From an uncultured bacterium (GTDB lineage: Bacteria > Oederibacteriota > JAAXVQ01), in NCBI GenBank assembly GCA_964604705.1, contig CAZSAP010000014.1, positions 1 to 64,000 of the forward strand: a DNA stretch of 64,000 nucleotides. Reading direction: 5' to 3'. Shown here one piece after another: positions 1 to 64,000 of this stretch. Within the stretch, counting starts at the first letter, position 1; each line of letters starts with the position of its first letter. Both the position numbers and the translations under genes were made by a program. The notes below the pieces were generated by a model that saw only the letters and a program-made list of their open reading frames with translations, was not told the origin of the DNA and made no database searches.

Positions 1-1086
1 CCTGGTTTGCCCGCCTAATGTAGTAAAACCTCCGCCCACCACGATCTTGCCATCCGCCTGCATGGCGAGGGAATAGACACTGCTATTCGCTCCCGGATTA
101 AACGCCGTGTCCAGACTGCCGTCAGCATTGAGCCGGGCAATATAGTTCCTGGTTTGCCCGCCTAATGTGGTAAAACCTCCGCCTACCACGATCTTGCCAT
201 CCGCCTGCACGGCGAGGGAATAGACACTGCTATTCGCTCCCGGATTAAACGCCGTGTCCAAAGAGCCGTCACTATTAAGCCTGGCAATCCGATTCCTGTC
301 CTGCCCACCCACAGTCGTAAAATATCCTCCAGCTGTAATCTTGCCGTCCACTTGTACAGCTAGGGAAACAACATTGCCGTCCGCGCCGGGATTGAACGCC
401 ATGTCCAGGCTGCCATCCGCATTGAGCCTGGCAATCCGGTTCCTGCTCTGCCCGCCTATTGTGGTAAAGGTTCCACCTACCACGATCTTGCCATCCGCCT
501 GCACGGCGAGGGAATAGACTTGGCCATTCGCGTTTGGATTAAACGCCGTTTCCAGGCTGCCGTCGGCATTGAGACGGGCAATATAGCCACGGCTTTGCCC
601 GTCTAGGGCGGTAAACTCACCGCCCACCACGATCTTGCCATCGGCTTGTAATGCAATGGCCCTGACCGTATTATTCGCGCCTGGATTGAATGCTGTGTTC
701 AAGGAGCCGTCGGCATTGAGCCTGGCAATATAGTTCCTGGTTTGCCCGCCTAGGTTGGTGAAAAAACCTCCCACCACGATCTTGCCATCCGCCTGCACGG
801 CGAGGGAATAGACAGGGCCGCTCGCTCCGGGATTGAATGCAGTATCTGCGGTGCCGTCAGTATTGAGCCGGGCTATACGATTCCTAGCTTGCCCGCCTAT
901 GTTGGCAAAAGCTCCGCCTGCCAATATCTTGCCGTTCGCTTGCACGGCGAGGGAATAAACCGCGCCGTCAGCGTTGGGATCAAATCCGTCATTCGCGGAC
1001 GCGGCCAGGGATTGTTGCGCCGGCTGGGCAAGTAAAAGCAGCGCAAGCAGTGGAATATGAGAAAGCTTTAAAAGATTTGTTTTCAT
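1..1086 (-). CDS. Secreted tandem-repeat protein (delta-60/beta-propeller-like ~49-aa repeats), C-terminus runs off the window
   Basis: Minus-strand ORF with ATG at 1084-1086 and a signal-peptide-like N-terminus (MKTNLLKLSHIPLLALLLLAQPAQQSLAAS). At least 7 tandem copies of FNPGAxxxVYSLAVQADGKIVVGGxFTxLGGQxRNxIARLNADGSLDTA, encoded by ~147-bp DNA repeats (e.g. 1-147 vs 148-294 near identical). The provided + strand ORF 254..517 is its antisense shadow. Confidence 0.6.
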   Translation of the reverse strand, partial: MKTNLLKLSHIPLLALLLLAQPAQQSLAASANDGFDPNADGAVYSLAVQANGKILAGGAFANIGGQARNRIARLNTDGTADTAFNPGASGPVYSLAVQADGKIVVGGFFTNLGGQTRNYIARLNADGSLNTAFNPGANNTVRAIALQADGKIVVGGEFTALDGQSRGYIARLNADGSLETAFNPNANGQVYSLAVQADGKIVVGGTFTTIGGQSRNRIARLNADGSLDMAFNPGADGNVVSLAVQVDGKITAGGYFTTVGGQDRNRIARLNSDGSLDTAFNPGANSSVYSLAVQADGKIVVGGGFTTLGGQTRNYIARLNADGSLDTAFNPGANSSVYSLAMQADGKIVVGGGFTTLGGQTR

Positions 1087-1202
1087 GTCGCCTCGCTGGA
1101 GGACGGAGTGGTTGGTTCAACAGTCCGGTCAGAAGTAATTTGACCTAGTATAGCGTGAAATTTCACAAAGAGAAATAAATTAGAATATTTTTCAAAAAGT
1201 TT

Positions 1203-1362
1203 ACGGCTACCAACGGTTTCGCTGCCTTTCCGCTTTGCCTGGCATGCGGCCGAGCCCACGAGCCGGTTTGCCCTTATTGGCGGCGCCGGTCACTGCGCCA
1301 ACATGGACAATGCCGAAGCCTTCAACGAAACGGTCCTGGCGTTCCTGAAAACCGCAAAATAA
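1203..1362 (+). pseudogene. C-terminal fragment of an alpha/beta-hydrolase gene (remnant)
   Basis: Frame open only from 1159, no upstream start. It ends ...LIGGAGHCANMDNAEAFNETVLAFLKTAK*, a typical alpha/beta-hydrolase C-terminus with the catalytic-His region. An AT-rich noncoding tract lies upstream. Confidence 0.35.
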
Positions 1363-1365
1363 AAA

Positions 1366-1400
1366 AGCCCCGGCAGGATCACTCCCACCGGGGCTTGCTG
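1366..1400 (-). terminator. Intrinsic terminator for the SPFH gene
   Basis: Minus-strand reading: hairpin GCCCCGGUGGG...CCGGGGC followed by UUUUUUAUUUU. Lies just 3' of the CDS ending at 1411. Confidence 0.5.
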
Positions 1401-1410
1401 TAGGACGTCT

Positions 1411-2238
1411 TTACCGTCCGTCTTTTTTCACTTCAATAAAAGGCATGACCTCACTCCCAACATATATGGGCATCTTGCCGTCCCATTTATCAATTGCCTT
1501 GATCTGTGCCTCCACCTTGCGCAACTCAATCAAGGTCGGGGTTACGGCCTCGCGCTGCAAGCGCAAGCCTTCGGCCTCGCCGCGGGCGCGGGCCACTTGC
1601 TGTTCGGCCTCACGCTTGACGCGCTCGACGTCTTTCTCGGCCTTCTTGGCGTTCTGTTCGGCAATCTGTTTTTCTTCCACAGACTTGATGAACGCATCGC
1701 TAAAATCGAAATCCGTGATCGAGAGATCGGTCACGATGATCTGCTTCTCCGCCAGGCGCTTCTTAACCGTATCGGAAAGCTCGGCCGCCACTTCGATACG
1801 GCTGGAGATAATGCTCTCCGCCGAGTACTTCGCCAGGATCGACTTAAGCACTTCCTGCGATATGGGCTCGATCACGCTCTGTACATACCCCACACCTAAG
1901 TTACGGAAGATGCTGGTGATGGTTCCTTGCTCCACCCTGTGGTTCACCACAATCTGCACCTTGATGGTTTGCAGGTCACGGCTGAACGCTTCGGTTTCAA
2001 TATCCGCACGCTGGATCTTGATGGTGAACTTCTCAACCGAGTCAATCAGCGGAAGTTTAAAGTAAAACCCTTCCGGATACGACCCCTGAAGCGAGCCCAG
2101 GCGCACAAGCACCGCGACCTCACCCGGCTTGACTGTGAAAAACGAACTCAGCAAAACAATGAACGCCACCACACCAATAATAATGTAGCGGGCAATTTTG
2201 GGAATGCTTGCGTAAACCGGAATATCCACGGGCGACAT
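1411..2238 (-). CDS. SPFH/band-7 (prohibitin/HflC-like) membrane protein
   Basis: N-terminal TM helix, SPFH core (KPGEVAVLVRLG...NHRVEQGTITSIFRNLG), C-terminal charged coiled coil. AAGGAGG Shine-Dalgarno 5 nt upstream of the ATG at 2236-2238, so the upstream in-frame Met at 2280 is less likely. Confidence 0.8.
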   Translation of the reverse strand: MSPVDIPVYASIPKIARYIIIGVVAFIVLLSSFFTVKPGEVAVLVRLGSLQGSYPEGFYFKLPLIDSVEKFTIKIQRADIETEAFSRDLQTIKVQIVVNHRVEQGTITSIFRNLGVGYVQSVIEPISQEVLKSILAKYSAESIISSRIEVAAELSDTVKKRLAEKQIIVTDLSITDFDFSDAFIKSVEEKQIAEQNAKKAEKDVERVKREAEQQVARARGEAEGLRLQREAVTPTLIELRKVEAQIKAIDKWDGKMPIYVGSEVMPFIEVKKDGR

Positions 2239-2478
2239 AACGACCTCCTTGAAATGTGTATTAAAAACACGAACCGACAAACCAGACTATCCCCCACGAA
2301 GCCACCACCCGGCTTCGGTTGTTTTTTTTAAACGATCAAGTCAATTCAATCACGTCCCAAACCCCAAACATCCGTTCAGGGCTGAGGCGATGATATGTCA
2401 TTTGCGGGTTATGAACAAGGCTTTTCGCCTCAAAACGTGCGTATGTTCACGAACCCTTGCACGCAAGCTATGGACCGT

Positions 2479-3045
2479 TCACTTAATCACCGCTACTTTG
2501 TAGTATGTGTCAAACCCGTCGGTCTTTAAGTGTACAATATAAATCCCGCTGCCCACGGCCTCACCTTTGGAGTTGCGCCCGTCCCAGCGGACTTCTTGAA
2601 ACGCCTGAGCACCGTACGTTTGGTGATCCACCAAGGTCACGATCTTGTCCCCCACCATATTGTAAACGGTGATCGTCACGGCCGCTGTCTGCGGCTGCGT
2701 CCAGCGCACAATGGCCTGCTCACCGCGATTGGGGTTGATTTGGTTATGGAAAATTTTTAAGTAAGTGTTGGGTACCACCATGGTCGCAGTCGGTACTGCC
2801 GTGGGGGTAGTCCCGGCTTGCAGTGACTCAGAAAAAAATCCAGACTGGATCGAGTACATTGCAGTACTGCTTTGTTCCACCAGCGTTTCCCCTAAAGAAT
2901 CATGCAAGATCTTGCCCGACGCCGTACGCGTAGAGCCCGCACTGTTGACCACGGATCGGCTAATCTGATACACCGAATTTGCCGCCCAAGATACCGAAGC
3001 CAAACACCAGAACCCTATGACCATCAGCCAAAGTTTTGTAGGCAT
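2479..3045 (-). CDS. Small secreted protein with FlgD-Ig/T9SS-type C-terminal sorting domain
   Basis: Signal peptide (MPTKLWLMVIGFWCLASVSWAA). C-terminus NPNRGEQAIVRW...VYNMVGDKIVTLVD...WDGRNSKGEAVGSGIYIVHLKTDGF...KVAVIK matches the FlgD-Ig/Por_Secre_tail pattern. Confidence 0.6.
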   Translation of the reverse strand: MPTKLWLMVIGFWCLASVSWAANSVYQISRSVVNSAGSTRTASGKILHDSLGETLVEQSSTAMYSIQSGFFSESLQAGTTPTAVPTATMVVPNTYLKIFHNQINPNRGEQAIVRWTQPQTAAVTITVYNMVGDKIVTLVDHQTYGAQAFQEVRWDGRNSKGEAVGSGIYIVHLKTDGFDTYYKVAVIK

Positions 3046-3087
3046 GTATGTTCCTTTCTATAGTTAGATAAGCTCACGCGCGCAAGG

Positions 3088-3906
3088 TCACTTTATCTTC
3101 ATGATCCAAACCACGGACATGTTCACCGGCCTGGTTTCGGGACCACCGAAGTTGGAAGTTGGTTGACCAACCGTAGCATTACCTATCACACTAGTATAGC
3201 TTCCTGAATCTACATTAAACGGATTCGTCGGTGCTGTATATGTGTGTTTATGACTTTTCAGTTCATCCAACTGCCCCACTCCTGACATTTTCCCACCACG
3301 TAAAAAAACCGGATTAATCATCGACGTTATCGTCGTCCCCCCTGAATCCACTGGAAGTGGATCACCTGTGGCATCACCATTCAAGTTGGGTACATGAGCG
3401 TCCTTGTAAGGACTCTCGCCATCGGTCACCAACTGACCGTTGCACTCCACCCACTGGTCTGACAACCCTGGTGTCTGCGGCATGTTTTTATGCCAGGCCA
3501 TAATGGACCCAACAGGCACATCGTAGTTCAAGGTCATGGGCACACCCGTGAGCGCTTGGCGCGGCGACATCTCCGAATCACTGTTTACCTGGATGCCCAG
3601 CCAATACTGGTTGTTAAAGTCCAGATGACTCGCGGAAAACTTATCGATCCCACCCAGCACCACATTGAAATACCCGTTCTTGGTCGCAACCATGGTATGG
3701 GTCTCTCTCCACTTATAGCTGTCCAAGAGAGCATTCGCGTCATCGTAGAGCCGGAAGGTCATTACATAGGTGCCATCGGCAACCGGTGCGTTGGTGCTGT
3801 CGGTCAAGCGCCCTTGGTAGTTGATGGTCCGCGAAGCACTGGCGGCAAACACCTGCACTGCGGTAGCCAACACAAACAGCAAGATCAAACCTAAACGTTT
3901 TTTCAT
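3088..3906 (-). CDS. Secreted phage-tail-collar-domain protein (MdpB-like), paralog 1
   Basis: Signal peptide from MKKRLGLILLF. N-terminal TINYQGRLTDSTNAPVADGTYVMTFRLY module. Tail-collar signature PVGSIMAWHKNMP...WVECNGQ...FLRGG...GVGQLDELKSHKH. Confidence 0.65.
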   Translation of the reverse strand: MKKRLGLILLFVLATAVQVFAASASRTINYQGRLTDSTNAPVADGTYVMTFRLYDDANALLDSYKWRETHTMVATKNGYFNVVLGGIDKFSASHLDFNNQYWLGIQVNSDSEMSPRQALTGVPMTLNYDVPVGSIMAWHKNMPQTPGLSDQWVECNGQLVTDGESPYKDAHVPNLNGDATGDPLPVDSGGTTITSMINPVFLRGGKMSGVGQLDELKSHKHTYTAPTNPFNVDSGSYTSVIGNATVGQPTSNFGGPETRPVNMSVVWIMKIK

Positions 3907-3914
3907 AGCTCCCC

Positions 3915-4721
3915 CTATTTTATTTTCATGATCCAAACCACGGACATGTTCACCGGGCGGGTTTCGGAACCGCCTATAGCTGTCGTTGTTAAAGTGGTCA
4001 CAACAGCAGGTATATTATAATTCGCTCCATCATTAAACAAATGGTAAGCGCCAATTCCCATATAATTGTGATTATGACTTTTCAGTTCATCCACTTGCCC
4101 CACTCCCGAAGTAGTTCCTCCGCGCAGAAACATTTGCGCAGTATAGGTGTTCCCGGGAGAGCTTACAGTGCCAGAAGCACCGTTCAAGTTTGGAATAACT
4201 TGTTGATGAAAAACACTTTCCGGATCATTCAAGGTCTGGCCGTTGCACTCCACCCACTGCGAGGATATCGGCGGCAGATTGACATTGTTGTAGGTTGACA
4301 TATTTTTATGCCAAGCCGTAATGGTCCCTATGGGCATGTCGTAGTTCAGGGTCATGGGCACACCGCTAAGCGACTGGCGTGGAGACATCTCAGTATCCCC
4401 ACTGACTTGTATTCCCAGCCAATATTGTTTGCTAAAATCCAACTGGCTGGCGTTAAACGAATTGGTCCCACCCAGCACCACATTGAAGTACCCGTTCTTG
4501 GTCGCGACGCTCTGCGGCTCGCTCCACTTGGCATTGGCCAAGGGACCACTGCTTTCTTCGTAAAGCCGGAAGGTCATCACGTAGGTGTTGTCTGCGACCG
4601 GCGCGTTAGTGCTGTCGGTCAACCGCCCTTGATAGTTGATGGTTCGGGAAGCACTGGTGGCAAAAACCTGAAGCGTAGACACGAACAAACATAAAACCAG
4701 CCAACCTAACATTTTCTGCAT
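3915..4721 (-). CDS. Secreted phage-tail-collar-domain protein, paralog 2
   Basis: Same architecture as 3088-3906 (signal peptide, INYQGRLTD module, PIGTITAWHKNM...WVECNGQ...FLRGG...GVGQVDELKSHNH). Tandem duplicate with 8-bp spacing. Confidence 0.65.
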   Translation of the reverse strand: MQKMLGWLVLCLFVSTLQVFATSASRTINYQGRLTDSTNAPVADNTYVMTFRLYEESSGPLANAKWSEPQSVATKNGYFNVVLGGTNSFNASQLDFSKQYWLGIQVSGDTEMSPRQSLSGVPMTLNYDMPIGTITAWHKNMSTYNNVNLPPISSQWVECNGQTLNDPESVFHQQVIPNLNGASGTVSSPGNTYTAQMFLRGGTTSGVGQVDELKSHNHNYMGIGAYHLFNDGANYNIPAVVTTLTTTAIGGSETRPVNMSVVWIMKIK

Positions 4722-4794
4722 GGAATCCCCCCGGATTATTTTTAAAGTTCATGTGCTAGGCCGTGATGTACAACTCGCCCCCAACCTCCCGCCT

Positions 4795-4811
4795 CTGTTC
4801 TAGGATGAGGC
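4795..4811. repeat. Dispersed 17-bp motif CTGTTCTAGGMTRAGGC (copies also at 7700-7714, 7780-7796, 28407-28423)
   Basis: Four intergenic copies. Those at 4795 and 28407 are both followed by GGCAC(C)T(A/G)(C/T)ACGC. The copy at 7780 is immediately 5' of the MITE-like left arm. Confidence 0.45.
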
Positions 4812-5013
4812 ACTGTACGCTTGGGAAAGATGAAACATGGAATGGATTTTAGGATTACGTGTGTGGTCGGGAAAAATAATAAGTCATTTGGTGATTGGGA
4901 ACAAGTGTTTTCGCGTTCGTGGAGGCGCATGGCCAACCGCTCTACAGCAACCAAGGAGAGCGCTCACTTTTGCATTTGCTTGGTGAACGCTCTCCAACGC
5001 TGCATCTTCGCGC

Positions 5014-7587
5014 TTAACGTGCTATGGCCAGTTTTACTTTCCGTGTGCTTTGGCCGGGTATGTTCACCTGAGCCAGATAGACACCCGGTGCGACCGACTT
5101 GCAGTCCCAGATCACCACTTGATTTTTCCCCGCACCGAGGCGCGCGGAGACCACGCTCACTGGCTCCCCAGTCAGGTTGTACAACGCAATCTTAACCTCG
5201 GCGGCTTGATCCAGGGTCATGACAAAAGTGACCTTATCCTTGGCAGGATTGGGGTACGCTTGGAAGGCTATGGCCGGTCCCCCGACCTGAGGGGTAGCTG
5301 TCCGGGTCACAGTAGGTGTGGGTGTCGGGGTGAACGTAGGTGTCGCCGTAGGTGTCATGGTCACGGTGGGTGTGGGACCGCTGACCACCACGTTGTTGGC
5401 AAACGTAGACGTGTTGTTGTTCGTATCTGTACTCAGGGCCGTAATCACATCACCGTCCACCGGGCCCGAAGGAACGACGCTCCAGGCCCCACTGCCGTTG
5501 GCCACCGTCGCACCTACGAAACGCAAGCTTCCGCCCGGAAGCCCCACGGCTCGATCGGCAAGGAAAACTTCGATTTTGTCATTGGCGGCACTGGTCCCCG
5601 AAAACTGACAGGCATTGCCCGAGGTAATGCTCGGAGCGGCCTTGTTAAGGTTGCCGTTGGAGCTCAACAGGATGCCCGCCGAGGTAAACCCACACACGGT
5701 GTTGCCAAACAGTCCATTCGAATACGCATTCGCGCCGCTCACCTGAATCCCGTTGGTCCCGCCGACAATCAAGTTCCCCTGGTGGGTGTCGGGCAGACCG
5801 ATCAAGTTCTGGGTTCCTCCGTTGAATATAATGCTGTTGGTAAACTTGGTGACCGGTACAGTCCCGTCGGCCAAGACATTGAACCAGTTGCCCACGACCG
5901 TGTTGCCAGCGGCTGACTGCACGTTGATGCCGGTGTTCGTGCCGCAAAAAATATTGCGCTCGCCGGGTGCCGTACCTCCGATCTTGGTACCGTAACCGTA
6001 GAGCAACAGGGCGTCTTGCGTGTTGGCCAACACCGCGGTCCCACTCGCGTTGGTCCCAAAGAAGTTGCCCAGGACTTGGCAGCCGCCGTTGTCAAGAATC
6101 AGCCCATCTGTGGAATTTCCAGCGATGACATTACCCAAAGTAGCATCGCTCCCGCCAATCAACACGCCTGTGCCTGTAATGCGGATACCGATGCTGTTGG
6201 GCAGTGCCGCAGTTCCACTCGGACTCACGCCAATCCAGTTCCCCTGAATGCGGCTGCCCGGTGCGGAGTTAATGTAAATGCCCATGCGCCCGGGAATACT
6301 TTGGCCTGCGATGATGTTGCCGTACTGGTGCGTCCCGTCGGTGTTGGCTCCGCCAATCAAAGCCGTGCCGCCGTAAAGACCCACACCGCAATACGAATTC
6401 CCTAAAAACGCGGCACCGCTGTTGTCCGTGCCAAGGTAGTTGCCGGAAACACTGTTTCCCGCGCCGCCATGAAGTTCAACCCCGTTGCCGCCTCCGCCAT
6501 TGTACCCGTTTCCAGCTATGATGTTACCCTCAGGTGCCGCCGCGGCCCGGTTGCCGCCAATCAAGCTGTCACTCATGTTGTAACTTACAAGACCCACTTG
6601 GTTGGCCAGCACAACACTGGAGCTGTTTACACCAATACGGTTCGCCTGGATTTTATTGCCCGGCGAATCGTCCACATAAATTCCATGCGAATTATTCCCG
6701 GCAATGACATTGCCCAACCCGGCGCCCGGTTCGCCTATGACATTATTTCGGCTCATCGAAAACCGAATCCCCGTTGCGTTCGCCACGCGGGTACTTTGGT
6801 TGGCAGAAAGACCTATCACGTTTCCGTTGATCGTATTCCCGCCCCCGTATTGCACCATGATGCCAGTCCCGGGATTGTGTCCGGAAATAACATTGCCTCC
6901 GCCGCCCATGGTGCCGCCCACCAACGTGGCGTACGAGTTGTACATAAAAACGCCAGTGGAGTTAGGCAGAGCCGTGATCCCGTTGCTGGCCAAACCAATA
7001 TAGTTGCCCTGAATGCGAGTGCCAAACGCTCCGTTGACATAAATGCCCTGGTACGAGTTCCCGGCAATAATGTTGCGCTGGCTGGGGCCGCCACCAATAA
7101 TCGTGTTGCGCCCGTAGGTCATGATGCCGTACTGGTTGCCCCGCCCGGCGGTGTTGGCCCAGTCTGTGCCTATGCAGCAATGCCGAATCTCGTTGTTGTT
7201 GGAGTTTGATGCTATGTACACCCCGCTGGACCCGTCCACAATCGCCAAGTCCGACAAGACGCTGCCGCTGCTTCCCGTGCTTAACACAAACACATCCCGC
7301 GTCCGATCGTACGCACCCACGGTGGCCCCCCGTCCTTCCACCGTGATGTTGCTGCCAAAGTACAGTGCGGTAAACACGGTGATGGAGTTCGCCGAGGTGA
7401 TCACAATGGTGTCCGCGTCGGCATTGGCATTGGCCTGCGCCACTGCCCACGGCATGGATCCGGTTAAGGCCGGATCACACGACCCGTTGGTCACGGTCAG
7501 CGTGGCCGCCTGGCTTACCCCCAACGTGCCCAACCCACACACCAAGACAACCAAGCCCATATGAAAGCCCTTACGAAAAGCATTCAT
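5014..7587 (-). CDS. Large secreted right-handed parallel beta-helix repeat protein with Pro/Thr linker and T9SS-type CTD
   Basis: Signal peptide. Dozens of GNxIxGN / NxxIGxxxxG beta-helix rungs. PT-rich linker TPTVTMTPTATPTFTPTPTPTVTRTATP. CTD AYPNPAKDKVTF...IALYNLTGEPV...WDCKSVAPGVYLAQVNIPGQSTRKVKLAIAR. Confidence 0.75.
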   Translation of the reverse strand: MNAFRKGFHMGLVVLVCGLGTLGVSQAATLTVTNGSCDPALTGSMPWAVAQANANADADTIVITSANSITVFTALYFGSNITVEGRGATVGAYDRTRDVFVLSTGSSGSVLSDLAIVDGSSGVYIASNSNNNEIRHCCIGTDWANTAGRGNQYGIMTYGRNTIIGGGPSQRNIIAGNSYQGIYVNGAFGTRIQGNYIGLASNGITALPNSTGVFMYNSYATLVGGTMGGGGNVISGHNPGTGIMVQYGGGNTINGNVIGLSANQSTRVANATGIRFSMSRNNVIGEPGAGLGNVIAGNNSHGIYVDDSPGNKIQANRIGVNSSSVVLANQVGLVSYNMSDSLIGGNRAAAAPEGNIIAGNGYNGGGGNGVELHGGAGNSVSGNYLGTDNSGAAFLGNSYCGVGLYGGTALIGGANTDGTHQYGNIIAGQSIPGRMGIYINSAPGSRIQGNWIGVSPSGTAALPNSIGIRITGTGVLIGGSDATLGNVIAGNSTDGLILDNGGCQVLGNFFGTNASGTAVLANTQDALLLYGYGTKIGGTAPGERNIFCGTNTGINVQSAAGNTVVGNWFNVLADGTVPVTKFTNSIIFNGGTQNLIGLPDTHQGNLIVGGTNGIQVSGANAYSNGLFGNTVCGFTSAGILLSSNGNLNKAAPSITSGNACQFSGTSAANDKIEVFLADRAVGLPGGSLRFVGATVANGSGAWSVVPSGPVDGDVITALSTDTNNNTSTFANNVVVSGPTPTVTMTPTATPTFTPTPTPTVTRTATPQVGGPAIAFQAYPNPAKDKVTFVMTLDQAAEVKIALYNLTGEPVSVVSARLGAGKNQVVIWDCKSVAPGVYLAQVNIPGQSTRKVKLAIAR

Positions 7588-7786
7588 GAAAAACCTCCGA
7601 GAATAAAATCCAAACCCAGAAAGTATACCACACGAGTCATAAAATAATCCGTTCCCAAACTGAAGTTTCCGCCCTACAGATATAGCACCTCCGCCTTAAG
7701 TTCTAGGCTGAGGCTATGCAGCAGGTTCAACGTTCACAGAAGACGCGCGCCAAGGGAAAGCTTTTTTTAAAAGTTGCGTCTGTTCT

Positions 7787-8001
7787 AGGCTGAGGCGACG
7801 AGATAAAGCTTTTTTGAAATCTGTGTCTCCTATGCTCGCGAACCACGTTTGCAAACGGAACACCCATAACGTCTCCCCCTGCGGTTAAACATTCGGACGC
7901 GTTTGAAACGGCCGGGGAGCATGTGATGCCGTGTACGGCCAAAGAGGCGGTGCGCAGGCTATTGAGACGCAGCTTTCAAAAAAGCTTTATCTCGTCGCCT
8001 C
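7787..8001. repeat. MITE-like element: 39-bp near-perfect inverted repeats flanking a 137-bp core
   Basis: 7787-7825 (TGAGGCGACGAGATAAAGCTTTTTTGAAATCTGTGTCTC) and its reverse complement at 7963-8001 (2 mismatches). Sits in the 520-bp divergent intergenic region between 7587 and 8112, immediately after a copy of the CTGTTCTAGGCTGAGGC motif. Confidence 0.5.
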
Positions 8002-8052
8002 ATTTCATACTTAAAAGGACCACAATCTTAAATCTAAAGATTTCACTTGATT

Positions 8053-8076
8053 GTTCGCTTTTCGTTCGCCTATAAT
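8053..8076 (+). promoter_or_regulatory. Candidate SOS (LexA-type) box overlapping the promoter of the DUF72-imuB-dnaE2 operon
   Basis: Direct repeat GTTC-GCTTTTC-GTTC (GTTC-N7-GTTC) at 8053-8067, followed 3 bp later by a perfect TATAAT at 8071-8076. Sits 36 bp upstream of the DUF72 start. The GTTC-N7-GTTC architecture is the alphaproteobacterial LexA box type. Its use in this lineage is unproven. Confidence 0.35.
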
Positions 8077-8111
8077 AAACCATACTCAAATTACCTTTAA
8101 GGACTTATCCC

Positions 8112-8927
8112 ATGAAACCAGTTACCCAGCCCTGGCGCGTTGGCACCAGCGGCTATTCGTACACCGAGTGGATTGCCGCCGGGTTCTACCCGTCCGGCAC
8201 CCCCACGGGCAAGATGCTCCCGGTCTATGCCCGCACCTTTTCCACCACCGAGCTCAACCACACGTGGTACCAAATGCCCAAGTCGGACATGATCGAGCGG
8301 CAGCGCCAGCAGGCGCCGGCGGGCTTTCGCTTTGCGGCCAAGCTCACCCGCACCCTCACCCACGAGGTGGACCCCGCGCTCTGGCGCAGCCAAGCCGCGG
8401 CCTACCGCCAGGGCATTGCGCCCCTGCTCCAGGCCCAGCAACTCGCGGCCGTGCTGATCCAGCTGCCGCCCTCCTTTGACCGCTCGGCCGCGCACCGCCA
8501 GTACCTCGGCGCCTTGCTCACCGAGCTCCAGGGCCTGCCTCTGGCCGTGGAGTTCCGCAACGTGGAGTGGCTCACGGACAAAGTGTTTGCCGACCTGACC
8601 AAGCGGAAGGTCACGCTCGTCAGCGTGGACGAACCGCAGCTCCCCGGCCTGCTCCCGCCCCTGGATGTGATCACCAACCCCGACCTGCTCTACTTCCGCT
8701 TTCACGGGCGCAATGCCAAGGGCTGGCGCTCCGGCAACATGCAGTCGCAGTTCGACTACGACTACTCCCGCGCCGAGCTGCAGGAATGGGGCGAGCGCAT
8801 GACCGTCATGGCCGGGAAGGCCACGAGCGGGATCATCTTCTTCAACAACCACGTCCGCGCCCAGGCACCCCGCAATGCCCAGACCATGCTCCAGGTGCTC
8901 ACCGAACACGGGATCGAGGCGAGCTGA
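8112..8927 (+). CDS. DUF72 family protein (YecE-like)
   Basis: N-terminal VGTSGYSYTEWIAAGFYP...YARTFSTTELNHTWY matches the DUF72 signature. The stop is 1 nt before the imuB-like start. Confidence 0.8.
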   Translation: MKPVTQPWRVGTSGYSYTEWIAAGFYPSGTPTGKMLPVYARTFSTTELNHTWYQMPKSDMIERQRQQAPAGFRFAAKLTRTLTHEVDPALWRSQAAAYRQGIAPLLQAQQLAAVLIQLPPSFDRSAAHRQYLGALLTELQGLPLAVEFRNVEWLTDKVFADLTKRKVTLVSVDEPQLPGLLPPLDVITNPDLLYFRFHGRNAKGWRSGNMQSQFDYDYSRAELQEWGERMTVMAGKATSGIIFFNNHVRAQAPRNAQTMLQVLTEHGIEAS

Positions 8928-8928
8928 C

Positions 8929-10107
8929 ATGGAACGCGCCATTGTGCACCTGAACATCGCGGACTTTGCCGTGGCCGTGGAACGGACCCTGGACAGCCGC
9001 CTGCGCGGGCGTCCGGTCATCATCGCCCCGGCCGGCGAGGCCCGCGCCACGGTCTACGACATGAGCGAGGAGGCCTACGGCGCGGGCGTGCGCAAGGGGC
9101 AGCCGCTCCCGCGCGCCCTGCGCGCCTGCCGCGACGCCGAGCTCTTGACGCCGCACCCCGAACGGTACGAACACGCCATGCGCGCGTTTCTCAACTGCAT
9201 CCTCCCGTACTCCCCGCGCATTGAAGCCACGGGCGTCCAGGGTCATGTGTTCGTAGACACCACAGGCACCGAGCGCCTCTTCGGCACGGCCATGGACATT
9301 GCCTGGCGCATCCGCAAAACCGCCCGCGCCGAACTGAACCTCAACCCCATCTGGACCGTGGCCCCCAACAAGCTGGTGGCCAAAGTCGCCAGCCGCATGG
9401 TGAAACCCGTGGGCGAGTGCCTGGTGGAAGCCGGCGATGAAGCCGCGTTCTTGGCGCCGCTCCCCGTGCACCTGCTCCCCGGCTTGGAGGCTGAGGATCT
9501 GGCGCGCTTGCGCGAGTACCGCCTGGGCACCATAGGCGATGCGGCGCGCTGGACCCTGCCGCAGCTCGCGCTGCTCTTCGGCACCCGGGCCCGGCATCTC
9601 AGCGAGGCGTTTCGCGGCCTGGATGCCTCGCCTGTCCTCCACGTGGGAGAACAGCCGCCGACCGTGGCTGGGGACCACGCCTTCGGCGAGGACACCAACG
9701 ACGTTGCGCAGGTCCTGGCCGCGCTCCAGCTCCTGGCCGAACACGCCGGGCACGCCCTGCGCGAACAAGGACAGATGACGCAGCGCGTGGGCGTGGTGCT
9801 CGACTACTCGGACGGCGTGCGCGTTGTGCGCCAAGCCGCCCCGCCGAACCCTACGTCCAATGACTTCACGCTTTTTGATCACGCCCGCCGGGCCTTGGAC
9901 CTGGCCTGGACGCGCCGGGTGCGTCTCCGCCACCTGCGCGTGCTCTGCGACCGGCTCTGTTTCCCGCCCGCGCAACTGGACTTGTTCGGGGAGAGCACGC
10001 CGGACGAAACCCGTCGCGCAGGCCTGGTCGCGGCCATGGACCGCATCCGCGGACGCTTCGGCAGTGACGCCATCCATCTGGGACGAAGCTTGGCCGCTTT
10101 GACATGA
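8929..10107 (+). CDS. imuB: ImuB-like catalytically inactive Y-family DNA polymerase
   Basis: Y-family fold, but the DinB catalytic motif DMDAFFASVE is replaced by LNIADFAVAVE (both Asp lost). Its stop overlaps the dnaE2 start (ATGA at 10104-10107). The longer ORF starting at 8875 overlaps DUF72 and is less likely. Confidence 0.75.
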   Translation: MERAIVHLNIADFAVAVERTLDSRLRGRPVIIAPAGEARATVYDMSEEAYGAGVRKGQPLPRALRACRDAELLTPHPERYEHAMRAFLNCILPYSPRIEATGVQGHVFVDTTGTERLFGTAMDIAWRIRKTARAELNLNPIWTVAPNKLVAKVASRMVKPVGECLVEAGDEAAFLAPLPVHLLPGLEAEDLARLREYRLGTIGDAARWTLPQLALLFGTRARHLSEAFRGLDASPVLHVGEQPPTVAGDHAFGEDTNDVAQVLAALQLLAEHAGHALREQGQMTQRVGVVLDYSDGVRVVRQAAPPNPTSNDFTLFDHARRALDLAWTRRVRLRHLRVLCDRLCFPPAQLDLFGESTPDETRRAGLVAAMDRIRGRFGSDAIHLGRSLAALT

Positions 10108-13100
10108 ACCTCCTGCTGGCGTACTCGCATTTTTCCCTCATGTGGGGTACGGCCTCCCCCGAAGAACTCTGCCGCGCGGCGCGGGAAAAAGGGTACACCC
10201 ACCTGGCCCTGATTGACCGCAACAACCTCTACGGCCTCTGGCCTTTTCTCGCGGCCTGTGCGCGGGTAGGTGTGACGCCCGTGGTCGGCGCCACCTTGGA
10301 CGACCCGAACTCCCGGGCCTCGGTCACGGTCTTGGTTGAAAACGAGACCGGCTACAAAAACCTCTGTGGCCTCATCTCCCAGCGCCACATGCACGAACAG
10401 TTCCAACTCGCGGAGGCTTTGTCCTCCCACCGTGAAGGACTCTTGCTCCTGACCCCTCACGCGCCCTTGCTGCGTACGCTGCACGCCTCCGGCACACGTG
10501 TCTTAGGCGCCCTGCAGGTTCTGCCCGGAGACCATTCGTCCGAGCTGCGCCAAGCCGCGCGTGCGCTGGAACTCCCGCTGGCGGCCACAACCCAGAGTGT
10601 CTTCATCCGCCCGGACGATTACGCGATCCACGCCCTGCTCCGGGCCATGGAGGGCAACACCTCGCTCTCCCGCGTAAAGCCGGAGGACCTTGCGCCCCAG
10701 AGCGCCTGGATACCAACGCCCGAGGAGTTCCAACGCCGGTTCGAGGTCTACCCCGAGGCCCTGCGCACCACACAGAGCCTGTTGGCGCGCATCACGTTTG
10801 ACGGCCCGCACCACGGCACCGTGCTGCCGCCCTGGACGAACGCGCACGACCCCAGCGCCGAGGCCACGCTGCGCGCCCGAGCCTACGCCGGTGCCCAAAG
10901 ACGCTACGGCGAGGATTTATCCGAGACCGTGGTGGAACGGCTGGAGAAGGAACTGCGCATCATTGCCGAGAAGGGATTTTCCAGTTACTTCCTGGTGGTG
11001 CAAAACATCATTCAGCGCAGCCCCCGCATCTGCGGACGCGGCTCGGGCGCCGCCTCGCTGGTCGCGTATGCCCTGGGCATTACCAACGTCTGCCCGATCA
11101 AACACAACTTGTACTTTGAGCGCTTTCTCAACCCCGGGCGCATGGACCCGCCGGACATTGACGTGGACTTTGCCTGGGATGAACGCGACGCCGTGCTCCA
11201 ATCCGTGCTGGAGCAATACGCCGGACACGCGGCCATGGTCTGCAACCACGTCTGCTTCCAGCCCCGCATGGCCATTCGCGAAGTGGCCAAGGTTTACGGC
11301 CTGACCGACCGCGAGATTGGCCAAGTCTCCAAGCGCCTGCCCTGGCTCTGGCCCGACGAGGAGGCTCCGGATTTGCAGGCCCGCCTGGAAGCCCTGCCTG
11401 AACTTAAGACCCTGGACTTCCCGCACCCCTGGCCCGAGATCCTCCGCCTTGCGCAGCAGATCATGGGACGCCCGCGCTACATCTCGGTGCACTCCGGCGG
11501 CATGGTCATCACCCCCGGCCCGCTCACGGACTACGCTCCGCTCGAGCGCGCCCCCAAGGGCGTGCCCATTCTCCAGTGGGAAAAAGACGGGACCGAAGAG
11601 AGCGGCTTGGTGAAGATAGACCTGCTGGGCAACCGCAGCCTGGGCGTGATCCGCGATGCGCTGGCGCAGATCCGCGCCCAAGGCCTCACGTTCGACGAGA
11701 CCCTGTGGGAGCCCGAAGACGACGCGGCGACTCAGCGCGCGGTGGCCGAGGGCAGAACCATGGGCTGCTTCTACATCGAAAGCCCGGCCATGCGCCTGCT
11801 CCAGCAAAAGACCGTAAAGGGCGACTTCGAGCACCTGGTCATCCACTCGAGCATTATCCGACCGGCGGCCAATGAGTACATTCACGAGTACGTGCGGCGC
11901 CTCCGCGGCGGCACCTGGGACCCGCTCCATCCTTTGCTCGCCGATGTCCTGGATGAAACCTTCGGCATCATGGTCTACCAAGAGGATGTTTCCAAAACCG
12001 CCGTGGCGCTGGCCGGTTTCAGCCCGGCCGAGGCCGAGGGACTGCGCAAGATTCTGACCAAGAAAGATCGCGCGCACCGCCTGCGCGACTACCGCGAACA
12101 ATTCTTCACCGGCGCCCGCGCGCACGGCGTGGCCGAAGCTGCGATCGAGGCCATCTGGTCCATGATTCTTTCGTTCGACGGTTACAGTTTCTGCAAACCG
12201 CATTCGGCCAGCTACGCGCGGGTCTCGTTCCAGGCCGCGTATCTAAAAGTTCATTATCCGGCGGAGTTCATGAGCGCGGTCATCAGCAACCAAGGCGGGT
12301 TCTACAGCACCTTTGCCTATGTGTCCGAGGCCCGGCGCTTGGGGTTGACCGTGCTCCCGCCGGATGTCAACCAAAGCCAGATCCGCTGGCAAGGGGCTGC
12401 GCGCCACCTGCGAACCGGCTTGCTCTCCGTGCAAGGGCTAAGCCAGTTGACGCAAGAGCGCCTGGTGCAGGAACGTCGCCAGGGTGCGTTCCGCGATTTC
12501 GAAAATTTTGTGGACCGGGTCCGTCCGGACCAAGAGGAAGGACGGGCGCTGATTCATGCCGGAGCCTGTGACTCCCTGGCGCCCGGGCAAGACCGCACGG
12601 TATTTTTGTGGGCCCTGGCCAACCGCACACGCTCCCGCCAAGGTGCGAAAGACAGTGGACAGACCGCGGACCTGTTTGCGCCCGCCACGAGCTTGACCCG
12701 CCCCCCGATTCCCCCGGCGCACGAGATTGACCGGCTGCGCCTGGAATACCGCAGCCTGGGATTTTTGTGCGACCGCCACCCCATGTCCCTGCTCGCCGGT
12801 ACACTGAAACAGCACAAGCTCACCCAAGCGCGGGATCTCGGCAAGCACGTGGGGGCGCGCATCCGCCTGGCCGGATGGCTGATCACAGCCAAGGTTGTGC
12901 CCACGCGCCAAGGCGCCCCCATGGAGTTTATTACCTTCGAGGATGAAACCGGCGTGGTGGAGACCACTTTTTTTCCCGAAGTCTACCGGCGCTTCTGCGA
13001 CCGCCTGGTCTGGAACCGCCCGTTTCTCTTGACCGGCGTGGTGGAGGAAGACTTCGGTGCGCTCACCCTGACCGTGGAAAGTGTCTCGCCGCTCTGGCAC

Positions 13101-13112
13101 GAACGCACTTAA
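10104..13112 (+). CDS. dnaE2: Error-prone DNA polymerase III alpha subunit DnaE2
   Basis: 1002 aa. N-terminal PHP domain (LLAYSHFSLMWGTASPEELC...THLALIDRNNLYG), polymerase core (GRGSGAASLVAYALGITNV...PDIDVDF), short C-terminus without a tau-binding region. Classic imuB-dnaE2 pairing. Confidence 0.85.
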   Translation: MNLLLAYSHFSLMWGTASPEELCRAAREKGYTHLALIDRNNLYGLWPFLAACARVGVTPVVGATLDDPNSRASVTVLVENETGYKNLCGLISQRHMHEQFQLAEALSSHREGLLLLTPHAPLLRTLHASGTRVLGALQVLPGDHSSELRQAARALELPLAATTQSVFIRPDDYAIHALLRAMEGNTSLSRVKPEDLAPQSAWIPTPEEFQRRFEVYPEALRTTQSLLARITFDGPHHGTVLPPWTNAHDPSAEATLRARAYAGAQRRYGEDLSETVVERLEKELRIIAEKGFSSYFLVVQNIIQRSPRICGRGSGAASLVAYALGITNVCPIKHNLYFERFLNPGRMDPPDIDVDFAWDERDAVLQSVLEQYAGHAAMVCNHVCFQPRMAIREVAKVYGLTDREIGQVSKRLPWLWPDEEAPDLQARLEALPELKTLDFPHPWPEILRLAQQIMGRPRYISVHSGGMVITPGPLTDYAPLERAPKGVPILQWEKDGTEESGLVKIDLLGNRSLGVIRDALAQIRAQGLTFDETLWEPEDDAATQRAVAEGRTMGCFYIESPAMRLLQQKTVKGDFEHLVIHSSIIRPAANEYIHEYVRRLRGGTWDPLHPLLADVLDETFGIMVYQEDVSKTAVALAGFSPAEAEGLRKILTKKDRAHRLRDYREQFFTGARAHGVAEAAIEAIWSMILSFDGYSFCKPHSASYARVSFQAAYLKVHYPAEFMSAVISNQGGFYSTFAYVSEARRLGLTVLPPDVNQSQIRWQGAARHLRTGLLSVQGLSQLTQERLVQERRQGAFRDFENFVDRVRPDQEEGRALIHAGACDSLAPGQDRTVFLWALANRTRSRQGAKDSGQTADLFAPATSLTRPPIPPAHEIDRLRLEYRSLGFLCDRHPMSLLAGTLKQHKLTQARDLGKHVGARIRLAGWLITAKVVPTRQGAPMEFITFEDETGVVETTFFPEVYRRFCDRLVWNRPFLLTGVVEEDFGALTLTVESVSPLWHERT

Positions 13113-13236
13113 ACACAGACCACCCCACCGAAACGTCCCCAACATTTTCAACCGAGAAATCCTTGCGCTGACTGAAAATAACCGCTACACTTTAGGCCAA
13201 GCAAAGATGACTATTTTTTTCGTTTAAGGAGTCTTT

Positions 13237-14631
13237 ATGAGACACTCGCGGTTCATGCTGCATGTTTGTACGCTGGCTTTGGCGCTCGGAGTCCTGACGC
13301 TGGCCACCTCCGGATGGGCAGCCAACATTATTATTGATCACACCAATTGGGACTGGTACGTCACGCAACCGCAGTCGGTCAGCGACAGTGTCGCGGCCCA
13401 AACGCTCTTTTTCGCCCATGCGTCCGTAGGCGCCAATGTTATGTCGGGTTTTGCCGACCTGCATGGCACCGATGCCACCAAATACCCGCTGGCCCAAACC
13501 AGCGCCAACGGCACACCGCCGGCCAGCACCGTGCCCGGCACGGTTTATGAATACAACCGGGGCAATCCTGTCTGGAGCACCAAGGTCACTGATTTTACCA
13601 CCTACATCCAAAACGGCTGGCGGACACCCAAGGCGACGTTTGCCATGAACAAGTTTTGCTACATTGATCAAACGGCAGACTGGACCGTGTATCGCGATGC
13701 CATGCTGGCCCTGGAAGCGGCGTATCCGGCGACCCGCTTTATTTACTGGACCATGCCCTGCACCACGGCCTCGGATGCCGACGAAGCCTTGCGCGCCCAA
13801 TTCAACACCAACCTCAGAAACTGGATCGCCACCCAAGACGGCAAACTCCTCTTTGACATTGCCGATATCGAGTCCTGGTCTCCGGCGGGCGTGCACCAGA
13901 CCTTTATCTACAACACCGCCACGTACGAACACATGTACAGTCCCTACTCCTCCGACGGCGGGCACTTGAACCAGACCGGGTACGATCGCATGGCCACCGG
14001 ACTGTACTCGCTGCTGGGCCAGGCTACCTTGCCTTTGGTGACAGGCTCCCCCACCGCCACCGCCACAACCACCCTGACCTTTACATCCACACCCACGCGC
14101 ACCTCCACGCCGACAGCCACCCCCTCGCCCACGCTGACCCGCACGGCGACCGTGACCCCGACGGGGACACTCACAGCCACACCCACGCCCACGTCCTCGG
14201 CCACGTCCAGCGCCACCTTAACTCCGGTTCTTTCGGCCACACCGACGCTCACCACGACGCTTACCGGCACCACCACCGCGGTGCTCACCTCCACACCGAC
14301 CTACACGGCCACGGACGTCTCCACGGTTACGCCTACGTGTACGCCCACACCGGCCCTTAGAAACACCTCCGGCGACACGATCCGCGCCTATCCCAACCCG
14401 GCGCGCGGCCAAGTGCGTTTCGACCTACCCACGTCACCCGCGGCGGCGATTGAACTGAAGGTGTTTAATGTCCAAGGGGAGCGGGTCGGAACAAAACGAC
14501 TCACCGCCGGCGACGGGACCAGCACAACCGTCCTCTGGGATTGCACCGCTCTGGCCCCCGGTGTCTACTTTGCCCACATCGAGGTCGCTGGAGAAAAAAC
14601 CCAAACCATTAAATTTGCCGTTCGTCACTAA
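13237..14631 (+). CDS. Secreted SGNH/GDSL-like hydrolase domain protein with PT linker and T9SS-type CTD
   Basis: Signal peptide. FFAHASVGAN (block I-like) and SDGGHLNQTGYDRMA (block V DxxH-like). Thr/Pro-rich linker. CTD AYPNPARGQVRF...VFNVQGERV...WDCTALAPGVYFAHIEVAGEKTQTIKFAVRH. AAGGAG RBS. Confidence 0.6.
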   Translation: MRHSRFMLHVCTLALALGVLTLATSGWAANIIIDHTNWDWYVTQPQSVSDSVAAQTLFFAHASVGANVMSGFADLHGTDATKYPLAQTSANGTPPASTVPGTVYEYNRGNPVWSTKVTDFTTYIQNGWRTPKATFAMNKFCYIDQTADWTVYRDAMLALEAAYPATRFIYWTMPCTTASDADEALRAQFNTNLRNWIATQDGKLLFDIADIESWSPAGVHQTFIYNTATYEHMYSPYSSDGGHLNQTGYDRMATGLYSLLGQATLPLVTGSPTATATTTLTFTSTPTRTSTPTATPSPTLTRTATVTPTGTLTATPTPTSSATSSATLTPVLSATPTLTTTLTGTTTAVLTSTPTYTATDVSTVTPTCTPTPALRNTSGDTIRAYPNPARGQVRFDLPTSPAAAIELKVFNVQGERVGTKRLTAGDGTSTTVLWDCTALAPGVYFAHIEVAGEKTQTIKFAVRH

Positions 14632-14645
14632 CCTCAGGAGACACC

Positions 14646-15854
14646 ATGTCCACTCCCCGTTCCTCCTCGGCTACGATCTATTGGCTCTCGCTCATTGGCT
14701 TCTTTGGCATCATGTCCACGACCATGTCCAAAAACCCTGTGCTGCCGCTCTTTGCCCATGCCTTGGGCGCCAGCGATTCGCTACTTGGCGTGATTGCCGC
14801 CATCTCACCCCTGGCCGGCATCTTGTTCAGTTTTCCGGTGGGGGCCTTGGCCGATCAGTTCGGGCGCAAACGCATGCTTTTAATCTCAGCGTTGGTGTTC
14901 GCGCTTGCGCCGCTGTTCTACTTGCTGATCACCGCACCGGTCTATTTGATTCCTGTGCGTTTTTTCCACGGACTGGCCACTGCGATCTTGGGACCGATCG
15001 CTTCGGCGCTCATTGCCGAGACCTATAGGGAAAACAAAGGTTCGCGCTTGGGCGCATACTCCTCGGTCACGCTGGTGGGACGAACGCTGGCACCGTTGCT
15101 GGGCGGATTCATCCTGACCCTCTCCCCGGCGCTGACCTCGATCACCGCTTACCGCATGGTGTACGTGGCCGCCTTCCTGCTCGGTCTGGTCGTGTTTGTC
15201 TGCTCCTTGATGATCCATGAGGACACGCCCACCACGTCCAATGCCCACAAGACGTTGGCTGCCTTGCTGGCCTCGTTTCGCGCCTTTAGCCGCAACCCGC
15301 TCTTGGTCGCCACCTCCCAAGTGGAGATGGCCACGTATTTTTGCTTTGGTATTTTGGAGACCTATTTGCCCCTGCACCTGCATGCCCAGCATGTTTCGGC
15401 CGGGCAGATCGGTTTTATTTTTGCGCTGCAAACCCTTTCCATTGCCCTGACCAAACCGCTCTTCGGAAAAATCGCCGACCGCTTTGACACCCGCTGGCAA
15501 ATTTCCTTGGGCCTGCTCTCGCTTCTGGTCTCCATGGCCTTGCTCCCACTCTGTTCGGGCATGTGGGCCTGGACCGGACTCAGCCTGCTCTTTGGTCTCG
15601 GCATGTCGTTTGGCACCGTGGCCACCATGACCTACACGGCCGACATCGCCAGCCGCGAACAGCTCGGGGCCGCACTTGGCGCGCTGAGCTCGGTCATGGA
15701 CATCGGGCATTCCTCCGGACCGTTGCTGGCCGGGTTCATCATTACGGCCTGGTCCTTGTCTGTGGGTTTTGGGTTTGGTGCGTTGGTGTGCTTGGCTTCC
15801 CTGCTCTGGTTTGTGCTGGCGGCATTCCGGAAATCAACGATTGTGCGCACCTAG
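14646..15854 (+). CDS. MFS transporter
   Basis: About 12 predicted TM helices. MFS motif GALADQFGRKRMLL between TM2 and TM3. 15-bp gap from the upstream gene, so co-transcription is likely. Confidence 0.85.
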   Translation: MSTPRSSSATIYWLSLIGFFGIMSTTMSKNPVLPLFAHALGASDSLLGVIAAISPLAGILFSFPVGALADQFGRKRMLLISALVFALAPLFYLLITAPVYLIPVRFFHGLATAILGPIASALIAETYRENKGSRLGAYSSVTLVGRTLAPLLGGFILTLSPALTSITAYRMVYVAAFLLGLVVFVCSLMIHEDTPTTSNAHKTLAALLASFRAFSRNPLLVATSQVEMATYFCFGILETYLPLHLHAQHVSAGQIGFIFALQTLSIALTKPLFGKIADRFDTRWQISLGLLSLLVSMALLPLCSGMWAWTGLSLLFGLGMSFGTVATMTYTADIASREQLGAALGALSSVMDIGHSSGPLLAGFIITAWSLSVGFGFGALVCLASLLWFVLAAFRKSTIVRT

Positions 15855-15876
15855 CTGAGCACAAAAAAAACGGTAG

Positions 15877-15906
15877 GGGCGCATGTTCTGCCACCCCTAC
15901 CGATTT
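15877..15906 (-). terminator. Intrinsic terminator for the 15955-18774 beta-helix gene
   Basis: Minus-strand reading: hairpin GGUAGGGGUGGCAGAACAUGCGCCCCUACC followed by a U8 run. The stem (GTAGGGGCG) resembles the island palindromic element family. Confidence 0.5.
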
Positions 15907-15954
15907 AAACGTTCTCTGTCCATCATCTCTGTCCGTGCGGGTTTCTACCCTGGA

Positions 15955-16486
15955 CTATTTAACAATCGCAAATTTCAGAACCGTCTTTTCCTTGCCCTCC
16001 ACCTTAACCCGGGCCAAATACAACCCTGGCGCTACACCCTGACAGTTCCAAACAACCGGCACACCGGCCGCAGGATTGTAGGTCGTGGCCAAAGAGCCCA
16101 CCACTTCACCGCTCACGTTAAAAATCTTAACTTCCACGGTCGAGGGTGCATCGACGGCGAATAAAAAGTTTACCTTATGTTTAGCCGGTACCGGATACGC
16201 CAGCACCGACTTGCCGTTCAAGTTTGCCACCGACACCGGAGCCGTGGGTGTCGTGGTGGACGTGGCGGAAAAAACAGGCGTCACCGTGGCTGTCGGTGAA
16301 ACCGTAGGCGTGGCGGAAATGCTCGGAGTGGCAGTTGCCGTAGGCGAGACCGTAGGCGTGGCCGAAACCGTCGGGGTCGCGGTCACCGTGGGCGAGGCCG
16401 TGCATGTGGCCGAATGCGTTAAGGTGGCTGTAACGGTGGCGGTTCTTGTGATGGTAGCCGTAGGTGTTTGCGTAGGTGAGGATGTG
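15955..16486. repeat. ~535-bp near-identical segment shared with 18807-19338 (3' ends of the two tandem beta-helix paralogs)
   Basis: Identity begins exactly at the stop codons and runs ~535 bp with about 2 mismatches. Further 5' the DNA diverges while the proteins stay ~70% similar. Confidence 0.7.
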
Positions 16487-18774
16487 GCTGTGCGCGTCAT
16501 GGTTTGTGTAAGGGTGGGCGTCGATGTAGGAGTGGCAGTTGCGGTCCGGGTGGGGGTCGCAGAAGGTGTTAGTGTTGGCGTCGTGGTCATGGTAGCCGTA
16601 GGAACTGCGGCTTGATAGTTGGTGGCATAGGCCGACGTGTTATGGCTAGCATCGGTGGCCAAGGCCGTAATGTACTCCCCGTTGCTGAACACGCCGCCTC
16701 CAAAAGCCCAATTCCCACTGCCATTGGCAGTCGTAGTGCCGATATACCGCAGACTACCACCCTGACCAGCACGCGATTCTGCTGCAAATATCTGAATATG
16801 ATCATTGGCATTGGACGTACCCAAAATATTATTTCCAGCGTAGGCTTGGGTGATTGTGGGCGCCGGATAGTCGGCATTGCCCCCGAGGGCAAGCTGGATG
16901 CCATACTGGGAAAATGCAGTCACGGTATTTCCATAAAGCACATTACCCAATGTGGTTGCACCTTCCACATAAATACCTACGCTGGTGTTGGCCACCAAAT
17001 TTCCATTGCTCCCTGAAAGACCAATCCAGTTGTCATGGGCGTTCGTATAAATTTGAATGCCGCCATTCATTCCTGTGGCCGGAGCCAAGTTCGACAGCAC
17101 TCCGATGTGGTTGGCCACCAATGTATTGCCAGCACAAGATGCCCCCATGAGAACAACTGTCTCACCAAAAAAATTGTTAGCCACATAATTCACCGAGGAG
17201 TTGTTAATATGCAGTCCAGCATTGCCATTGCGCCGAACCAAGAGCCCGTCGGCTGAAAGCCCGAACATGTTGTAGGTAATCCGATTACTGGAATTGTTAA
17301 GCAAGGACATTCCATAATTGCCATTACTGGAGATGACATTTCCGTAGGTGGTATTTACCCCACCGATCAAGGTCGATGACCCCGATGACGTAAGCTGCAT
17401 GCCGTATCCTGCATTGGGAAGTGCGTCCACCCCATTAAGCGCCAAACCGATGCTGTTACCCTGCACGGCATTGCAAGCCCCACCCATATTTAATCCTATG
17501 GTGCCACTGGCCGCAATCACATTTCCCCGATGACTGCTGCCGGAGGCATTCTGCCCGCCAATCATATTGCAGGTACCATTAATATAAACACCCACGGTAC
17601 CATTTCCGCGTGCCGCTAAGCCAGTCACATCCGTACCCACCAGATTGCCACACACCGAATTGCTATGCCCGATCACATAAATACCAATCCGGTTGGCCCC
17701 GGTGGAGTGTCCGGCAACGACATTCCCCTCCAACGCTTCCCTCACACCGCCAATAATATTTAGATCGCCACCATTGACATAGATACCCATGTTGCTGGTA
17801 AACGTGGTGCTGCTGGTATTCAGACCAATCAGATTGTTTTGTACGGTGATGCTCATCGGTCGCGGGCTCGAACCACCGATTTGTACATTGTTGGTATCAT
17901 TGCCTGCAATGATATTTCCATAGCCGGCTAGCGGCAACCCAAGCCAGTTGCCCGACGAGACACGATTATTGATGCCGCACGAATTGTTGGGAACTTCCGT
18001 TGATTGATCCAGGGAAAGTCCAATGACATTTCCGCAAACCGTGGTGCCGGAAGCAGTACTGCTGTTAAAGTAAATACCATTACCCAGATTACCGGAGATA
18101 AGGTTGCCTTGGCCCAAGGAACTGTTGCCACCAATTAAGTTCGTAAAGCCACCGTTCACATAGACACCTTGGCCATTGCCGAGCGCCGCTGTTCCCGAGT
18201 CATTGGTACCAATCAAATTGCCCTGTATCACATTCAGCATGGCTCCATTGGTTTGAAACTGAATGCCATAGTACGTACTGCTTGCAATAACATTATTTCG
18301 TATAAGGTTCTGAGCACTAAAGATAGTTATGCCCGTATCGTTTCCCAGACCACTGGTGTTGACCCAGTCTGTACCGATGCGGCAGTTGGTCACAATGTTC
18401 CGGTCTGAGCCATTGAACAGAATACCGGTGGTGGCCTTGCAAATAGAGAGGCCTGTCACCGTGCTGCCTGAAGAACCCGCAACAAAATTTAAAAAGGTAA
18501 AACCGATCCCTGCCGCCAGAATGGTATTACCACTTCCGGCAATCAGCACCCGGTCACTGATCGTATATCCGGAATTGGCATAAATAGAGTTGGCGATAGC
18601 AAAGGCAATGGTATCAGCTCCTGAATTGGCATTGGCATCCAGGATCGCCTGGCGCAAGCTGCCGGCACCGCTGTCATTGCTGTTTATAACTGTATACGTC
18701 GCTGCACTGGCAAAAAGACTTAACCCCAGAACCAATAGACATACCCCCGCCAACCGCCTCAACAGCTTCCCCAT
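15955..18774 (-). CDS. Large secreted parallel beta-helix repeat protein with PT linker and T9SS-type CTD (tandem paralog A)
   Basis: Signal peptide. Repeated NxxIGxN/GNxIxG rungs. Long Thr/Pro/Ala/Ser linker. CTD LAYPVPAKHKVNF...KIFNVSGEVV...WNCQGVAPGLYLARVKVEGKEKTVLKFAIVK. Confidence 0.75.
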   Translation of the reverse strand: MGKLLRRLAGVCLLVLGLSLFASAATYTVINSNDSGAGSLRQAILDANANSGADTIAFAIANSIYANSGYTISDRVLIAGSGNTILAAGIGFTFLNFVAGSSGSTVTGLSICKATTGILFNGSDRNIVTNCRIGTDWVNTSGLGNDTGITIFSAQNLIRNNVIASSTYYGIQFQTNGAMLNVIQGNLIGTNDSGTAALGNGQGVYVNGGFTNLIGGNSSLGQGNLISGNLGNGIYFNSSTASGTTVCGNVIGLSLDQSTEVPNNSCGINNRVSSGNWLGLPLAGYGNIIAGNDTNNVQIGGSSPRPMSITVQNNLIGLNTSSTTFTSNMGIYVNGGDLNIIGGVREALEGNVVAGHSTGANRIGIYVIGHSNSVCGNLVGTDVTGLAARGNGTVGVYINGTCNMIGGQNASGSSHRGNVIAASGTIGLNMGGACNAVQGNSIGLALNGVDALPNAGYGMQLTSSGSSTLIGGVNTTYGNVISSNGNYGMSLLNNSSNRITYNMFGLSADGLLVRRNGNAGLHINNSSVNYVANNFFGETVVLMGASCAGNTLVANHIGVLSNLAPATGMNGGIQIYTNAHDNWIGLSGSNGNLVANTSVGIYVEGATTLGNVLYGNTVTAFSQYGIQLALGGNADYPAPTITQAYAGNNILGTSNANDHIQIFAAESRAGQGGSLRYIGTTTANGSGNWAFGGGVFSNGEYITALATDASHNTSAYATNYQAAVPTATMTTTPTLTPSATPTRTATATPTSTPTLTQTMTRTATSSPTQTPTATITRTATVTATLTHSATCTASPTVTATPTVSATPTVSPTATATPSISATPTVSPTATVTPVFSATSTTTPTAPVSVANLNGKSVLAYPVPAKHKVNFLFAVDAPSTVEVKIFNVSGEVVGSLATTYNPAAGVPVVWNCQGVAPGLYLARVKVEGKEKTVLKFAIVK

Positions 18775-18806
18775 ATGCCCCCCTAAAATAGAATGTTCAA
18801 CCTCAA

Positions 18807-21560
18807 CTATTTAACAATCGCAAATTTCAGAACCGTCTTTTCCTTGCCCTCCACCTTAACCCGGGCCAAATACAACCCTGGCGCTACACCCTGACAGTTC
18901 CAAACAACCGGCACACCGGCCGCAGGATTGTAGGTCGTGGCCAAAGAGCCCACCACTTCACCGCTCACGTTAAAAATCTTAACTTCCACGGTCGAGGGTG
19001 CATCGACGGCGAATAAAAAGTTTACCTTATGTTTAGCCGGTACCGGATACGCCAGCACCGACTTGCCGTTCAAGTTTGCCACCGACACCGGAGCCGTGGG
19101 TGTCGTGGTGGACGTGGCGGAAAAAACAGGCGTCACCGTGGCTGTCGGTGAAACCGTAGGCGTGGCGGAAATGCTCGGAGTGGCAGTTGCCGTAGGCGAG
19201 ACCGTAGGCGTGGCCGAAACCGTCGGGGTCGCGGTCACCGTGGGCGAGGCCGTGCATGTGGCCGAATGCGTTAAGGTGGCTGTAACGGTTGCGGTTCTTG
19301 TAATGGTAGCCGTAGGTGTTTGCGTAGGTGAGGATGTGGTGGTTGTCGATGCGGTAAAGGTGGGGGTCACTGTAGGCGTAGCGGTTGGAACTGCCGCCAG
19401 GTAGTTGGTGGCATACGCAGACGTGTTATGGCTAGCATCGGTGGCCAAGGCCGTAATGTACTCACCGTTGCTGAACCCGCCGCCCCCGAAACTCCAGTTA
19501 CCGCTGCCATTGGCCGTGGTCGTGCCAAGATATCGCACACTCCCACCCTGACCAACACGTGATTCGGCAACAAACAGCTGGATATGATCATTAGGATTGG
19601 ATGTGCCTAAAATATTGGAGCCAGCATAGGCTTGGGTAATAATGGGGGCCGGATAGCCGAGGTTGCCACCGTTGGTTAGCTGGATGCCATGCTGCGAAAA
19701 TACAGTCACAGTATTTCCATAAAGAACGTTGCTAACCGCCATCGACCCGTCCACCAAAATCCCAACAATTGTATTGGCCACCAAATTCCCGTTGCTCCCA
19801 GAGAGGCCGATCCAGTTGTCATGGGCATCGGTATAAACTTGAATACCGCCGTTCATCCCAGCCGCCGGGGCAAAATTGCTGAGTACCCCAATGTGGTTGC
19901 CCACCAGCGTATTGCCCGCGCTCGCAGCACCCATGAGATTCATTACCTCGGCACAAAAATTGTTTGCCACGTAATTCCCGAATGAGTTATTAATATGAAC
20001 TCCGGCATTGGTATTGCGCCGGACCACAAGTCCATTCGCCGAAAGTCCGATCATGTTGTACGTAATCCGATTATTCAAACTATTGAGCAAGGATATTCCA
20101 TACCCTCCATTGCTGGAGATAACATTTCCGTAGGTGGCATTCACCCCGCCGATCAGGGTTCCTGAGACGGTTGAGTTGATCTGCAATCCATAATTTGTGT
20201 TGGGAAGTGCGTCCACTCCGTTCAACGCCAAGCCAATGCTGTTCCCCTGCACGGCATTGCAATCCCCGATAATGGACAGACCCGAACTGCCACTGGCCAC
20301 AATGACATTTCCCCGATGGCTGCTGCTGGAGGCATTCTGCCCGCCGATCATATTGCAGGTGCCATTAATAAGGACACCCGTAAAGCCATTCCCGCGGGCG
20401 GCTGCGCCGGTCACATCCGTACCCACCATATTTCCACAAAGCGAATTGCTATTTCCTATCACGTAAATGCCGATTCGGTTAGCCCCAGTGGTATGTCCAG
20501 AAACGACATTGCCTTCCAAATTTTCCACATATCCCCCAATAACATTCTGATCCGCACCGTTCAAATAAATTCCCATGTTGCTGGTAAAGGTGGTGCTGCC
20601 GGAATTGATACCGATTAAATTATTTTGCACAATGTTGTTTGTGGGACGTGGTGTTGAGCCACCAATCAGAAGATTGGTGGTATCGTTGCCGGCAATGACA
20701 TTTCCATAACCGGTGAGCGGCAGCCCAATCCAGTTGCCCGAAGAGAGTCGATTGCTTATGCCGCATGAATTATTCGGAATTTCCATGCTTTGATCCAAAG
20801 AGAGCCCGATGACATTCCCGCAAATCGTGGTTCCGGAAACGCTGGCATTGTTCATGTAGATGCCATGCCCAGTGTTGCCGGATATCAGATTGCCTTCACC
20901 CATCGCGCCATTGCCGCCGATCAAGTTTGCCCAACCGCCGTTAAAATAAATGCCGTAGACATTGCTAAGCGCTGCTGTGCCAAGCGAGTTCGTGCCGATC
21001 AGGTTTCCTTGGATCACATTTCGATTTGCAGCCGAATTCGAAACATTCATGCCGTAGGTGGTATTGCCGGAGATAACATTGTTCCAGATGCCGTTATAAG
21101 CACCGGAAAGCATAATGCCCGTACCATTGCCAAGTCCCGTGTTGTCCGCCCAGTCTGTGCCAATCCGGCAATTGGCCACAATGTTTCTATCTGAGTTGTT
21201 TAATTGTATCCCCGTGGTGGCTTTGCAAATGGCCATACCGGTCAATGTGCTGCCAGAAGCGCTGGAAGTTAGGCTGAAAAGGACATACCCCAAGCTTGAC
21301 GCAAGAATCGTGTTCCCCTGTCCCGCCAGAAATACTCGGTCAGTGATTGAATACATGGCATTGGCATATATTGAATTGGCGGTAGCAAAGACAATGGTAT
21401 CAGCGCCCCCATTGGCATTGGCATCCACAATCGCCTGGCGCAAGCTGCCGGCACCGCTGTCGTTGCCGTTTATAACTGTATACGTCGCTGCACTGGCTAA
21501 AGCACTTAACCCCAATACCACCAGACATACGCCAACCAACGTCTTCGCGATTCTACCCAT
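18807..21560 (-). CDS. Large secreted parallel beta-helix repeat protein with PT linker and T9SS-type CTD (tandem paralog B)
   Basis: Same architecture as paralog A, with the C-terminal ~180 aa identical. Start placed at MGRIAKTLVG (signal peptide). The ORF-track start 21629 adds 23 non-signal residues. Confidence 0.75.
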   Translation of the reverse strand: MGRIAKTLVGVCLVVLGLSALASAATYTVINGNDSGAGSLRQAIVDANANGGADTIVFATANSIYANAMYSITDRVFLAGQGNTILASSLGYVLFSLTSSASGSTLTGMAICKATTGIQLNNSDRNIVANCRIGTDWADNTGLGNGTGIMLSGAYNGIWNNVISGNTTYGMNVSNSAANRNVIQGNLIGTNSLGTAALSNVYGIYFNGGWANLIGGNGAMGEGNLISGNTGHGIYMNNASVSGTTICGNVIGLSLDQSMEIPNNSCGISNRLSSGNWIGLPLTGYGNVIAGNDTTNLLIGGSTPRPTNNIVQNNLIGINSGSTTFTSNMGIYLNGADQNVIGGYVENLEGNVVSGHTTGANRIGIYVIGNSNSLCGNMVGTDVTGAAARGNGFTGVLINGTCNMIGGQNASSSSHRGNVIVASGSSGLSIIGDCNAVQGNSIGLALNGVDALPNTNYGLQINSTVSGTLIGGVNATYGNVISSNGGYGISLLNSLNNRITYNMIGLSANGLVVRRNTNAGVHINNSFGNYVANNFCAEVMNLMGAASAGNTLVGNHIGVLSNFAPAAGMNGGIQVYTDAHDNWIGLSGSNGNLVANTIVGILVDGSMAVSNVLYGNTVTVFSQHGIQLTNGGNLGYPAPIITQAYAGSNILGTSNPNDHIQLFVAESRVGQGGSVRYLGTTTANGSGNWSFGGGGFSNGEYITALATDASHNTSAYATNYLAAVPTATPTVTPTFTASTTTTSSPTQTPTATITRTATVTATLTHSATCTASPTVTATPTVSATPTVSPTATATPSISATPTVSPTATVTPVFSATSTTTPTAPVSVANLNGKSVLAYPVPAKHKVNFLFAVDAPSTVEVKIFNVSGEVVGSLATTYNPAAGVPVVWNCQGVAPGLYLARVKVEGKEKTVLKFAIVK

Positions 21561-21735
21561 CCGATACCTCCCCCAAGTGAAGCTTTCAGGAAACCCAGCG
21601 GTTTCCTGACGCGGATGGTGCCTCCGCAATTTTTTCTCTAACCGAAACGCTTTACCCCCAAATCCCGGTATGGGTGCTCAGGCAAGTCCTCGATATGCTT
21701 TCTATGTTAACCTACCGTTGCTACCCAAGTAAACC

Positions 21736-22092
21736 CTATTTGCCTTCGGACTTGGGAGTCAAGGTGGCCCCCCATTTTTGCGACCATTCCCCGAGCGGTT
21801 TGATCAGGGCAAAGACTTCCTGGCCGAGGGGCGTGAGTCCATACCCATCGAGCGTGCGTGCGACAAGATTGGCTTCCTGCAGATCTTTGATGCGGGTGTT
21901 GAGGATGGACGGGGAGATCGCGCCGCCCTTGCGTTCGCAGTTGCTTTGGAGCACGCGAAACGTCATGGGCCCTTGGCTCAAGTTCCAGATAATGCCCATG
22001 GCCCAGCGGCGTCCCAAAAGGTCGAACAACGCCATGATCGGCGCTCCGGACTTGGAACCGCGTACAGGTTGGCCAGGTTTAGGGATGGGCAT
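21736..22092 (-). CDS. HxlR-family winged-helix transcriptional regulator
   Basis: LLGRRWAMGIIWNLSQGPMTFRVLQ...ISPSILNTRIKDLQEANLVART matches the HxlR-type HTH. Start uncertain (22092 or the internal Met at about 22035). Confidence 0.75.
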   Translation of the reverse strand: MPIPKPGQPVRGSKSGAPIMALFDLLGRRWAMGIIWNLSQGPMTFRVLQSNCERKGGAISPSILNTRIKDLQEANLVARTLDGYGLTPLGQEVFALIKPLGEWSQKWGATLTPKSEGK

Positions 22093-22216
22093 GGAACATT
22101 GCTCCTTTGCGTAATGGCGTTATGATACCAAACTCAAGGAGCAAAGTTCCAGCTTTTTACCGAGGTTCTTGGGAAGAACGCCTGTGTCTTGACTAAGAAC
22201 CCAGGCTTCGGTAAGA

Positions 22217-22417
22217 CTACGCATTCCGTGCAGCCAAGATTTCAGCCACGGTTTTCCCAGCCCGTCCTATGCTGTCGTACTCGAGTTCGTGGATTAAAAT
22301 CGTGAATTCACTTTCGGGGATCTTGGTGATCTCCACAGCCACCGCTGTAAACTTCTGAATCAACTCCCGTTTCTGTTCTTTGCTGCTTTTTCCCATGGTC
22401 ACTTCGATAACCGGCAT
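22217..22417 (-). CDS. 4-oxalocrotonate tautomerase family enzyme
   Basis: 66 aa. N-terminal MPVIEVTM (catalytic Pro-1), ...SKEQKRELIQKFTAVAVEI...ESEFTILIHEL. An imperfect palindrome (AGCATAGC...GCGTGCTATG) lies upstream at 22450-22480. Confidence 0.8.
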   Translation of the reverse strand: MPVIEVTMGKSSKEQKRELIQKFTAVAVEITKIPESEFTILIHELEYDSIGRAGKTVAEILAARNA

Positions 22418-22518
22418 GACGCCACCTCCTGAGTGTAGCTACCAAAAGCATAGCTTGATACTATAATAGTAGCGTGCTATGTATTTAATAGCAAGGGGGA
22501 TTTTGCGGCATTCCGTTT

Positions 22519-22680
22519 CGCTATTCCGCGTCTACGGCCTTATAGGTCCCGCCGGTGTTCTCCGGGGTCAGGGTGCCTGATTTTTCCAGCAACAGTACTT
22601 TAACCCGTTCGGTGCATATGGGACGATGTCGAACGCCTTTGGGCACGATCAGAAACTCCCCTTGTTTCCCTGGAACGGGT
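22519..22680 (-). pseudogene. Cupin-domain gene fragment (C-terminal remnant)
   Basis: Minus-strand frame CKPVPGKQGEFLIVPKGVRHRPICTERVKVLLLEKSGTLTPENTGGTYKAVDAE*. Bounded upstream by a stop, with no start codon. Followed by a ~340-bp AT-rich noncoding tract. Confidence 0.4.
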
Positions 22681-23022
22681 TTACACTACATCAACGTTTC
22701 CTCTAATTAACCATACTTACAAAATTATTTCCAATTCCTGCTGCGCTTTTTCCAGGTTTTTCCACTTTCCATAAGCCAGGCCAATCCTGTTCCAATGAAA
22801 TATCCCTATTTTTAAGGCGTAATTCTTTTCGCCCACATAAAAAATCAAATTCCCCAGCCTGTATTTTTTTTCCCCATCCCCACAATTATCTGGTAACATT
22901 TCAGCCTACGACTTCGTCTAACAGTATAGTTTGCTAAACCTATGTCCGGATCTCCAGCCGGCTCGAATGTAGCCGATACTCTGGAAGTACCGAAACATCG
23001 AAGAAACTTGAGGGAGTGCACC

Positions 23023-24135
23023 ATGGCAAAAGTAGTTTTGGAGAATGTCTGTAAGTGTTACGAAACCAAAAAAGGACCCAAAGAGGTTGTCAAAAACGTG
23101 AGCTTCTCCGTGGAAGACCGCGAATTTGTAATCTTGGTGGGACCTTCCGGCTGCGGAAAATCCACCACCTTGCGCATGATTGCAGGCTTGGAGGAGATTA
23201 CCCAGGGCAGCATCTACATTGACGGCCGCTTGGTCAACGATGTCGCACCCCGCGACCGGGACATTGCCATGGTCTTCCAAAGCTACGCCCTCTACCCGCA
23301 CATGAGTGTGGCCGAAAACATGTCGTTTGGCCTGCGCCTCCAGCGCATGGCGCCCAAGGATATTGAAAAACAAGTCAAGGAAGCCGCCGAAATCCTAAAA
23401 ATCACAGACCATTTGAACAAACGCCCCCGCGATCTTTCCGGTGGTGAACGCCAACGTGTGGCCCTCGGACGCGCGATTGTCCGTAAGCCCAAAGTCTTTC
23501 TCTTCGACGAGCCGCTCTCCAATTTGGACGCGGAAATGCGCGAGAGCATGCGCGCCGATATCCGGCAACTCCACAACTTCCTGAAGGCCACCATGATTTA
23601 TGTCACCCATGACCAGATTGAGGCCATGACCATGGCCGATCGCATTGTGGTCTTGAAAAGCGGTGAAGTGCACCAAGTGGATAAGCCGCTTAATCTCTAC
23701 AATCAACCCTGCAATAAGTTTGTGGCCGGATTCATTGGGAACCAGCGTATGAATTTCCTCAATGGTGAATTGATTAAAAAAGGGGAGCATGTCTTCTTCT
23801 CAACCGAAGGTGTTTCCCTCAAGGCCGATGCCTCTCAGCAAGCGTCCTTGAAGAAACATATCGGGGAGAAGGTAACGCTCGGCATTCGTCCGGAAAACAT
23901 TTACGACAAGATTTACGCTACCGGCGCGACACCCGACAACACCCTGCGCGCCACGATCAACATCATGCTCCCCACCGGCGAGTACGCCTTGCTTAAACTC
24001 CTCGTTGGAACGCAGAAGATCGCGGCCAAAGTAAACATGTACGCGGACTTAAGCGAGAACAAACAAATCGATCTCGTCTTTGACATGAGTAAGGCGCACT
24101 TCTTCCATGCTGAAGGCGAACAGGTCGTCTGCTAG
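23023..24135 (+). CDS. Sugar ABC transporter ATP-binding protein (MalK/UgpC/MsmX-like), orphan
   Basis: Walker A GPSGCGKST, Q-loop, signature LSGGERQRVALGRA, Walker B FLFDEPLSNLD, H-loop VTHDQ, and a C-terminal MalK-type regulatory domain. No permease or SBP genes adjacent. Confidence 0.85.
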   Translation: MAKVVLENVCKCYETKKGPKEVVKNVSFSVEDREFVILVGPSGCGKSTTLRMIAGLEEITQGSIYIDGRLVNDVAPRDRDIAMVFQSYALYPHMSVAENMSFGLRLQRMAPKDIEKQVKEAAEILKITDHLNKRPRDLSGGERQRVALGRAIVRKPKVFLFDEPLSNLDAEMRESMRADIRQLHNFLKATMIYVTHDQIEAMTMADRIVVLKSGEVHQVDKPLNLYNQPCNKFVAGFIGNQRMNFLNGELIKKGEHVFFSTEGVSLKADASQQASLKKHIGEKVTLGIRPENIYDKIYATGATPDNTLRATINIMLPTGEYALLKLLVGTQKIAAKVNMYADLSENKQIDLVFDMSKAHFFHAEGEQVVC

Positions 24136-24166
24136 CAACGGCCCCTCAGAGACGCTGCCTTTACTT

Positions 24167-24209
24167 CCGCCTAAGCACCCAAACCGAGTGCTTAGGCGGT
24201 TTTGTTTTA
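24167..24209 (+). terminator. Intrinsic terminator of the ABC ATPase gene
   Basis: 12-bp stem CCGCCTAAGCAC/GTGCTTAGGCGG with a 9-nt loop, followed by TTTTGTTTTA. Confidence 0.6.
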
Positions 24210-24244
24210 GCTTCGCTGGGTAGGTACCGTGGCCCGTGTACGAT

Positions 24245-27200
24245 CTAGCGGACATGTTTTCCAATCACGGCCACCAATTCCGCCAGCGTAAACGGCTTTC
24301 GCAAGCTGTCTGTAAACCCATAGTCTTGCGGTGTCGCCACAACTGGGTCTTCTGCATACCCGCTGGAAACGATCAAGGCCACATTCGAATTTTGCTTACG
24401 TATCGCCAAAGCGGCCTCTTTCCCGCCCATGCCGCCCGGCACCGTCAAATCCAGGATAACCGCGTCAAACGGCTCGCCTTCCCGCTCACCGCGTAAAAAC
24501 TGCTGCACGGCCTCGGCACCATCATGCGCACCTATCACCGTATACCCATGAATGGACAACATGGCACGAACAGCGTTACGAATGACTTCTTCATCATCCA
24601 TGATTAAAATCCGACCGTTTCCCTGACGCAGACTGAGTTTGGCTTGTTTTTCAATCTGCACGGGTTCTTTGCTGGCTGGCAGATACAAATGAAACGTACT
24701 TCCGTGTCCCAGCTCGGATTCCACTTCAATGCTGCCGTTGTGACGACTCATGATGGAGTAGCTGGTGGCAAGCCCCAACCCACTGCCTTTTTGTTTGGTG
24801 GAAAAAAACGGGTCAAATATTCGTGATTGAATATCCTTGGGAATCCCCATGCCCTTATCGGTAATCGAGATCCGCACATACTCTCCCGGAGGCAAGGCGC
24901 CATGCTCCCGGGTCCTCAGCGTCACATTGCCAGCCGCTATATGCACCCTTCCGCCGGCAGGCATGGCTTGCTGGGCATTGATCAAGACATTATCCACGAC
25001 TTGGGCCAATTGATTTTTATCGTACTCAGCATGCCAAATGTCCGAGTCCACTTCGATGGCATAAGAAATATTGGAACCGCTTAAAGCGAAATTGGCCGTT
25101 TCTTTTAAGAACGGGTACAGCGGTTCAATCTTCCTAACCGGAGCGCCGCCTTTGGCAAAGGTAAGCAGTTGGTGTGTCAAGGCGCGGGCACGCTCCATGG
25201 AGCCCAGGGCTGAATTCAAATAATCCTTTACCCTTGGATCCCGAGCCTCCGTGTGGGCCAGATCCAAATATCCAAAAATCCCACCCAATAGATTATTAAA
25301 ATCATGGGCGATGCCGCCGGCCAGAACTCCCAGCGATTCAAGTTTTTGATTTTTCTGCGAGGTTTCAATCAAGCGTTGCTTCTCGGTCATGTCCCGAAAG
25401 ACCAACACCACCCCGATAATCGTCCCGTCTTTGTTTAAAATGGGGGCGCCACTGTCACCGATAATATGCTCGGTTCCATCCTTCGCGATCAATATCGTGT
25501 GGTTCGCCAGCTCCACAATGGTCTTTTGCATCATTACTTTCTCAACGGGGTTTTCACAGCGTTCTTTTGTACTTTCATTGACAATGGTGAAAACGTCGGC
25601 CAGCGATTTGCCTTGAGCCTCTGCCTGCTGCCAGCCCGTGAGGGTTTCAGCCACTTGGTTCATAATCACGATCTTGCCGCCTGTATCGGTGGCAATCACA
25701 CCATCGCCGATACTCCGCAACGTGACCAACAGACGCTCACGCTCGGCAGCCAACATGTCCTCCGCGTGTTTGCGTTCAGTGATGTCGCGGGCAAACCCCA
25801 CAGTGCCTAGGATTCGGGCCCCCATCCGTACCGGAGACTTGTAGGTCTCAAACCATGCGCGCTGCTCTCCGGCTTGCTCGATCGGTTCTTCCACACTTTT
25901 AGGTATCCCACTTTCCAAAACCACGCGATCATCGGCGTGATACGCTTCAGCCAATTCACGAGGCCAGACATCAAAATCGGTTTTCCCTACCACCGCATCC
26001 GGCGAACCCAATCCGCAGGCTTGGGCAAACGGTTTGTTGACCGCCAGGAAACGACTCTCTGAATCTTTTAGCCATACCAGAAAAGGAAAATTATCAATCA
26101 GAGCTTGTTGGTACTCACTGTACATCTTGCGGGCATCCTCTTCATGCTTGCGATGGGTGACATCCCGAAACGATCCCATCATCCGCTTCTGCCCCTGAAG
26201 TAAAAACGGAGTGGCTGCAATATCGCAAAAAAAGATGGTCCCGTCTTTCGCTAGAACCGGAATATTGGTGGCCATGACGATTTCGCGACGCACCAGACGT
26301 TCAAACTGGTTTATTACCTCCGACAACGATTCCGTCGGGTGAATATCGTCAACCCCCAACCCAGAAATCTCTTCGATAGGATATCCCAACATTACCGTAA
26401 AGGAATTATTGGCCGTAATAAATTTACGGGTATCAATATCCACCACCACAATCCCTTCACTCACCGCGTTGAAGAGACGTTTGAAGTTTTCTTCACTTTC
26501 ATGCAAAGCATCCAGCTGCTGCTTTCGTTCCGAAAGATCGCGGGTAATGGATAAAACACAGGCGACTCCTCCGATCTCCAAGACTCGGGCGGACATGGAT
26601 CCGTAAAGCACGGTACCGTCTTTGCGGCGGAACTCGGCTTCCAAGTTGTGAATTTCACCCTGGCTACGCAATGCCGCAGTCATGCGCTCCCGGTCCTCTT
26701 TGCGCACCCAAATACCGAGTTCCCCAGGCAACGAGGAGCGTCCCAACACATCCTTGCGCGTATACCCGGTCATGGCCGTAAAGCCATCGTTTATGTCGAT
26801 ATACACCCCATCGGACAAGCGATTGAGATTTACCGCATCCGGACTGGTTGTAAAGGCCTTGGAAAATTTTTCTTCACTCAGACGCAACGCTTCTTCTGTT
26901 CGCTTCCGCGCTGTGATATCCCGAAAAATCGAATGATACCTGCCATCGGGCATCCTCTTGGAGTGCATTTCCACATCGATGAAGGATCCGTCTGCGCGAA
27001 TCATTACCCGTTCATTAACCACCCGTTCCCCGCGTTGCAACAGGTCAAACCGCAAGGGCGACCGTGCAAGTGATTCCGGCGTAAACAGTGCAGAAACATG
27101 TTTTTGAACCAGGACTTCTTGGGAGCAACCGCACATTTCCTGCATGCGTTCATTGGCTTCGGTAATCTGGCCGTGGGCGTCACCGAGCAAAATTCCATCC

Positions 27201-27619
27201 GCCGCCAAGTTGACGAGCTCGCGATACATTTGAGCTTCATGTTTGGCTGCGGTATTTTGTACCATGAGAATTAAGATCGTCCCCTGTGGAAGCGACATCT
27301 CGAACAGGGTTTCTTCAACCCAGCGCAATTCCCCATGGGCCAGACGATGACGGGTAACCTGAAAAGCGGCTTCGGGTTTCCAGCTTTGCTCGGACGACGA
27401 AACTGTTTCAGGGCCCGTATTGACACGAAGGTTGTGAATGGTTTTTGATGTGAATTGTTCAGCGGTGTATCCATAAAAACGTTCAGCGGCGAGATTGGCC
27501 TTGCGCACAGAACCTGTCGCTGGGTCCAAGACGAGCATACCTATAGGGTGGTGCTGGAAAAAGTTCTCGGTTGAGATCCCTGCGAACAGGTTCTTAGATC
27601 GATCACCTGCAGGAGTCAT
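24245..27619 (-). CDS. Hybrid sensor histidine kinase with multiple PAS/PAC domains and a C-terminal receiver
   Basis: 1124 aa. About six PAS/PAC modules. HisKA H-box LESLGVLAGGIAHDFNNLL. HATPase_c (N, G1, G2 boxes; GSGLGLA). C-terminal REC (ILIMDDEEVIRNA...DAVILDLTVPGGMGG). Confidence 0.85.
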   Translation of the reverse strand: MTPAGDRSKNLFAGISTENFFQHHPIGMLVLDPATGSVRKANLAAERFYGYTAEQFTSKTIHNLRVNTGPETVSSSEQSWKPEAAFQVTRHRLAHGELRWVEETLFEMSLPQGTILILMVQNTAAKHEAQMYRELVNLAADGILLGDAHGQITEANERMQEMCGCSQEVLVQKHVSALFTPESLARSPLRFDLLQRGERVVNERVMIRADGSFIDVEMHSKRMPDGRYHSIFRDITARKRTEEALRLSEEKFSKAFTTSPDAVNLNRLSDGVYIDINDGFTAMTGYTRKDVLGRSSLPGELGIWVRKEDRERMTAALRSQGEIHNLEAEFRRKDGTVLYGSMSARVLEIGGVACVLSITRDLSERKQQLDALHESEENFKRLFNAVSEGIVVVDIDTRKFITANNSFTVMLGYPIEEISGLGVDDIHPTESLSEVINQFERLVRREIVMATNIPVLAKDGTIFFCDIAATPFLLQGQKRMMGSFRDVTHRKHEEDARKMYSEYQQALIDNFPFLVWLKDSESRFLAVNKPFAQACGLGSPDAVVGKTDFDVWPRELAEAYHADDRVVLESGIPKSVEEPIEQAGEQRAWFETYKSPVRMGARILGTVGFARDITERKHAEDMLAAERERLLVTLRSIGDGVIATDTGGKIVIMNQVAETLTGWQQAEAQGKSLADVFTIVNESTKERCENPVEKVMMQKTIVELANHTILIAKDGTEHIIGDSGAPILNKDGTIIGVVLVFRDMTEKQRLIETSQKNQKLESLGVLAGGIAHDFNNLLGGIFGYLDLAHTEARDPRVKDYLNSALGSMERARALTHQLLTFAKGGAPVRKIEPLYPFLKETANFALSGSNISYAIEVDSDIWHAEYDKNQLAQVVDNVLINAQQAMPAGGRVHIAAGNVTLRTREHGALPPGEYVRISITDKGMGIPKDIQSRIFDPFFSTKQKGSGLGLATSYSIMSRHNGSIEVESELGHGSTFHLYLPASKEPVQIEKQAKLSLRQGNGRILIMDDEEVIRNAVRAMLSIHGYTVIGAHDGAEAVQQFLRGEREGEPFDAVILDLTVPGGMGGKEAALAIRKQNSNVALIVSSGYAEDPVVATPQDYGFTDSLRKPFTLAELVAVIGKHVR

Positions 27620-27702
27620 ATCTACCTCCGCTATGTCCTATGCCTGCCAATGCCTTATTATTGGCTCGTACGCTTTGAAAAACAACCTTTTTCCCAGGTC
27701 GA

Positions 27703-27748
27703 AAATAAAAAAAAGGCGTACCCGCTCTCGTTTCGGCAGGTACGCCTT
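27703..27748 (-). terminator. Intrinsic terminator of the lipoprotein gene
   Basis: Minus-strand reading: 10-bp stem AAGGCGUACC/GGUACGCCUU with a 16-nt loop, followed by UUUUUUUUAUUUU. Confidence 0.55.
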
Positions 27749-27775
27749 CGGTCTATGCCTAATGCCTACTAGGCT

Positions 27776-28306
27776 TTATTTTTCTTTTTGTTGTTTATCC
27801 AAGACGCGTCCCAAGAGGTCCCCGGCCATGGTCGCACACGCACCCATGCGTCCTCCAAAGGAAAGGGTACTGTACCCGGCTCCATTGCTGTCCCCACGAT
27901 AACGAATCATTCCAATTTTTTCCATGGAAGCGGCATCATACAACTCAACCTCAACGTCCATATAATCCGTCCCACCGAGCATCTGAATATAATTGCGTTC
28001 AATGTTCGTGACAAACGGTTTGGCAATCATGCCTTGTTTGGCATCTTTTTCCAGGCGTCGCGCATTGGAACACTGGTCCACCATGGCGCTACGAAACTTC
28101 TGCTGCCAAGCTTCCACATGCTTGTTCCACTCGTCATCGCTCTCCCACTTGGCCGGACGCTTAAACTTATCGAACGAAAGCGTATCCACATACACCGGGG
28201 ATTTTACATAGCTGGCCTTGGTCATGTCCATCTTGGGCAAACTTGCACACCCGGAGAGCATACCCAACAGTCCCAGTATTAAACACAACCCAACCATTTT
28301 TTTCAT
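27776..28306 (-). CDS. Lipoprotein of unknown function
   Basis: Signal peptide with lipobox LSGC (MKKMVGLCLILGLLGMLSGCAS). No recognisable catalytic motifs. Confidence 0.6.
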   Translation of the reverse strand: MKKMVGLCLILGLLGMLSGCASLPKMDMTKASYVKSPVYVDTLSFDKFKRPAKWESDDEWNKHVEAWQQKFRSAMVDQCSNARRLEKDAKQGMIAKPFVTNIERNYIQMLGGTDYMDVEVELYDAASMEKIGMIRYRGDSNGAGYSTLSFGGRMGACATMAGDLLGRVLDKQQKEK

Positions 28307-28488
28307 AAACGTTTCCCCCCTTGGATTTTCAGTGGAACCTTGGATTCCCCTGATTTAGAGCATTCAGGGAAACCTATGGTTTCCCTGAATGCGGACGTTC
28401 CATCCGCTGTTCTAGGATAAGGCACCTACGCAACTGTGTCTTCGCGGGTGAGTGTTGTCGTAGGAACGTATTGCGCTCAAGCAGCGCT

Positions 28489-29793
28489 TTATTCCGATGC
28501 TTCGTTGGTTTCATCCTGAGGGACCGCAACCCGTCGGATAAAAATCTTCTCGATCTTCCGGCTCGTGGCGGCCGCAATGGTAAAGTGCAAGTCTTCGTGC
28601 TGCACCACTTCGCCTTTGCGAGGCAGATGCCCGAGCAGCTCGGTGAGAAAACCACCGATGGTGTTTACATCTTTCGAATTGGGGAGTTCGCTTTCCAGCA
28701 TCGCATTGACCTCGGCTATATCCGCCTGCCCACTGGCCAGCCAACTGTTTTCCGAGATACGGTCCACGGGATTTTCTTCCACATCGTACTCATCGTGGAT
28801 CTCGCCCACGATCACCTCGATTAAGTCCTCAAGCGTCACCAGCCCGGCCGTCCCGCCGTATTCGTCCACCACAATGGCCATGTGAATCTTGCCCTTTTGA
28901 AACTCCCGGAGCAAATCCGAGACTTTCTTGGTTTTCGGCACAAAATAAGGCTGGCGAATGATGTCTTGCAGGACAATCAATTCACTGTTTTGAATCAAGG
29001 GAATCAAATCCTTGGCGTACACCACACCCACAATGTTGTCGACCGTGTCTTTGTACACCGGCATACGCGAATACCCGGTCTGCACAATCTGGTTGATGAT
29101 CCGCAAAATGCTGTCGCTGGCATCCAGGCAGTCCATGCCTGTGCGCGGGACCATCACCTCTCGGACTTGCATGTCCCCGAGGCTGATCACACCGCTGAGC
29201 ATCTGGTGTTCCTGATCCTCGATCACCCCGGTGTCGGCACCGATTTCAATCAACGAGTGGATCTCTTCCTCAGTCACCACAGGCACATGGGTCCCGGGTT
29301 TTTGTCCGAGCAACCGTAAAAACACGTTCGCCAACGCCACAATGATTTTCCCCAGAGGTGCCAACAACCGATCGGCCCAGACCAAGGGACGAATGATGAG
29401 CAGCGCAATGGATTCGGCTTTGCGTATGGCCAACAACTTGGGGGCCACTTCACCAAAAACAATGATGATCACCGTTACCGCACCGGCCACAATGGCCCCC
29501 ATTTGCGTACGATTCACGTCCCAGGACTCGGCCAAATGCATGGCAAAAAACGCAGCCACCGTAGACGCCGTAATGTTAATGGCATTGTTTAAAATCAAAA
29601 TGGTCGTGAGCAAGCGATTCGGGTCGTGTCTCCAGGCTTCAAGCGCCGCACCACGTTTCCCACCCTGTTCAATGGCATGAGCCAGGCGAATGCGCCCCAA
29701 GGCCATCAACGCACTCTCGCTGGCAGAACAAAGTCCCGAACACCCAACCAGCGCCAACAAAATCAGAATATCTCCCAACAACATCGTATCCAC
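28489..29793 (-). CDS. corC: CNNM/CorC-family (HlyC/CorC) Mg/Co efflux-associated protein
   Basis: DUF21 membrane domain, CBS pair, and a CorC_HlyC C-terminal domain (LHFTIAAATSRKIEKIFI). Lies upstream of ybeY. Confidence 0.85.
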   Translation of the reverse strand: MDTMLLGDILILLALVGCSGLCSASESALMALGRIRLAHAIEQGGKRGAALEAWRHDPNRLLTTILILNNAINITASTVAAFFAMHLAESWDVNRTQMGAIVAGAVTVIIIVFGEVAPKLLAIRKAESIALLIIRPLVWADRLLAPLGKIIVALANVFLRLLGQKPGTHVPVVTEEEIHSLIEIGADTGVIEDQEHQMLSGVISLGDMQVREVMVPRTGMDCLDASDSILRIINQIVQTGYSRMPVYKDTVDNIVGVVYAKDLIPLIQNSELIVLQDIIRQPYFVPKTKKVSDLLREFQKGKIHMAIVVDEYGGTAGLVTLEDLIEVIVGEIHDEYDVEENPVDRISENSWLASGQADIAEVNAMLESELPNSKDVNTIGGFLTELLGHLPRKGEVVQHEDLHFTIAAATSRKIEKIFIRRVAVPQDETNEASE

Positions 29794-29803
29794 TAAAGTT
29801 CCC

Positions 29804-30256
29804 TCACTTGGTCAGCCGCGAAGCGGCCAACAATTGCGCATGCATGGACTGCATGCGTTTTTCATCAATAACTCGGTCATGGTCGTACCCCAACAAATGA
29901 AGCAGTCCATGGATTAAAATAAAATGGGCTTCGTCTCCCACCTCAACGCCGCGCTCGCGCGCCTGGCGTTCCAAGGTTTCCACCGAGACCACCAGGTCGC
30001 CCAACACCCGATCGTCGGGGGGCAACGGGTCACCGGGCCTGCGCTGTTCACGCATGCCAAACGATAAAATGTCCGTAGGTTTGTCCTTCCCACGATAGGT
30101 CCGGTTCAATTCACGGATGGCCGCATCCGAGGTCAACACCACGGATAGCTCGGCTTGTTTTAAGTTTAAATGATTGAGACACAGCTGCAGCTGACGGCGG
30201 AGGCGTGCGACAGAGACCTTCGGGTGGACGTGATGTTGAACAATCTCTAGCGGCAT
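29804..30256 (-). CDS. ybeY: rRNA maturation endoribonuclease YbeY
   Basis: HGLLHLLGYDH (HxHxxxxxxH zinc motif). Start at MPLEIVQ preferred over the upstream Met at 30298. Confidence 0.85.
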   Translation of the reverse strand: MPLEIVQHHVHPKVSVARLRRQLQLCLNHLNLKQAELSVVLTSDAAIRELNRTYRGKDKPTDILSFGMREQRRPGDPLPPDDRVLGDLVVSVETLERQARERGVEVGDEAHFILIHGLLHLLGYDHDRVIDEKRMQSMHAQLLAASRLTK

Positions 30257-30299
30257 AGTGTTTTCACTCGCAACCCTCAAGCGTTTAATTCCGTGCACT

Positions 30300-30332
30300 A
30301 AAAAAGGGACCTGAAGCCAGGTCCCTTTTTTA
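30300..30332. terminator. Bidirectional terminator hairpin
   Basis: AAAAAA-GGGACCTG-AAGC-CAGGTCCC-TTTTTT, flanked by A and T tracts. Lies 3' of the LysM gene on the minus strand. Confidence 0.6.
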
Positions 30333-30358
30333 GCACAATGGATACATTGCCCTCATGA

Positions 30359-30790
30359 TCAATACTCGATGGGCAAATGCTTGCGCGGCTTCTTGTGTTT
30401 CTTGTACCGCGGAGTTTTCTTGGCATTTTCGATGGCCTGGGCTACTTCCTCGGGTTTGAACTCCTTGGAAATCGCCAAATCCTGGCCTATCTCAATAATA
30501 TCCGGATCCTGAATCTGGTCGCGGTTGGCCTTGAAAATCAAGGGCCACTGGAAATTATCTCCGTACACATCTTGCTTCCCGGAGATACCCCAAAGCGTGT
30601 CACCTTGCGACACCGAATAACGCTGCGGCGCTGCCGGAGCCGGTGTAGGTTCAGGCGTAGCCACGGCCACGGGAGTGGCTTCGGGCTTTACTTCTTGCTT
30701 GGCACCGCAACCGACCATCCCAATCAGTCCGCCCAACAAAATCGCGGATACTGAAACCTTCACTAATGAATTTACGTTCATCTGTTTCAC
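30359..30790 (-). CDS. LysM-domain lipoprotein
   Basis: Lipobox VGCGA. Pro/Ala/Thr linker. LysM: YSVSQGDTLWGISGK...IEIGQDLAI. Confidence 0.75.
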   Translation of the reverse strand: MKQMNVNSLVKVSVSAILLGGLIGMVGCGAKQEVKPEATPVAVATPEPTPAPAAPQRYSVSQGDTLWGISGKQDVYGDNFQWPLIFKANRDQIQDPDIIEIGQDLAISKEFKPEEVAQAIENAKKTPRYKKHKKPRKHLPIEY

Positions 30791-30842
30791 CTCCTTTCAG
30801 ATGAAATCGTCTTTCGCTTGGGAACTTTTCTGTCGATCCAAG

Positions 30843-31484
30843 TTAAAACGTGAGCTCCACCAAACGTGCATTTAAAATGGGCTCACTTGGCAAACCCGGC
30901 ACCATGGAGGGTAAAATCGAAGAAACCTCGAGCAACCCAACTTTACCGGATAGTAACGCCCGCTCGTCACTCCGCGAACTAATGTCAATCACGCCCACGG
31001 TCATACCTAAGGCGGCTCCTACCACTCCGCCCAAACCTAATCCTATGGTAAAATCTTCAGGCGTTTTGTCCCGGTTGTAAGGAATCACCGCCGCCACCAC
31101 ACCCAGCAACGCACCGATCCCTGTGCCACCTGCAACATAACCCGGCACCGTCAACCCACTGGTGGGCTTGTTCATGCTGATTTCGTAGGCCGCAACACCG
31201 CCGCCCAAAACCGCGCCACCCAAAAAGCCATAAACCGCGCCATTGACTAGATATTCAGAATGGTAATTTTTATCCATACCGTAGGCCAACATCCCCGCCG
31301 CAAACCCTGCTACGGCTCCGGCACCAGCGCCCCCCAAAAGATTGTTGGCAATGATGGGACCACGCTCAATAGCTTGTACCTGGAGAGACATGAAGATCAA
31401 ACTTAAGCCCACTGCAGAACATTGAAAAAACCGCTTCACTCCACACCTCCCTGCGTTTGCAAAAAGCCACATTATTGTTTGCAA
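30843..31484 (-). CDS. Glycine-zipper membrane protein (start uncertain)
   Basis: Multiple GxxxGxxxG tracts (GAGAGAVAGFAAGMLAYG, GGAVLGGGVAAY, GGTGIGALLGVVAAV). The true start may be an internal Met after a signal-like segment. Confidence 0.5.
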   Translation of the reverse strand: MQTIMWLFANAGRCGVKRFFQCSAVGLSLIFMSLQVQAIERGPIIANNLLGGAGAGAVAGFAAGMLAYGMDKNYHSEYLVNGAVYGFLGGAVLGGGVAAYEISMNKPTSGLTVPGYVAGGTGIGALLGVVAAVIPYNRDKTPEDFTIGLGLGGVVGAALGMTVGVIDISSRSDERALLSGKVGLLEVSSILPSMVPGLPSEPILNARLVELTF

Positions 31485-31693
31485 TTTATCACAAACACAA
31501 AAGTATTGTCAAGCGCTTGTTGGTTTCATCCACCACCCAAAAAATTGGGCATGCGGGTTTTAGAACACACCCCACCCTAAAAGTTCTCATCTTCGGAAAA
31601 ATATTCCCCAAAGAGAAACATTCTCATGGTTTTTTCTAACTATGTGAATCCCAAAACACTCTTTGGAACACACATTGCACCCAGAGGCGTTAC

Positions 31694-32908
31694 TTAATTC
31701 CTATATCCGGCATTGATGGCCACATATTGGGCGGTCAAATCGCAGGTACGGTACCGGGCCTGACTCGCACCCACACCCAAATCAATCTTGATAACAATGG
31801 TTTTAGGCGCCAAAGCCTTGTTGCCCTTTTCCCAGGGCGTGCCTGCATCCACCCCTTTGCGCACCAGGGGCACTTGATTGATGTCCACCCGCACCCGCTC
31901 ATTCCTTAGTTTAATGCGTGTGGCCCCAATGGCCGACAAAATCCGGCCCCAGTTGGCATCCTGGCCGTGAACCGCGGTCTTGACCAGTTGCGAATCCCCT
32001 ACGGCTCGGGCCGCGATCATGGCCTGAGCCTCGCTCACGGCACCGGTTACCCAAATATCGATAAATTTACCCGCCCCTTCACCATCTTCTACAATACTCT
32101 TGGCCAAGGCATCTGCCACCTCGGTCAGAGCGTCCAAAAAGGCGGTTTTCGCCGCGCCGGTCCTCAAGGCCGTCTTGCGTCCCGCCTGCCCGTTGGCCAG
32201 CATGAAGACGCAGTCGTTGGTTGAGGTCTCCCCATCCACACTGATGGCATTGAACGTTCCCCGACAGGCCTCGCGCAGCAACGGCTTCAGCTCGACCCGA
32301 GCAATGGCCGCGTCCGTGGTAATCACGGCCAGCATGGTCGCCATGTTGGGATGAATCATACCCGACCCCTTGGTCATGCCGCCGATGCGCACGGTCGTGC
32401 CTTGGATACGTACTGTGGTGTCCACGGACTTAGGCTTGGTGTCCGTGGTCATAATGGCCTGGGCGGCCGCCATCCCGTTCTGCGGCTTCAGGCCTTTCCA
32501 CGCGTGCGGCAATGCGGCCAACATCTTGGGGATCGGCAGGCGCATGCCAATCACGCCTGTGGAGGCAATCAAGATCTCCGAGGGACTGCACCCGATCAAA
32601 TCCGCGGTATGGGCACAGAGATTCTGCGCATCCACGATACCGGCTTGCCCCGTGCACGCATTGGCCCCGCCGGCATTGAGCAAGACCGCCCGGTGGGACT
32701 TGGCCACGCGCAAATGCGCCTGGGAGACGGTCACCGGTGCGGCGGGAAATTGATTGGTCGTAAACAGCGCCGCAGCGGCTGCCGGTGTGTCCGAAACCAC
32801 CAAAGCCAGATCCGGTTTCCCGCTTTTTTTCAACCCCGCTGACACGGCCGCCGCCTTAAACCCTTTCGGGGCCGCGACTCCGATTTTGGATTTTTCTTGA
32901 ATGCTCAT
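31694..32908 (-). CDS. argJ: Bifunctional ornithine acetyltransferase/N-acetylglutamate synthase ArgJ
   Basis: ArgJ self-cleavage site ATMLAVITTDA and the conserved GMIHPNMATML block. 4-nt overlap with argC. Confidence 0.9.
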   Translation of the reverse strand: MSIQEKSKIGVAAPKGFKAAAVSAGLKKSGKPDLALVVSDTPAAAAALFTTNQFPAAPVTVSQAHLRVAKSHRAVLLNAGGANACTGQAGIVDAQNLCAHTADLIGCSPSEILIASTGVIGMRLPIPKMLAALPHAWKGLKPQNGMAAAQAIMTTDTKPKSVDTTVRIQGTTVRIGGMTKGSGMIHPNMATMLAVITTDAAIARVELKPLLREACRGTFNAISVDGETSTNDCVFMLANGQAGRKTALRTGAAKTAFLDALTEVADALAKSIVEDGEGAGKFIDIWVTGAVSEAQAMIAARAVGDSQLVKTAVHGQDANWGRILSAIGATRIKLRNERVRVDINQVPLVRKGVDAGTPWEKGNKALAPKTIVIKIDLGVGASQARYRTCDLTAQYVAINAGYRN

Positions 32909-33954
32909 AATGTGAACCCCGCTTTGGGCAAGCCCATGGTCTCGTCCAGGCCGCTCATCAGATTTAGATTTTGGATCGCCTGTCCTGAGGCGCCCTTGAT
33001 CAGATTGTCAATCACGCTCACCACCAACACGGTCTGGGTCCGTTCATCCACCGCCGCCGCCAAGACGCAATCGTTGGAGCCCACCGCACTGGACATATCC
33101 GGCCAGGCCGCTCCAAGGCCCTGGACCCGGACAAAGGGTTCGTGCCGATAAATCTCCTGATACTTGGCCACGACCGTGGCTGTATCCAGCTTTTGGTTCA
33201 AGCGCCCGTAGATCACCGACAAAATGCCGCGCCGTGCGGGCACCAGCTGGGGCGTAAAGGTAATGACCACCTCCTGACCCGTGGCCTTGCCCAGCGCCAT
33301 TTCCATTTCCGGGGTATGCTGATGCGTCCCAGCCAACTTGTACGGCACCACGTTTTCCGAAACATGGGTGAACATGGTTTCCAGTTTGGGCTTGCGTCCC
33401 GCCCCGCTGGGACTGGTTTTGGAGTCGACGATCAAGGCCTTGGCATCCACCCATTTGGATTTCAAAAGCGGGTACGCGCCCAGCACCGCGGTCGTAACAA
33501 AACACCCGGGGTTGGCGACAAATGCGGCGTTCACGATCTCTTTGCGGAACAACTCGGGCATCCCGTACACAGCCTTGTCCGCATAATCTTTGGCCGAATG
33601 TTCGCGGCCGTACCACTTTTCATACACAGCCGGATTGTGAAACCGAAAATCGCCGGAAAGATCCAACACCTTGACGCCTTGGGCCAACAGTTTGGGAGCC
33701 AGCGCCTGCGACTCTCCATGCGGGAGCGCCAAGAGCACCACATCCACATCCGACGGGGTTAAGGCCGCCTGAGCCAAAGGCGTCAGGACCAACTCGCCCA
33801 CGCGTCCCAATCCGGAATAAACCTCATTGAGTTTTTTGCCCGCAAACGACTCCGACGTGGCCACCACGATCTCCACCTGCGGATGCGAAGCCAAGAGCCT
33901 CACCAATTCCGCCCCGGTGTAGCCGCTGGCGCCTACGATGGCTACTTTCACCAT
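32905..33954 (-). CDS. argC: N-acetyl-gamma-glutamyl-phosphate reductase ArgC
   Basis: N-terminal Rossmann KVAIVGASGYTGAEL and the active-site Cys context NPGCFVT. Confidence 0.9.
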   Translation of the reverse strand: MVKVAIVGASGYTGAELVRLLASHPQVEIVVATSESFAGKKLNEVYSGLGRVGELVLTPLAQAALTPSDVDVVLLALPHGESQALAPKLLAQGVKVLDLSGDFRFHNPAVYEKWYGREHSAKDYADKAVYGMPELFRKEIVNAAFVANPGCFVTTAVLGAYPLLKSKWVDAKALIVDSKTSPSGAGRKPKLETMFTHVSENVVPYKLAGTHQHTPEMEMALGKATGQEVVITFTPQLVPARRGILSVIYGRLNQKLDTATVVAKYQEIYRHEPFVRVQGLGAAWPDMSSAVGSNDCVLAAAVDERTQTVLVVSVIDNLIKGASGQAIQNLNLMSGLDETMGLPKAGFTL

Positions 33955-34143
33955 GATGCGTCACCTTCCTACTTAAAATTAAACTCGTGAAACCTTCCCG
34001 AGTCCCCCTAGAATACAATTAACCTTTGAAAAAATCTTTTCTTTTTTTCACACGCCGGAACTTTCCTTCAGGCAAGAGTGTTTACCCCGCACGGGCTTCA
34101 TGTTATGCTGCTTTCCAAATTGTGCGCTCCGGGAGGCTTGAGC

Positions 34144-34605
34144 ATGCTCAACGTCAAGGAACTGTTTACCTTTGCCATCTTGTTGGAAGAAAACGGCATC
34201 ACCTTCTACCGCCACGCCCTCAAGCTGACCGACGATATGGATGCCAAGGTGATCTTTGAATTTTTAGGGGATGAGGAAGTCAAGCACAAGCAGACCTTTG
34301 AGACGCTCTACGCCCAGGCGCAAAACCTGCCCGAGGGCGAGACCTTGGGCGACTACACCACCTTGCTGCGCACCACCATCCAAAACGTCATTCTGCGCCC
34401 CGAGACGTTTCAAGCCGAGTTGGCCAAGATTAAGGACGTGCGCGCCGCCCTCACCTTTGCCCAGGCACGTGAATCCGAGTCCATTGCCTACTACGGCGAG
34501 CTTAAAAAATTTCTGCCCGCATCGTTGCACCCCGCGCTTAACCGGATCATCCAAGAAGAGGGCCATCACTACGAAAAATTGACACACCTGCTCCAGAAAA
34601 AATAG
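34144..34605 (+). CDS. Ferritin-like/rubrerythrin-family diiron-domain protein
   Basis: Two E...E/H helix pairs (LEENGITFYRHA, EEVKHKQTFE...ESESIAYYGE...EEGHHYEKL). Start taken at MLNVKELF. Confidence 0.6.
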   Translation: MLNVKELFTFAILLEENGITFYRHALKLTDDMDAKVIFEFLGDEEVKHKQTFETLYAQAQNLPEGETLGDYTTLLRTTIQNVILRPETFQAELAKIKDVRAALTFAQARESESIAYYGELKKFLPASLHPALNRIIQEEGHHYEKLTHLLQKK

Positions 34606-34619
34606 TGATCCCTGTAGGC

Positions 34620-35450
34620 TCAGCGACTCTTCCCCGGTTGGTCAAAGGCATAGCGCAAGGTCCCAAAGGGTGTGCCAAACTCCGTCTTCCCTTTTACCCG
34701 AAAATCCAACCGTTGATTCATTAAGGCATTGAACACCATACTTACGCCCTTGCCCAGAGCCTGGTCAAGGTTCAACGCCACGATGCGACTGGCACCGGGT
34801 TCCAAATGGGTCGCGTTGGACACATACGCCAGATCGTAGGTTTGGTTGTTCAACACCATGCCCGCTTGGCACTGGTTCAAGTCAATGGGAAAGGTATTGG
34901 GATTCTTCACTTTCAGCTTAATGGTAAAGGTTCCCTGGCCAAAAGTCCCTTCAGTCCCCGCAAACCCAATCTCAGGCCAGACGGGAACCGGCAGCACTTT
35001 GGTCATCTCAAACGGTATGCGCGCCACCGCATAGTCCCCACCCACTTGGACCGACCCGCGCAGCGCCAGGTGATAGTCGGAACCGGTTTGCCCTTTCGGC
35101 ACTCGGGTCAGAACGGTCCACGGCACCAAAAACGGGAGCGTCACCTCCTGCTGCCCGCGCGCCGCAAAATCCTGAAAACGATCAAACGTTCCTTTCACGA
35201 ACAATTGCTGGTTGATGTCCAGGCGGTAGTCCATGGCCTGCAGGGGCAAGGGTACGCGCATCGGACTTTTGATGCTCAGCACCGCTTCCAAACGAATGCC
35301 CTCGGGTTGGATCGAGACCGACTCGAGCCGCTCAAACGTGACCTGGGGCGTAATGCTCGAGACGGTGGCCAACTCCGCGCAGCCCGCCCACAAACCAATG
35401 CCCACGCACAACCCCAACCATGCGCTCGCTGTTCTCGGGTTCATATGCAT
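34620..35450 (-). CDS. Lipoprotein with two LEA_2/WHy (LEA14-like) domains
   Basis: Lipobox WAGC. Two repeats carrying the NPN-FPI type motif (KVKNPNTFPIDL). Confidence 0.55.
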   Translation of the reverse strand: MHMNPRTASAWLGLCVGIGLWAGCAELATVSSITPQVTFERLESVSIQPEGIRLEAVLSIKSPMRVPLPLQAMDYRLDINQQLFVKGTFDRFQDFAARGQQEVTLPFLVPWTVLTRVPKGQTGSDYHLALRGSVQVGGDYAVARIPFEMTKVLPVPVWPEIGFAGTEGTFGQGTFTIKLKVKNPNTFPIDLNQCQAGMVLNNQTYDLAYVSNATHLEPGASRIVALNLDQALGKGVSMVFNALMNQRLDFRVKGKTEFGTPFGTLRYAFDQPGKSR

Positions 35451-35534
35451 CCCTCACTTTTCGTTTCGACTTTGAGGCAAAAAAAATCCCCGGTGAAATC
35501 CACACCGGGGATTGAACAACCTCTAAACATACGG

Positions 35535-36083
35535 TTACTTTTTAAATTCGGCCAGCCACTTTTCAATCATGGCTTTGGCGTCCACCAAGGCTTTCTTGAT
35601 ATCGCTGGGAGTGACTTTGCTTTCCTTGACCTGTTTGAGTATGGAATCCAACTTCTGTTTCTCCACATCCCAGGTTTTCTGCACTTCCGCATTCAACGGG
35701 GGTTTCTTGTTCGCCGCGACGGTCATGAGTTCCGCCAGGCTTTTTTCCACCAAGGTCAAGGCCGCGGCATTTTCTTCAATGATTGCCCGCTTGCCCGCCT
35801 CCACCTGACCGGCGGCCATTTCAAATCCCAACTTGGCCGTGGCATAAGCGGCCTTGGCTTCTTTGTACGTCTTTTTCATCATCTTCATTTCAGCGGCTTC
35901 CCAAAGCTTCATGGCCTCGTTCATGGCCTCGGCGGCATACGTCTCGGCCTGTGCCGCCACCGCATGATTCATGGCCGCTTCCGCCTCGTTACGCGCATCC
36001 ACCGGTGGCTTGGCGCATCCGACCGCGCCGAGCAATCCCCCAGCCAAAACCAACCCGACAATCATCTTATGCAACGGTCTCAT
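35535..36083 (-). CDS. Alpha-helical lipoprotein of unknown function
   Basis: Signal peptide and lipobox VGCAK. Ala/Lys/Glu-rich helical repeats. Confidence 0.55.
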   Translation of the reverse strand: MRPLHKMIVGLVLAGGLLGAVGCAKPPVDARNEAEAAMNHAVAAQAETYAAEAMNEAMKLWEAAEMKMMKKTYKEAKAAYATAKLGFEMAAGQVEAGKRAIIEENAAALTLVEKSLAELMTVAANKKPPLNAEVQKTWDVEKQKLDSILKQVKESKVTPSDIKKALVDAKAMIEKWLAEFKK

Positions 36084-36111
36084 AGGTCCATCCTCCACGA
36101 TCTGTGTGATG

Positions 36112-36582
36112 TTATTTCGGATACGCCCCCACCCATTTTAAAACCGCGCCATGCAGACGGTGGGGAAACGCCGTCTTGGGCAAGAACATGAACGGACAAA
36201 AGCCCGTGATTAGGTTTATGTTGTTTTGCTCGCATAGGTAGATGGCGCGGGTGTTGGTGACGCCTTGGGCAATATGCTGATGAAGCCAAATGAATTTCAC
36301 TCCGGCGGCGACGCAGTCTTGAATCGCAGCCTCGGTCTTCTCCGGCGGGAGCAACATGATCACCCGGTCCACGCCCGGCTTGATCTCTCCGATGCGGGCA
36401 TAGCAGGTCTGACCGTCCACGTTGGTCATCTGTGGATTCACGGGCAAGGCCTCAAACCCGTTTTTTCTCAGATCGTTCCAGAGCCGGCGGCTGTACTCGC
36501 CCTTTGAGCGTGAAACCCCTATGACCGCCAGACGCTTCACGGCAAAAAAATCATCCAAGGTTTGCTTTGTCACAATGCTCAT
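36112..36582 (-). CDS. CoA-binding domain protein (YccU-like)
   Basis: KRLAVIGVSRSKGEYSRRLWNDLRKNGFEALPVNP...VDRVIMLLPPEKT... is a typical CoA_binding_2 fold. Confidence 0.75.
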   Translation of the reverse strand: MSIVTKQTLDDFFAVKRLAVIGVSRSKGEYSRRLWNDLRKNGFEALPVNPQMTNVDGQTCYARIGEIKPGVDRVIMLLPPEKTEAAIQDCVAAGVKFIWLHQHIAQGVTNTRAIYLCEQNNINLITGFCPFMFLPKTAFPHRLHGAVLKWVGAYPK

Positions 36583-36634
36583 GCCCGAACCTCCGTCCCA
36601 TGGTTTAAATGTGTATGGAATCTAGAACTACATT

Positions 36635-36755
36635 CACATTTCGAGAGACCAAAGGGAAGAAAGCATAGAGGACATCCGCTTCGCAAAAGGATGTCCGATC
36701 TGAACAAGCCTCTCTGAGGCGAGTGTCTTTCTTTCCTTTGGTCTCTCGAAATGTG
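36635..36755. repeat. Nested inverted repeat (29-bp arms, 1 mismatch, 63-nt spacer containing an 8-bp inner hairpin)
   Basis: 36635-36663 CACATTTCGAGAGACCAAAGGGAAGAAAG and 36727-36755 CTTTCTTTCCTTTGGTCTCTCGAAATGTG. Inner hairpin GGACATCC-N11-GGATGTCC. Intergenic between two minus-strand genes. Confidence 0.6.
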
Positions 36756-36779
36756 TCCTTAATCTAACTTAGATCACGT

Positions 36780-37886
36780 TCATTTAACACTCCGCGCTTC
36801 GGCATACGTCACTTTGAACTTCTGTTTCAGGGAATCCATCCAGGCCTGGTAGCGCGACTCGGAGCCTTCGTTCATCAAGACCTGACGAATGCGCCCGCGC
36901 ACTTCCTCAAACGGCGTCACGCCTCCGTCTTGGCGATCCTCCACCTTGACGATAAAATATCCCCGCGCCGTGGAAATCACCTTGGAGATCTCGCCGGCTT
37001 TGAGTGACTCAAACACGGCCTTGTCAAATTCCGGCATGCCCAGTTCGCCTTGCTCAACCCAGCCGACCTCCCCGCCCTTCTCTGCGGTGACGCGGTGCTC
37101 CGAATACTTGCGCGCCGCGCTCTCAAAATTCCCCTTGGCATTGAGCTCGGAGAGAGCCTCGCGAATCTTGGCTTGCGCGTTGCGGTCGGCCTTCTCAAAC
37201 GCATCGGCCGGGAGTCCGGCATCCGGGCGCGCGACAAAAATCTGCGCAATCCGCACACGGGTGGCACGCTTGAACTCGTCTTTGTGCTTGGCGTAGAACT
37301 CGGCCAGTTGCGACTCGGTCACATCGGCGCCGGTGGAGAGTTCCTGCATCTTGGCCTGCACCAGCTTCTGCTGGAGCAACTGCTCGCGCACCAGCTTCTC
37401 GCGCTGGGATTGCAGATCCTCCACGGTCAGATGCTCGATGGCCAACTGCTTCTCAAATTCCTTCGAGCTTGGGAACTGCGCGCGCAGGGAATCGATCTCC
37501 TGCTTCGCGCGCTCGGTCACTTGCGCATCGGAAACCTCAACTTTTTGCTCGCGCGCTTCCAACAGGAGCAACTTCTGCTCCACCAAGCGCTTCAAGTGCT
37601 GCTCGCGCGCCAGCTTCAGGCGTTTTTCCAAATCATCGCCGCGAAACTCCTTAACCGCGCGCTCCCGCAACTGACGCAGGGGCTCCTCGATCTCCATGGT
37701 GGTCACAATCTCATTGCCCACCTGAATCTCAATACGGTTGGCGGGCACCGGAGTCCCCACCGCCGCGGCCACATGCGCCACCGGAGTGGAAGTCCCGGCT
37801 TCCACCGCCTCTGCTCCGTACGCGGCCACGGTCCAGCCGCTTGCCAGCACGAGCAGTCCTAACCCAACGCCAACCTGTCTTTTCAT
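36780..37886 (-). CDS. SurA-like periplasmic chaperone/parvulin PPIase
   Basis: Signal peptide, SurA_N-like helical domain, and a C-terminal rotamase (GEVGWVEQGELGMPEFDKAVFSLKAGEISKVISTARGYFIVKVED). Confidence 0.75.
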   Translation of the reverse strand: MKRQVGVGLGLLVLASGWTVAAYGAEAVEAGTSTPVAHVAAAVGTPVPANRIEIQVGNEIVTTMEIEEPLRQLRERAVKEFRGDDLEKRLKLAREQHLKRLVEQKLLLLEAREQKVEVSDAQVTERAKQEIDSLRAQFPSSKEFEKQLAIEHLTVEDLQSQREKLVREQLLQQKLVQAKMQELSTGADVTESQLAEFYAKHKDEFKRATRVRIAQIFVARPDAGLPADAFEKADRNAQAKIREALSELNAKGNFESAARKYSEHRVTAEKGGEVGWVEQGELGMPEFDKAVFESLKAGEISKVISTARGYFIVKVEDRQDGGVTPFEEVRGRIRQVLMNEGSESRYQAWMDSLKQKFKVTYAEARSVK

Positions 37887-38821
37887 TCTCCACCTCGCAC
37901 TTCTTTGATCATGATTTTAGCCTTACTTCGCATATCTTCTATCCACGCCTGAAACGCTTGATCGGCTTTCTCGGTTTTCAAATCCTCGGCAATCTTCCGT
38001 TTGGCCTCGTCCGCCGGCATCTTCCCGCCCTTGTCGAGTTCTTCCACGAGAAACACATGGTACCCGTACTGGGTGGAGATCGGCTCGCTGGTCTCGCCGG
38101 GTTTCAAGCGGAAGAGCACTTGCGAGAACGAACGCGGCAGATCCAGCTCCGTCACCCAACCCAAGTCCCCGCCCAAATCGCTCTCAGGTCCGCGGGAAAA
38201 TTTCTTGGCCAGTGCCTGAAACTCTTCACCCTGACTCAGTTTTTGTTTTACGGCTTGCGCCTGTTCGGTGGTTTCAACCACGATTTGGCGGGCATGCACC
38301 CGCGGCGGACTGTAAAACTCATTGGCATGCGCCCAGTAGAACGAATCAATCTCGTCCTCACCCACGCGCACCGTATCCTCAATCACGCGTTGCACCGTGA
38401 GCTCGATCAGCATCTGGCGCGCGATGAGGTCATGCCAGCGCAGCGAGGTAAGCCCCATGTCCTTAAGGGTCTTGCGCGTCTCGTCGCTGGAGTATCCCGC
38501 CGCGGCCGCGGCCACGCGCGAATTAATCTGCGCTTCGGGCACGGTCAGCTTCAGGCGCTGGGCTTCCTGCACGATCAAGGTGTCGTTGATCATGCGGTCG
38601 AGGAGATCTTCGCGGGTGTTCCCGCTGAGCGTGGAATTGTCGCTGACCGTAAGAAACGCCATCTCGCGCTTCACATCCACGTCGGTGATGTTCGTACCAT
38701 TGACCGTTGCCAGAACCTTCGGCTTATAGAACAGCAAGGAGAGGTCTTGGAAATAAAACCCCAATCCAAAAATCACCATACCCATAACCAGCAGTATGAT
38801 TATCCAGAGCAATTTTTTCAT
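37883..38821 (-). CDS. PpiD/PrsA-like parvulin PPIase, membrane anchored
   Basis: N-terminal TM, SurA_N-like region, and a rotamase domain (GGDLGWVTELDLPRSFSQVLFRLKPGETSEPISTQYGYHVFLVEE). 4-nt overlap with the downstream gene. Confidence 0.7.
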   Translation of the reverse strand: MKKLLWIIILLVMGMVIFGLGFYFQDLSLLFYKPKVLATVNGTNITDVDVKREMAFLTVSDNSTLSGNTREDLLDRMINDTLIVQEAQRLKLTVPEAQINSRVAAAAAGYSSDETRKTLKDMGLTSLRWHDLIARQMLIELTVQRVIEDTVRVGEDEIDSFYWAHANEFYSPPRVHARQIVVETTEQAQAVKQKLSQGEEFQALAKKFSRGPESDLGGDLGWVTELDLPRSFSQVLFRLKPGETSEPISTQYGYHVFLVEELDKGGKMPADEAKRKIAEDLKTEKADQAFQAWIEDMRSKAKIMIKEVRGGE

Positions 38822-38864
38822 CGCAGGAACCTTTGCTTCCGGACGCTAGGCACGCCCGAAACGA

Positions 38865-39548
38865 TTAATGGCTGGTATTGTCCTGAATGGCTACATCGTT
38901 CGCGTCGCCGAAAAGTTTCTGGAATTTTTCCTCTTCCACGGCCACCTTGTTCTTCTTCTCCAAAGCCTTGATCAATTTTTCCTCGCCCAGGATCGAACGA
39001 ATCTGAGCGGCCACGGTGGTCACGGCGGGCACTTTGGCCGCCGGATTCAAGATCTGGAGTTTCTTGGCATAATCTTCATAGTAGGTTTGAATGTCGGCAT
39101 CGGTTATGTCTTTGTCGGCCGAGCTGTCCTTCTTCAACTGGGTGTTGAGCTCGGTCAAGAGTACGTTTTCATAGACTTGCTTGTCGGAGAGGTCCAACTG
39201 GTGCTGGAGTTCGGCAATGGTCATCTTCAGGCGTTCGCGGGACTTGGCTTGGAGGTCCTTGATGCGTTTTTTCAATTCCTTATCCTTGGCCAGACCACGG
39301 GCTTCCGCGTCTTGCACCAGGAGGGTTTTCTTCACGAGGTTGTCGAGAATCTGACGCTTGCCCTTGGTGGTGGTGGCCAGCACTCGGTAATTTTCAGGCA
39401 GGTTGGCCAGGGCCAGTTTGTATTCACTTAAGGTTACGGTTTGGTCGCCTACGGTTGCCAGGACTTCATCTTTGGACCCACAACCACTCATCATCACCGC
39501 GGTGAGACCTACGGCTGCCAGACTCAATACCATCATTTGCTTGCGCAT
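38865..39548 (-). CDS. SurA_N-domain lipoprotein chaperone (no PPIase domain)
   Basis: Lipobox MSGCGS, then SurA N-terminal-like helical region only. Start placed at MRKQMM. Confidence 0.6.
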   Translation of the reverse strand: MRKQMMVLSLAAVGLTAVMMSGCGSKDEVLATVGDQTVTLSEYKLALANLPENYRVLATTTKGKRQILDNLVKKTLLVQDAEARGLAKDKELKKRIKDLQAKSRERLKMTIAELQHQLDLSDKQVYENVLLTELNTQLKKDSSADKDITDADIQTYYEDYAKKLQILNPAAKVPAVTTVAAQIRSILGEEKLIKALEKKNKVAVEEEKFQKLFGDANDVAIQDNTSH

Positions 39549-39642
39549 GCACTTCCTCCTTGAAGCCGAGGCCAATTTTAGTCCTGGATCCAGGGACGGA
39601 TATGTCCCTAGTTGCCTTGAAATTTAAAGGTTTTATAACATA

Positions 39643-42600
39643 TTAGCGAAGTTCGGACAAGATGTTTTTTATGGAGGCCAAAAGCGCGGTCTTGGGCCGC
39701 TCCAACTCCAATCCCGTCTGTTCCCCGGGTATAAACCGGATCCGCCTTTTTGTATCTGCCAAAAGCCGATCCACCAAATCGCGTTTCGGTTTGACCCACA
39801 AACGCCACTTAAAGTTCAAAGTTCGGTGCCCAACGGCAATTTCTTCCAAACCTATCTCCCCGGCCAGGAGTTTCAGCTCGGCTACTTCCAGGAGACGCTG
39901 GGCCGGTTCAGGCACAGGACCGTAACGGTTGGCCAGCTCGCGCCCGATCTCCTGCAGGTCTTCCTCTTTCTCGGCCCCGGAGATGCGTTTGTAAATGTTC
40001 AGGCGCATGATCGTGTCCGGTACATACTCCGAGGGGAGGTACGCATCCACCGGTATGGCCAGTTTGACTTCCTTGGGTGCTTCGGTGCGCTGCCCGCGCA
40101 GCTCGCGCACCGCCTCTTCCAGGAGCGAACAGTAGGTCTCAAAGCCCACGGCCTGCACTTGCCCGGACTGTTCCTTGCCCAGCACGTCGCCGCTGCCCCG
40201 GATCTCCAAGTCGCGCATGGCGATCTTGAACCCCGAGCCCAGTTCCGTAAACTCCTGGAGCGTGGTCAGGCGCTTCTCGGCATTGCCGGTGATGGACCCG
40301 CCGAGCGGGTAGAACAAATACGCGTACGCCTGCCGGTCCGAACGCCCCACGCGCCCGCGCAACTGATACAGCTGCGAGAGGCCCATGGCATCGGCCCGGT
40401 TGATCAAGATGGTGTTCACGTTTGGGAAGTCGAGCCCGGATTCCACAATGGTCGTGGCCACGAGCACATCTTCGGAGCGGGCCATGAAGCGCTCCATCAC
40501 GGGCTCCAGCTCGTCCATGCTCATCTGCCCGTGCCCCACGGCCACGCGCGCCTCCGGGACCAGGCGTTTGATGCGCTCGGCCACGGCCTCAATGCCCTGC
40601 ACCCGGTTGTGGATGAAGAACACCTGCCCGCCGCGCGCCATTTCGCGGACAATGGCTTCACGCACCACTTCCTCGGAGTACTCCATCACGTACGTGCGGA
40701 TGGCCAGGCGGTTGAGCGGGGGCGTCTCAATGACCGAGATGTCGCGAATGCCCGAGAGCGAGAGATAGAGTGTGCGCGGTATGGGCGTGGCCGTGAGCGT
40801 GAGCACATCCACCGTGCTCCGGATGGCCTTCATCTTTTCCTTGTGCTTCACGCCAAAGTGCTGCTCTTCGTCCACGACCAGGAGCCCCAGCTTGGCGAAC
40901 TTCACATCTTCACTTAAGATGCGGTGCGTGCCAATGAGTATGTCCACCGCGCCTTGCGCCACGTCGCGCAGAATGACCTTCTGCTCGGCCGGGTTTTTCA
41001 CACGCGAGAGATACTCGATGCGCACCGGGTAGGCGGCCATGCGTTCCTTGAACGTGGCGTAGTGCTGGTCGGCCAAAAGCGTGGTGGGCACAAGCACCGC
41101 CACCTGCGTGCGGTCCTGCACGGCCTTGAACGCGGCGCGCATGGCCACCTCGGTCTTGCCGTACCCCACATCGCCGCAAACCAGGCGGTCCATGGGTTTT
41201 TCCGACTCCATGTCTTTTTTCAGTTCCTTGATGGCGCGCGCTTGGTCCGGCGTCTCTTCGTACGGAAACGCGTCTTCAAAATCCTTCTGCCACGAGTTGT
41301 CCGGCGGGAAAGCGTGCGCCGCCTGGATCTGACGCGAGGCGTAAATGTCGAGCAGTTGCCGCGCCATTTCCGTAACCGCTTCCTTGACGCGCTGCTTGGT
41401 CTTTTCCCAGGCCGAAGACCCCAGCCGGTGAATGCGCGGTGCGCCCTCGCCGCCGACGTATTTTTCCACGAGGCGTAGCTGGTCCATGGGCACATAGAGT
41501 TTCTCGTCCCCGGCATAAATCAAACACACAAACTCGGTCTCGCCGCCGTCCACGCCCAGCTTGACCACGCCTTGGTAACGCGCGATCCCATGGTCACGGT
41601 GCACCGCCAAGTCCCCGGCTTTCAGCTCCAGCAAGTCGGAGATGGGCTGCGTGGAGTACACGCCGCCTTTGACGCGCCGGGGCTTGGGGCGCCCCAAGCG
41701 GCGGTTGAAAATTTCCTGATCCGTGAACACCGCCATGCGGCAGGCCGGGTACTGAAAGCCTTCGCTCAAGGCCCCCACGTGGAACTCCATGCGCCCCAGC
41801 ATGTCCGGGGACTGCAAGTCGGCCGCGCGCTCGGCCAAGATCTCCTTCAAGCGCTGCTCTTCGGCCCGGTTGTTGGAGACCACATGCAGTTCCATGCCCA
41901 CCCGCAACAAGGCTTGCGCCTCGGCTACGAGCAGCTCCAGATTCCCGCGCAGCGGGTCCGCCCCTTTAATGATCGTAGTCCAATGCGCGGCTGTCTCGTC
42001 GTCCACCCACGCGGTTTGCTTCAAGCGCCCGGTCTGGATCAGGCGGCGCTTGAGCAGCGAGACGCCCAAATCTTCAAACGAGCGGAACAACTCTTCGGGC
42101 GAGGGGAGCACCTGCTCGCGCTTCTTGTGCTCGGCATACAAGCGGGCCGTACGCGCATCGTCTTCCCCGGCTTTCACGCGGGCCGCTCCAGGAGACTCCA
42201 CCACCACCAGCGTGTCCCCGGGCCAGTACTCGATAAACTCAGACGTAGGTACAAAGTAAGGCAGGTAGTGTTCAAGCCCAGGGCCGGTCGGGTCTTCCTC
42301 AAGGCGCTCCCGCAGCGGGCGCACCAACTCCCGTCCTTTGGAACGTTCCAAATCCGCCAACCCTTTTTTAATCTCCGCAGCCGAAGGCGCAAACACACGC
42401 GCCGGCGGAATCGTGGCTTCGTTCACAGGCGCAGGCGAAGGCGTGGAATCATCCCATTGCATGTGGAAGCGGCGAATGCTCACAATCTCCGAACCTTCAA
42501 ACTCAATGCGCCAGGGCGAGAGATCCGACGGTGGAAAGATATCCAAGATGCCGCCGCGAATCGCGAACTGCCCGCGCGTCTCGATGGTGGGCTCGCGCAC

Positions 42601-43113
42601 ATACCCGCGTTCCAAAAACCCTATGGCCAGCTTGTCCATGTCCACATGCTGCCCCACGGTGAGTGTCAGGCAGCGGTCCAGAAGCCAGACCGGATCGGCT
42701 ATGACTTCACGCGCCTGCTCCACGGACGTCACGACGATCGGGCGCTCGCCACCGGCCAAGCGCAGGAGAACTTCCAAGCGTTCCCCTTCCACGTCCATGT
42801 CCGTGAGGGCGTGCTCGTACGGGAGGGTCTCGCGTCCGGGAAAATGAAAGATCACTTCGCGCTCAGGATCAGGGTGCTGGAGAAAAAGGCGGAGTTGTTC
42901 ATAGAGGTCTCGGGCTTCGTCACGCGTGGGCGTGAGGATGAGCAGAGGCACATGCAAGCGCTCCGCGGCCCCGGCCCAGAAGAACGCCCGCGCCGAACCC
43001 CAGAGACCCGTGAGCCACGCGTGCGCGGGCGCCGGATGCGCGTCCACCCATTCGCACAGTTGCGTATAGGCAGGGTCTGAGTTGAGTTTTATAAGCAGAG
43101 TGCGTAACGCCAT
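39643..43113 (-). CDS. mfd: Transcription-repair coupling factor Mfd
   Basis: 1156 aa. UvrB-homology N-terminus, RNAP-interacting domain, and superfamily-2 translocase motifs (LVCGDVGYGKTEVA, DEEQHFGV, TATPIPRT, QLRGRVGR). TRG motif region present. Confidence 0.92.
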   Translation of the reverse strand: MALRTLLIKLNSDPAYTQLCEWVDAHPAPAHAWLTGLWGSARAFFWAGAAERLHVPLLILTPTRDEARDLYEQLRLFLQHPDPEREVIFHFPGRETLPYEHALTDMDVEGERLEVLLRLAGGERPIVVTSVEQAREVIADPVWLLDRCLTLTVGQHVDMDKLAIGFLERGYVREPTIETRGQFAIRGGILDIFPPSDLSPWRIEFEGSEIVSIRRFHMQWDDSTPSPAPVNEATIPPARVFAPSAAEIKKGLADLERSKGRELVRPLRERLEEDPTGPGLEHYLPYFVPTSEFIEYWPGDTLVVVESPGAARVKAGEDDARTARLYAEHKKREQVLPSPEELFRSFEDLGVSLLKRRLIQTGRLKQTAWVDDETAAHWTTIIKGADPLRGNLELLVAEAQALLRVGMELHVVSNNRAEEQRLKEILAERAADLQSPDMLGRMEFHVGALSEGFQYPACRMAVFTDQEIFNRRLGRPKPRRVKGGVYSTQPISDLLELKAGDLAVHRDHGIARYQGVVKLGVDGGETEFVCLIYAGDEKLYVPMDQLRLVEKYVGGEGAPRIHRLGSSAWEKTKQRVKEAVTEMARQLLDIYASRQIQAAHAFPPDNSWQKDFEDAFPYEETPDQARAIKELKKDMESEKPMDRLVCGDVGYGKTEVAMRAAFKAVQDRTQVAVLVPTTLLADQHYATFKERMAAYPVRIEYLSRVKNPAEQKVILRDVAQGAVDILIGTHRILSEDVKFAKLGLLVVDEEQHFGVKHKEKMKAIRSTVDVLTLTATPIPRTLYLSLSGIRDISVIETPPLNRLAIRTYVMEYSEEVVREAIVREMARGGQVFFIHNRVQGIEAVAERIKRLVPEARVAVGHGQMSMDELEPVMERFMARSEDVLVATTIVESGLDFPNVNTILINRADAMGLSQLYQLRGRVGRSDRQAYAYLFYPLGGSITGNAEKRLTTLQEFTELGSGFKIAMRDLEIRGSGDVLGKEQSGQVQAVGFETYCSLLEEAVRELRGQRTEAPKEVKLAIPVDAYLPSEYVPDTIMRLNIYKRISGAEKEEDLQEIGRELANRYGPVPEPAQRLLEVAELKLLAGEIGLEEIAVGHRTLNFKWRLWVKPKRDLVDRLLADTKRRIRFIPGEQTGLELERPKTALLASIKNILSELR

Positions 43114-43177
43114 AATACCTTCTGGTCCGCTTAAAGGCAGATCCGCTCGCTTAAGCCAAAGCGATCACACGCCTGTC

Positions 43178-43223
43178 GGACATGGATAAAGTCCCCCTCT
43201 TTGGCAAAGAGGGGCTAGGGGAG
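43178..43223. repeat. Left copy of the direct repeat GGACATGG...GAGGGGCTAGGGGAG flanking a 3.65-kb cassette
   Basis: GGACATGG(43178-43185)...GAGGGGCTAGGGGAG(43209-43223). The partner at 46854-46879 is GGACATGGTGGGAGGGGCTAGGGGAG. The left copy carries an extra internal hairpin CCCCCTCTTTGGCAAAGAGGGG. Confidence 0.55.
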
Positions 43224-43325
43224 TTAGCCAACAAAACACCTACCCTAAAAACCCGACAATCATACCGCAGGAAGCAGCGCGACGGTAGGATTTTTAAAAA
43301 TTATATTTATCCATTTATCCCGCGC

Positions 43326-43350
43326 GTAGGGGCGTATTGCATACGCCCCA
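43326..43350. repeat. Palindromic element copy (GTAGGGGCGTATTGCATACGCCCCAC)
   Basis: First island copy, 100 bp upstream of coiled-coil gene 1. The flanking sequence CCATTTATCC...CGCGATCTTTTTCCTAAGCACGCGTCT is repeated at 44795-44900. Confidence 0.7.
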
Positions 43351-43451
43351 CAATTATTGATCCTTTTCCCCGCGATCTTTTTCCTAAGCACGCGTCTCAA
43401 CAAACCGGTTGCAAAAGTCATAAAAAAGTTTACACTTAGCGGAGATAAGTT

Positions 43452-43775
43452 ATGAACGAAGAAGGGTCTATAACCATGTCCGAATTTAAAACCGTTATCG
43501 AAAGCTTTCAGTCTGACATAAAAAAGCTCGCTGAAGGCATGCAGCATGGCTTCGAAGTGGTAAACGCCGAGCTCAGCTATGTTAAAGCAGACATCCGTGA
43601 GCTCAAAGAAAAAACAGATCGCGTTGAAGTAAAAATTGACTCTCACACCGAACAAATCGCCCGTTTGCAGGAAGATGTTACGGACATTAAAAACTCTTTA
43701 AAACTAAAAGCGGACCGCGAAGAGTTCGCCAAACTCGAAATGCGCGTGACCAAGCTCGAAAACAAAGTCGCGTAA
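43452..43775 (+). CDS. Coiled-coil protein of unknown function (paralog 1)
   Basis: 107 aa, heptad-rich, no TM. Coding sequence and ~150 bp of 5' leader are duplicated at 44960-45304. Confidence 0.6.
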   Translation: MNEEGSITMSEFKTVIESFQSDIKKLAEGMQHGFEVVNAELSYVKADIRELKEKTDRVEVKIDSHTEQIARLQEDVTDIKNSLKLKADREEFAKLEMRVTKLENKVA

Positions 43776-43887
43776 ACTGTCCCAAACTGCCGGCACTTAT
43801 TAAAAAACCACAAAGGGCCGAATGAATTCATAAGCATCTAAATCCGTTTCAGGATTAAGCCCAGGCCCGTCAAAGGAATGTTTCGCT

Positions 43888-44745
43888 ATGCTTCAGCCGT
43901 GTGTGTGTTGCCAGCAGCAGGTTGCTCCCCTTGAGCAACAATCCATTGTCTGCAACCTCCGTCAGTTCCGTCAAAAGCAATTCCTCGTCTGGCGCTGTCC
44001 TCTATGCCGCAGCCTGCATCGCCAAGAGCCCATGGACTTGGCGCCCTATTATCGTGACTACCCTATCCATAAACTCGAACTGGATTTCTGGCTGCGCTTA
44101 CTCAAGGGCAATCTGGTAAGCCATCTCCGCCATGCCGGGCTTACACCCTCTGTTGCATTTCTTGACTTCGGCTGCGGCGCCGGTCTGCTCCTGCGCCTTT
44201 TGGCTGAAAAGGGCTTTACCCACCTGACCGGTTACGACCTTTACCACCCCGAATACAACCACCCTGAGGTGTTGCGCAACCGCTATGATTTTATTTTAGC
44301 CGAAGATGTCCTAGAACATGTGGATGACCCGCAAGCCTTGCTCAAGCACTGGCATGCGTTGCTCAACCCAGGCGGACGAATCCTTATCACCACGGTCAAT
44401 GCCGCGGGCATTGATCTGAACAAACCGGAAGCGTATCTCCACAGCCTGCATCAACCTTTCCACCCGCATATGTTTTCCCCGCAGGCCTTGGAGGACATGG
44501 CCAGGCGTGAATCGTTTCAGGTGCTCCGTTACTATAAGCGCTTCTACTACGACACGCTGATACCTACCGTGAACTATTCTTTTATGCTGGAATACCTTAA
44601 GGCCCAGGGCAATACGTTTGCCGTGGGTCCTGAGGTGGTTGATCTAAAGCTCTTCGTAACCAACCCTGCCTTGTTCTTCTATGCCTTCTTTGGCTATTTT
44701 TTCCCCAATCACGGACTCATGATGATGTTGCTGGAGAAAAAATAG
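43888..44745 (+). CDS. Class I SAM-dependent methyltransferase with N-terminal Cys4 zinc ribbon
   Basis: CVCCQQ...CPLC zinc ribbon. Motif I LDFGCGAG, motif II DFILAEDVLEHVDDP, motif III LNPGGRILITT. Confidence 0.75.
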   Translation: MLQPCVCCQQQVAPLEQQSIVCNLRQFRQKQFLVWRCPLCRSLHRQEPMDLAPYYRDYPIHKLELDFWLRLLKGNLVSHLRHAGLTPSVAFLDFGCGAGLLLRLLAEKGFTHLTGYDLYHPEYNHPEVLRNRYDFILAEDVLEHVDDPQALLKHWHALLNPGGRILITTVNAAGIDLNKPEAYLHSLHQPFHPHMFSPQALEDMARRESFQVLRYYKRFYYDTLIPTVNYSFMLEYLKAQGNTFAVGPEVVDLKLFVTNPALFFYAFFGYFFPNHGLMMMLLEKK

Positions 44746-44798
44746 ATCGCCTGTGTGCTTAACCGCACATGCATCGGCGTGTACCCATTTATCATTCC

Positions 44799-44824
44799 GT
44801 AGGGGTGTATTGCATACGCCCCTC
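44799..44824. repeat. Palindromic element copy (GTAGGGGTGTATTGCATACGCCCCTC) plus a half-copy at 44846-44860
   Basis: Between the methyltransferase and coiled-coil gene 2. Confidence 0.65.
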
Positions 44825-44959
44825 TAATGTTTACGCCCTTTTGTTTTACATACGCCCCACGATTATTCACTATTTCTCCGCGATCTTTTTCCTAAGCACG
44901 CGTCTAAACAAACCGGTTGCAAAAGTTTAAAAAAAAGCTACACTTGTCGGAGGCAGCAC

Positions 44960-45304
44960 ATGAACGAAGAAGGGTCTATAACCATGTCAGAGTTTAAAAC
45001 AGTTATCGAAGGGTTTCAGTCCGATATAAAAAAGTTAGCAGAAGCCACGCAGTTCGGTTTCGAGACCATGAACGCCGAGTTCCGCTATGTCAAAGCCGAT
45101 ATCCGCGAACTCAAGGAAAAAGTTGATCGTCTTGATGTGAAAACGGATCAACTCTCAACCAAGTCCGACTCCCACGCCGAACAGATAGCCCTTTTGCATG
45201 AAGACGTGACGGACATTAAAAATTCTTTAAAACTGAAAGTCGACCGCGAAGAGTTCGCCAAGCTCGAAATGCGTGTGACCAAGCTGGAAAACAAAGTCGC
45301 TTAA
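44960..45304 (+). CDS. Coiled-coil protein of unknown function (paralog 2)
   Basis: 114 aa. About 75% identical to 43452-43775. N-terminus MNEEGSITMSEFKTVIE and C-terminus REEFAKLEMRVTKLENKVA identical. Confidence 0.6.
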   Translation: MNEEGSITMSEFKTVIEGFQSDIKKLAEATQFGFETMNAEFRYVKADIRELKEKVDRLDVKTDQLSTKSDSHAEQIALLHEDVTDIKNSLKLKVDREEFAKLEMRVTKLENKVA

Positions 45305-45347
45305 CCCAAAACCTCCCCTCTAGCATTCCCTATTCTTGTATCCCGTA

Positions 45348-45465
45348 GTAGGGGCGTATTGCATACGCCCCTACGAATTTTCCATTTTCCATTCTCGATT
45401 CTCTGCCCTTCCCGCCTCTGTTTCGTTTGTCATCCCGGACCCCGATCCGGGATCCAGTGACTTTG
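45348..45465. repeat. ~120-bp direct repeat (copy 1) flanking the radical-SAM gene
   Basis: Palindrome plus CGAATTTTCCATTTTCCATTCTC...TGCCCTTCCCGCCTCTGTTTCGTTTGTCATCCC...GGGATCCAGTGACTTTG. Copy 2 at 46638-46788 carries a ~40-bp insertion. Confidence 0.6.
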
Positions 45466-45567
45466 TTTTCTGTTTTTGAATTTATTGATAGTCCATACCC
45501 CACCCTCATCCTTTAACGCCTATGCGCCGTTACTTAACCCAACAAGCCAACAAGGAAGCGTGAGATC

Positions 45568-46599
45568 ATGTCCGAACCCAGTTCTTCCCCAAGCCAGGAA
45601 GTACATGTGTACTATATCGAAGTTGCGGCCGCCTGCAACCTGCGCTGCCCTTCGTGCCCGAACGGCAATTCGCGCGATCCCAAACGCGCCCGGGGGCACA
45701 TGGACCCGCAGCTACTCTCACAGATACTCGAGAAGATCACCCAGGAATCCCCAGCCCGCGTGACCGATCTCTACTTTGTAAATTGGGGGGAGCCCACGCT
45801 CCATCCCGACCTCCCGCGCCTGATCGAACTCGCCCGGAGCAAAGGTCTGCCCCCGCATCTCTCCAGCAACCTCGCTGCTGCCTGCGATCTGCGCGAGATC
45901 GTGAAGGCCGGCCCCAAATCCCTCCGGATCTCCCTCTCCGGATACGACCCCGAGGTGTACAAGCGCATGCACTACCCCGGCGATGTGTGGATGGTCAAGT
46001 CCAACGCGTACCGACTCCGCTCGCACCTGAACTCCCTGGGCTCGGACATGCCCGCGCATTTTTGCTACCACCAGTATGTGCACAACATGGGTGCGGATTT
46101 GGAGAACGTCCGGCATCTGGCGGAGGAGCTGGGGTTTGCCTTTGAGCCGGTGCTGGCGTTTCTCGCACCTCTGGAACGGTATCTGGACTACCTGAAGGGG
46201 ACAGCCTCGCCGGAGGTTCGGAACCTGGTCAACCAACTCCTGGTCCGCCCCGAGGAGGCCAAGGCCGCAGCCTATGAGCATGCGCGCCGCCACCCCGCGC
46301 CGGACTGCGGACTGCGCGCCTGCCAAACGGTCATTGATTTCAACGGTCAGGTCTCACTGTGCTGCGCCGTGTACGAAGAGCAGAACAACCTCGGGGTCCA
46401 TTTTTTAGATGCACCCCACGCCGAACTCCAGCGCCTGAAATACGCCCACCCCCTCTGCCGCATCTGCATGCAGCACTACGGCCACCTCTACTACCTCTAT
46501 GCCGGGCGCGAAACCCTGGACCGCATTGCCAAGGAACGCCTGCAAGCCTTGAACGGAACCAACGCCGAAAGAGAACTATTCATTCCGGGAATCCGGTAG
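45568..46599 (+). CDS. Radical SAM enzyme with SPASM-like C-terminal cysteine cluster
   Basis: CNLRCPSCPNG (Cx3Cx2C) near the N-terminus, SAM-binding GEPTLHPD, and C-terminal Cys-rich CGLRACQ...SLCCAV...CRIC. Not viperin-like (that motif is CNYxCxFC). Confidence 0.8.
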   Translation: MSEPSSSPSQEVHVYYIEVAAACNLRCPSCPNGNSRDPKRARGHMDPQLLSQILEKITQESPARVTDLYFVNWGEPTLHPDLPRLIELARSKGLPPHLSSNLAAACDLREIVKAGPKSLRISLSGYDPEVYKRMHYPGDVWMVKSNAYRLRSHLNSLGSDMPAHFCYHQYVHNMGADLENVRHLAEELGFAFEPVLAFLAPLERYLDYLKGTASPEVRNLVNQLLVRPEEAKAAAYEHARRHPAPDCGLRACQTVIDFNGQVSLCCAVYEEQNNLGVHFLDAPHAELQRLKYAHPLCRICMQHYGHLYYLYAGRETLDRIAKERLQALNGTNAERELFIPGIR

Positions 46600-46637
46600 G
46601 GGCGCGGAGGTTTGGTGCACTTTGTGCGGTTGTGATG

Positions 46638-46788
46638 TGGGTCGTATGCAATACGCCCCTACGAACTTTCCATTTTCCATTCTCTGCCCTTCCCGCCTCT
46701 GCTTTGTTTGTCATCCCCGCCCTTGCAAGAGCTTAGATAAAATATCCATCCTTGCGCCTAACGACTCCCTCGGGGATCCAGCGACCTT
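46638..46788. repeat. Direct repeat (copy 2) 3' of the radical-SAM gene
   Basis: See 45348-45465. Contains an RYYYAAC-like GCCTAAC at 46759-46765. Confidence 0.6.
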
Positions 46789-46853
46789 GATCTTTTATTT
46801 TCGATTTTCCATTCTCCATTTTCCATTTTCTTTTATTCTTATTCCCCGCCCCA

Positions 46854-46879
46854 GGACATGGTGGGAGGGGCTAGGGGAG
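46854..46879. repeat. Right copy of the cassette-flanking direct repeat
   Basis: GGACATGGTGGGAGGGGCTAGGGGAG. Overlaps the stop codon of the REC gene. Confidence 0.55.
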
Positions 46880-47245
46880 GGGGCTTCCAGTCTTCCACAT
46901 TACACGTTCAATCACCCGCCTCAACTCGTCCAACTCAAAGGGTTTGGCCAAGCACGCAACCGCGCCGGCTTGCAGGGCCTGCCTCTCCAGCCGCTCCGTA
47001 AGTGCGCCCGAGATGAAGATGACCTTCGGACGCGGGTGGAGGTGTTTCACCATTTCCAAAAAGTCCAACCCACCCAAGCCGGGCATGAGGTAGTCCACAA
47101 CCACCACGTCCGGGGTTTGCAGGGCCAGGCAGGCAAAAGCCTCGGGCACTGAAGGTGCTACGGACAGGAGGTATTCGTGGCCTAAAGTCAGTACCAAGGC
47201 TTCCAAGAACAACTCGTGATCGTCGATGAAGAGAATGTGGGGCAT
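46871..47245 (-). CDS. Stand-alone response-regulator receiver (CheY-like) protein
   Basis: ILFIDDHELF...DVVVVDYLMPGLGGLDFL...KVIFISG...A..KP matches the REC fold with phospho-acceptor Asp. Confidence 0.8.
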   Translation of the reverse strand: MPHILFIDDHELFLEALVLTLGHEYLLSVAPSVPEAFACLALQTPDVVVVDYLMPGLGGLDFLEMVKHLHPRPKVIFISGALTERLERQALQAGAVACLAKPFELDELRRVIERVMWKTGSPLP

Positions 47246-47366
47246 GGGGGTAACACGCTTTCCTTTCTTTCCTCAAGTACGTTACCTAAAAAGTCGATGC
47301 TGGAACAGAAGCACAAGTGCGCTTCCGCGTACTATTGGGGGTAAAAAAAATGCTACGCTTTGGCCC

Positions 47367-47576
47367 ATGAAAAACTTGCCTCGGATCGTAGCTAAAAATG
47401 TTCAAACCCTGCTCAACGAACGCTCAAAGTCCGCCGAGAAACTCGCCTTTGAAATCGGCATGAGCAAGAGCTTCATTTACGAATTCCTGCGCGGCGAAAA
47501 GGACATAACCCTTCACTACATACAGCTTATTGCGGACGGGCTTGAAGTTGAGCCTAGTGAGTTGTTGAAGAAGTAG
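47367..47576 (+). CDS. XRE-family helix-turn-helix transcriptional regulator
   Basis: 69 aa. IVAKNVQTLLNERSKSAEKLAFEIGMSKSFIYEFLRGEK is a Cro/C1-type HTH. Start at the Met at 47367, not the upstream 47226. Confidence 0.7.
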   Translation: MKNLPRIVAKNVQTLLNERSKSAEKLAFEIGMSKSFIYEFLRGEKDITLHYIQLIADGLEVEPSELLKK

Positions 47577-47678
47577 TTCCGTACGCCATAGCGTACCACT
47601 ATAGATAATTAAACTAATGAATACAAGTACTTTTCAAATTAAATCAAAAATATCAACATCTTTAATTAGGAGCGCAAT

Positions 47679-48647
47679 ATGAAAAAGAGGACAATAATAA
47701 TTTTGTTTATTATTACTGTACTCTTTCAACAAACATCAATTTTCGCAGATGACTTTACGTATGATAGTAATGAACTCAGAGAAACTATTGAGCAAAGTGA
47801 ACAGTATAAAACAAATCCATCAAAATTTTTACAAGATGATTTTGGCCTTCCCTTCCTTGCAAGTATCGATTCTACTAATACCTTTTTCTTAGGTCTGGAA
47901 GAATTGATTAAATCGAATAAGTATTCTGGAATGCAACGCGAATATTTGCTTTTCGCATATATTTCATATTGCATTAAGCTTGCCGATATCAAGCAAGCAC
48001 ACCTAATCTACAAAAAAGCAATCAGGCAATTTCCAAATTCAAAAATTCTTACTTACTACCGAAGATATTTTGACGAACTCAAACATTTTGAAATAGCTTT
48101 ACTTACAGTTAAACAAATTAAAAATAAGCCGAAAATGTTATGGGAAACCGCCAGTATTACAAAACAATTTATCGATTCATTTAAATGTTTCTTTATTTCT
48201 GATGGGATCTACACTGATTATTCGTTCTATCATAATGCTCTATTCTCTTTATATGAACTTTATCCAAATAGTACATATGCGTCACAAGCCGCATTTATTC
48301 TTCTCGATGAAAACGCCGAGCCATTTAATCGGAAATACAAGCTTTACTCTGAGTTAGATAAAATTACGTATTTTAAATCTTTATTAATCAAGTTCCCCAA
48401 TCATCCATATATTGAAAACATCTATTACTGTATTGGTAACGGTTACTTCAAGTATGGTTGTGAAACTGAAAAGCTAACTGATCAAGATCGATTAAAGTCC
48501 CTTACCCAAGCAAAGCAAACATTCCAAACACTCATTCATAAATTTCCTGAATCCGATTTTGTGAGTTCATCTACTGAACATATAGCACGAATTGATTCTA
48601 TGATTGCTCAGGGTCAACTTTTTCAACCTGATGAAGGTGGCGATTAA
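47679..48647 (+). CDS. Secreted TPR-like repeat protein, AT-rich
   Basis: Signal peptide. Repeats of the form AIRQFPNS / LIKFPNHPY...IGNGYF / LIHKFPESDF. About 33% GC versus ~60% in the core. Confidence 0.55.
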   Translation: MKKRTIIILFIITVLFQQTSIFADDFTYDSNELRETIEQSEQYKTNPSKFLQDDFGLPFLASIDSTNTFFLGLEELIKSNKYSGMQREYLLFAYISYCIKLADIKQAHLIYKKAIRQFPNSKILTYYRRYFDELKHFEIALLTVKQIKNKPKMLWETASITKQFIDSFKCFFISDGIYTDYSFYHNALFSLYELYPNSTYASQAAFILLDENAEPFNRKYKLYSELDKITYFKSLLIKFPNHPYIENIYYCIGNGYFKYGCETEKLTDQDRLKSLTQAKQTFQTLIHKFPESDFVSSSTEHIARIDSMIAQGQLFQPDEGGD

Positions 48648-48793
48648 GACATTGTTGGAGGCGGATATCTTCTTGCTCCAAACTAACTGATCACTGTACT
48701 AAAGGAGGTGTTTCCGTTCAATTGGTTTACAATTATCGGTTTATTCGATTATCCAAAAATTGTCCCCTTACCCAAAATCGCCTAGCCAACTCT

Positions 48794-49798
48794 TTATTCA
48801 GTCAATCCTATTTGCCAAAGCATCGCAACTTGCCATCCCTCTTGCTTCAAATAGCCAACAATTTCTCGGGTTAGTTTGAATCCATTCGCTTTATATAAAG
48901 TAAATAGTTTCTCCACCAAAGGATAATACGCTGAGGTTTTATTTTCTTTTAAAAAGAGCTCATAGCTTTGTACTGCTTCTGATCTTATCTTTGGCTTTGA
49001 AAACTCAAACACTGGGGAATTATCAATCCCTCCAATATAAATACCAAACATGAACTTAAGTTCTTTCGCCAACGCCTCACGCTCGATAAAATTTGGATGT
49101 GCCTTAATAAACTCTTCTCGCCAGATGATGTTTTGACGTAATTTATCCCAACTGCAACGCAGAGCTGCATCTTCAAGAAGGGGGGAACTATTATTCCGCT
49201 CTTCCCAATGCTGCCTTGCTAAATATTTTTTCAGGTCAAATTCAAACCCGGCGAGTACTGTTTCTAGTAGATAGTTGCTATCTATTTTATTGAAAATGTA
49301 ACCTTCACTACCATAAAAAGAAATACCATGCTTGGTCATGTCGCGAAGGACCGCATGTTCAGCTTGATATTTCACTCTCATTTCGCCAACATAACCTGGC
49401 TTTACATTAAGCGACCTTTCTATATTTACATCGTGTTCTTGACTAATTGGCTGCTCTTTAGCATGGAAAAAATTAAACGCCTGCTGCATGGTTGGGTTTG
49501 AAGAAATATCGAGTTTATGATTACATTCATTTAGATACTTCCGAGCTATGCAGAAGCCTGTTTCCGCCCATTCAGAATTTTTGAAAAACGTGCTTCGGTA
49601 CAGGGCAGTGATTTCATCAATAGCTTGAAGCGGAGGTTGGGTGTTGGTAATCTCCTCCACCTTCTTTTCAAAGTCACCCAATACGGTCTCAGCCTTATTG
49701 TTTGCCCAGACTACCGAAGCTATTAGTAGCATCCAGCTCGTTAAAAAAACAAACCACACTTTAATCAGCATCTCGTCTCCATAAACTGAAGGTGCCAC
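48794..49798 (-). CDS. Membrane-anchored hypothetical protein, AT-rich
   Basis: N-terminal TM helix (WFVFLTSWMLLIASVVWA), no motifs recognised. Low GC. Start 49798 or the internal Met at 49771. Confidence 0.5.
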   Translation of the reverse strand: MAPSVYGDEMLIKVWFVFLTSWMLLIASVVWANNKAETVLGDFEKKVEEITNTQPPLQAIDEITALYRSTFFKNSEWAETGFCIARKYLNECNHKLDISSNPTMQQAFNFFHAKEQPISQEHDVNIERSLNVKPGYVGEMRVKYQAEHAVLRDMTKHGISFYGSEGYIFNKIDSNYLLETVLAGFEFDLKKYLARQHWEERNNSSPLLEDAALRCSWDKLRQNIIWREEFIKAHPNFIEREALAKELKFMFGIYIGGIDNSPVFEFSKPKIRSEAVQSYELFLKENKTSAYYPLVEKLFTLYKANGFKLTREIVGYLKQEGWQVAMLWQIGLTE

Positions 49799-49826
49799 AC
49801 ACTATTTGGAACAAAACGTGGACGGC

Positions 49827-49860
49827 GTTAACTTTGTAAACGTAGGCACATCTATCCGCC
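49827..49860 (-). promoter_or_regulatory. Conserved palindromic promoter/operator-like motif (copy 1)
   Basis: GTTAACTTTGTAAACGT...ATCCGCC. About 30 bp upstream of the minus-strand gene start. Family consensus GTCAACTTTGTAAAGTTAAAC (core AACTTT-gta-AAGTT palindrome). Gene-sense reading contains TTGAC(A). Confidence 0.5.
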
Positions 49861-49887
49861 AAACAATGTCTCGAACATATTATTCTG

Positions 49888-49910
49888 CGGGCGTATGTAA
49901 TACGCCCCTA
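49888..49910. repeat. Palindromic element copy GGGCGTATGTAATACGCCCCTAC plus a 35-bp extension shared with 55162-55225
   Basis: Member of the GTAGGGGCGTAT-TGC-ATACGCCCCTAC family. The following ACGGCGCATGTTGTACGCCTCACGACT is repeated at 55190-55222. Confidence 0.7.
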
Positions 49911-50137
49911 CACATTTAACGGCGCATGTTGTACGCCTCACGACTGTTTGGTGCTTTGGGGGACGGAAACAACTTAGCAACTTAGACAAGACCTGAACCG
50001 TTAAACCCTTTTTCTATGTAGCCAGCGCAGGACTCGATCTATTCGCTTATGCCCCTATAAACGTCTACTTTCAGCTTATACTTTCCATTTTGATTTCTGG
50101 TCTTGCATCCGCCAACCAACGTCTCTGACTGCTAGTG

Positions 50138-50156
50138 GGCGTATGCAATACGCCCT
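50138..50156. repeat. Palindromic element copy (GGGCGTATGCAATACGCCC)
   Basis: Shortened member of the family. Confidence 0.6.
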
Positions 50157-50223
50157 CAGCCGGTTTGCCAAAAGGTGTCCGCTACCAAAATTTCAACAAT
50201 GAGTGAATTTATTCTACTTTTCA

Positions 50224-51726
50224 CTATCGTACAATGGCAATCTTGCCACTACCCAATTTTTTATACCGACCATTTGTTTTGGTTCGGGCCCGGTAGGTAT
50301 ATACGCCTGACGCAACATTGCCGCATTCCCAGACTGGAGCTACGGTGGAATCACTTTGTTGGATTCTAGCAATGCGTTCGCCACACATATTATATATTTC
50401 AGCATCAAACTCAATTCCATCGGTTTCCTGAAATGCAAAGGTCACTTTGGTATGAGCCGGGTTGGGAAACGTAATGACCGGTTTATCAGCTGTGAACGTA
50501 AGTGGCCATGACTTGGGAGGAACTTCTTTAACTGTCATTATCCGAATCTGTGGGTAGGATGCATTTTCCGCAGCTTCACTCCACCCCAGGTAAAGTTCGT
50601 TGTGGAAGATATCCAGATAAGGATTTTGGGCGTGGATATTTGGGTTAAGGTTGAACGAATTGGCTGACGCTCCAAACAACGCCCAAGATCCATTTTCAAA
50701 TTTTTGTAAGTAAATATTGTCATTTTCAATCCAGGTCAGATAAATAGTCTGGTCCAGTGCAGTAAGGATCGGCGAAGCGGCGTACGTTTCACTTATTTTT
50801 ATAAGCGGCGGTAATAATTCCCAGGCCGTTCCGTTATAACGCTTAACAACAATATTCGACGATTCCCGCCAAGTAACATAAAGGCTCTCGCCAATTTCCT
50901 TTAGACAGATTTGATAGGCGGATTTATTCTCAGAAATACTGATATCAAGGTTTAACCCTCCGCCATCAACACTCTCCCAGGCCGTGCCATTAAATCGTTT
51001 CAAAAACAAAACGGCAGTTTTTTTATTATCAACGTATTCAAGCCACGCTGCATACGGGACCCCTTTATATGCACATATTTTCGGATAAGTCCCGCTGTTG
51101 CTCGGATTGTTCACGCACGATCCCCCTACGGCTTCCCAATCTGTTCCATTAAATTTCTTTACATATATTTTTGTAGCGCCATACGCGACTTTATCTTCAC
51201 ACCAGGTTATATAGGGTTGGTCATTAATAATCTGAATATCCGGTTGGCTTGCGCTATATCCATCTAAATTTTTTAGTCCCCCACTTCCCATCAAACTCCA
51301 GGAGCTACCATTATAATATTTTGCATATACTTGAAACGGATAGTAATTATTTTCAGCCCATGTGGCAGTAACGCCATTGTTCCAGATAGCAATTTGGGGT
51401 TGTGATGCTGTCTCGTCAACATTTACGTTTAAACTGTCCGCTCCAAGAACCTGCCAATCTGTACCGTTATACTTTTTCACATACGCTTGCCAGGACTTAA
51501 AATTCCAAGCACCATGCATTGAATGTTCCTGCCACGTGCAATATAAAAACTCATTGTTGCTGCAAAAATCCGGCGAATAGGCTTCTTCCTGTGAATTCAT
51601 ATTCAAACTCATGCTTACTTTCCGAGTTTTTACAGCGGCCTGACACGGCAGTGCCCAAACTATCAACATTAATATCGCTGTCCATCGCGATATATATTTT
51701 TTTAATGTTTTGATTTTTAATTGCAT
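50224..51726 (-). CDS. Secreted repeat (beta-propeller-like) protein with T9SS-type CTD
   Basis: Signal peptide. Six repeats of Y(V/A)KK(F/Y)NGT(D/A)W(E/Q)xxG. CTD ITFPNPAHTKVTF...IYNMCGERI...GVYTYRARTKTNG...KIAIVR. About 42% GC. Confidence 0.65.
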   Translation of the reverse strand: MQLKIKTLKKYISRWTAILMLIVWALPCQAAVKTRKVSMSLNMNSQEEAYSPDFCSNNEFLYCTWQEHSMHGAWNFKSWQAYVKKYNGTDWQVLGADSLNVNVDETASQPQIAIWNNGVTATWAENNYYPFQVYAKYYNGSSWSLMGSGGLKNLDGYSASQPDIQIINDQPYITWCEDKVAYGATKIYVKKFNGTDWEAVGGSCVNNPSNSGTYPKICAYKGVPYAAWLEYVDNKKTAVLFLKRFNGTAWESVDGGGLNLDISISENKSAYQICLKEIGESLYVTWRESSNIVVKRYNGTAWELLPPLIKISETYAASPILTALDQTIYLTWIENDNIYLQKFENGSWALFGASANSFNLNPNIHAQNPYLDIFHNELYLGWSEAAENASYPQIRIMTVKEVPPKSWPLTFTADKPVITFPNPAHTKVTFAFQETDGIEFDAEIYNMCGERIARIQQSDSTVAPVWECGNVASGVYTYRARTKTNGRYKKLGSGKIAIVR

Positions 51727-51854
51727 AAATAAGCTCCAATCAACCTTTAGATTAGGGGGCGGAATTATTTTATTAGTCTACGGAAATTCGCCTGCTAACG
51801 AACTTTTATAAAAGAGAGCCCCTAAAACGAATAAACCAAGTCCGGCCTCCGTCA

Positions 51855-52475
51855 CTAAATATCTAAATGCATCCCCAGGTCGCCACCAAAAATAACCTTC
51901 TGTTGGACATCCGTAGCCCGCTCCCAGTCTAGGTATGCGGGCGGGCAAAGTATCGACTGATAGGCCAACGCCATCTGCCGCGCTGCCTCACTGGCCGAAA
52001 CCTGACCAGTGGCAGTACCCAATCCTGGGCAGGCGAGCACATTTATTTTCCGAGTTTGGGTTTGGTTATGCTGATGGACGGCTAAAAGCGCAGCGCGCAT
52101 TGCCAGATACACATAATCCGTATGTGCTATAGGCATGGGCACACGCATGGTTGGTGTATGCGCAACAAAGGGATGCTTGGGATCGCCGGTTTCTACCACA
52201 AACGAGGTTCCCACCGGCTGCTCCCCAAGGTAGTCCGACACAATCTTCGCCTGAACCCGCTCCTGGAGTTGCATGCCGAAAAAGTCCCGAATCGCCAAAT
52301 CCACCCCGCCGTCCATAAGGCCAAACGAGTTGGCCGCGCTCACCAAGCAGTCAAACTCCTGTGTTTCAAAAAGGCCGCAAACCACTCGAACGTCAGCGTA
52401 CTGGGCAAACTCACGCTGCCACGCTTGCGTTAGTTCCAAGTTTGGGGCCACCAGAAGCACTCGAACTTTGTCCAT
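51855..52475 (-). CDS. Stand-alone macro domain protein (ADP-ribose/O-acetyl-ADP-ribose processing)
   Basis: DCLVSAANSFGLMDGGVDLAIRDFFG, GTSFVVETGD.KHPFVAHTPTMR and LACPGLGTATGQVSASEAA match the three macro-domain signature blocks. Confidence 0.8.
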   Translation of the reverse strand: MDKVRVLLVAPNLELTQAWQREFAQYADVRVVCGLFETQEFDCLVSAANSFGLMDGGVDLAIRDFFGMQLQERVQAKIVSDYLGEQPVGTSFVVETGDPKHPFVAHTPTMRVPMPIAHTDYVYLAMRAALLAVHQHNQTQTRKINVLACPGLGTATGQVSASEAARQMALAYQSILCPPAYLDWERATDVQQKVIFGGDLGMHLDI

Positions 52476-52713
52476 GACGCCTCATGAAATGAATATAAAC
52501 TCGTTTGTTTGTGTTTATTTTCTATTTTTAACTACTGTACTTACCCTGCTTGACTAGTGCTGCTTCTCTAGAGCTTTTGGTGATTGGTTCTGATGACTGT
52601 TTCTCTTGGACTTCTGTGCGACTTATGTAAAACTATAGTTCTTTTGCTGGCTTAATTCAAGAGGTTTGACGTCCTCGGAATTGCCTTGTTCCCCTCCTAG
52701 CGTCCTTTATCGT

Positions 52714-55059
52714 TTAACGTATGATTGCCAGTTTGACCCTATCTATCACCCTACCGTCCACTTCAAAGACCGCTAGATAGATACCTGGCGCAATCCCGCG
52801 GCAATCGCAGACAATTTCAGACCGCTGTATCCCAGAGAGACTTCGTGACAGCTCTATAACCTTTTCACCTACTAGGTTTAACAGACGTATTTTAACTTCG
52901 ATGGGTTTTTCTGAAGAAAACAAGAATATAATTTTGTCCCGAGCAGGATTGGGATAAGCAAAAACATCTCGACCAAATAGATTAGTCCGATTCGGTGTTA
53001 TAGTAATTGTTGGAGTAACCGTGCGGTTATAAGTAATCGTATCGGTGGGAGTATTAGGGGTTGTCGATGTTGGGTTTATATTTCCACAGTCACTAATACT
53101 CCAGCCATATGTATTGACCAGTATATTTCTGGCAGTAACTGCTTCAGCACTACTATATTTGCTACTTCCGGCATTAAAGCTTACATTATTTTTTACACTT
53201 TGAGAGCCCCAGCCTGTTAGCAGATTATCATAATTTGCACTAGCGAGAGTAACGCCATCAAACATGTCTGAAGCAGTTGTAAGTTTGGTTACATTCCATC
53301 CACCTATGGATTGATTAAAGGTGCTTGCATTTTTAAACATATTACTCATATCCGTCACATTTTCTGTGTTCCAACTCCCAATAGCTTGATTAAAAGCGCT
53401 AGCATAATAAAACATAGAGCTCATATTCGTCACCTTCGACGTGTCCCAGTTCCCGATATTTCGATTAAAAACACTGCAGTAAAACATACTTCTCATACTT
53501 GTTACCTTTGATGTGTTCCAGTTCCCGATATCTTGATTAAAAACCCTAGCATTATCAAACATATTGGCCATATTCGTCACGTTCCCTGTGTTCCAGCTCC
53601 CGATATCTTGATTAAAGGCCCAAGCATTATCAAACATATTGGCCATATCCGTCACGTTCCCTGTGTTCCAGCTCCCGATATCTTGATTAAAGGCCGTGGC
53701 CTCAACAAACATCCGCCTCATACTTGTCACTTTAGACGTATTCCAGCTCCCGATGTCTTGATTAAAGGCATAGTTGTCAAAAAACATCCCGCTCATATCC
53801 GTCACATTCGCCGTGTCCCAGCTTCCAATATTCTGATTAAACCTTGTACCTTCGAACATACCTCTCATACTCGTCACCTTTGATGTGTTCCAGTTCCCGA
53901 TATTTTGATTAAAGACGCTAGCACACAGGAACATACAGTTCATATCCGTCACATTTCCTGTGTTCCAACTCCCGATATCTTGATTAAAGGCGCGGGCGAA
54001 ATAAAACATAAAACCCATATCTGTCACATTCGCCGTGTCCCAGCTCCCGATATTCTGATTAAAACTTGTACGTTCGAACATACTTCTCATACTTGTCACC
54101 TTCGATGTGTTCCAGTTTCCGATATTTTGATTAAAGACGCCGGCACCAGCAAACATACCGCTCATATCCGTTACATTTCCTGTGTTCCAACTCCCAATAT
54201 CTTGATTGAAGGCACTAGCGTCAGCAAACATCTCATGCATATTCGTTACCTTAAACGTTTTCCAGCTTCCGATATTTTGATTAAAAACGTTGGCACTATA
54301 AAACATATGGCTCATATCTGTCACATTTTCTGTGTTCCAGTTCCCAATATTCTGATTAAAAACGCCGGCGCCATAAAACATCTGCCTCATAGCTGTTACA
54401 TTTGACGTATTCCAATTTCCGATATTCTGATTAAAGGCGCCGGCATACAAAAACATGTAGCTCATATTCGTTACATTCGCCGTGTTCCAGCTTCCGATAT
54501 TCTGATTAAAGCCGGTACTGCCGAATAAACCACTCATATTTGTCACATTTGCCGTGTTCCAGTTCCCAATATTCTGATTAAAATTAGTACTTGCTAACAT
54601 CCAGCTCATATTGGTTACGTTGCTCAAATTTGGTGTATCTGTGGCATTCCCAAGGAGATTGATGCAACCGGAAAATGCACGTTCCATGCTGGTCCAGATA
54701 CCTGTTCCCCATTGATCAACGCTGATGATTTTTTTACTATCGCCGGTGTAGTTAAAGTAAATCCTGGGAAAACCAGTCTTCATGCCACTGTTGTCTTTAA
54801 TGCGGATGGTATAAGTTCCCGCTATGGCGTAATTACAAGTATAGTCCCCGGTTTGCGCGGTGGCTTCATCTGTACCGTCGTTATTACAGTCCACGTTGTA
54901 GTTGTAGCCCGCGCCTGTAGTGGGGATTATGAATTGATTGGAAAACGAAGTTCCCGAGTTGTCGGTCTTAACAGTGATAACGAAATCATCAGTGGGTGCA
55001 GCTTGTAACACAACAGGAGTCAGCAATACGGTCAAAACAATACAAACTATTTTTTTCAT
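52714..55059 (-). CDS. BspA-family/DUF285 leucine-rich-repeat surface protein with T9SS-type CTD
   Basis: Signal peptide. About 18 tandem ~23-aa repeats FNQNIGNWNTSNVTxMxxMF (DUF285/BspA LRR type). CTD FAYPNPARDKIIF...LLNLVGEKV...GIYLAVFEVDGRVIDRVKLAIIR. About 42% GC. Confidence 0.75.
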   Translation of the reverse strand: MKKIVCIVLTVLLTPVVLQAAPTDDFVITVKTDNSGTSFSNQFIIPTTGAGYNYNVDCNNDGTDEATAQTGDYTCNYAIAGTYTIRIKDNSGMKTGFPRIYFNYTGDSKKIISVDQWGTGIWTSMERAFSGCINLLGNATDTPNLSNVTNMSWMLASTNFNQNIGNWNTANVTNMSGLFGSTGFNQNIGSWNTANVTNMSYMFLYAGAFNQNIGNWNTSNVTAMRQMFYGAGVFNQNIGNWNTENVTDMSHMFYSANVFNQNIGSWKTFKVTNMHEMFADASAFNQDIGSWNTGNVTDMSGMFAGAGVFNQNIGNWNTSKVTSMRSMFERTSFNQNIGSWDTANVTDMGFMFYFARAFNQDIGSWNTGNVTDMNCMFLCASVFNQNIGNWNTSKVTSMRGMFEGTRFNQNIGSWDTANVTDMSGMFFDNYAFNQDIGSWNTSKVTSMRRMFVEATAFNQDIGSWNTGNVTDMANMFDNAWAFNQDIGSWNTGNVTNMANMFDNARVFNQDIGNWNTSKVTSMRSMFYCSVFNRNIGNWDTSKVTNMSSMFYYASAFNQAIGSWNTENVTDMSNMFKNASTFNQSIGGWNVTKLTTASDMFDGVTLASANYDNLLTGWGSQSVKNNVSFNAGSSKYSSAEAVTARNILVNTYGWSISDCGNINPTSTTPNTPTDTITYNRTVTPTITITPNRTNLFGRDVFAYPNPARDKIIFLFSSEKPIEVKIRLLNLVGEKVIELSRSLSGIQRSEIVCDCRGIAPGIYLAVFEVDGRVIDRVKLAIIR

Positions 55060-55094
55060 CCTAATTCCCCTGAAGTTTTTTAATGGGGGACGGT

Positions 55095-55126
55095 GTCAAC
55101 TTTGCAAACTTAAACCACCTATCCTC
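55095..55126 (-). promoter_or_regulatory. Conserved palindromic promoter/operator-like motif (copy 2)
   Basis: GTCAACTTTGCAAACTTAAACCACCTATCCTC, 36 bp upstream of the BspA-like gene start. Confidence 0.5.
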
Positions 55127-55161
55127 ATTCACCCCTTATGTCTAAACGCACTGCTTTTTTT

Positions 55162-55225
55162 GGGCGTATGCAATACGCCCCTACACATTCAACGGCGCAT
55201 GTTGTACGCCTCACGACTATTTGAT
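55162..55225. repeat. Palindromic element copy plus shared 35-bp extension
   Basis: TTTTTTT-GGGCGTATGCAATACGCCCCTAC-ACATTCAACGGCGCATGTTGTACGCCTCACGACT. Same composite unit as 49888-49945. Confidence 0.7.
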
Positions 55226-55316
55226 GCTTCTGCTGTTTGAAATATTCTGATGAAACTGCTCTAGGACTGCCAGGAGAATCATATGCCTTTTACTCTGGGT
55301 GGACAAGTACTTTTCC

Positions 55317-55838
55317 TCACGTCCCTGCGGTAAACCCGATCTTCCTTTTCTTCGACGCTTCAGGCTCAGGGCGCAGGTCGTCGAGGACCTGAAACACTTC
55401 GTCTATTTGCCGATCATGTTTGAGTAACTTCACCTCATGCCGGTTAAGCCGCTCAAGTAGATGCCGTTGGCTCTCTTGACTGTTTCGCAACTGAATAAAC
55501 GCACGCATTATTTGAACGTTGACCATGATGGCTCGTTGACTTCTTAAAACGCTCGACAACATAGCCACTCCGGGTTCGAGAAAAACAAACGGCAAAAATC
55601 CGCCGAAACTTCGTTTGCTTGGTATCACACTTTGTGATACCAACGCTTCTGCTTCAGACTTAGCTAGTTGAAAAACGAAATCCTCAGGAAATCTGTGGGC
55701 ATTGCGTTTTACTTGCTGGCGTAGAGCAATGGCTTTAACCCCATACAGTTCTGCCAGGTCGCGGTCCAACATAACCTTCTGCCCGCGTATAAGATGGATT
55801 TTTCTTTCAATGCGTTCAACCGGGACTAGTTCCGACAT
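55317..55838 (-). CDS. ORF6N-domain protein (KilA-N-like DNA-binding, phage antirepressor-type), copy A
   Basis: MSELVPVERIERKIHLIRGQKVMLDRDLAELYGV...VKRN..RFPEDF...GVAMLSSVLRS..AI.VN matches ORF6N. The long N-terminal extension in the ORF track (VCNTPLRIRTKC...) is translation of the palindrome and a conserved leader, so the start is placed at MSELV. Confidence 0.75.
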   Translation of the reverse strand: MSELVPVERIERKIHLIRGQKVMLDRDLAELYGVKAIALRQQVKRNAHRFPEDFVFQLAKSEAEALVSQSVIPSKRSFGGFLPFVFLEPGVAMLSSVLRSQRAIMVNVQIMRAFIQLRNSQESQRHLLERLNRHEVKLLKHDRQIDEVFQVLDDLRPEPEASKKRKIGFTAGT

Positions 55839-55924
55839 ACTCACTCCTGATAGAGATTGGGTTTTTATTTGGACAGGAGTGTTGCGGAAAAATCGCAGGT
55901 AGAAGATACATTTTGTTCGTATTC

Positions 55925-55951
55925 GTAGGGGCGTATTGCATACGCCCCTAC
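55925..55951. repeat. Perfect 27-bp palindrome GTAGGGGCGTATTGCATACGCCCCTAC
   Basis: 12-bp stems with a 3-nt loop. Directly abuts the stop codon of ORF6N copy B. Confidence 0.75.
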
Positions 55952-56469
55952 ATGCCGATTTTAAACCCGATCTTCTTTTTCTTTGGCGCTTCCGGTTCAG
56001 GACGCAGGTCGTCGAGGACCTGAAACACTTCGTCCAGCTTGTGTTCATGCTGCATCAACTTCGTCTCGTGTTTGTTTAGCTGATTCAGCACAAACAGCTG
56101 AGCTCCTTGCTCAATACGGAGTTGAATAAAAATCCGTATTATCTGGATATTAACTTGTATGGCGCGCTCAGTGTTGAGGACACCGGATAACATCGCGACT
56201 CCACCTTCAGAAAACGCGTGAGGTAAATATTTACTATGTTCGCCACGCTTTAAGGTCACAAAATGTGACCTTAAAGCATTGAGTTCACTCAACACTAATT
56301 GGAACATGAAATCATCCGGAAAACGGTTCAAATTGCGCTTCACCGCTTGGTTGAATACTTTGGTTTCCACCCCATACAACTCAGCGAGGTCACGGTCCAG
56401 CATGACTTTTTGCCCGCGGATGAGGTAAATTTTTCGTTCAATGCGTTCAACCGGTACAAGTTCCGCCAC
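55948..56469 (-). CDS. ORF6N-domain protein, copy B
   Basis: MAELVPVERIERKIYLIRGQKVMLDRDLAELYGVETKVFNQAVKRNLNRFPDDFMFQL... ending PEPEAPKKKKIGFKIGM. Confidence 0.75.
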   Translation of the reverse strand: MAELVPVERIERKIYLIRGQKVMLDRDLAELYGVETKVFNQAVKRNLNRFPDDFMFQLVLSELNALRSHFVTLKRGEHSKYLPHAFSEGGVAMLSGVLNTERAIQVNIQIIRIFIQLRIEQGAQLFVLNQLNKHETKLMQHEHKLDEVFQVLDDLRPEPEAPKKKKIGFKIGM

Positions 56470-56655
56470 TGCAACTCCTGTACGAAATTATATTAATCAT
56501 TTCGACAGGAGTGTTGCGGAAAAATCGCGTGCGGGTGATGAATTATTATCAAAAGAGGGCAACCAATGTCTCAAGCCAATAGCTAATACAAATTTCTGTT
56601 GTTGAAATGAGGTGAGTGTATAGTTCCCCTATAAACCTAAAAAATCACAACGACA

Positions 56656-64000: not shown

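Follow-up and report, generated by a model that had tools for sequence, protein, structure and literature searches.

A probably mobile variant of the SOS mutagenesis cassette with a leading DUF72 gene and a putative LexA box in a bacterium of the FCPU426 lineage

The locus described here raises two questions: what kind of system is formed by a DUF72 gene, a gene for a dead Y-family polymerase, and dnaE2, and whether the direct repeat in the promoter in front of them is a LexA operator. The three genes lie in the window, by which we mean the whole 64-kb stretch of DNA that was analysed. With a probability of roughly 0.65, we read the locus as a damage-inducible translesion or mutagenesis cassette of the type that consists of an inactive Y-family polymerase (iPolY) and DnaE2, lacks ImuA and ImuB-C, has DUF72 as its conserved first gene, and carries a GTTCGC operator under a LexA that is encoded elsewhere. 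The locus is recognisable as a variant, probably mobile, of an already known type of SOS mutagenesis cassette and is not a new kind of system. Its features are listed below with the evidence for each.

8047..8052, + strand: -35-like hexamer TTGATT (direct sequence reading; σ70-like site scan)
8053..8069, + strand: GTTCGC-TTTTC-GTTCGC direct repeat, putative LexA box (sequence; orthologous promoters; metagenome matches)
8071..8076, + strand: -10 hexamer TATAAT (sequence reading; σ70-like site scan)
8099..8103, + strand: AAGGA, Shine-Dalgarno-like, 8 nt 5' of the DUF72 ATG (sequence reading)
8112..8927, + strand: DUF72 protein, 271 aa, TIM-barrel putative DNA-lesion endonuclease, first cassette gene (Pfam; structure homologue)
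8929..10107, + strand: iPolY, gbDinB2-like, 392 aa, ImuB-like in role, without ImuB-C (IMS and IMS_C domains; residue replacements; C-tail)
9973..9987, + strand: QLDLF, β-clamp-binding-type motif, iPolY residues 349-353 (located in sequence; alignment A1)
10024..10086, + strand: LVAAMDRIRGRFGSDAIHLGR, C-terminal RecA-NT-like motif of iPolY (comparison with RLLTAMDNIRSKFGDSAIYPGR)
10104..13112, + strand: DnaE2-type C-family polymerase, 1002 aa (PHP, DNA_pol3_alpha, finger, HHH_6, and OB domains)

The DUF72 stop codon lies 1 nt ahead of the iPolY ATG and the iPolY TGA overlaps the dnaE2 ATG (ATGA at 10104-10107), both as described in the first-pass annotation, and the three genes form a tightly coupled operon. 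The same annotation named the middle gene ImuB and reported the loss of its catalytic Asp residues. The loss is evident: the catalytic carboxylates are replaced (N9 and A11 for D8 and D10 of E. coli DinB, Q104 and H106 for its D103 and E104), and 22 homologues all share N9, A11, and H106. The name holds for a catalytically dead Y-family protein but not for a canonical ImuB, as the alignment to DinB covers residues 3-333 and leaves only about 55, so that there is no ImuB-C domain and the protein is a gbDinB2-like inactive PolY. Its QLDLF motif is presumably clamp-binding by the general QL[SD]LF pattern, and alignment A1 shows no variation at P346, P347, Q349, L352, and F353. The protein ends 6 residues past the RecA-NT-like motif, and its nearest genome homologues are from Desulfobacterales. 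DnaE2 keeps the polymerase motif PDIDVDF. Its subtype assignment is soft, as the scores for the NCBIfam models (584 bits for 'error-prone DNA polymerase' with a cut-off of 939, and 626 bits for DnaE) are both under cut-off. A profile search of the six frames of the window found no homologue of ImuA (HMM from four metagenomic ImuA proteins, E<=1) or of LexA/S24, and the earlier statement that imuA is absent is borne out.

The findings are consistent with the gbDinB2-like iPolY-DnaE2 systems, which likewise have an inactive PolY of ~390 aa without ImuB-C, dnaE2 directly 3' of it, and no imuA (PMC6511836). The RecA-NT-like C-tails are nearly identical, the counterpart of the window's motif being RLLTAMDNIRSKFGDSAIYPGR in D. 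oleovorans ABW66046.1, the Desulfococcus gbDinB2-like PolY (PMC6511836 supplement). The Desulfococcus oleovorans operon is of the type 'LexA->{1}->iPolY->DnaE2', with one extra gene before PolY that is neither named nor discussed in that paper (PMC6511836; Timinskas & Venclovas 2019) and that is DUF72 in the related loci found here. Because gbDinB2-like iPolY operons never contain imuA (PMC6511836), its absence is the rule here, and the suggestion that DUF72 occupies a vacant 'imuA slot' does not stand. A lexA gene at the operon head is frequent in these systems but not universal (PMC6511836). The window differs from them in that it has a GTTCGC direct repeat instead of a cis lexA and a TTTACAT-type operator, and in that its host belongs to the FCPU426 lineage and theirs are a delta-proteobacterium, Nitrospira, and a spirochaete. 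The canonical imuA-imuB-dnaE2 cassettes (imuABC) of Caulobacter, Mycobacterium, Pseudomonas, and Myxococcus also combine a dead Y-family adaptor that has a clamp-binding motif with an error-prone DnaE2, and both they and the window's cassette are thought to be LexA-controlled operons. Unlike imuABC, the window has neither a RecA-like ImuA nor ImuB-C and has a DUF72 gene instead.

The promoter has the order TTGATT (-35), GTTCGCTTTTCGTTCGC, C, and TATAAT (-10), followed by the genes for DUF72, the dead Y-family polymerase, and DnaE2. The GTTC repeat with its 7-nt spacer thus sits among the core promoter elements, and the box occupies the 18-nt spacer between the -35 and -10 hexamers. The first-pass annotation correctly placed GTTC-GCTTTTC-GTTC at 8053-8067 with TATAAT 3 nt after 8067; the true repeat unit is GTTCGC and the box therefore reaches 8069. 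TTGATT/TATAAT, with 10/12 matches, is the only σ70-like site within 7500-13400, where such sites are at chance level (1 observed against 0.9 expected). GTTC-N7-GTTC alone is not enriched in 64 kb either (1 observed against 2.2 expected). The significance of the box lies in the comparative evidence from orthologous cassettes and metagenomic SOS genes, and not in the motif count in the window, where neither a second copy of the box nor a further SOS gene was found within the 64 kb.

The 17-mer, with the middle base alone variable, lies 5' of DUF72 in the orthologous lexA-less cassettes L004 and L085, at 65-68% protein identity; AAGGAC is likewise found 5' of DUF72 in L004. TGTTCGCTTTTNGTTCGC is the sole conserved upstream block in 3/3 lexA-less members of the window's clade (100% bootstrap). 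The shared block is 18 nt long and no other upstream segment is conserved. The cassette proteins of the three members are 65-72% identical and the remaining upstream and flank sequence does not align, and an intact box amid such divergence argues for probable ongoing selection in at least most of the three. A metagenome scan with the 17-mer gave 111 non-redundant matches, of which 19 adjoin SOS genes and many lie away from recognisable SOS genes, some in tandem repeats or coding sequence. The 'consensus' of the GTTCGC box is partly circular because the search pattern held 16 of its 17 bases fixed. Five of the matches are in lexA promoters (L126, L148, L170, L184, and L192), which is the signature of LexA autoregulation. 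Twelve operons have the 17-mer 5' of a RecA-like imuA, at 27-33 nt or similar and often with imuB-dnaE2 next, and canonical imuA-imuB-dnaE2 cassettes with the same box are seen in L138, L152, L177, L179, L180, and L204. The window's -35/box/-10 layout is frequent among these lexA and imuA promoters; the lexA examples read TTGCG-box-TACAAT and TTGAC-GTTCGCTTTCTGTTCGG-TATAAT. The pattern GTTCG(C/T)-N5-GTTCG(C/G) and the -35/box/-10 arrangement match both these GC-rich metagenomic lexA promoters and those of patescibacterial lexA operons.

As the box is kept in a lexA-less clade and is present in lexA and imuA promoters, the best reading is that the direct repeat is a LexA operator acting in trans, and that it probably functions in this genome. 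The comparison to a LexA box made by the first-pass annotation is upheld in this respect. The box resembles the alphaproteobacterial and Acidobacterium capsulatum LexA box in its GTTC direct repeat, 7-nt spacer, core-promoter overlap, and position 5' of a TLS cassette. GTTC-N7-GTTC is the LexA box of Alphaproteobacteria, and direct-repeat LexA motifs are also reported for Acidobacterium and Patescibacteria (cited in PMC4951493 and PMC7739468), so that such a box outside Alphaproteobacteria is less unexpected than had been claimed. The host is a lineage of candidate division FCPU426 and is not clearly FCB, as had been supposed. In contrast to known LexA-box systems, LexA binding in the window is predicted from the sequence, and the host is of the FCPU426 lineage. 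To our knowledge, no SOS system has been described in that lineage.

The preferred reading implies the following course of events. In the undamaged cell, a host LexA from the class that binds direct repeats would sit on GTTCGC-N5-GTTCGC and block RNA polymerase, which it would occlude because the box fills the TTGATT/TATAAT spacer. By the SOS paradigm, DNA damage would activate RecA, LexA would cleave itself, and the promoter would fire. One transcript, coupled through the observed 1-nt gap and ATGA overlap, would then yield DUF72, iPolY, and DnaE2. By analogy with ImuB, the dead iPolY may act as an adaptor whose QLDLF motif tethers DnaE2 to the β clamp, and its RecA-NT-like tail may bind RecA in place of ImuA (PMC6511836). 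DnaE2 would carry out error-prone synthesis with its retained polymerase motif. The likeliest role of DUF72 is to recognise or incise damaged DNA and so to feed or complement the bypass, although this would be the weakest step of the scheme.

The related loci show how the cassette may have come under such control. The counts refer to 69 assessable loci, mostly from Desulfobacterales. The order lexA-DUF72-iPolY(-dnaE2) is found in 58/69, lexA-iPolY-dnaE2 in 7/69, and DUF72-iPolY-dnaE2 in 4/69. lexA is present in 65/69 and absent from the window. TTTACATTGACATTTACAT lies 5' of lexA in 63/68 lexA-bearing cassettes and is not found in the window even when 4 mismatches are allowed. Three operator states were identified: a TTTACAT direct repeat together with a cassette-borne lexA, the GTTCGC direct repeat, and CTGAAC...CCAG in Myxococcales-like contigs. 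The GTTCGC state would correspond to a LexA acting in trans. The ancestral cassette includes a lexA and an operator of another type; the window has lost both and is in a derived state. The module would be mobile and is commonest in Desulfobacterales, whose copies combine a resident lexA with an operator of the TTTACAT type. In the window's sub-clade, lexA was lost and the GTTCGC operator stands in the promoter, which would put the cassette under the control of a trans-encoded LexA. L002, a cassette with a TTTACAT box and a lexA of its own, falls within the GTTC-box clade (95% bootstrap), so that the history must have involved either repeated gain or loss, or recombination.

The signs of mobility also bear on an unlikely alternative, in which the box is a relic of the LexA operator of a donor lineage and the FCPU426-lineage host has no matching LexA, so that the near-consensus promoter is constitutive. 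The Desulfosarcina ovata copy of the cassette is on a mobilizable MOBQ plasmid and adjoins traA and IS200/IS605. The GC content of the window's cassette is 0.66, against about 0.52-0.59 in its flanks, and is also above that of the flanks in L004, L002, and L087; since mfd, also in the window, is GC-rich too, the raised GC no more than hints at transfer. That the nearest ImuB relatives are not from FCPU426, and that no lexA was found within the window, fits a relic as well. A relic is, however, hard to reconcile with a box that remains intact across three cassettes despite protein divergence to 65-72% identity and upstream sequence that otherwise cannot be aligned. Constitutive mutasome expression is also usually selected against.

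The place of DUF72 in the cassette was left by the first-pass annotation as either substitution for ImuA or co-function. The protein matches PF01904 over nearly its full length (E=8e-58, 196.5 bits with a cut-off of 25.3, profile positions 1-216 of 217) and TM1631/1VPQ with E=2e-35. It is thus similar to other members of the DUF72/TM1631/YecE family (PDB 1VPQ, 1VPY, and 1ZTV), a predicted endonuclease-IV/UVDE-like TIM barrel. We know of no experiment that shows a nuclease or other biochemical activity for a DUF72 member. TM1631 has been proposed as an endonuclease-IV-like lesion-binding enzyme (PMC3828134), and DUF72 is reported to have a UVDE-like TIM barrel and to be enriched in the neighbourhood of damage-inducible polB2 operons (PMC11791011). 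Unlike other DUF72/YecE proteins, the one found here is translationally coupled to iPolY-DnaE2, and its position is kept across about 60 genomes; the literature that could be searched yielded no description of this association. The survey suggested by the first-pass annotation shows that the synteny is not strain-specific, as DUF72 precedes the polymerase pair in 62/69 related loci. That DUF72 structurally replaces ImuA as a third mutasome subunit is improbable. It would suit the position of DUF72 only 1 nt ahead of the Y-family gene, its occurrence in 62/69 cassettes, and its mean column identity, which is 72% over 45 cassette-linked orthologues against 65% for iPolY. Co-function is nevertheless more plausible, as DUF72, a TIM-barrel TM1631 homologue, is unrelated to the RecA-like ImuA of canonical cassettes and is absent from the seven related cassettes that keep lexA-iPolY-dnaE2. 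The RecA-NT-like tail further suggests that RecA itself takes the role of ImuA (PMC6511836), and the occurrence of DUF72 with UDG (L136) and near polB2 (PMC11791011) is more in keeping with a repair enzyme than with a dedicated subunit. A tentative extension of co-function is that DUF72 could be a hitherto unrecognised part, a nuclease that recognises or incises lesions, of an iPolY-DnaE2 mutasome that works without ImuA. This mutasome would pass from phylum to phylum on plasmids and be rewired to the SOS response of each new host by operator swaps. If true, the window would also offer a first look at a LexA regulon of the direct-repeat type in candidate division FCPU426.

Two further readings of the box compare poorly with a LexA operator acting in trans. 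The 11-bp-period repeat could be the binding site of a non-LexA regulator, for example a winged-helix response regulator of the OmpR/PhoB type, which we regard as very improbable. Regulators of this kind typically bind tandem hexamers one helical turn apart, and the 6-nt repeats with a 5-nt A/T-rich spacer have a suitable geometry. In L085, a receiver-domain gene is directly 5' of the box, but its product is a receiver domain only, without a DNA-binding domain, and no such gene adjoins the box in the window or L004. The identical 17-mer in five lexA and twelve imuA-operon promoters also speaks against it. A chance motif inside an ordinary constitutive promoter, which the unenriched counts in the window would allow, is effectively refuted by recurrence of the extended 17-mer at the corresponding site of both L004 and L085 (about 1e-7 per locus expected for 16 fixed bases within 100 nt) and by its strong association with SOS genes in metagenomes, including the lexA and imuA promoters. 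Further metagenomic matches comprise one by a Y-family gene and two near DUF72, and in L136 a UDG-DUF72 pair and a divergent imuA have one common box.

The cassette and its promoter lie on the forward strand of the window and comprise the following features.

8047-8052, forward: TTGATT, -35-like element (σ70-like match)
8053-8067, forward: GTTC-N7-GTTC direct repeat, the putative operator (sequence read)
8071-8076, forward: TATAAT, -10 element (σ70-like match)
8 nt 5' of the DUF72 ATG (8112), forward: AAGGA (sequence read)
8112-8927, forward: DUF72 gene (PF01904, E=8e-58)
8929-10107, forward: Y-family polymerase gene (IMS and IMS_C), ATG 1 nt past the DUF72 stop
10104-13112, forward: C-family polymerase gene, dnaE2 (PHP, DNA_pol3_alpha, finger, HHH_6 and OB), ATG overlapping the preceding TGA

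Every sequence feature described in the first-pass annotation (the box, TATAAT, DUF72 with its 1-nt gap, the lost catalytic Asp residues and the ATGA overlap) is present in every detail. The Y-family protein has 392 aa and its alignment with E. coli DinB spans residues 3-333. N9/A11 replace D8/D10 and Q104/H106 replace D103/E104. These catalytic-site replacements are invariant in 22 homologs, and the protein is therefore a dead polymerase (iPolY). The PDIDVDF polymerase motif is kept in DnaE2. Canonical ImuB is defined by its C-terminal ImuB-C domain, which is missing from iPolY. The canonical identity was thus ruled out, and the label "ImuB" that had been given to this protein was not borne out. 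The tail of iPolY consists of QLDLF (residues 349-353), which we take to be a β-clamp-type motif, and LVAAMDRIRGRFGSDAIHLGR, where the protein ends.

ImuA-less variants of the mutagenesis cassette have been described (Timinskas and Venclovas, PMC6511836), where RecA itself was proposed for the ImuA role and 'gbDinB2-like' inactive PolYs from δ-proteobacteria, Nitrospirae and spirochaetes are listed in the supplement. The same work gives the operon of Desulfococcus oleovorans as 'LexA->{1}->iPolY->DnaE2' with a RecA-NT-like tail, RQERQTRLLTAMDNIRSKFGDSAIYPGR, on its gbDinB2-like iPolY. The tail of the window iPolY matches that tail, hence the cassette type is already catalogued. The absence of imuA is the normal state of this cassette type.

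The region 5' of 8112 reads ...CACTTGATT-GTTCGCTTTTCGTTCGC-C-TATAAT-AAACC.... TTGATT/TATAAT is the sole σ70-like match in 7500-13400 (10/12), and its 18-nt spacer is filled by the box. The true repeat unit has six nucleotides, GTTCGC, and its copies at 8053-8058 and 8064-8069 follow each other at an 11-nt period. GTTC-N7-GTTC was observed once in the window against 2.2 expected; the motif alone is not improbable and its significance must rest on comparison. Further copies with one mismatch occur in the window at chance level (44 vs 52 expected). No second 17-mer with up to three mismatches was found in the window. The box is also absent from the radical-SAM gene at 45568, which does not resemble SplB.

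Two related cassettes without lexA carry the box as TGTTCGCTTTTAGTTCGC (L004, iPolY 68% identical to that of the window) and TGTTCGCTTTTTGTTCGC (L085, 65% identical). The 18-nt box block is the sole conserved upstream segment in the three-way alignment of the window, L004 and L085. L004, L085 and L002, a relative with its own lexA, share no synteny with the window.

We propose, with a probability of about 0.65 for the reading as a whole, that a trans-encoded, direct-repeat-binding LexA would occupy the promoter spacer and repress the near-consensus promoter. Damage would then cause LexA cleavage and release the coupled transcript. The iPolY would serve as an adaptor for DnaE2 that binds the clamp and RecA, and lesions would be processed or recognised by DUF72. 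No lexA was found in the window, and a relic operator with constitutive expression of the cassette is an unlikely alternative. The conservation of the box, its position and its behaviour elsewhere led us to infer that it would be functional in the window host.

The homologs of the window iPolY number in the thousands at 57-72% identity. The cassette was surveyed in one genome per GTDB species, and at least 80 loci were listed, almost all from Desulfobacterales / Thermodesulfobacteriota MAGs. DUF72, iPolY, DnaE2 and LexA were mapped in the 69 listed loci with enough upstream sequence. Among the matches listed, 58/69 loci have lexA-DUF72-iPolY(-dnaE2), 7/69 have lexA-iPolY-dnaE2 and 4/69 have DUF72-iPolY-dnaE2 without lexA. 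These counts identify the unnamed '{1}' gene as DUF72 in most cases. Synteny of DUF72 with the polymerase pair in relatives, which had been suggested as a check, is thus present in 58 + 4 of the 69 listed loci. The cassette-linked DUF72 has a mean column identity of 72% vs 65% for iPolY. A full cassette is also found on the MOBQ-mobilizable plasmid NZ_AP021877.1 (57098-70267; L215) of the cultured Desulfosarcina ovata 28bB2T, where it adjoins traA and an IS200/IS605 transposase. The genes there are annotated as lexA, 'DUF72 domain-containing protein', 'hypothetical protein' (iPolY) and 'DNA polymerase III subunit alpha' (DnaE2).

In many Desulfobacterales cassettes the genes are separated by long spacers (100-900 nt), both 5' of lexA (L016, L030, L033, L042 and L049) and in many cases between iPolY and dnaE2, whereas the window genes are tightly coupled. 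Those spacers are full of short tandem or palindromic repeats, e.g. CTGACACCTGAAACC and GAACCCTGAACC. One listed locus labelled 'Promethearchaeota archaeon' (L023, JAIWHJ010000056.1) has a bacterial lexA-DUF72-iPolY-dnaE2 at Desulfobacterales-like identity and is most likely a binning contaminant.

The window DUF72 matches TM1631 (1VPQ) with E=2e-35, and the profile search of PDB sequences returned DUF72 structures only. The single-sequence structure model (pLDDT 46.5) was too poor for a fold search. On computational grounds, TM1631 has been suggested to bind lesions as an endonuclease-IV-like enzyme (PMC3828134), and the DUF72 family has been reported as a UVDE-like TIM barrel enriched beside damage-inducible polB2 operons (PMC11791011). 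No link of DUF72 to imuB or dnaE2 was found in the searchable literature. The first-pass annotation had suggested that DUF72 may substitute for ImuA or co-function. Structural replacement of ImuA by DUF72 is improbable and was rejected, since ImuA is RecA-like, a structure to which DUF72 bears no relation, and DUF72 is missing from seven cassettes; for the same reasons DUF72 is read as a repair enzyme that co-functions in the cassette. Both the operator class and the polymerase pair were known before. The explicit identification of the conserved extra gene as DUF72, recurring near the same box in unrelated contexts, is new. If the proposed reading is true, DUF72/YecE/TM1631, a widespread domain of unknown function, would gain a concrete testable context in an SOS-controlled, error-prone polymerase pair, of which it would be the conserved partner, coupled to it in translation. 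The recent report of DUF72 clustering with polB2 operons is complemented by this context.

The JGI and ENA metagenomes were scanned for the fixed 17-mer GTTCGCTTTTNGTTCGC, which gave at least 120 loci, 111 of them non-redundant. The flanking genes were called by profile searches of six-frame translations and Pfam scans. Among the non-redundant matches listed, 19/111 have the box beside SOS genes, which is far above the expectation for random positions. The matches listed include five distinct lexA genes with the box in the promoter (L126 and L148, AT-rich; L170, L184 and L192, 55-64% GC) and twelve RecA-domain imuA genes a few tens of nt 3' of the box, visibly followed by imuB and dnaE2 in six (L138, L152, L177, L179, L180 and L204). 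One further Y-family gene (L154) adjoins the box. Two DUF72 genes lie near it among the matches listed: in L136 (region 701-2380) the box has a divergent imuA on one side and a UDG-DUF72 pair on the other, and in L091 (region 2008-3484) another DUF72 gene is ~450 nt from the box. These unrelated contigs link DUF72 independently to the LexA-type regulon of the box.

Read from sequence, several listed box promoters have the exact layout of the window. L184 has TTGCG-box-TACAAT-ATG(lexA), L160 and L174 have box-TATAAT, and L091, L094, L109 and L168 have TTGAC-box-CTATGAT. The LexA of L126 is patescibacterial, with its best named homologs in Kuenenbacteria, Falkowbacteria and Parcubacteria. Other patescibacterial lexA operons have TTGAC-GTTCGCTTTCTGTTCGG-TATAAT and a second inverted box downstream. 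The patescibacterial loci L209-L214 (e.g. L211 2475-2540) carry a 23S_rRNA_IVP (four-helix-bundle) gene, lexA second and a Y-family polymerase gene last, behind box-TATAAT with an inverted GAAC-N7-GAAC box just downstream. PMC4951493, PMC7739468 and PMC12700426 give GTTC-N7-GTTC as the alphaproteobacterial LexA box, report it for Acidobacterium capsulatum via lateral lexA acquisition and cite direct-repeat LexA motifs for Patescibacteria and Balneolaeota. The element at 8053-8067 matches this literature box, in agreement with the architecture first assigned to it. Helix-3 is S(P/L)AT(V/I)H(Q/K)H in the LexAs associated with the GTTCG box and SH(A/S)AV.Q in the cassette-borne LexAs, which is consistent with two DNA specificities. 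In view of the five lexA promoters, binding of the box by a regulator other than LexA is very improbable. Chance as the explanation of the box was rejected as hardly credible, given that the 17-mer recurs in L004/L085 and by SOS genes.

On human-gut and other contigs (L089, L099, L101, L113, L123, L162, L111, L117, L150 and L190) the 11-mer GTTCGCTTTTT is repeated in short tandem arrays, e.g. GTTCGCTTTTTGTTCGCTTTTTGTTCGC, with no recognisable SOS gene nearby. The raw box count is therefore inflated, and some instances of the box are not LexA sites. The 17-mer also precedes genes for small secreted SLT/lysozyme-like proteins and a dnaB helicase gene (L098, L115, L141, L129 and L110). Three SLT/lysozyme-like orthologs are at +53/54 nt and one is at 19 nt, divergent. 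These genes may be lineage-specific regulon members.

The Desulfobacterales cassettes exhibit a different operator. TTTACATTGACATTTACAT (up to two mismatches) is present in 63/68 lexA promoters of the listed Desulfobacterales cassettes (L005-L084, L215); examples are L002 4395-4415 and L215 4455-4480. It is a TTACAT direct repeat with an embedded TTGACA -35, often preceded by extra TTACAT copies, and the cassette-borne LexA presumably uses it as operator. No description of this operator was found in the literature; a similar LexA direct repeat, TTACACATATTTTWTACATA, is that of Balneolaeota (PMC7739468). None like it was found in the window, even at four mismatches. The window, L002, L085 and L004 form one clade in the concatenated iPolY+DnaE2 tree (100% bootstrap). 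L002 nests within this clade (95% support) despite its own lexA and TTTACAT box, so the operator state is not simply set by descent. The pattern fits selection by whichever LexA would be available. Two Myxococcales-like, lexA-less loci (L051, ~5120-5140; L053, ~5110-5130) have a conserved CTGAACAT(T/C)CG(T/A)CCAG abutting the -10, with the CTGAACAT element directly 3' of a TTGACG-N17-TAGACT/GATACT promoter. The element is reminiscent of the myxobacterial LexA box and would be a third operator on this cassette. One mobile cassette with at least two, probably three, alternative SOS operators is new. If true, it would provide a natural series in which one mutagenesis cassette is tied to the damage response via host-specific operators, which bears on the rebuilding of LexA regulons after horizontal transfer. 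Current models are not overturned: the cassette type had been catalogued and the operator class was known, and both are extended here.

A few metagenomic proteins share 60-83% identity with the window Mfd; the single named one among them is from 'candidate division FCPU426' (64%), and the next tier of homologs is at 43%. Many flanking proteins in the window have T9SS sorting domains. The GTTCG direct-repeat box is new for a genome of the FCPU426 lineage and, if the reading is true, would give the first hint on SOS regulation in this uncultured lineage. The GC content of the cassette is 0.66 (GC3 0.80-0.90) vs ~0.52 for most of the window. Since mfd and some other native genes are GC-rich too, horizontal acquisition of the cassette is likely rather than proven, a reading also favoured by the plasmid-borne relative and by a distribution centred on Desulfobacterales.

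A low-GC island at 48000-60000 of the window (0.38-0.44 vs ~0.52 elsewhere) is probably a second foreign region. It carries two ORF6N-domain genes and genes for a DUF285-repeat T9SS protein, a Macro-domain protein, an M48 peptidase and DUF3592. A 212-nt element at 7791-8002, ~45 nt 5' of the cassette -35, has 54-nt terminal inverted repeats (83% complementary), a folding energy of -112.7 kcal/mol (z = -10.4 vs shuffles) and no Rfam match. Candidate identities for it are a MITE-like insertion, a structured RNA and an insulating terminator.

Follow-up and report, generated by a model that had tools for sequence, protein, structure and literature searches.

Introduction

REPs (repetitive extragenic palindromes) are palindromes of 20-40 nt whose 5' end bears GT[AG]G, unpaired or as a foot. 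A genome has several extragenic copies in both orientations, and the cognate transposase gene lies between two inverted REPs. REPs of the family considered here form hairpins on single-stranded DNA and accumulate in 3' intergenic spacers. They are recognised, and cut at their foot, by a REP-associated tyrosine transposase (RAYT) of the HUH/Y1 type, of which there is one per genome and which acts in trans. A REPIN is a pair of inverted REPs with a short spacer that moves as a single unit, and a MITE has terminal inverted repeats, a target-site duplication and many copies. The attC sites of integrons, another class of hairpin-forming intergenic repeats, are conserved in structure and diverse in sequence. 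Each attC carries inverse core sites, R'' (RYYYAAC) and R' (GTTRRRY), some 50-140 nt from each other, and its bottom strand makes a long, imperfect hairpin of R and L boxes with extrahelical bases. Integron cassettes are single ORFs, mostly promoterless, that share one orientation and have an attC behind them, and the intI gene, attI and Pc adjoin the array. Among the REP transposases, TnpA_REP subclass 2.4 is the same as group 4 in the RAYT classification by Bertels et al. 2017. Proteins of this subclass, as described by Quentin et al. 2018, carry the motifs NH[IFV]H, WQ and YIxNNP (PMC6006769). Their REPs are long and have a foot made of three G-C pairs; "double foot" forms occur, and so do REPs lying in frame inside the transposase gene (PMC6006769).

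The DNA analysed here is a stretch of 64 kb (hereafter the window) from an FCPU426-like bacterium. It contains a radical-SAM gene set between repeats that include a palindrome, and an earlier note had likened this gene and its neighbours to attC-separated cassettes of an integron. We find that the palindrome is an ordinary, already catalogued GTAG-tagged REP of the TnpA_REP subclass 2.4/RAYT group 4 type, and the attC-cassette reading is refuted for the window. The flanking repeats are probably a REP-containing spacer that was duplicated locally, and privately to this locus, around the radical-SAM gene, within a REP-rich variable island beside mfd. The main value of the analysis is a correction: where REPs lend a locus the look of a cassette array, it should be annotated neither as an integron nor as an integrase-less attC cluster.

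Results and discussion

The palindrome is a REP of subclass 2.4

The palindrome occurs at 10 sites in the window (15 strand-matches against none in shuffled sequence, i.e. beyond chance), five in each orientation. All copies are intergenic and lie between 43.3 and 60.2 kb, in a 17-kb island (Table 1). The sequence is the same at all sites and in both orientations, with up to two mismatches listed. Each REP is built of a GTAG foot, a stem that begins with GGGG and a 3-nt loop; the stem measures 9 bp, or 12 bp in the double-foot form seen in three copies, and GTA precedes GGGG in nine of the ten. Folded as DNA, the double-foot REP pairs perfectly over 12 bp around a 3-nt loop. In REP8 the GTAG foot includes the stop codon of ORF6N paralogue 2. 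The earlier note had placed all elements around the radical-SAM gene in one orientation, which does not hold: REP4 is inverted with respect to the three copies upstream of it, with GCA in the loop instead of TGC and the GTAG foot on the minus strand. Rfam gave no match in the whole window at gathering thresholds, nor in 43.1-47.3 kb at E≤1. A text search of the literature with the palindrome sequence as a string returned no papers; the sequence is present in the supplement of PMC6006769, where GTAGGGGCGTATTGCATACGCCC is listed verbatim for AGH38469.1.

Table 1. Genes, REPs and repeat modules of the locus, in window coordinates.
Feature	Position	Strand	Description
REP palindrome			sequence GTAGGGGCGTATTGCATACGCCCC
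REP1	43325-43349	+	GTAG foot and perfect 21-mer; between the divergent genes mfd and gene A
Gene A	43452-43775	+	107-aa coiled-coil protein of unknown function
Methyltransferase	43888-44745	+	class I SAM, Methyltransf_23; between the gene A/gene A' direct repeats
REP2	44798-44823	+	1 mismatch; 52 nt past the methyltransferase stop
Degenerate half-REP	44834-44862		after REP2
Gene A'	44960-45304	+	gene A paralogue, 80% aa; duplicated along with its upstream region
REP3	45348-45374	+	double foot, GTAGGGGCGTAT-TGC-ATACGCCCCTAC; 43 nt past the gene A' stop
Composite repeat, copy 1	45348-45483	+	between gene A' and the radical-SAM gene; module order: double-foot REP, ATTTTCC heptads, 23-nt box, GTTTGTCATCCC, hairpin 2, GGGATCCAGTGACTTTG, T-rich tail
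23-nt exact box	45398-45420 (copy 1); 46679-46701 (twin, copy 2)	+	ATTCTCTGCCCTTCCCGCCTCTG
Hairpin 2, copy 1	45432-45453	+	ATCCCGGA-cccc ga-TCCGGGAT
Radical-SAM gene	45568-46599	+	343 aa, PF04055; nearest homologues at most 54% identical
Composite repeat, copy 2	46636-46807	+	3' of the radical-SAM stop; modules as in copy 1
REP4	46636-46663	-	minus strand reads CGTAGGGGCGTATTGCATACGACCCACA, 1 stem mismatch; 36 nt past the radical-SAM stop
Hairpin 2, copy 2 (arms)	46713-46719 (ATCCCCG); 46771-46777 (CGGGGAT)		one base pair altered on both sides (compensatory)
ATTTTCC heptanucleotide array	46797-46830	+	4.9 units
REP5	49888-49911	-	2 mismatches; within a 68-nt REP-plus-flank repeat common to 55162-55229
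REP6	50136-50156	-	2 mismatches; plus-strand GTGG foot; 68 nt past the stop of the 50224-51726 gene
REP7	55161-55184	-	3' of ORF6N paralogue 1
REP8	55925-55951	+	double foot; between ORF6N paralogues 1 and 2
REP9	59502-59525	-	GTAG foot contains the stop codon of ORF6N paralogue 3 (59522-59524)
REP10	60115-60141	+	double foot; last REP of the island; 92 nt past the stop of the 60233-63133 gene

About 80 assemblies, which span at least 14 phyla, contain the exact REP (21-24 nt). Across 124 copies at 118 loci of these assemblies, the 5' GTA alone is conserved outside the stem (86-90%; G, T and A at positions -3, -2 and -1 in 90, 86 and 86% of copies), a 3' TAC is found in about half, and the further flanks are random. 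Inverted doublets of the REP, 15-30 nt apart and REPIN-like, were seen at four loci (L002, L004, L049 and L113). RAYT-like ORFs adjoin the REP in Moraxella (L001), Conservatibacter (L059), Thermodesulfobacteriota (L060) and Bacteroidales (L108), and when the ORFs of the 118 loci were clustered, these four formed the sole cluster to stand out besides generic ABC and histidine-kinase families. They carry the motifs PNHxH, WQRNYYEH and YIxNNP and match NCBIfam REP_Tyr_transpos with 61-79 bits in L001, L060 and L108 and 29.7 bits in the truncated ORF of L059; Pfam Y1_Tnp matched two of the four, L001 at 24.3 bits (above the 23-bit cutoff) and L060 at 20.1 (below it). At L001 the REPs at 121 (+) and 692 (-) form an inverted pair around a 176-aa RAYT-like ORF, and the RAYT ORFs of L059 and L108 contain the REP in frame, where it encodes GVCNTPL and GVCDTPL. 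The RAYTs associated with the shared REP are only 42-51% identical. One exact REP in about 80 assemblies, set against transposases so divergent, fits a horizontal spread of subclass 2.4 with a strongly constrained hairpin.

The window's REP has the GTAG foot, a stem base of at least three G-C pairs, the 3-nt loop and the GTAG...CTAC double-foot variants of subclass 2.4; as in that subclass, it flanks RAYT genes and inserts in frame in them (in other genomes) and is scattered over phyla. The locus differs in its host, an FCPU426-like uncultured lineage outside the survey of PMC6006769, in the restriction of its copies to an accessory island, and in the fact that no RAYT gene was found in the 64-kb window. 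A RAYT may be active in this genome. Given their restriction to an accessory and partly low-GC island, however, the REPs could also have come in with imported DNA instead of spreading locally. With the REPs and BIMEs of E. coli and their RayT (YafM), the window's REPs share the form of GTAG-headed extragenic palindromes in the 3' spacers of co-directional genes, sometimes joined with other motifs as mosaic units and serving, presumably also here, as substrates of a Y1 HUH enzyme. The E. coli REPs are of subclass 2.2, and their stems are longer and bulged.

A composite repeat brackets the radical-SAM gene

As the earlier note had stated, the radical-SAM ORF lies between direct repeats that include the palindrome: two direct copies of an intergenic repeat of ~136 and ~172 bp. 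Self-BLAST aligned them with 84% identity over 86 nt (45351-45436 against 46639-46717, E 1e-20); overall the copies are 84-89% identical, i.e. they have diverged by 11-16% plus indels. Both copies contain ATTCTCTGCCCTTCCCGCCTCTG as an exact 23-mer, together with GTTTGTCATCCC and GGGATCCAGyGACyTTG. An insertion of about 40 bp and a GCCTAAC had been reported downstream, and indeed copy 2 has a net insertion of ~43 nt, with GCCTAAC at 46756-46762. The loop of its hairpin 2 holds an insert of ~50 nt, and its REP is inverted relative to that of copy 1. Shorter ATTTTCC arrays than the one in Table 1 lie inside the copies, with 2.4 units at 45377 and 2.1 units at 46667. Promoter and terminator scans gave results no higher than in shuffled sequence, and hairpin 2 was not called a terminator. 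The compensatory change in hairpin 2 hints at some structural constraint on the private part, beyond what a plain duplicate spacer would need.

The modules other than the REP were found solely at 45.4 and 46.7 kb, and neither in the rest of the window nor in 127 fetched loci. In scans of metagenome contigs for this private part, a 34-nt pattern had no match, and a 20-mer had three chance matches within coding DNA. The statement that such an element stands between every two neighbouring genes was too broad: the other junctions have only the 24-27-nt palindrome in common, and no element lies between gene A, which ends at 43775, and the methyltransferase gene, which starts at 43888.

The composite begins exactly at the REP, and similarity between its copies ends abruptly on that side. 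Together with the compensatory pair change in the second hairpin and the inverted doublets that the same REP makes elsewhere, this would suit a non-autonomous mobile element, MITE-, REPIN- or BIME-like, inserted twice and moved by a RAYT that acts on the REP end. Such an element is nonetheless improbable: its two copies in 64 kb are the only ones in the data searched, no terminal inverted repeats were found at its ends and no target-site duplication is visible around it. The fallback of a REP or MITE origin given in the earlier note is correct for the REP, the palindrome being GTAG-tagged and catalogued, and is not supported for the MITE, as the composite has two copies only and lacks both terminal inverted repeats and a flanking duplication. 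A REPIN was also considered. Each copy of the composite has one REP and no inverted REP doublet was found in the window; the composite is not a REPIN, because its ends are not inverted repeats and hairpin 2 (ATCCCGGA/TCCGGGAT) is unrelated to the REP. The likeness to the REPINs of Bertels and Rainey 2011 is limited to the short-spaced inverted doublets in several other genomes, whereas the radical-SAM flanks carry a single REP and an unrelated second hairpin. BIMEs, for their part, consist of alternating inverted REPs with defined linkers, while the extra modules of the window are private non-REP sequence present twice.

An assembly artefact, in which contig ends were mis-joined or duplicated, deserves mention for a contig of a metagenome-assembled genome, the more so as the contigs of the independent Logan assembly are interrupted at the gene A repeats. 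We give it next to no weight. The 11-16% of differences and the indels mean that the copies are not one sequence used twice, and an independent Logan contig (L129) runs unbroken from the 3' end of the radical-SAM gene through copy 2 into a response-regulator gene, covering copy 2 at 100% identity.

The locus lacks the features of an integron

Several traits of the locus are those of a cassette array, be it a sedentary chromosomal integron or an integrase-less attC cluster with the repeats as attC sites. Four genes are co-oriented, three of the four spacers hold repeats, the locus varies among relatives, a single-stranded hairpin is likely the active form here as in attC, and copy 2 contains one RYYYAAC-like heptamer, GCCTAAC. 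This heptamer is alone and has no partner: neither strand of 43100-47300 contains a pair of the form RYYYAAC...(40-150 nt)...GTTRRRY, where shuffled sequence has 0.78 on average. The folding of the repeats proposed in the earlier note was done as DNA for both strands of both copies, and neither R/L boxes nor extrahelical bases appeared on either strand. Nothing formed beyond a perfectly paired stem of 9-12 bp around a 3-nt loop and a second, small hairpin, and copy 2 folded no better than shuffled sequence (z -0.1 to -0.9). No match of the Phage_integrase type, or to another tyrosine recombinase, was found among the major ORFs of the 64-kb window, and tblastn of the window with IntI1 gave noise only.

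Unlike attC sites, the window's repeats lack R''/R' core sites and extrahelical bases, come without IntI and do not vary in sequence from site to site; they are hairpins of 24-27 nt in both orientations, compared with 57-141 nt for attC, and the same 24-mer is a catalogued REP. Upstream of genes A and A', about 100 nt of sequence is conserved, unlike in a promoterless cassette. We hold an integron-type array of either kind to be very improbable.

The repeats lie in a variable island beside mfd

Ahead of the two small genes, the similarity is that of a gene duplication of ~450 bp and not of a spacer element. Positions 43334-43775 and 44843-45304 are 79% identical in nucleotides, and the two proteins are 80% identical. 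With R1 for this duplicated unit and R2 for the composite, the layout is R1-MTase-R1'-R2-rSAM-R2', so that the methyltransferase (MTase) and radical-SAM (rSAM) genes are each bracketed by REP-headed direct repeats. Base composition at third codon positions is mosaic, with GC3 values of 0.51-0.55 for genes A and A', 0.64 for the methyltransferase, 0.77 for the radical-SAM gene and 0.78 for the core gene mfd. The island of 17 kb that holds these genes is variable, partly low in GC and adjoins mfd.

In the reading that we prefer, the duplicated unit would be the REP with about 110-145 bp of private sequence. The spacer may have been duplicated by unequal or homologous recombination, or through a repeat-mediated insertion of the radical-SAM gene, and a similar event may have produced the 450-bp repeat of REP, promoter and gene A that brackets the methyltransferase gene. 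The composite's own REP would be minus-oriented, as in copy 2, and the double-foot REP of copy 1 would derive from a fused inverted REP pair; if so, this would account for the "flip" of the loop between the copies. We propose this mechanism, which is read from two copies only, as the likely course of events.

Direct repeats that are 84-89% identical are also the expected trace of the insertion of a circular unit by recombination. A circle with the radical-SAM gene and one spacer copy could have entered by homologous recombination at a resident copy, in the manner of a Campbell insertion, and the methyltransferase could have arrived likewise between genes A and A'. The bracketing of both enzyme genes and the mosaic base composition agree with this, as does a relative (JGI 3300075153, a contig of 11,948 bp) in which mfd is followed by gene A and then ORF6N, without the methyltransferase, gene A' or radical-SAM genes. 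A gene A homologue (81%) lies beside mfd in a relative. The radical-SAM gene itself does not look imported, because its GC3 matches that of core genes, and an independent Logan assembly of the same run (ERR3839026) showed neither circle junctions nor alternative arrangements. We regard insertion of this kind as unlikely, and simple duplication fits equally well, because there are only two copies of each repeat.

On a wider view of the island, the REP-headed direct repeats would mark units that come and go at a hot spot next to mfd, so that the methyltransferase, the radical-SAM gene and the ORF6N paralogues would form an integrase-free cassette array, shuffled by a RAYT acting in trans or by recombination at REP spacers. 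We consider this a slim chance. A REP-marked variable island beside mfd, with several genes set within REP-headed repeats, is a possible natural case for REP-associated rearrangement.

Whether the methyltransferase and the radical-SAM gene are linked in function was considered as well. Homologues of the latter adjoin Methyltransf_23 genes in L124/L125 and L126, but no conserved operon of the two can be claimed, because those genes and the window's methyltransferase have only marginal similarity. No tRNA genes were found as anchors of the island, and 49 kb of DNA from relatives contained no REPs. Synteny at the far edge was sought with a relative's contig (L131), but the 966-aa ORF there is unrelated to the Tricorn-like gene of that contig. 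In relatives, the DNA beside mfd holds TA genes in two cases (L119 and L130) and this Tricorn-like gene in L131.

A direct repeat flanks the radical-SAM gene

MAFFT alignment and self-BLAST confirmed that the radical-SAM gene lies between two copies of a composite direct repeat (E 1e-20). Behind the palindrome heading each copy, the modules follow in the order ATTTTCC heptads, a 23-nt box (ATTCTCTGCCCTTCCCGCCTCTG), GTTTGTCATCCC, a second hairpin, GGGATCCAGyGACyTTG and a T-rich tail, which is similar in both copies. The arms of the second hairpin read ATCCCGGA/TCCGGGAT in copy 1 and ATCCCCG/CGGGGAT in copy 2, one base pair thus being altered on both sides, and copy 2 carries a ~50-nt insertion in the loop. 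The insertion with a GCCTAAC that the earlier note saw in the downstream copy is also real, with a net length of ~43 nt. The ATTTTCC arrays adjoin the palindromes and differ in unit number, with the appearance of slippage-prone tracts.

Positions of the repeats and of the genes associated with them
Feature	Position	Remarks
Radical-SAM ORF	45568-46599	PF04055
Composite copy 1	~45348-45483	
Composite copy 2	~46636-46807	
Aligned segments of the copies	45351-45436; 46639-46717	84% over 86 nt
Exact 23-mer	45398; 46679	one per composite copy
ATTTTCC arrays	45377-45393; 46667-46681; 46797-46830 (further array)	2.4; 2.1; 4.9 units
GCCTAAC	46756-46762	inside the insertion of copy 2
Duplicated segment with gene A	43334-43775; 44843-45304	450 bp; 79% DNA, 80% protein
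GGACATGG...GAGGGGCTAGGGGAG repeat	43178-43223; 46851-46879	direct
ORF6N-domain paralogues	55331-55896; 55962-56528; 59502-60086	68-76% nt

The window is matched at 100% by independent Logan contigs of run ERR3839026, among them one that runs across copy 2, so an assembly artefact can effectively be excluded.

The repeats had been compared with attC-separated integron cassettes. RYYYAAC followed 40-150 nt on by GTTRRRY occurs on neither strand of 43100-47300. Folding showed no R/L-box hairpin with extrahelical bases on either strand of either copy, and the folds of copy 2 did not surpass those of its shuffles. No tyrosine recombinase turned up in Pfam scans that covered the major ORFs across the window, and a tblastn search of the window with an approximate IntI1 query returned only noise. 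With no core-site pairs and no attC-type fold at the repeats and no tyrosine recombinase among the window's major ORFs, an integron cassette array is effectively excluded. The window also has no tRNA genes and no Rfam matches. Sites of the attC type vary in sequence but keep their structure, whereas the palindromes here are sequence-identical, lie in both orientations and are common to unrelated genomes. Two further statements, that such an element separates each gene from the next and that all share one orientation, did not hold. Gene A (a coiled-coil gene), with its stop at 43775, and the methyltransferase, which starts at 43888, have none between them, the other junctions have only the 24-27-nt palindrome in common, and the palindrome 3' of the radical-SAM gene points the opposite way to the other three of the gene block (loop GCA instead of TGC, GTAG on the minus strand). 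The long similarity ahead of the two small genes, gene A and its paralogue A', comes from the 450-bp duplication of palindrome, upstream region and gene A.

The composite is neither a MITE, as had been suggested, nor a REPIN, since terminal inverted repeats are absent and no target duplication is visible. Its modules other than the palindrome recur neither in the window nor in 127 fetched loci; in a metagenome collection, a 34-nt pattern from this part gave no match and a 20-mer only three chance matches, all inside coding sequences. On present data this part is a private two-copy sequence, and we consider it very unlikely that the composite is a dispersed mobile element.

The palindrome is almost certainly a known REP

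The window has 10 sites with the sequence GGGGCGTAT-TGC-ATACGCCCC, five per orientation and all intergenic, against none in shuffles. In single-stranded DNA this sequence forms a hairpin with a perfect 12-bp stem and a 3-nt loop. On the TGC-loop strand the palindrome is preceded by GTA at nine sites, and TAC also stands at the end of three.

One genome per species was scanned for the exact 21-mer, which was found in at least 118 stretches from at least about 80 assemblies, as counted by record title, and at least 14 phyla. Hosts among the matches listed include Pasteurellaceae, Moraxella, Methylococcaceae, Desulfobacterota, Cyanobacteria, Bacteroidota, Ignavibacteria, Zixibacteria, Chloroflexota, Fibrobacterota, Omnitrophota, Latescibacterota, Nitrospinota, Nitrospirota, Planctomycetota, Atribacterota, Patescibacteria and Clostridia; cultured isolates among the matches include Pasteurellaceae, Flavobacteriia, Cyanobacteria and Cysteiniphilum. 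In the 124 copies listed, the three positions just 5' of the stem hold G, T and A in 90, 86 and 86%, TAC follows the stem in about half, and the farther flanks are random. What is conserved is therefore a hairpin together with GTAG, and this is how GTAG-tagged REPs are defined (PMC2817692, PMC3733652). Moreover, GTAGGGGCGTATTGCATACGCCC appears verbatim in the supplement of PMC6006769 as a REP of the subclass 2.4 protein AGH38469.1, so the palindrome had already been catalogued; the literature found lists it for one genome only (PMC6006769). The REP alternative mentioned in the earlier note is thus almost certainly correct for the palindrome, as a new occurrence of a known family.

REPs usually sit downstream of stop codons, and those of the window either overlap a stop codon or lie 36-133 nt beyond one. 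REPs separate or flank the three ORF6N-domain paralogues, two of which have their stop codons in the TAG of a REP's GTAG foot. A simple reading of the loop difference between the composite copies is that the composite's own REP is minus-oriented, as in copy 2, and that copy 1 has a double-foot REP, a form proposed to arise by central deletion within an inverted REP pair (Quentin et al., PMC6006769).

Clustering of ORFs over the 118 loci listed revealed one specific family adjoining the palindrome, with ORFs of 126-216 aa in L001 (Moraxella), L059 (Conservatibacter), L060 (Thermodesulfobacteriota) and L108 (Bacteroidales). Against the NCBIfam model NF047646 (REP-associated tyrosine transposase, RAYT), the truncated L059 ORF scored 29.7 bits and the others 61-79, a range (30-79) just under the equivalog cutoff of 80. 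Pfam Y1_Tnp (cutoff 23) gave 24.3 bits for L001, 20.1 for L060 and no match for L108 and L059. These ORFs carry the motifs PNHxHGI, VWQRNYYEH and YIxNNP. The L001 ORF (156-683) is bracketed by inverted REPs at 121(+) and 692(-), the L060 ORF ends in the REP-derived GAYCIRPYNAIRPY, and those of L059 (3-380, -) and L108 (6468-7082, -) contain the REP in frame (GVCNTPL, GVCDTPL), matching a peculiarity reported for subclass 2.4. TnpA_REP subclass 2.4, or RAYT group 4, was described with these same features and ranges over Cyanobacteria, Bacteroidetes and scattered other phyla (Quentin et al. 2018, PMC6006769). The RAYT-like proteins are mutually only 42-51% identical. The DNA hairpin is far better conserved than the presumed enzyme, and such extreme conservation of a single REP across phyla while its RAYTs diverged is of modest interest.

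The REPs punctuate a variable island beside mfd

The best named relative of mfd is from a candidate division FCPU426 MAG (64% identity, the next being 43%), which makes the host an uncultured FCPU426-like bacterium, and many T9SS-sorted proteins are encoded in the window. Relatives are syntenic from mfd into the core side (window 28.5-43.1 kb). Beyond mfd, two of them (L119 and L130) carry a DUF6788/nucleotidyltransferase pair and a third (L131) a Tricorn-like gene and the ATP synthase operon; 49 kb of DNA from relatives hold no copy of the REP. All 10 REPs of the window fall within the non-syntenic 17 kb at 43.3-60.2 kb, and none in its other 47 kb. This island is partly low in GC (0.38-0.45 at 47.7-59.4 kb, where gene GC3 is 0.27-0.60 vs 0.56-0.80 in the core). 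The REPs may have been imported together with the island, and a REP-punctuated variable island beside mfd is also of modest interest. Compared with reports of core-genome REPs, restriction to an accessory island is unusual.

The methyltransferase gene is itself bracketed by a direct repeat made of a REP remnant, the upstream region and gene A, which belongs to a very small family (8 proteins among 5.8 billion clusters). Both enzyme genes thus stand between REP-headed direct repeats, in the layout R1(REP + gene A)-methyltransferase-R1'-R2(REP + spacer)-radical-SAM-R2'. REP hairpins of this family arise in single-stranded DNA, where a RAYT binds them and cuts at the GTAG foot; in this case the RAYT would be encoded elsewhere in the genome. 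The repeat around the radical-SAM gene would have arisen when a REP-containing spacer was locally duplicated or recombined in an island prone to rearrangement, and we consider this account, REP identity included, likely as a whole. The same arrangement would result if a circular unit had inserted at a resident spacer by a Campbell-type event. In a relative (JGI 3300075153 contig), gene A (81% identical) is directly followed by ORF6N, without the methyltransferase, the gene A paralogue A' and the radical-SAM gene, as such an insertion would have it; the composition of the radical-SAM gene is, however, core-like (GC3 0.77 vs 0.78 for mfd), and we regard this route as unlikely. The repeat flanking the radical-SAM gene is real and its explanation ordinary, the integron-like look being a misreading of a known REP family.

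Another repeat, GGACATGG...GAGGGGCTAGGGGAG, is made up of a G/C hairpin with CTAGGGGAG behind it. In the window it has just two copies, which bracket the four-gene block (gene A, methyltransferase, gene A', radical-SAM), and a further one stands directly after mfd in L119 (6413-6458). This repeat may be a scar left by recombination or a further dispersed palindromic element.

Also in L119, a 65-nt copy of the mfd 5' end (1320-1384, 77% identical to window 43105-43041) is situated 1.3 kb upstream of the genuine mfd start, beyond the DUF6788/nucleotidyltransferase pair, which suggests that the mfd start was duplicated when this pair was inserted. A Y1_Tnp/RAYT-like gene fragment at the contig end near mfd (L119:159-632, 55 bits on NF047646) is unlike the subclass 2.4 type (23% identity to the L060 RAYT), with no REP of this family nearby.

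Elsewhere in the window, imuB-like (IMS) and dnaE2-like error-prone polymerase genes form a high-GC pair at 8875-13112 (0.65, surroundings 0.50-0.55), and a 781-aa DUF285 protein with a T9SS sorting tail has ~17 tandem 75-nt units (72% matches) at 53311-54582.
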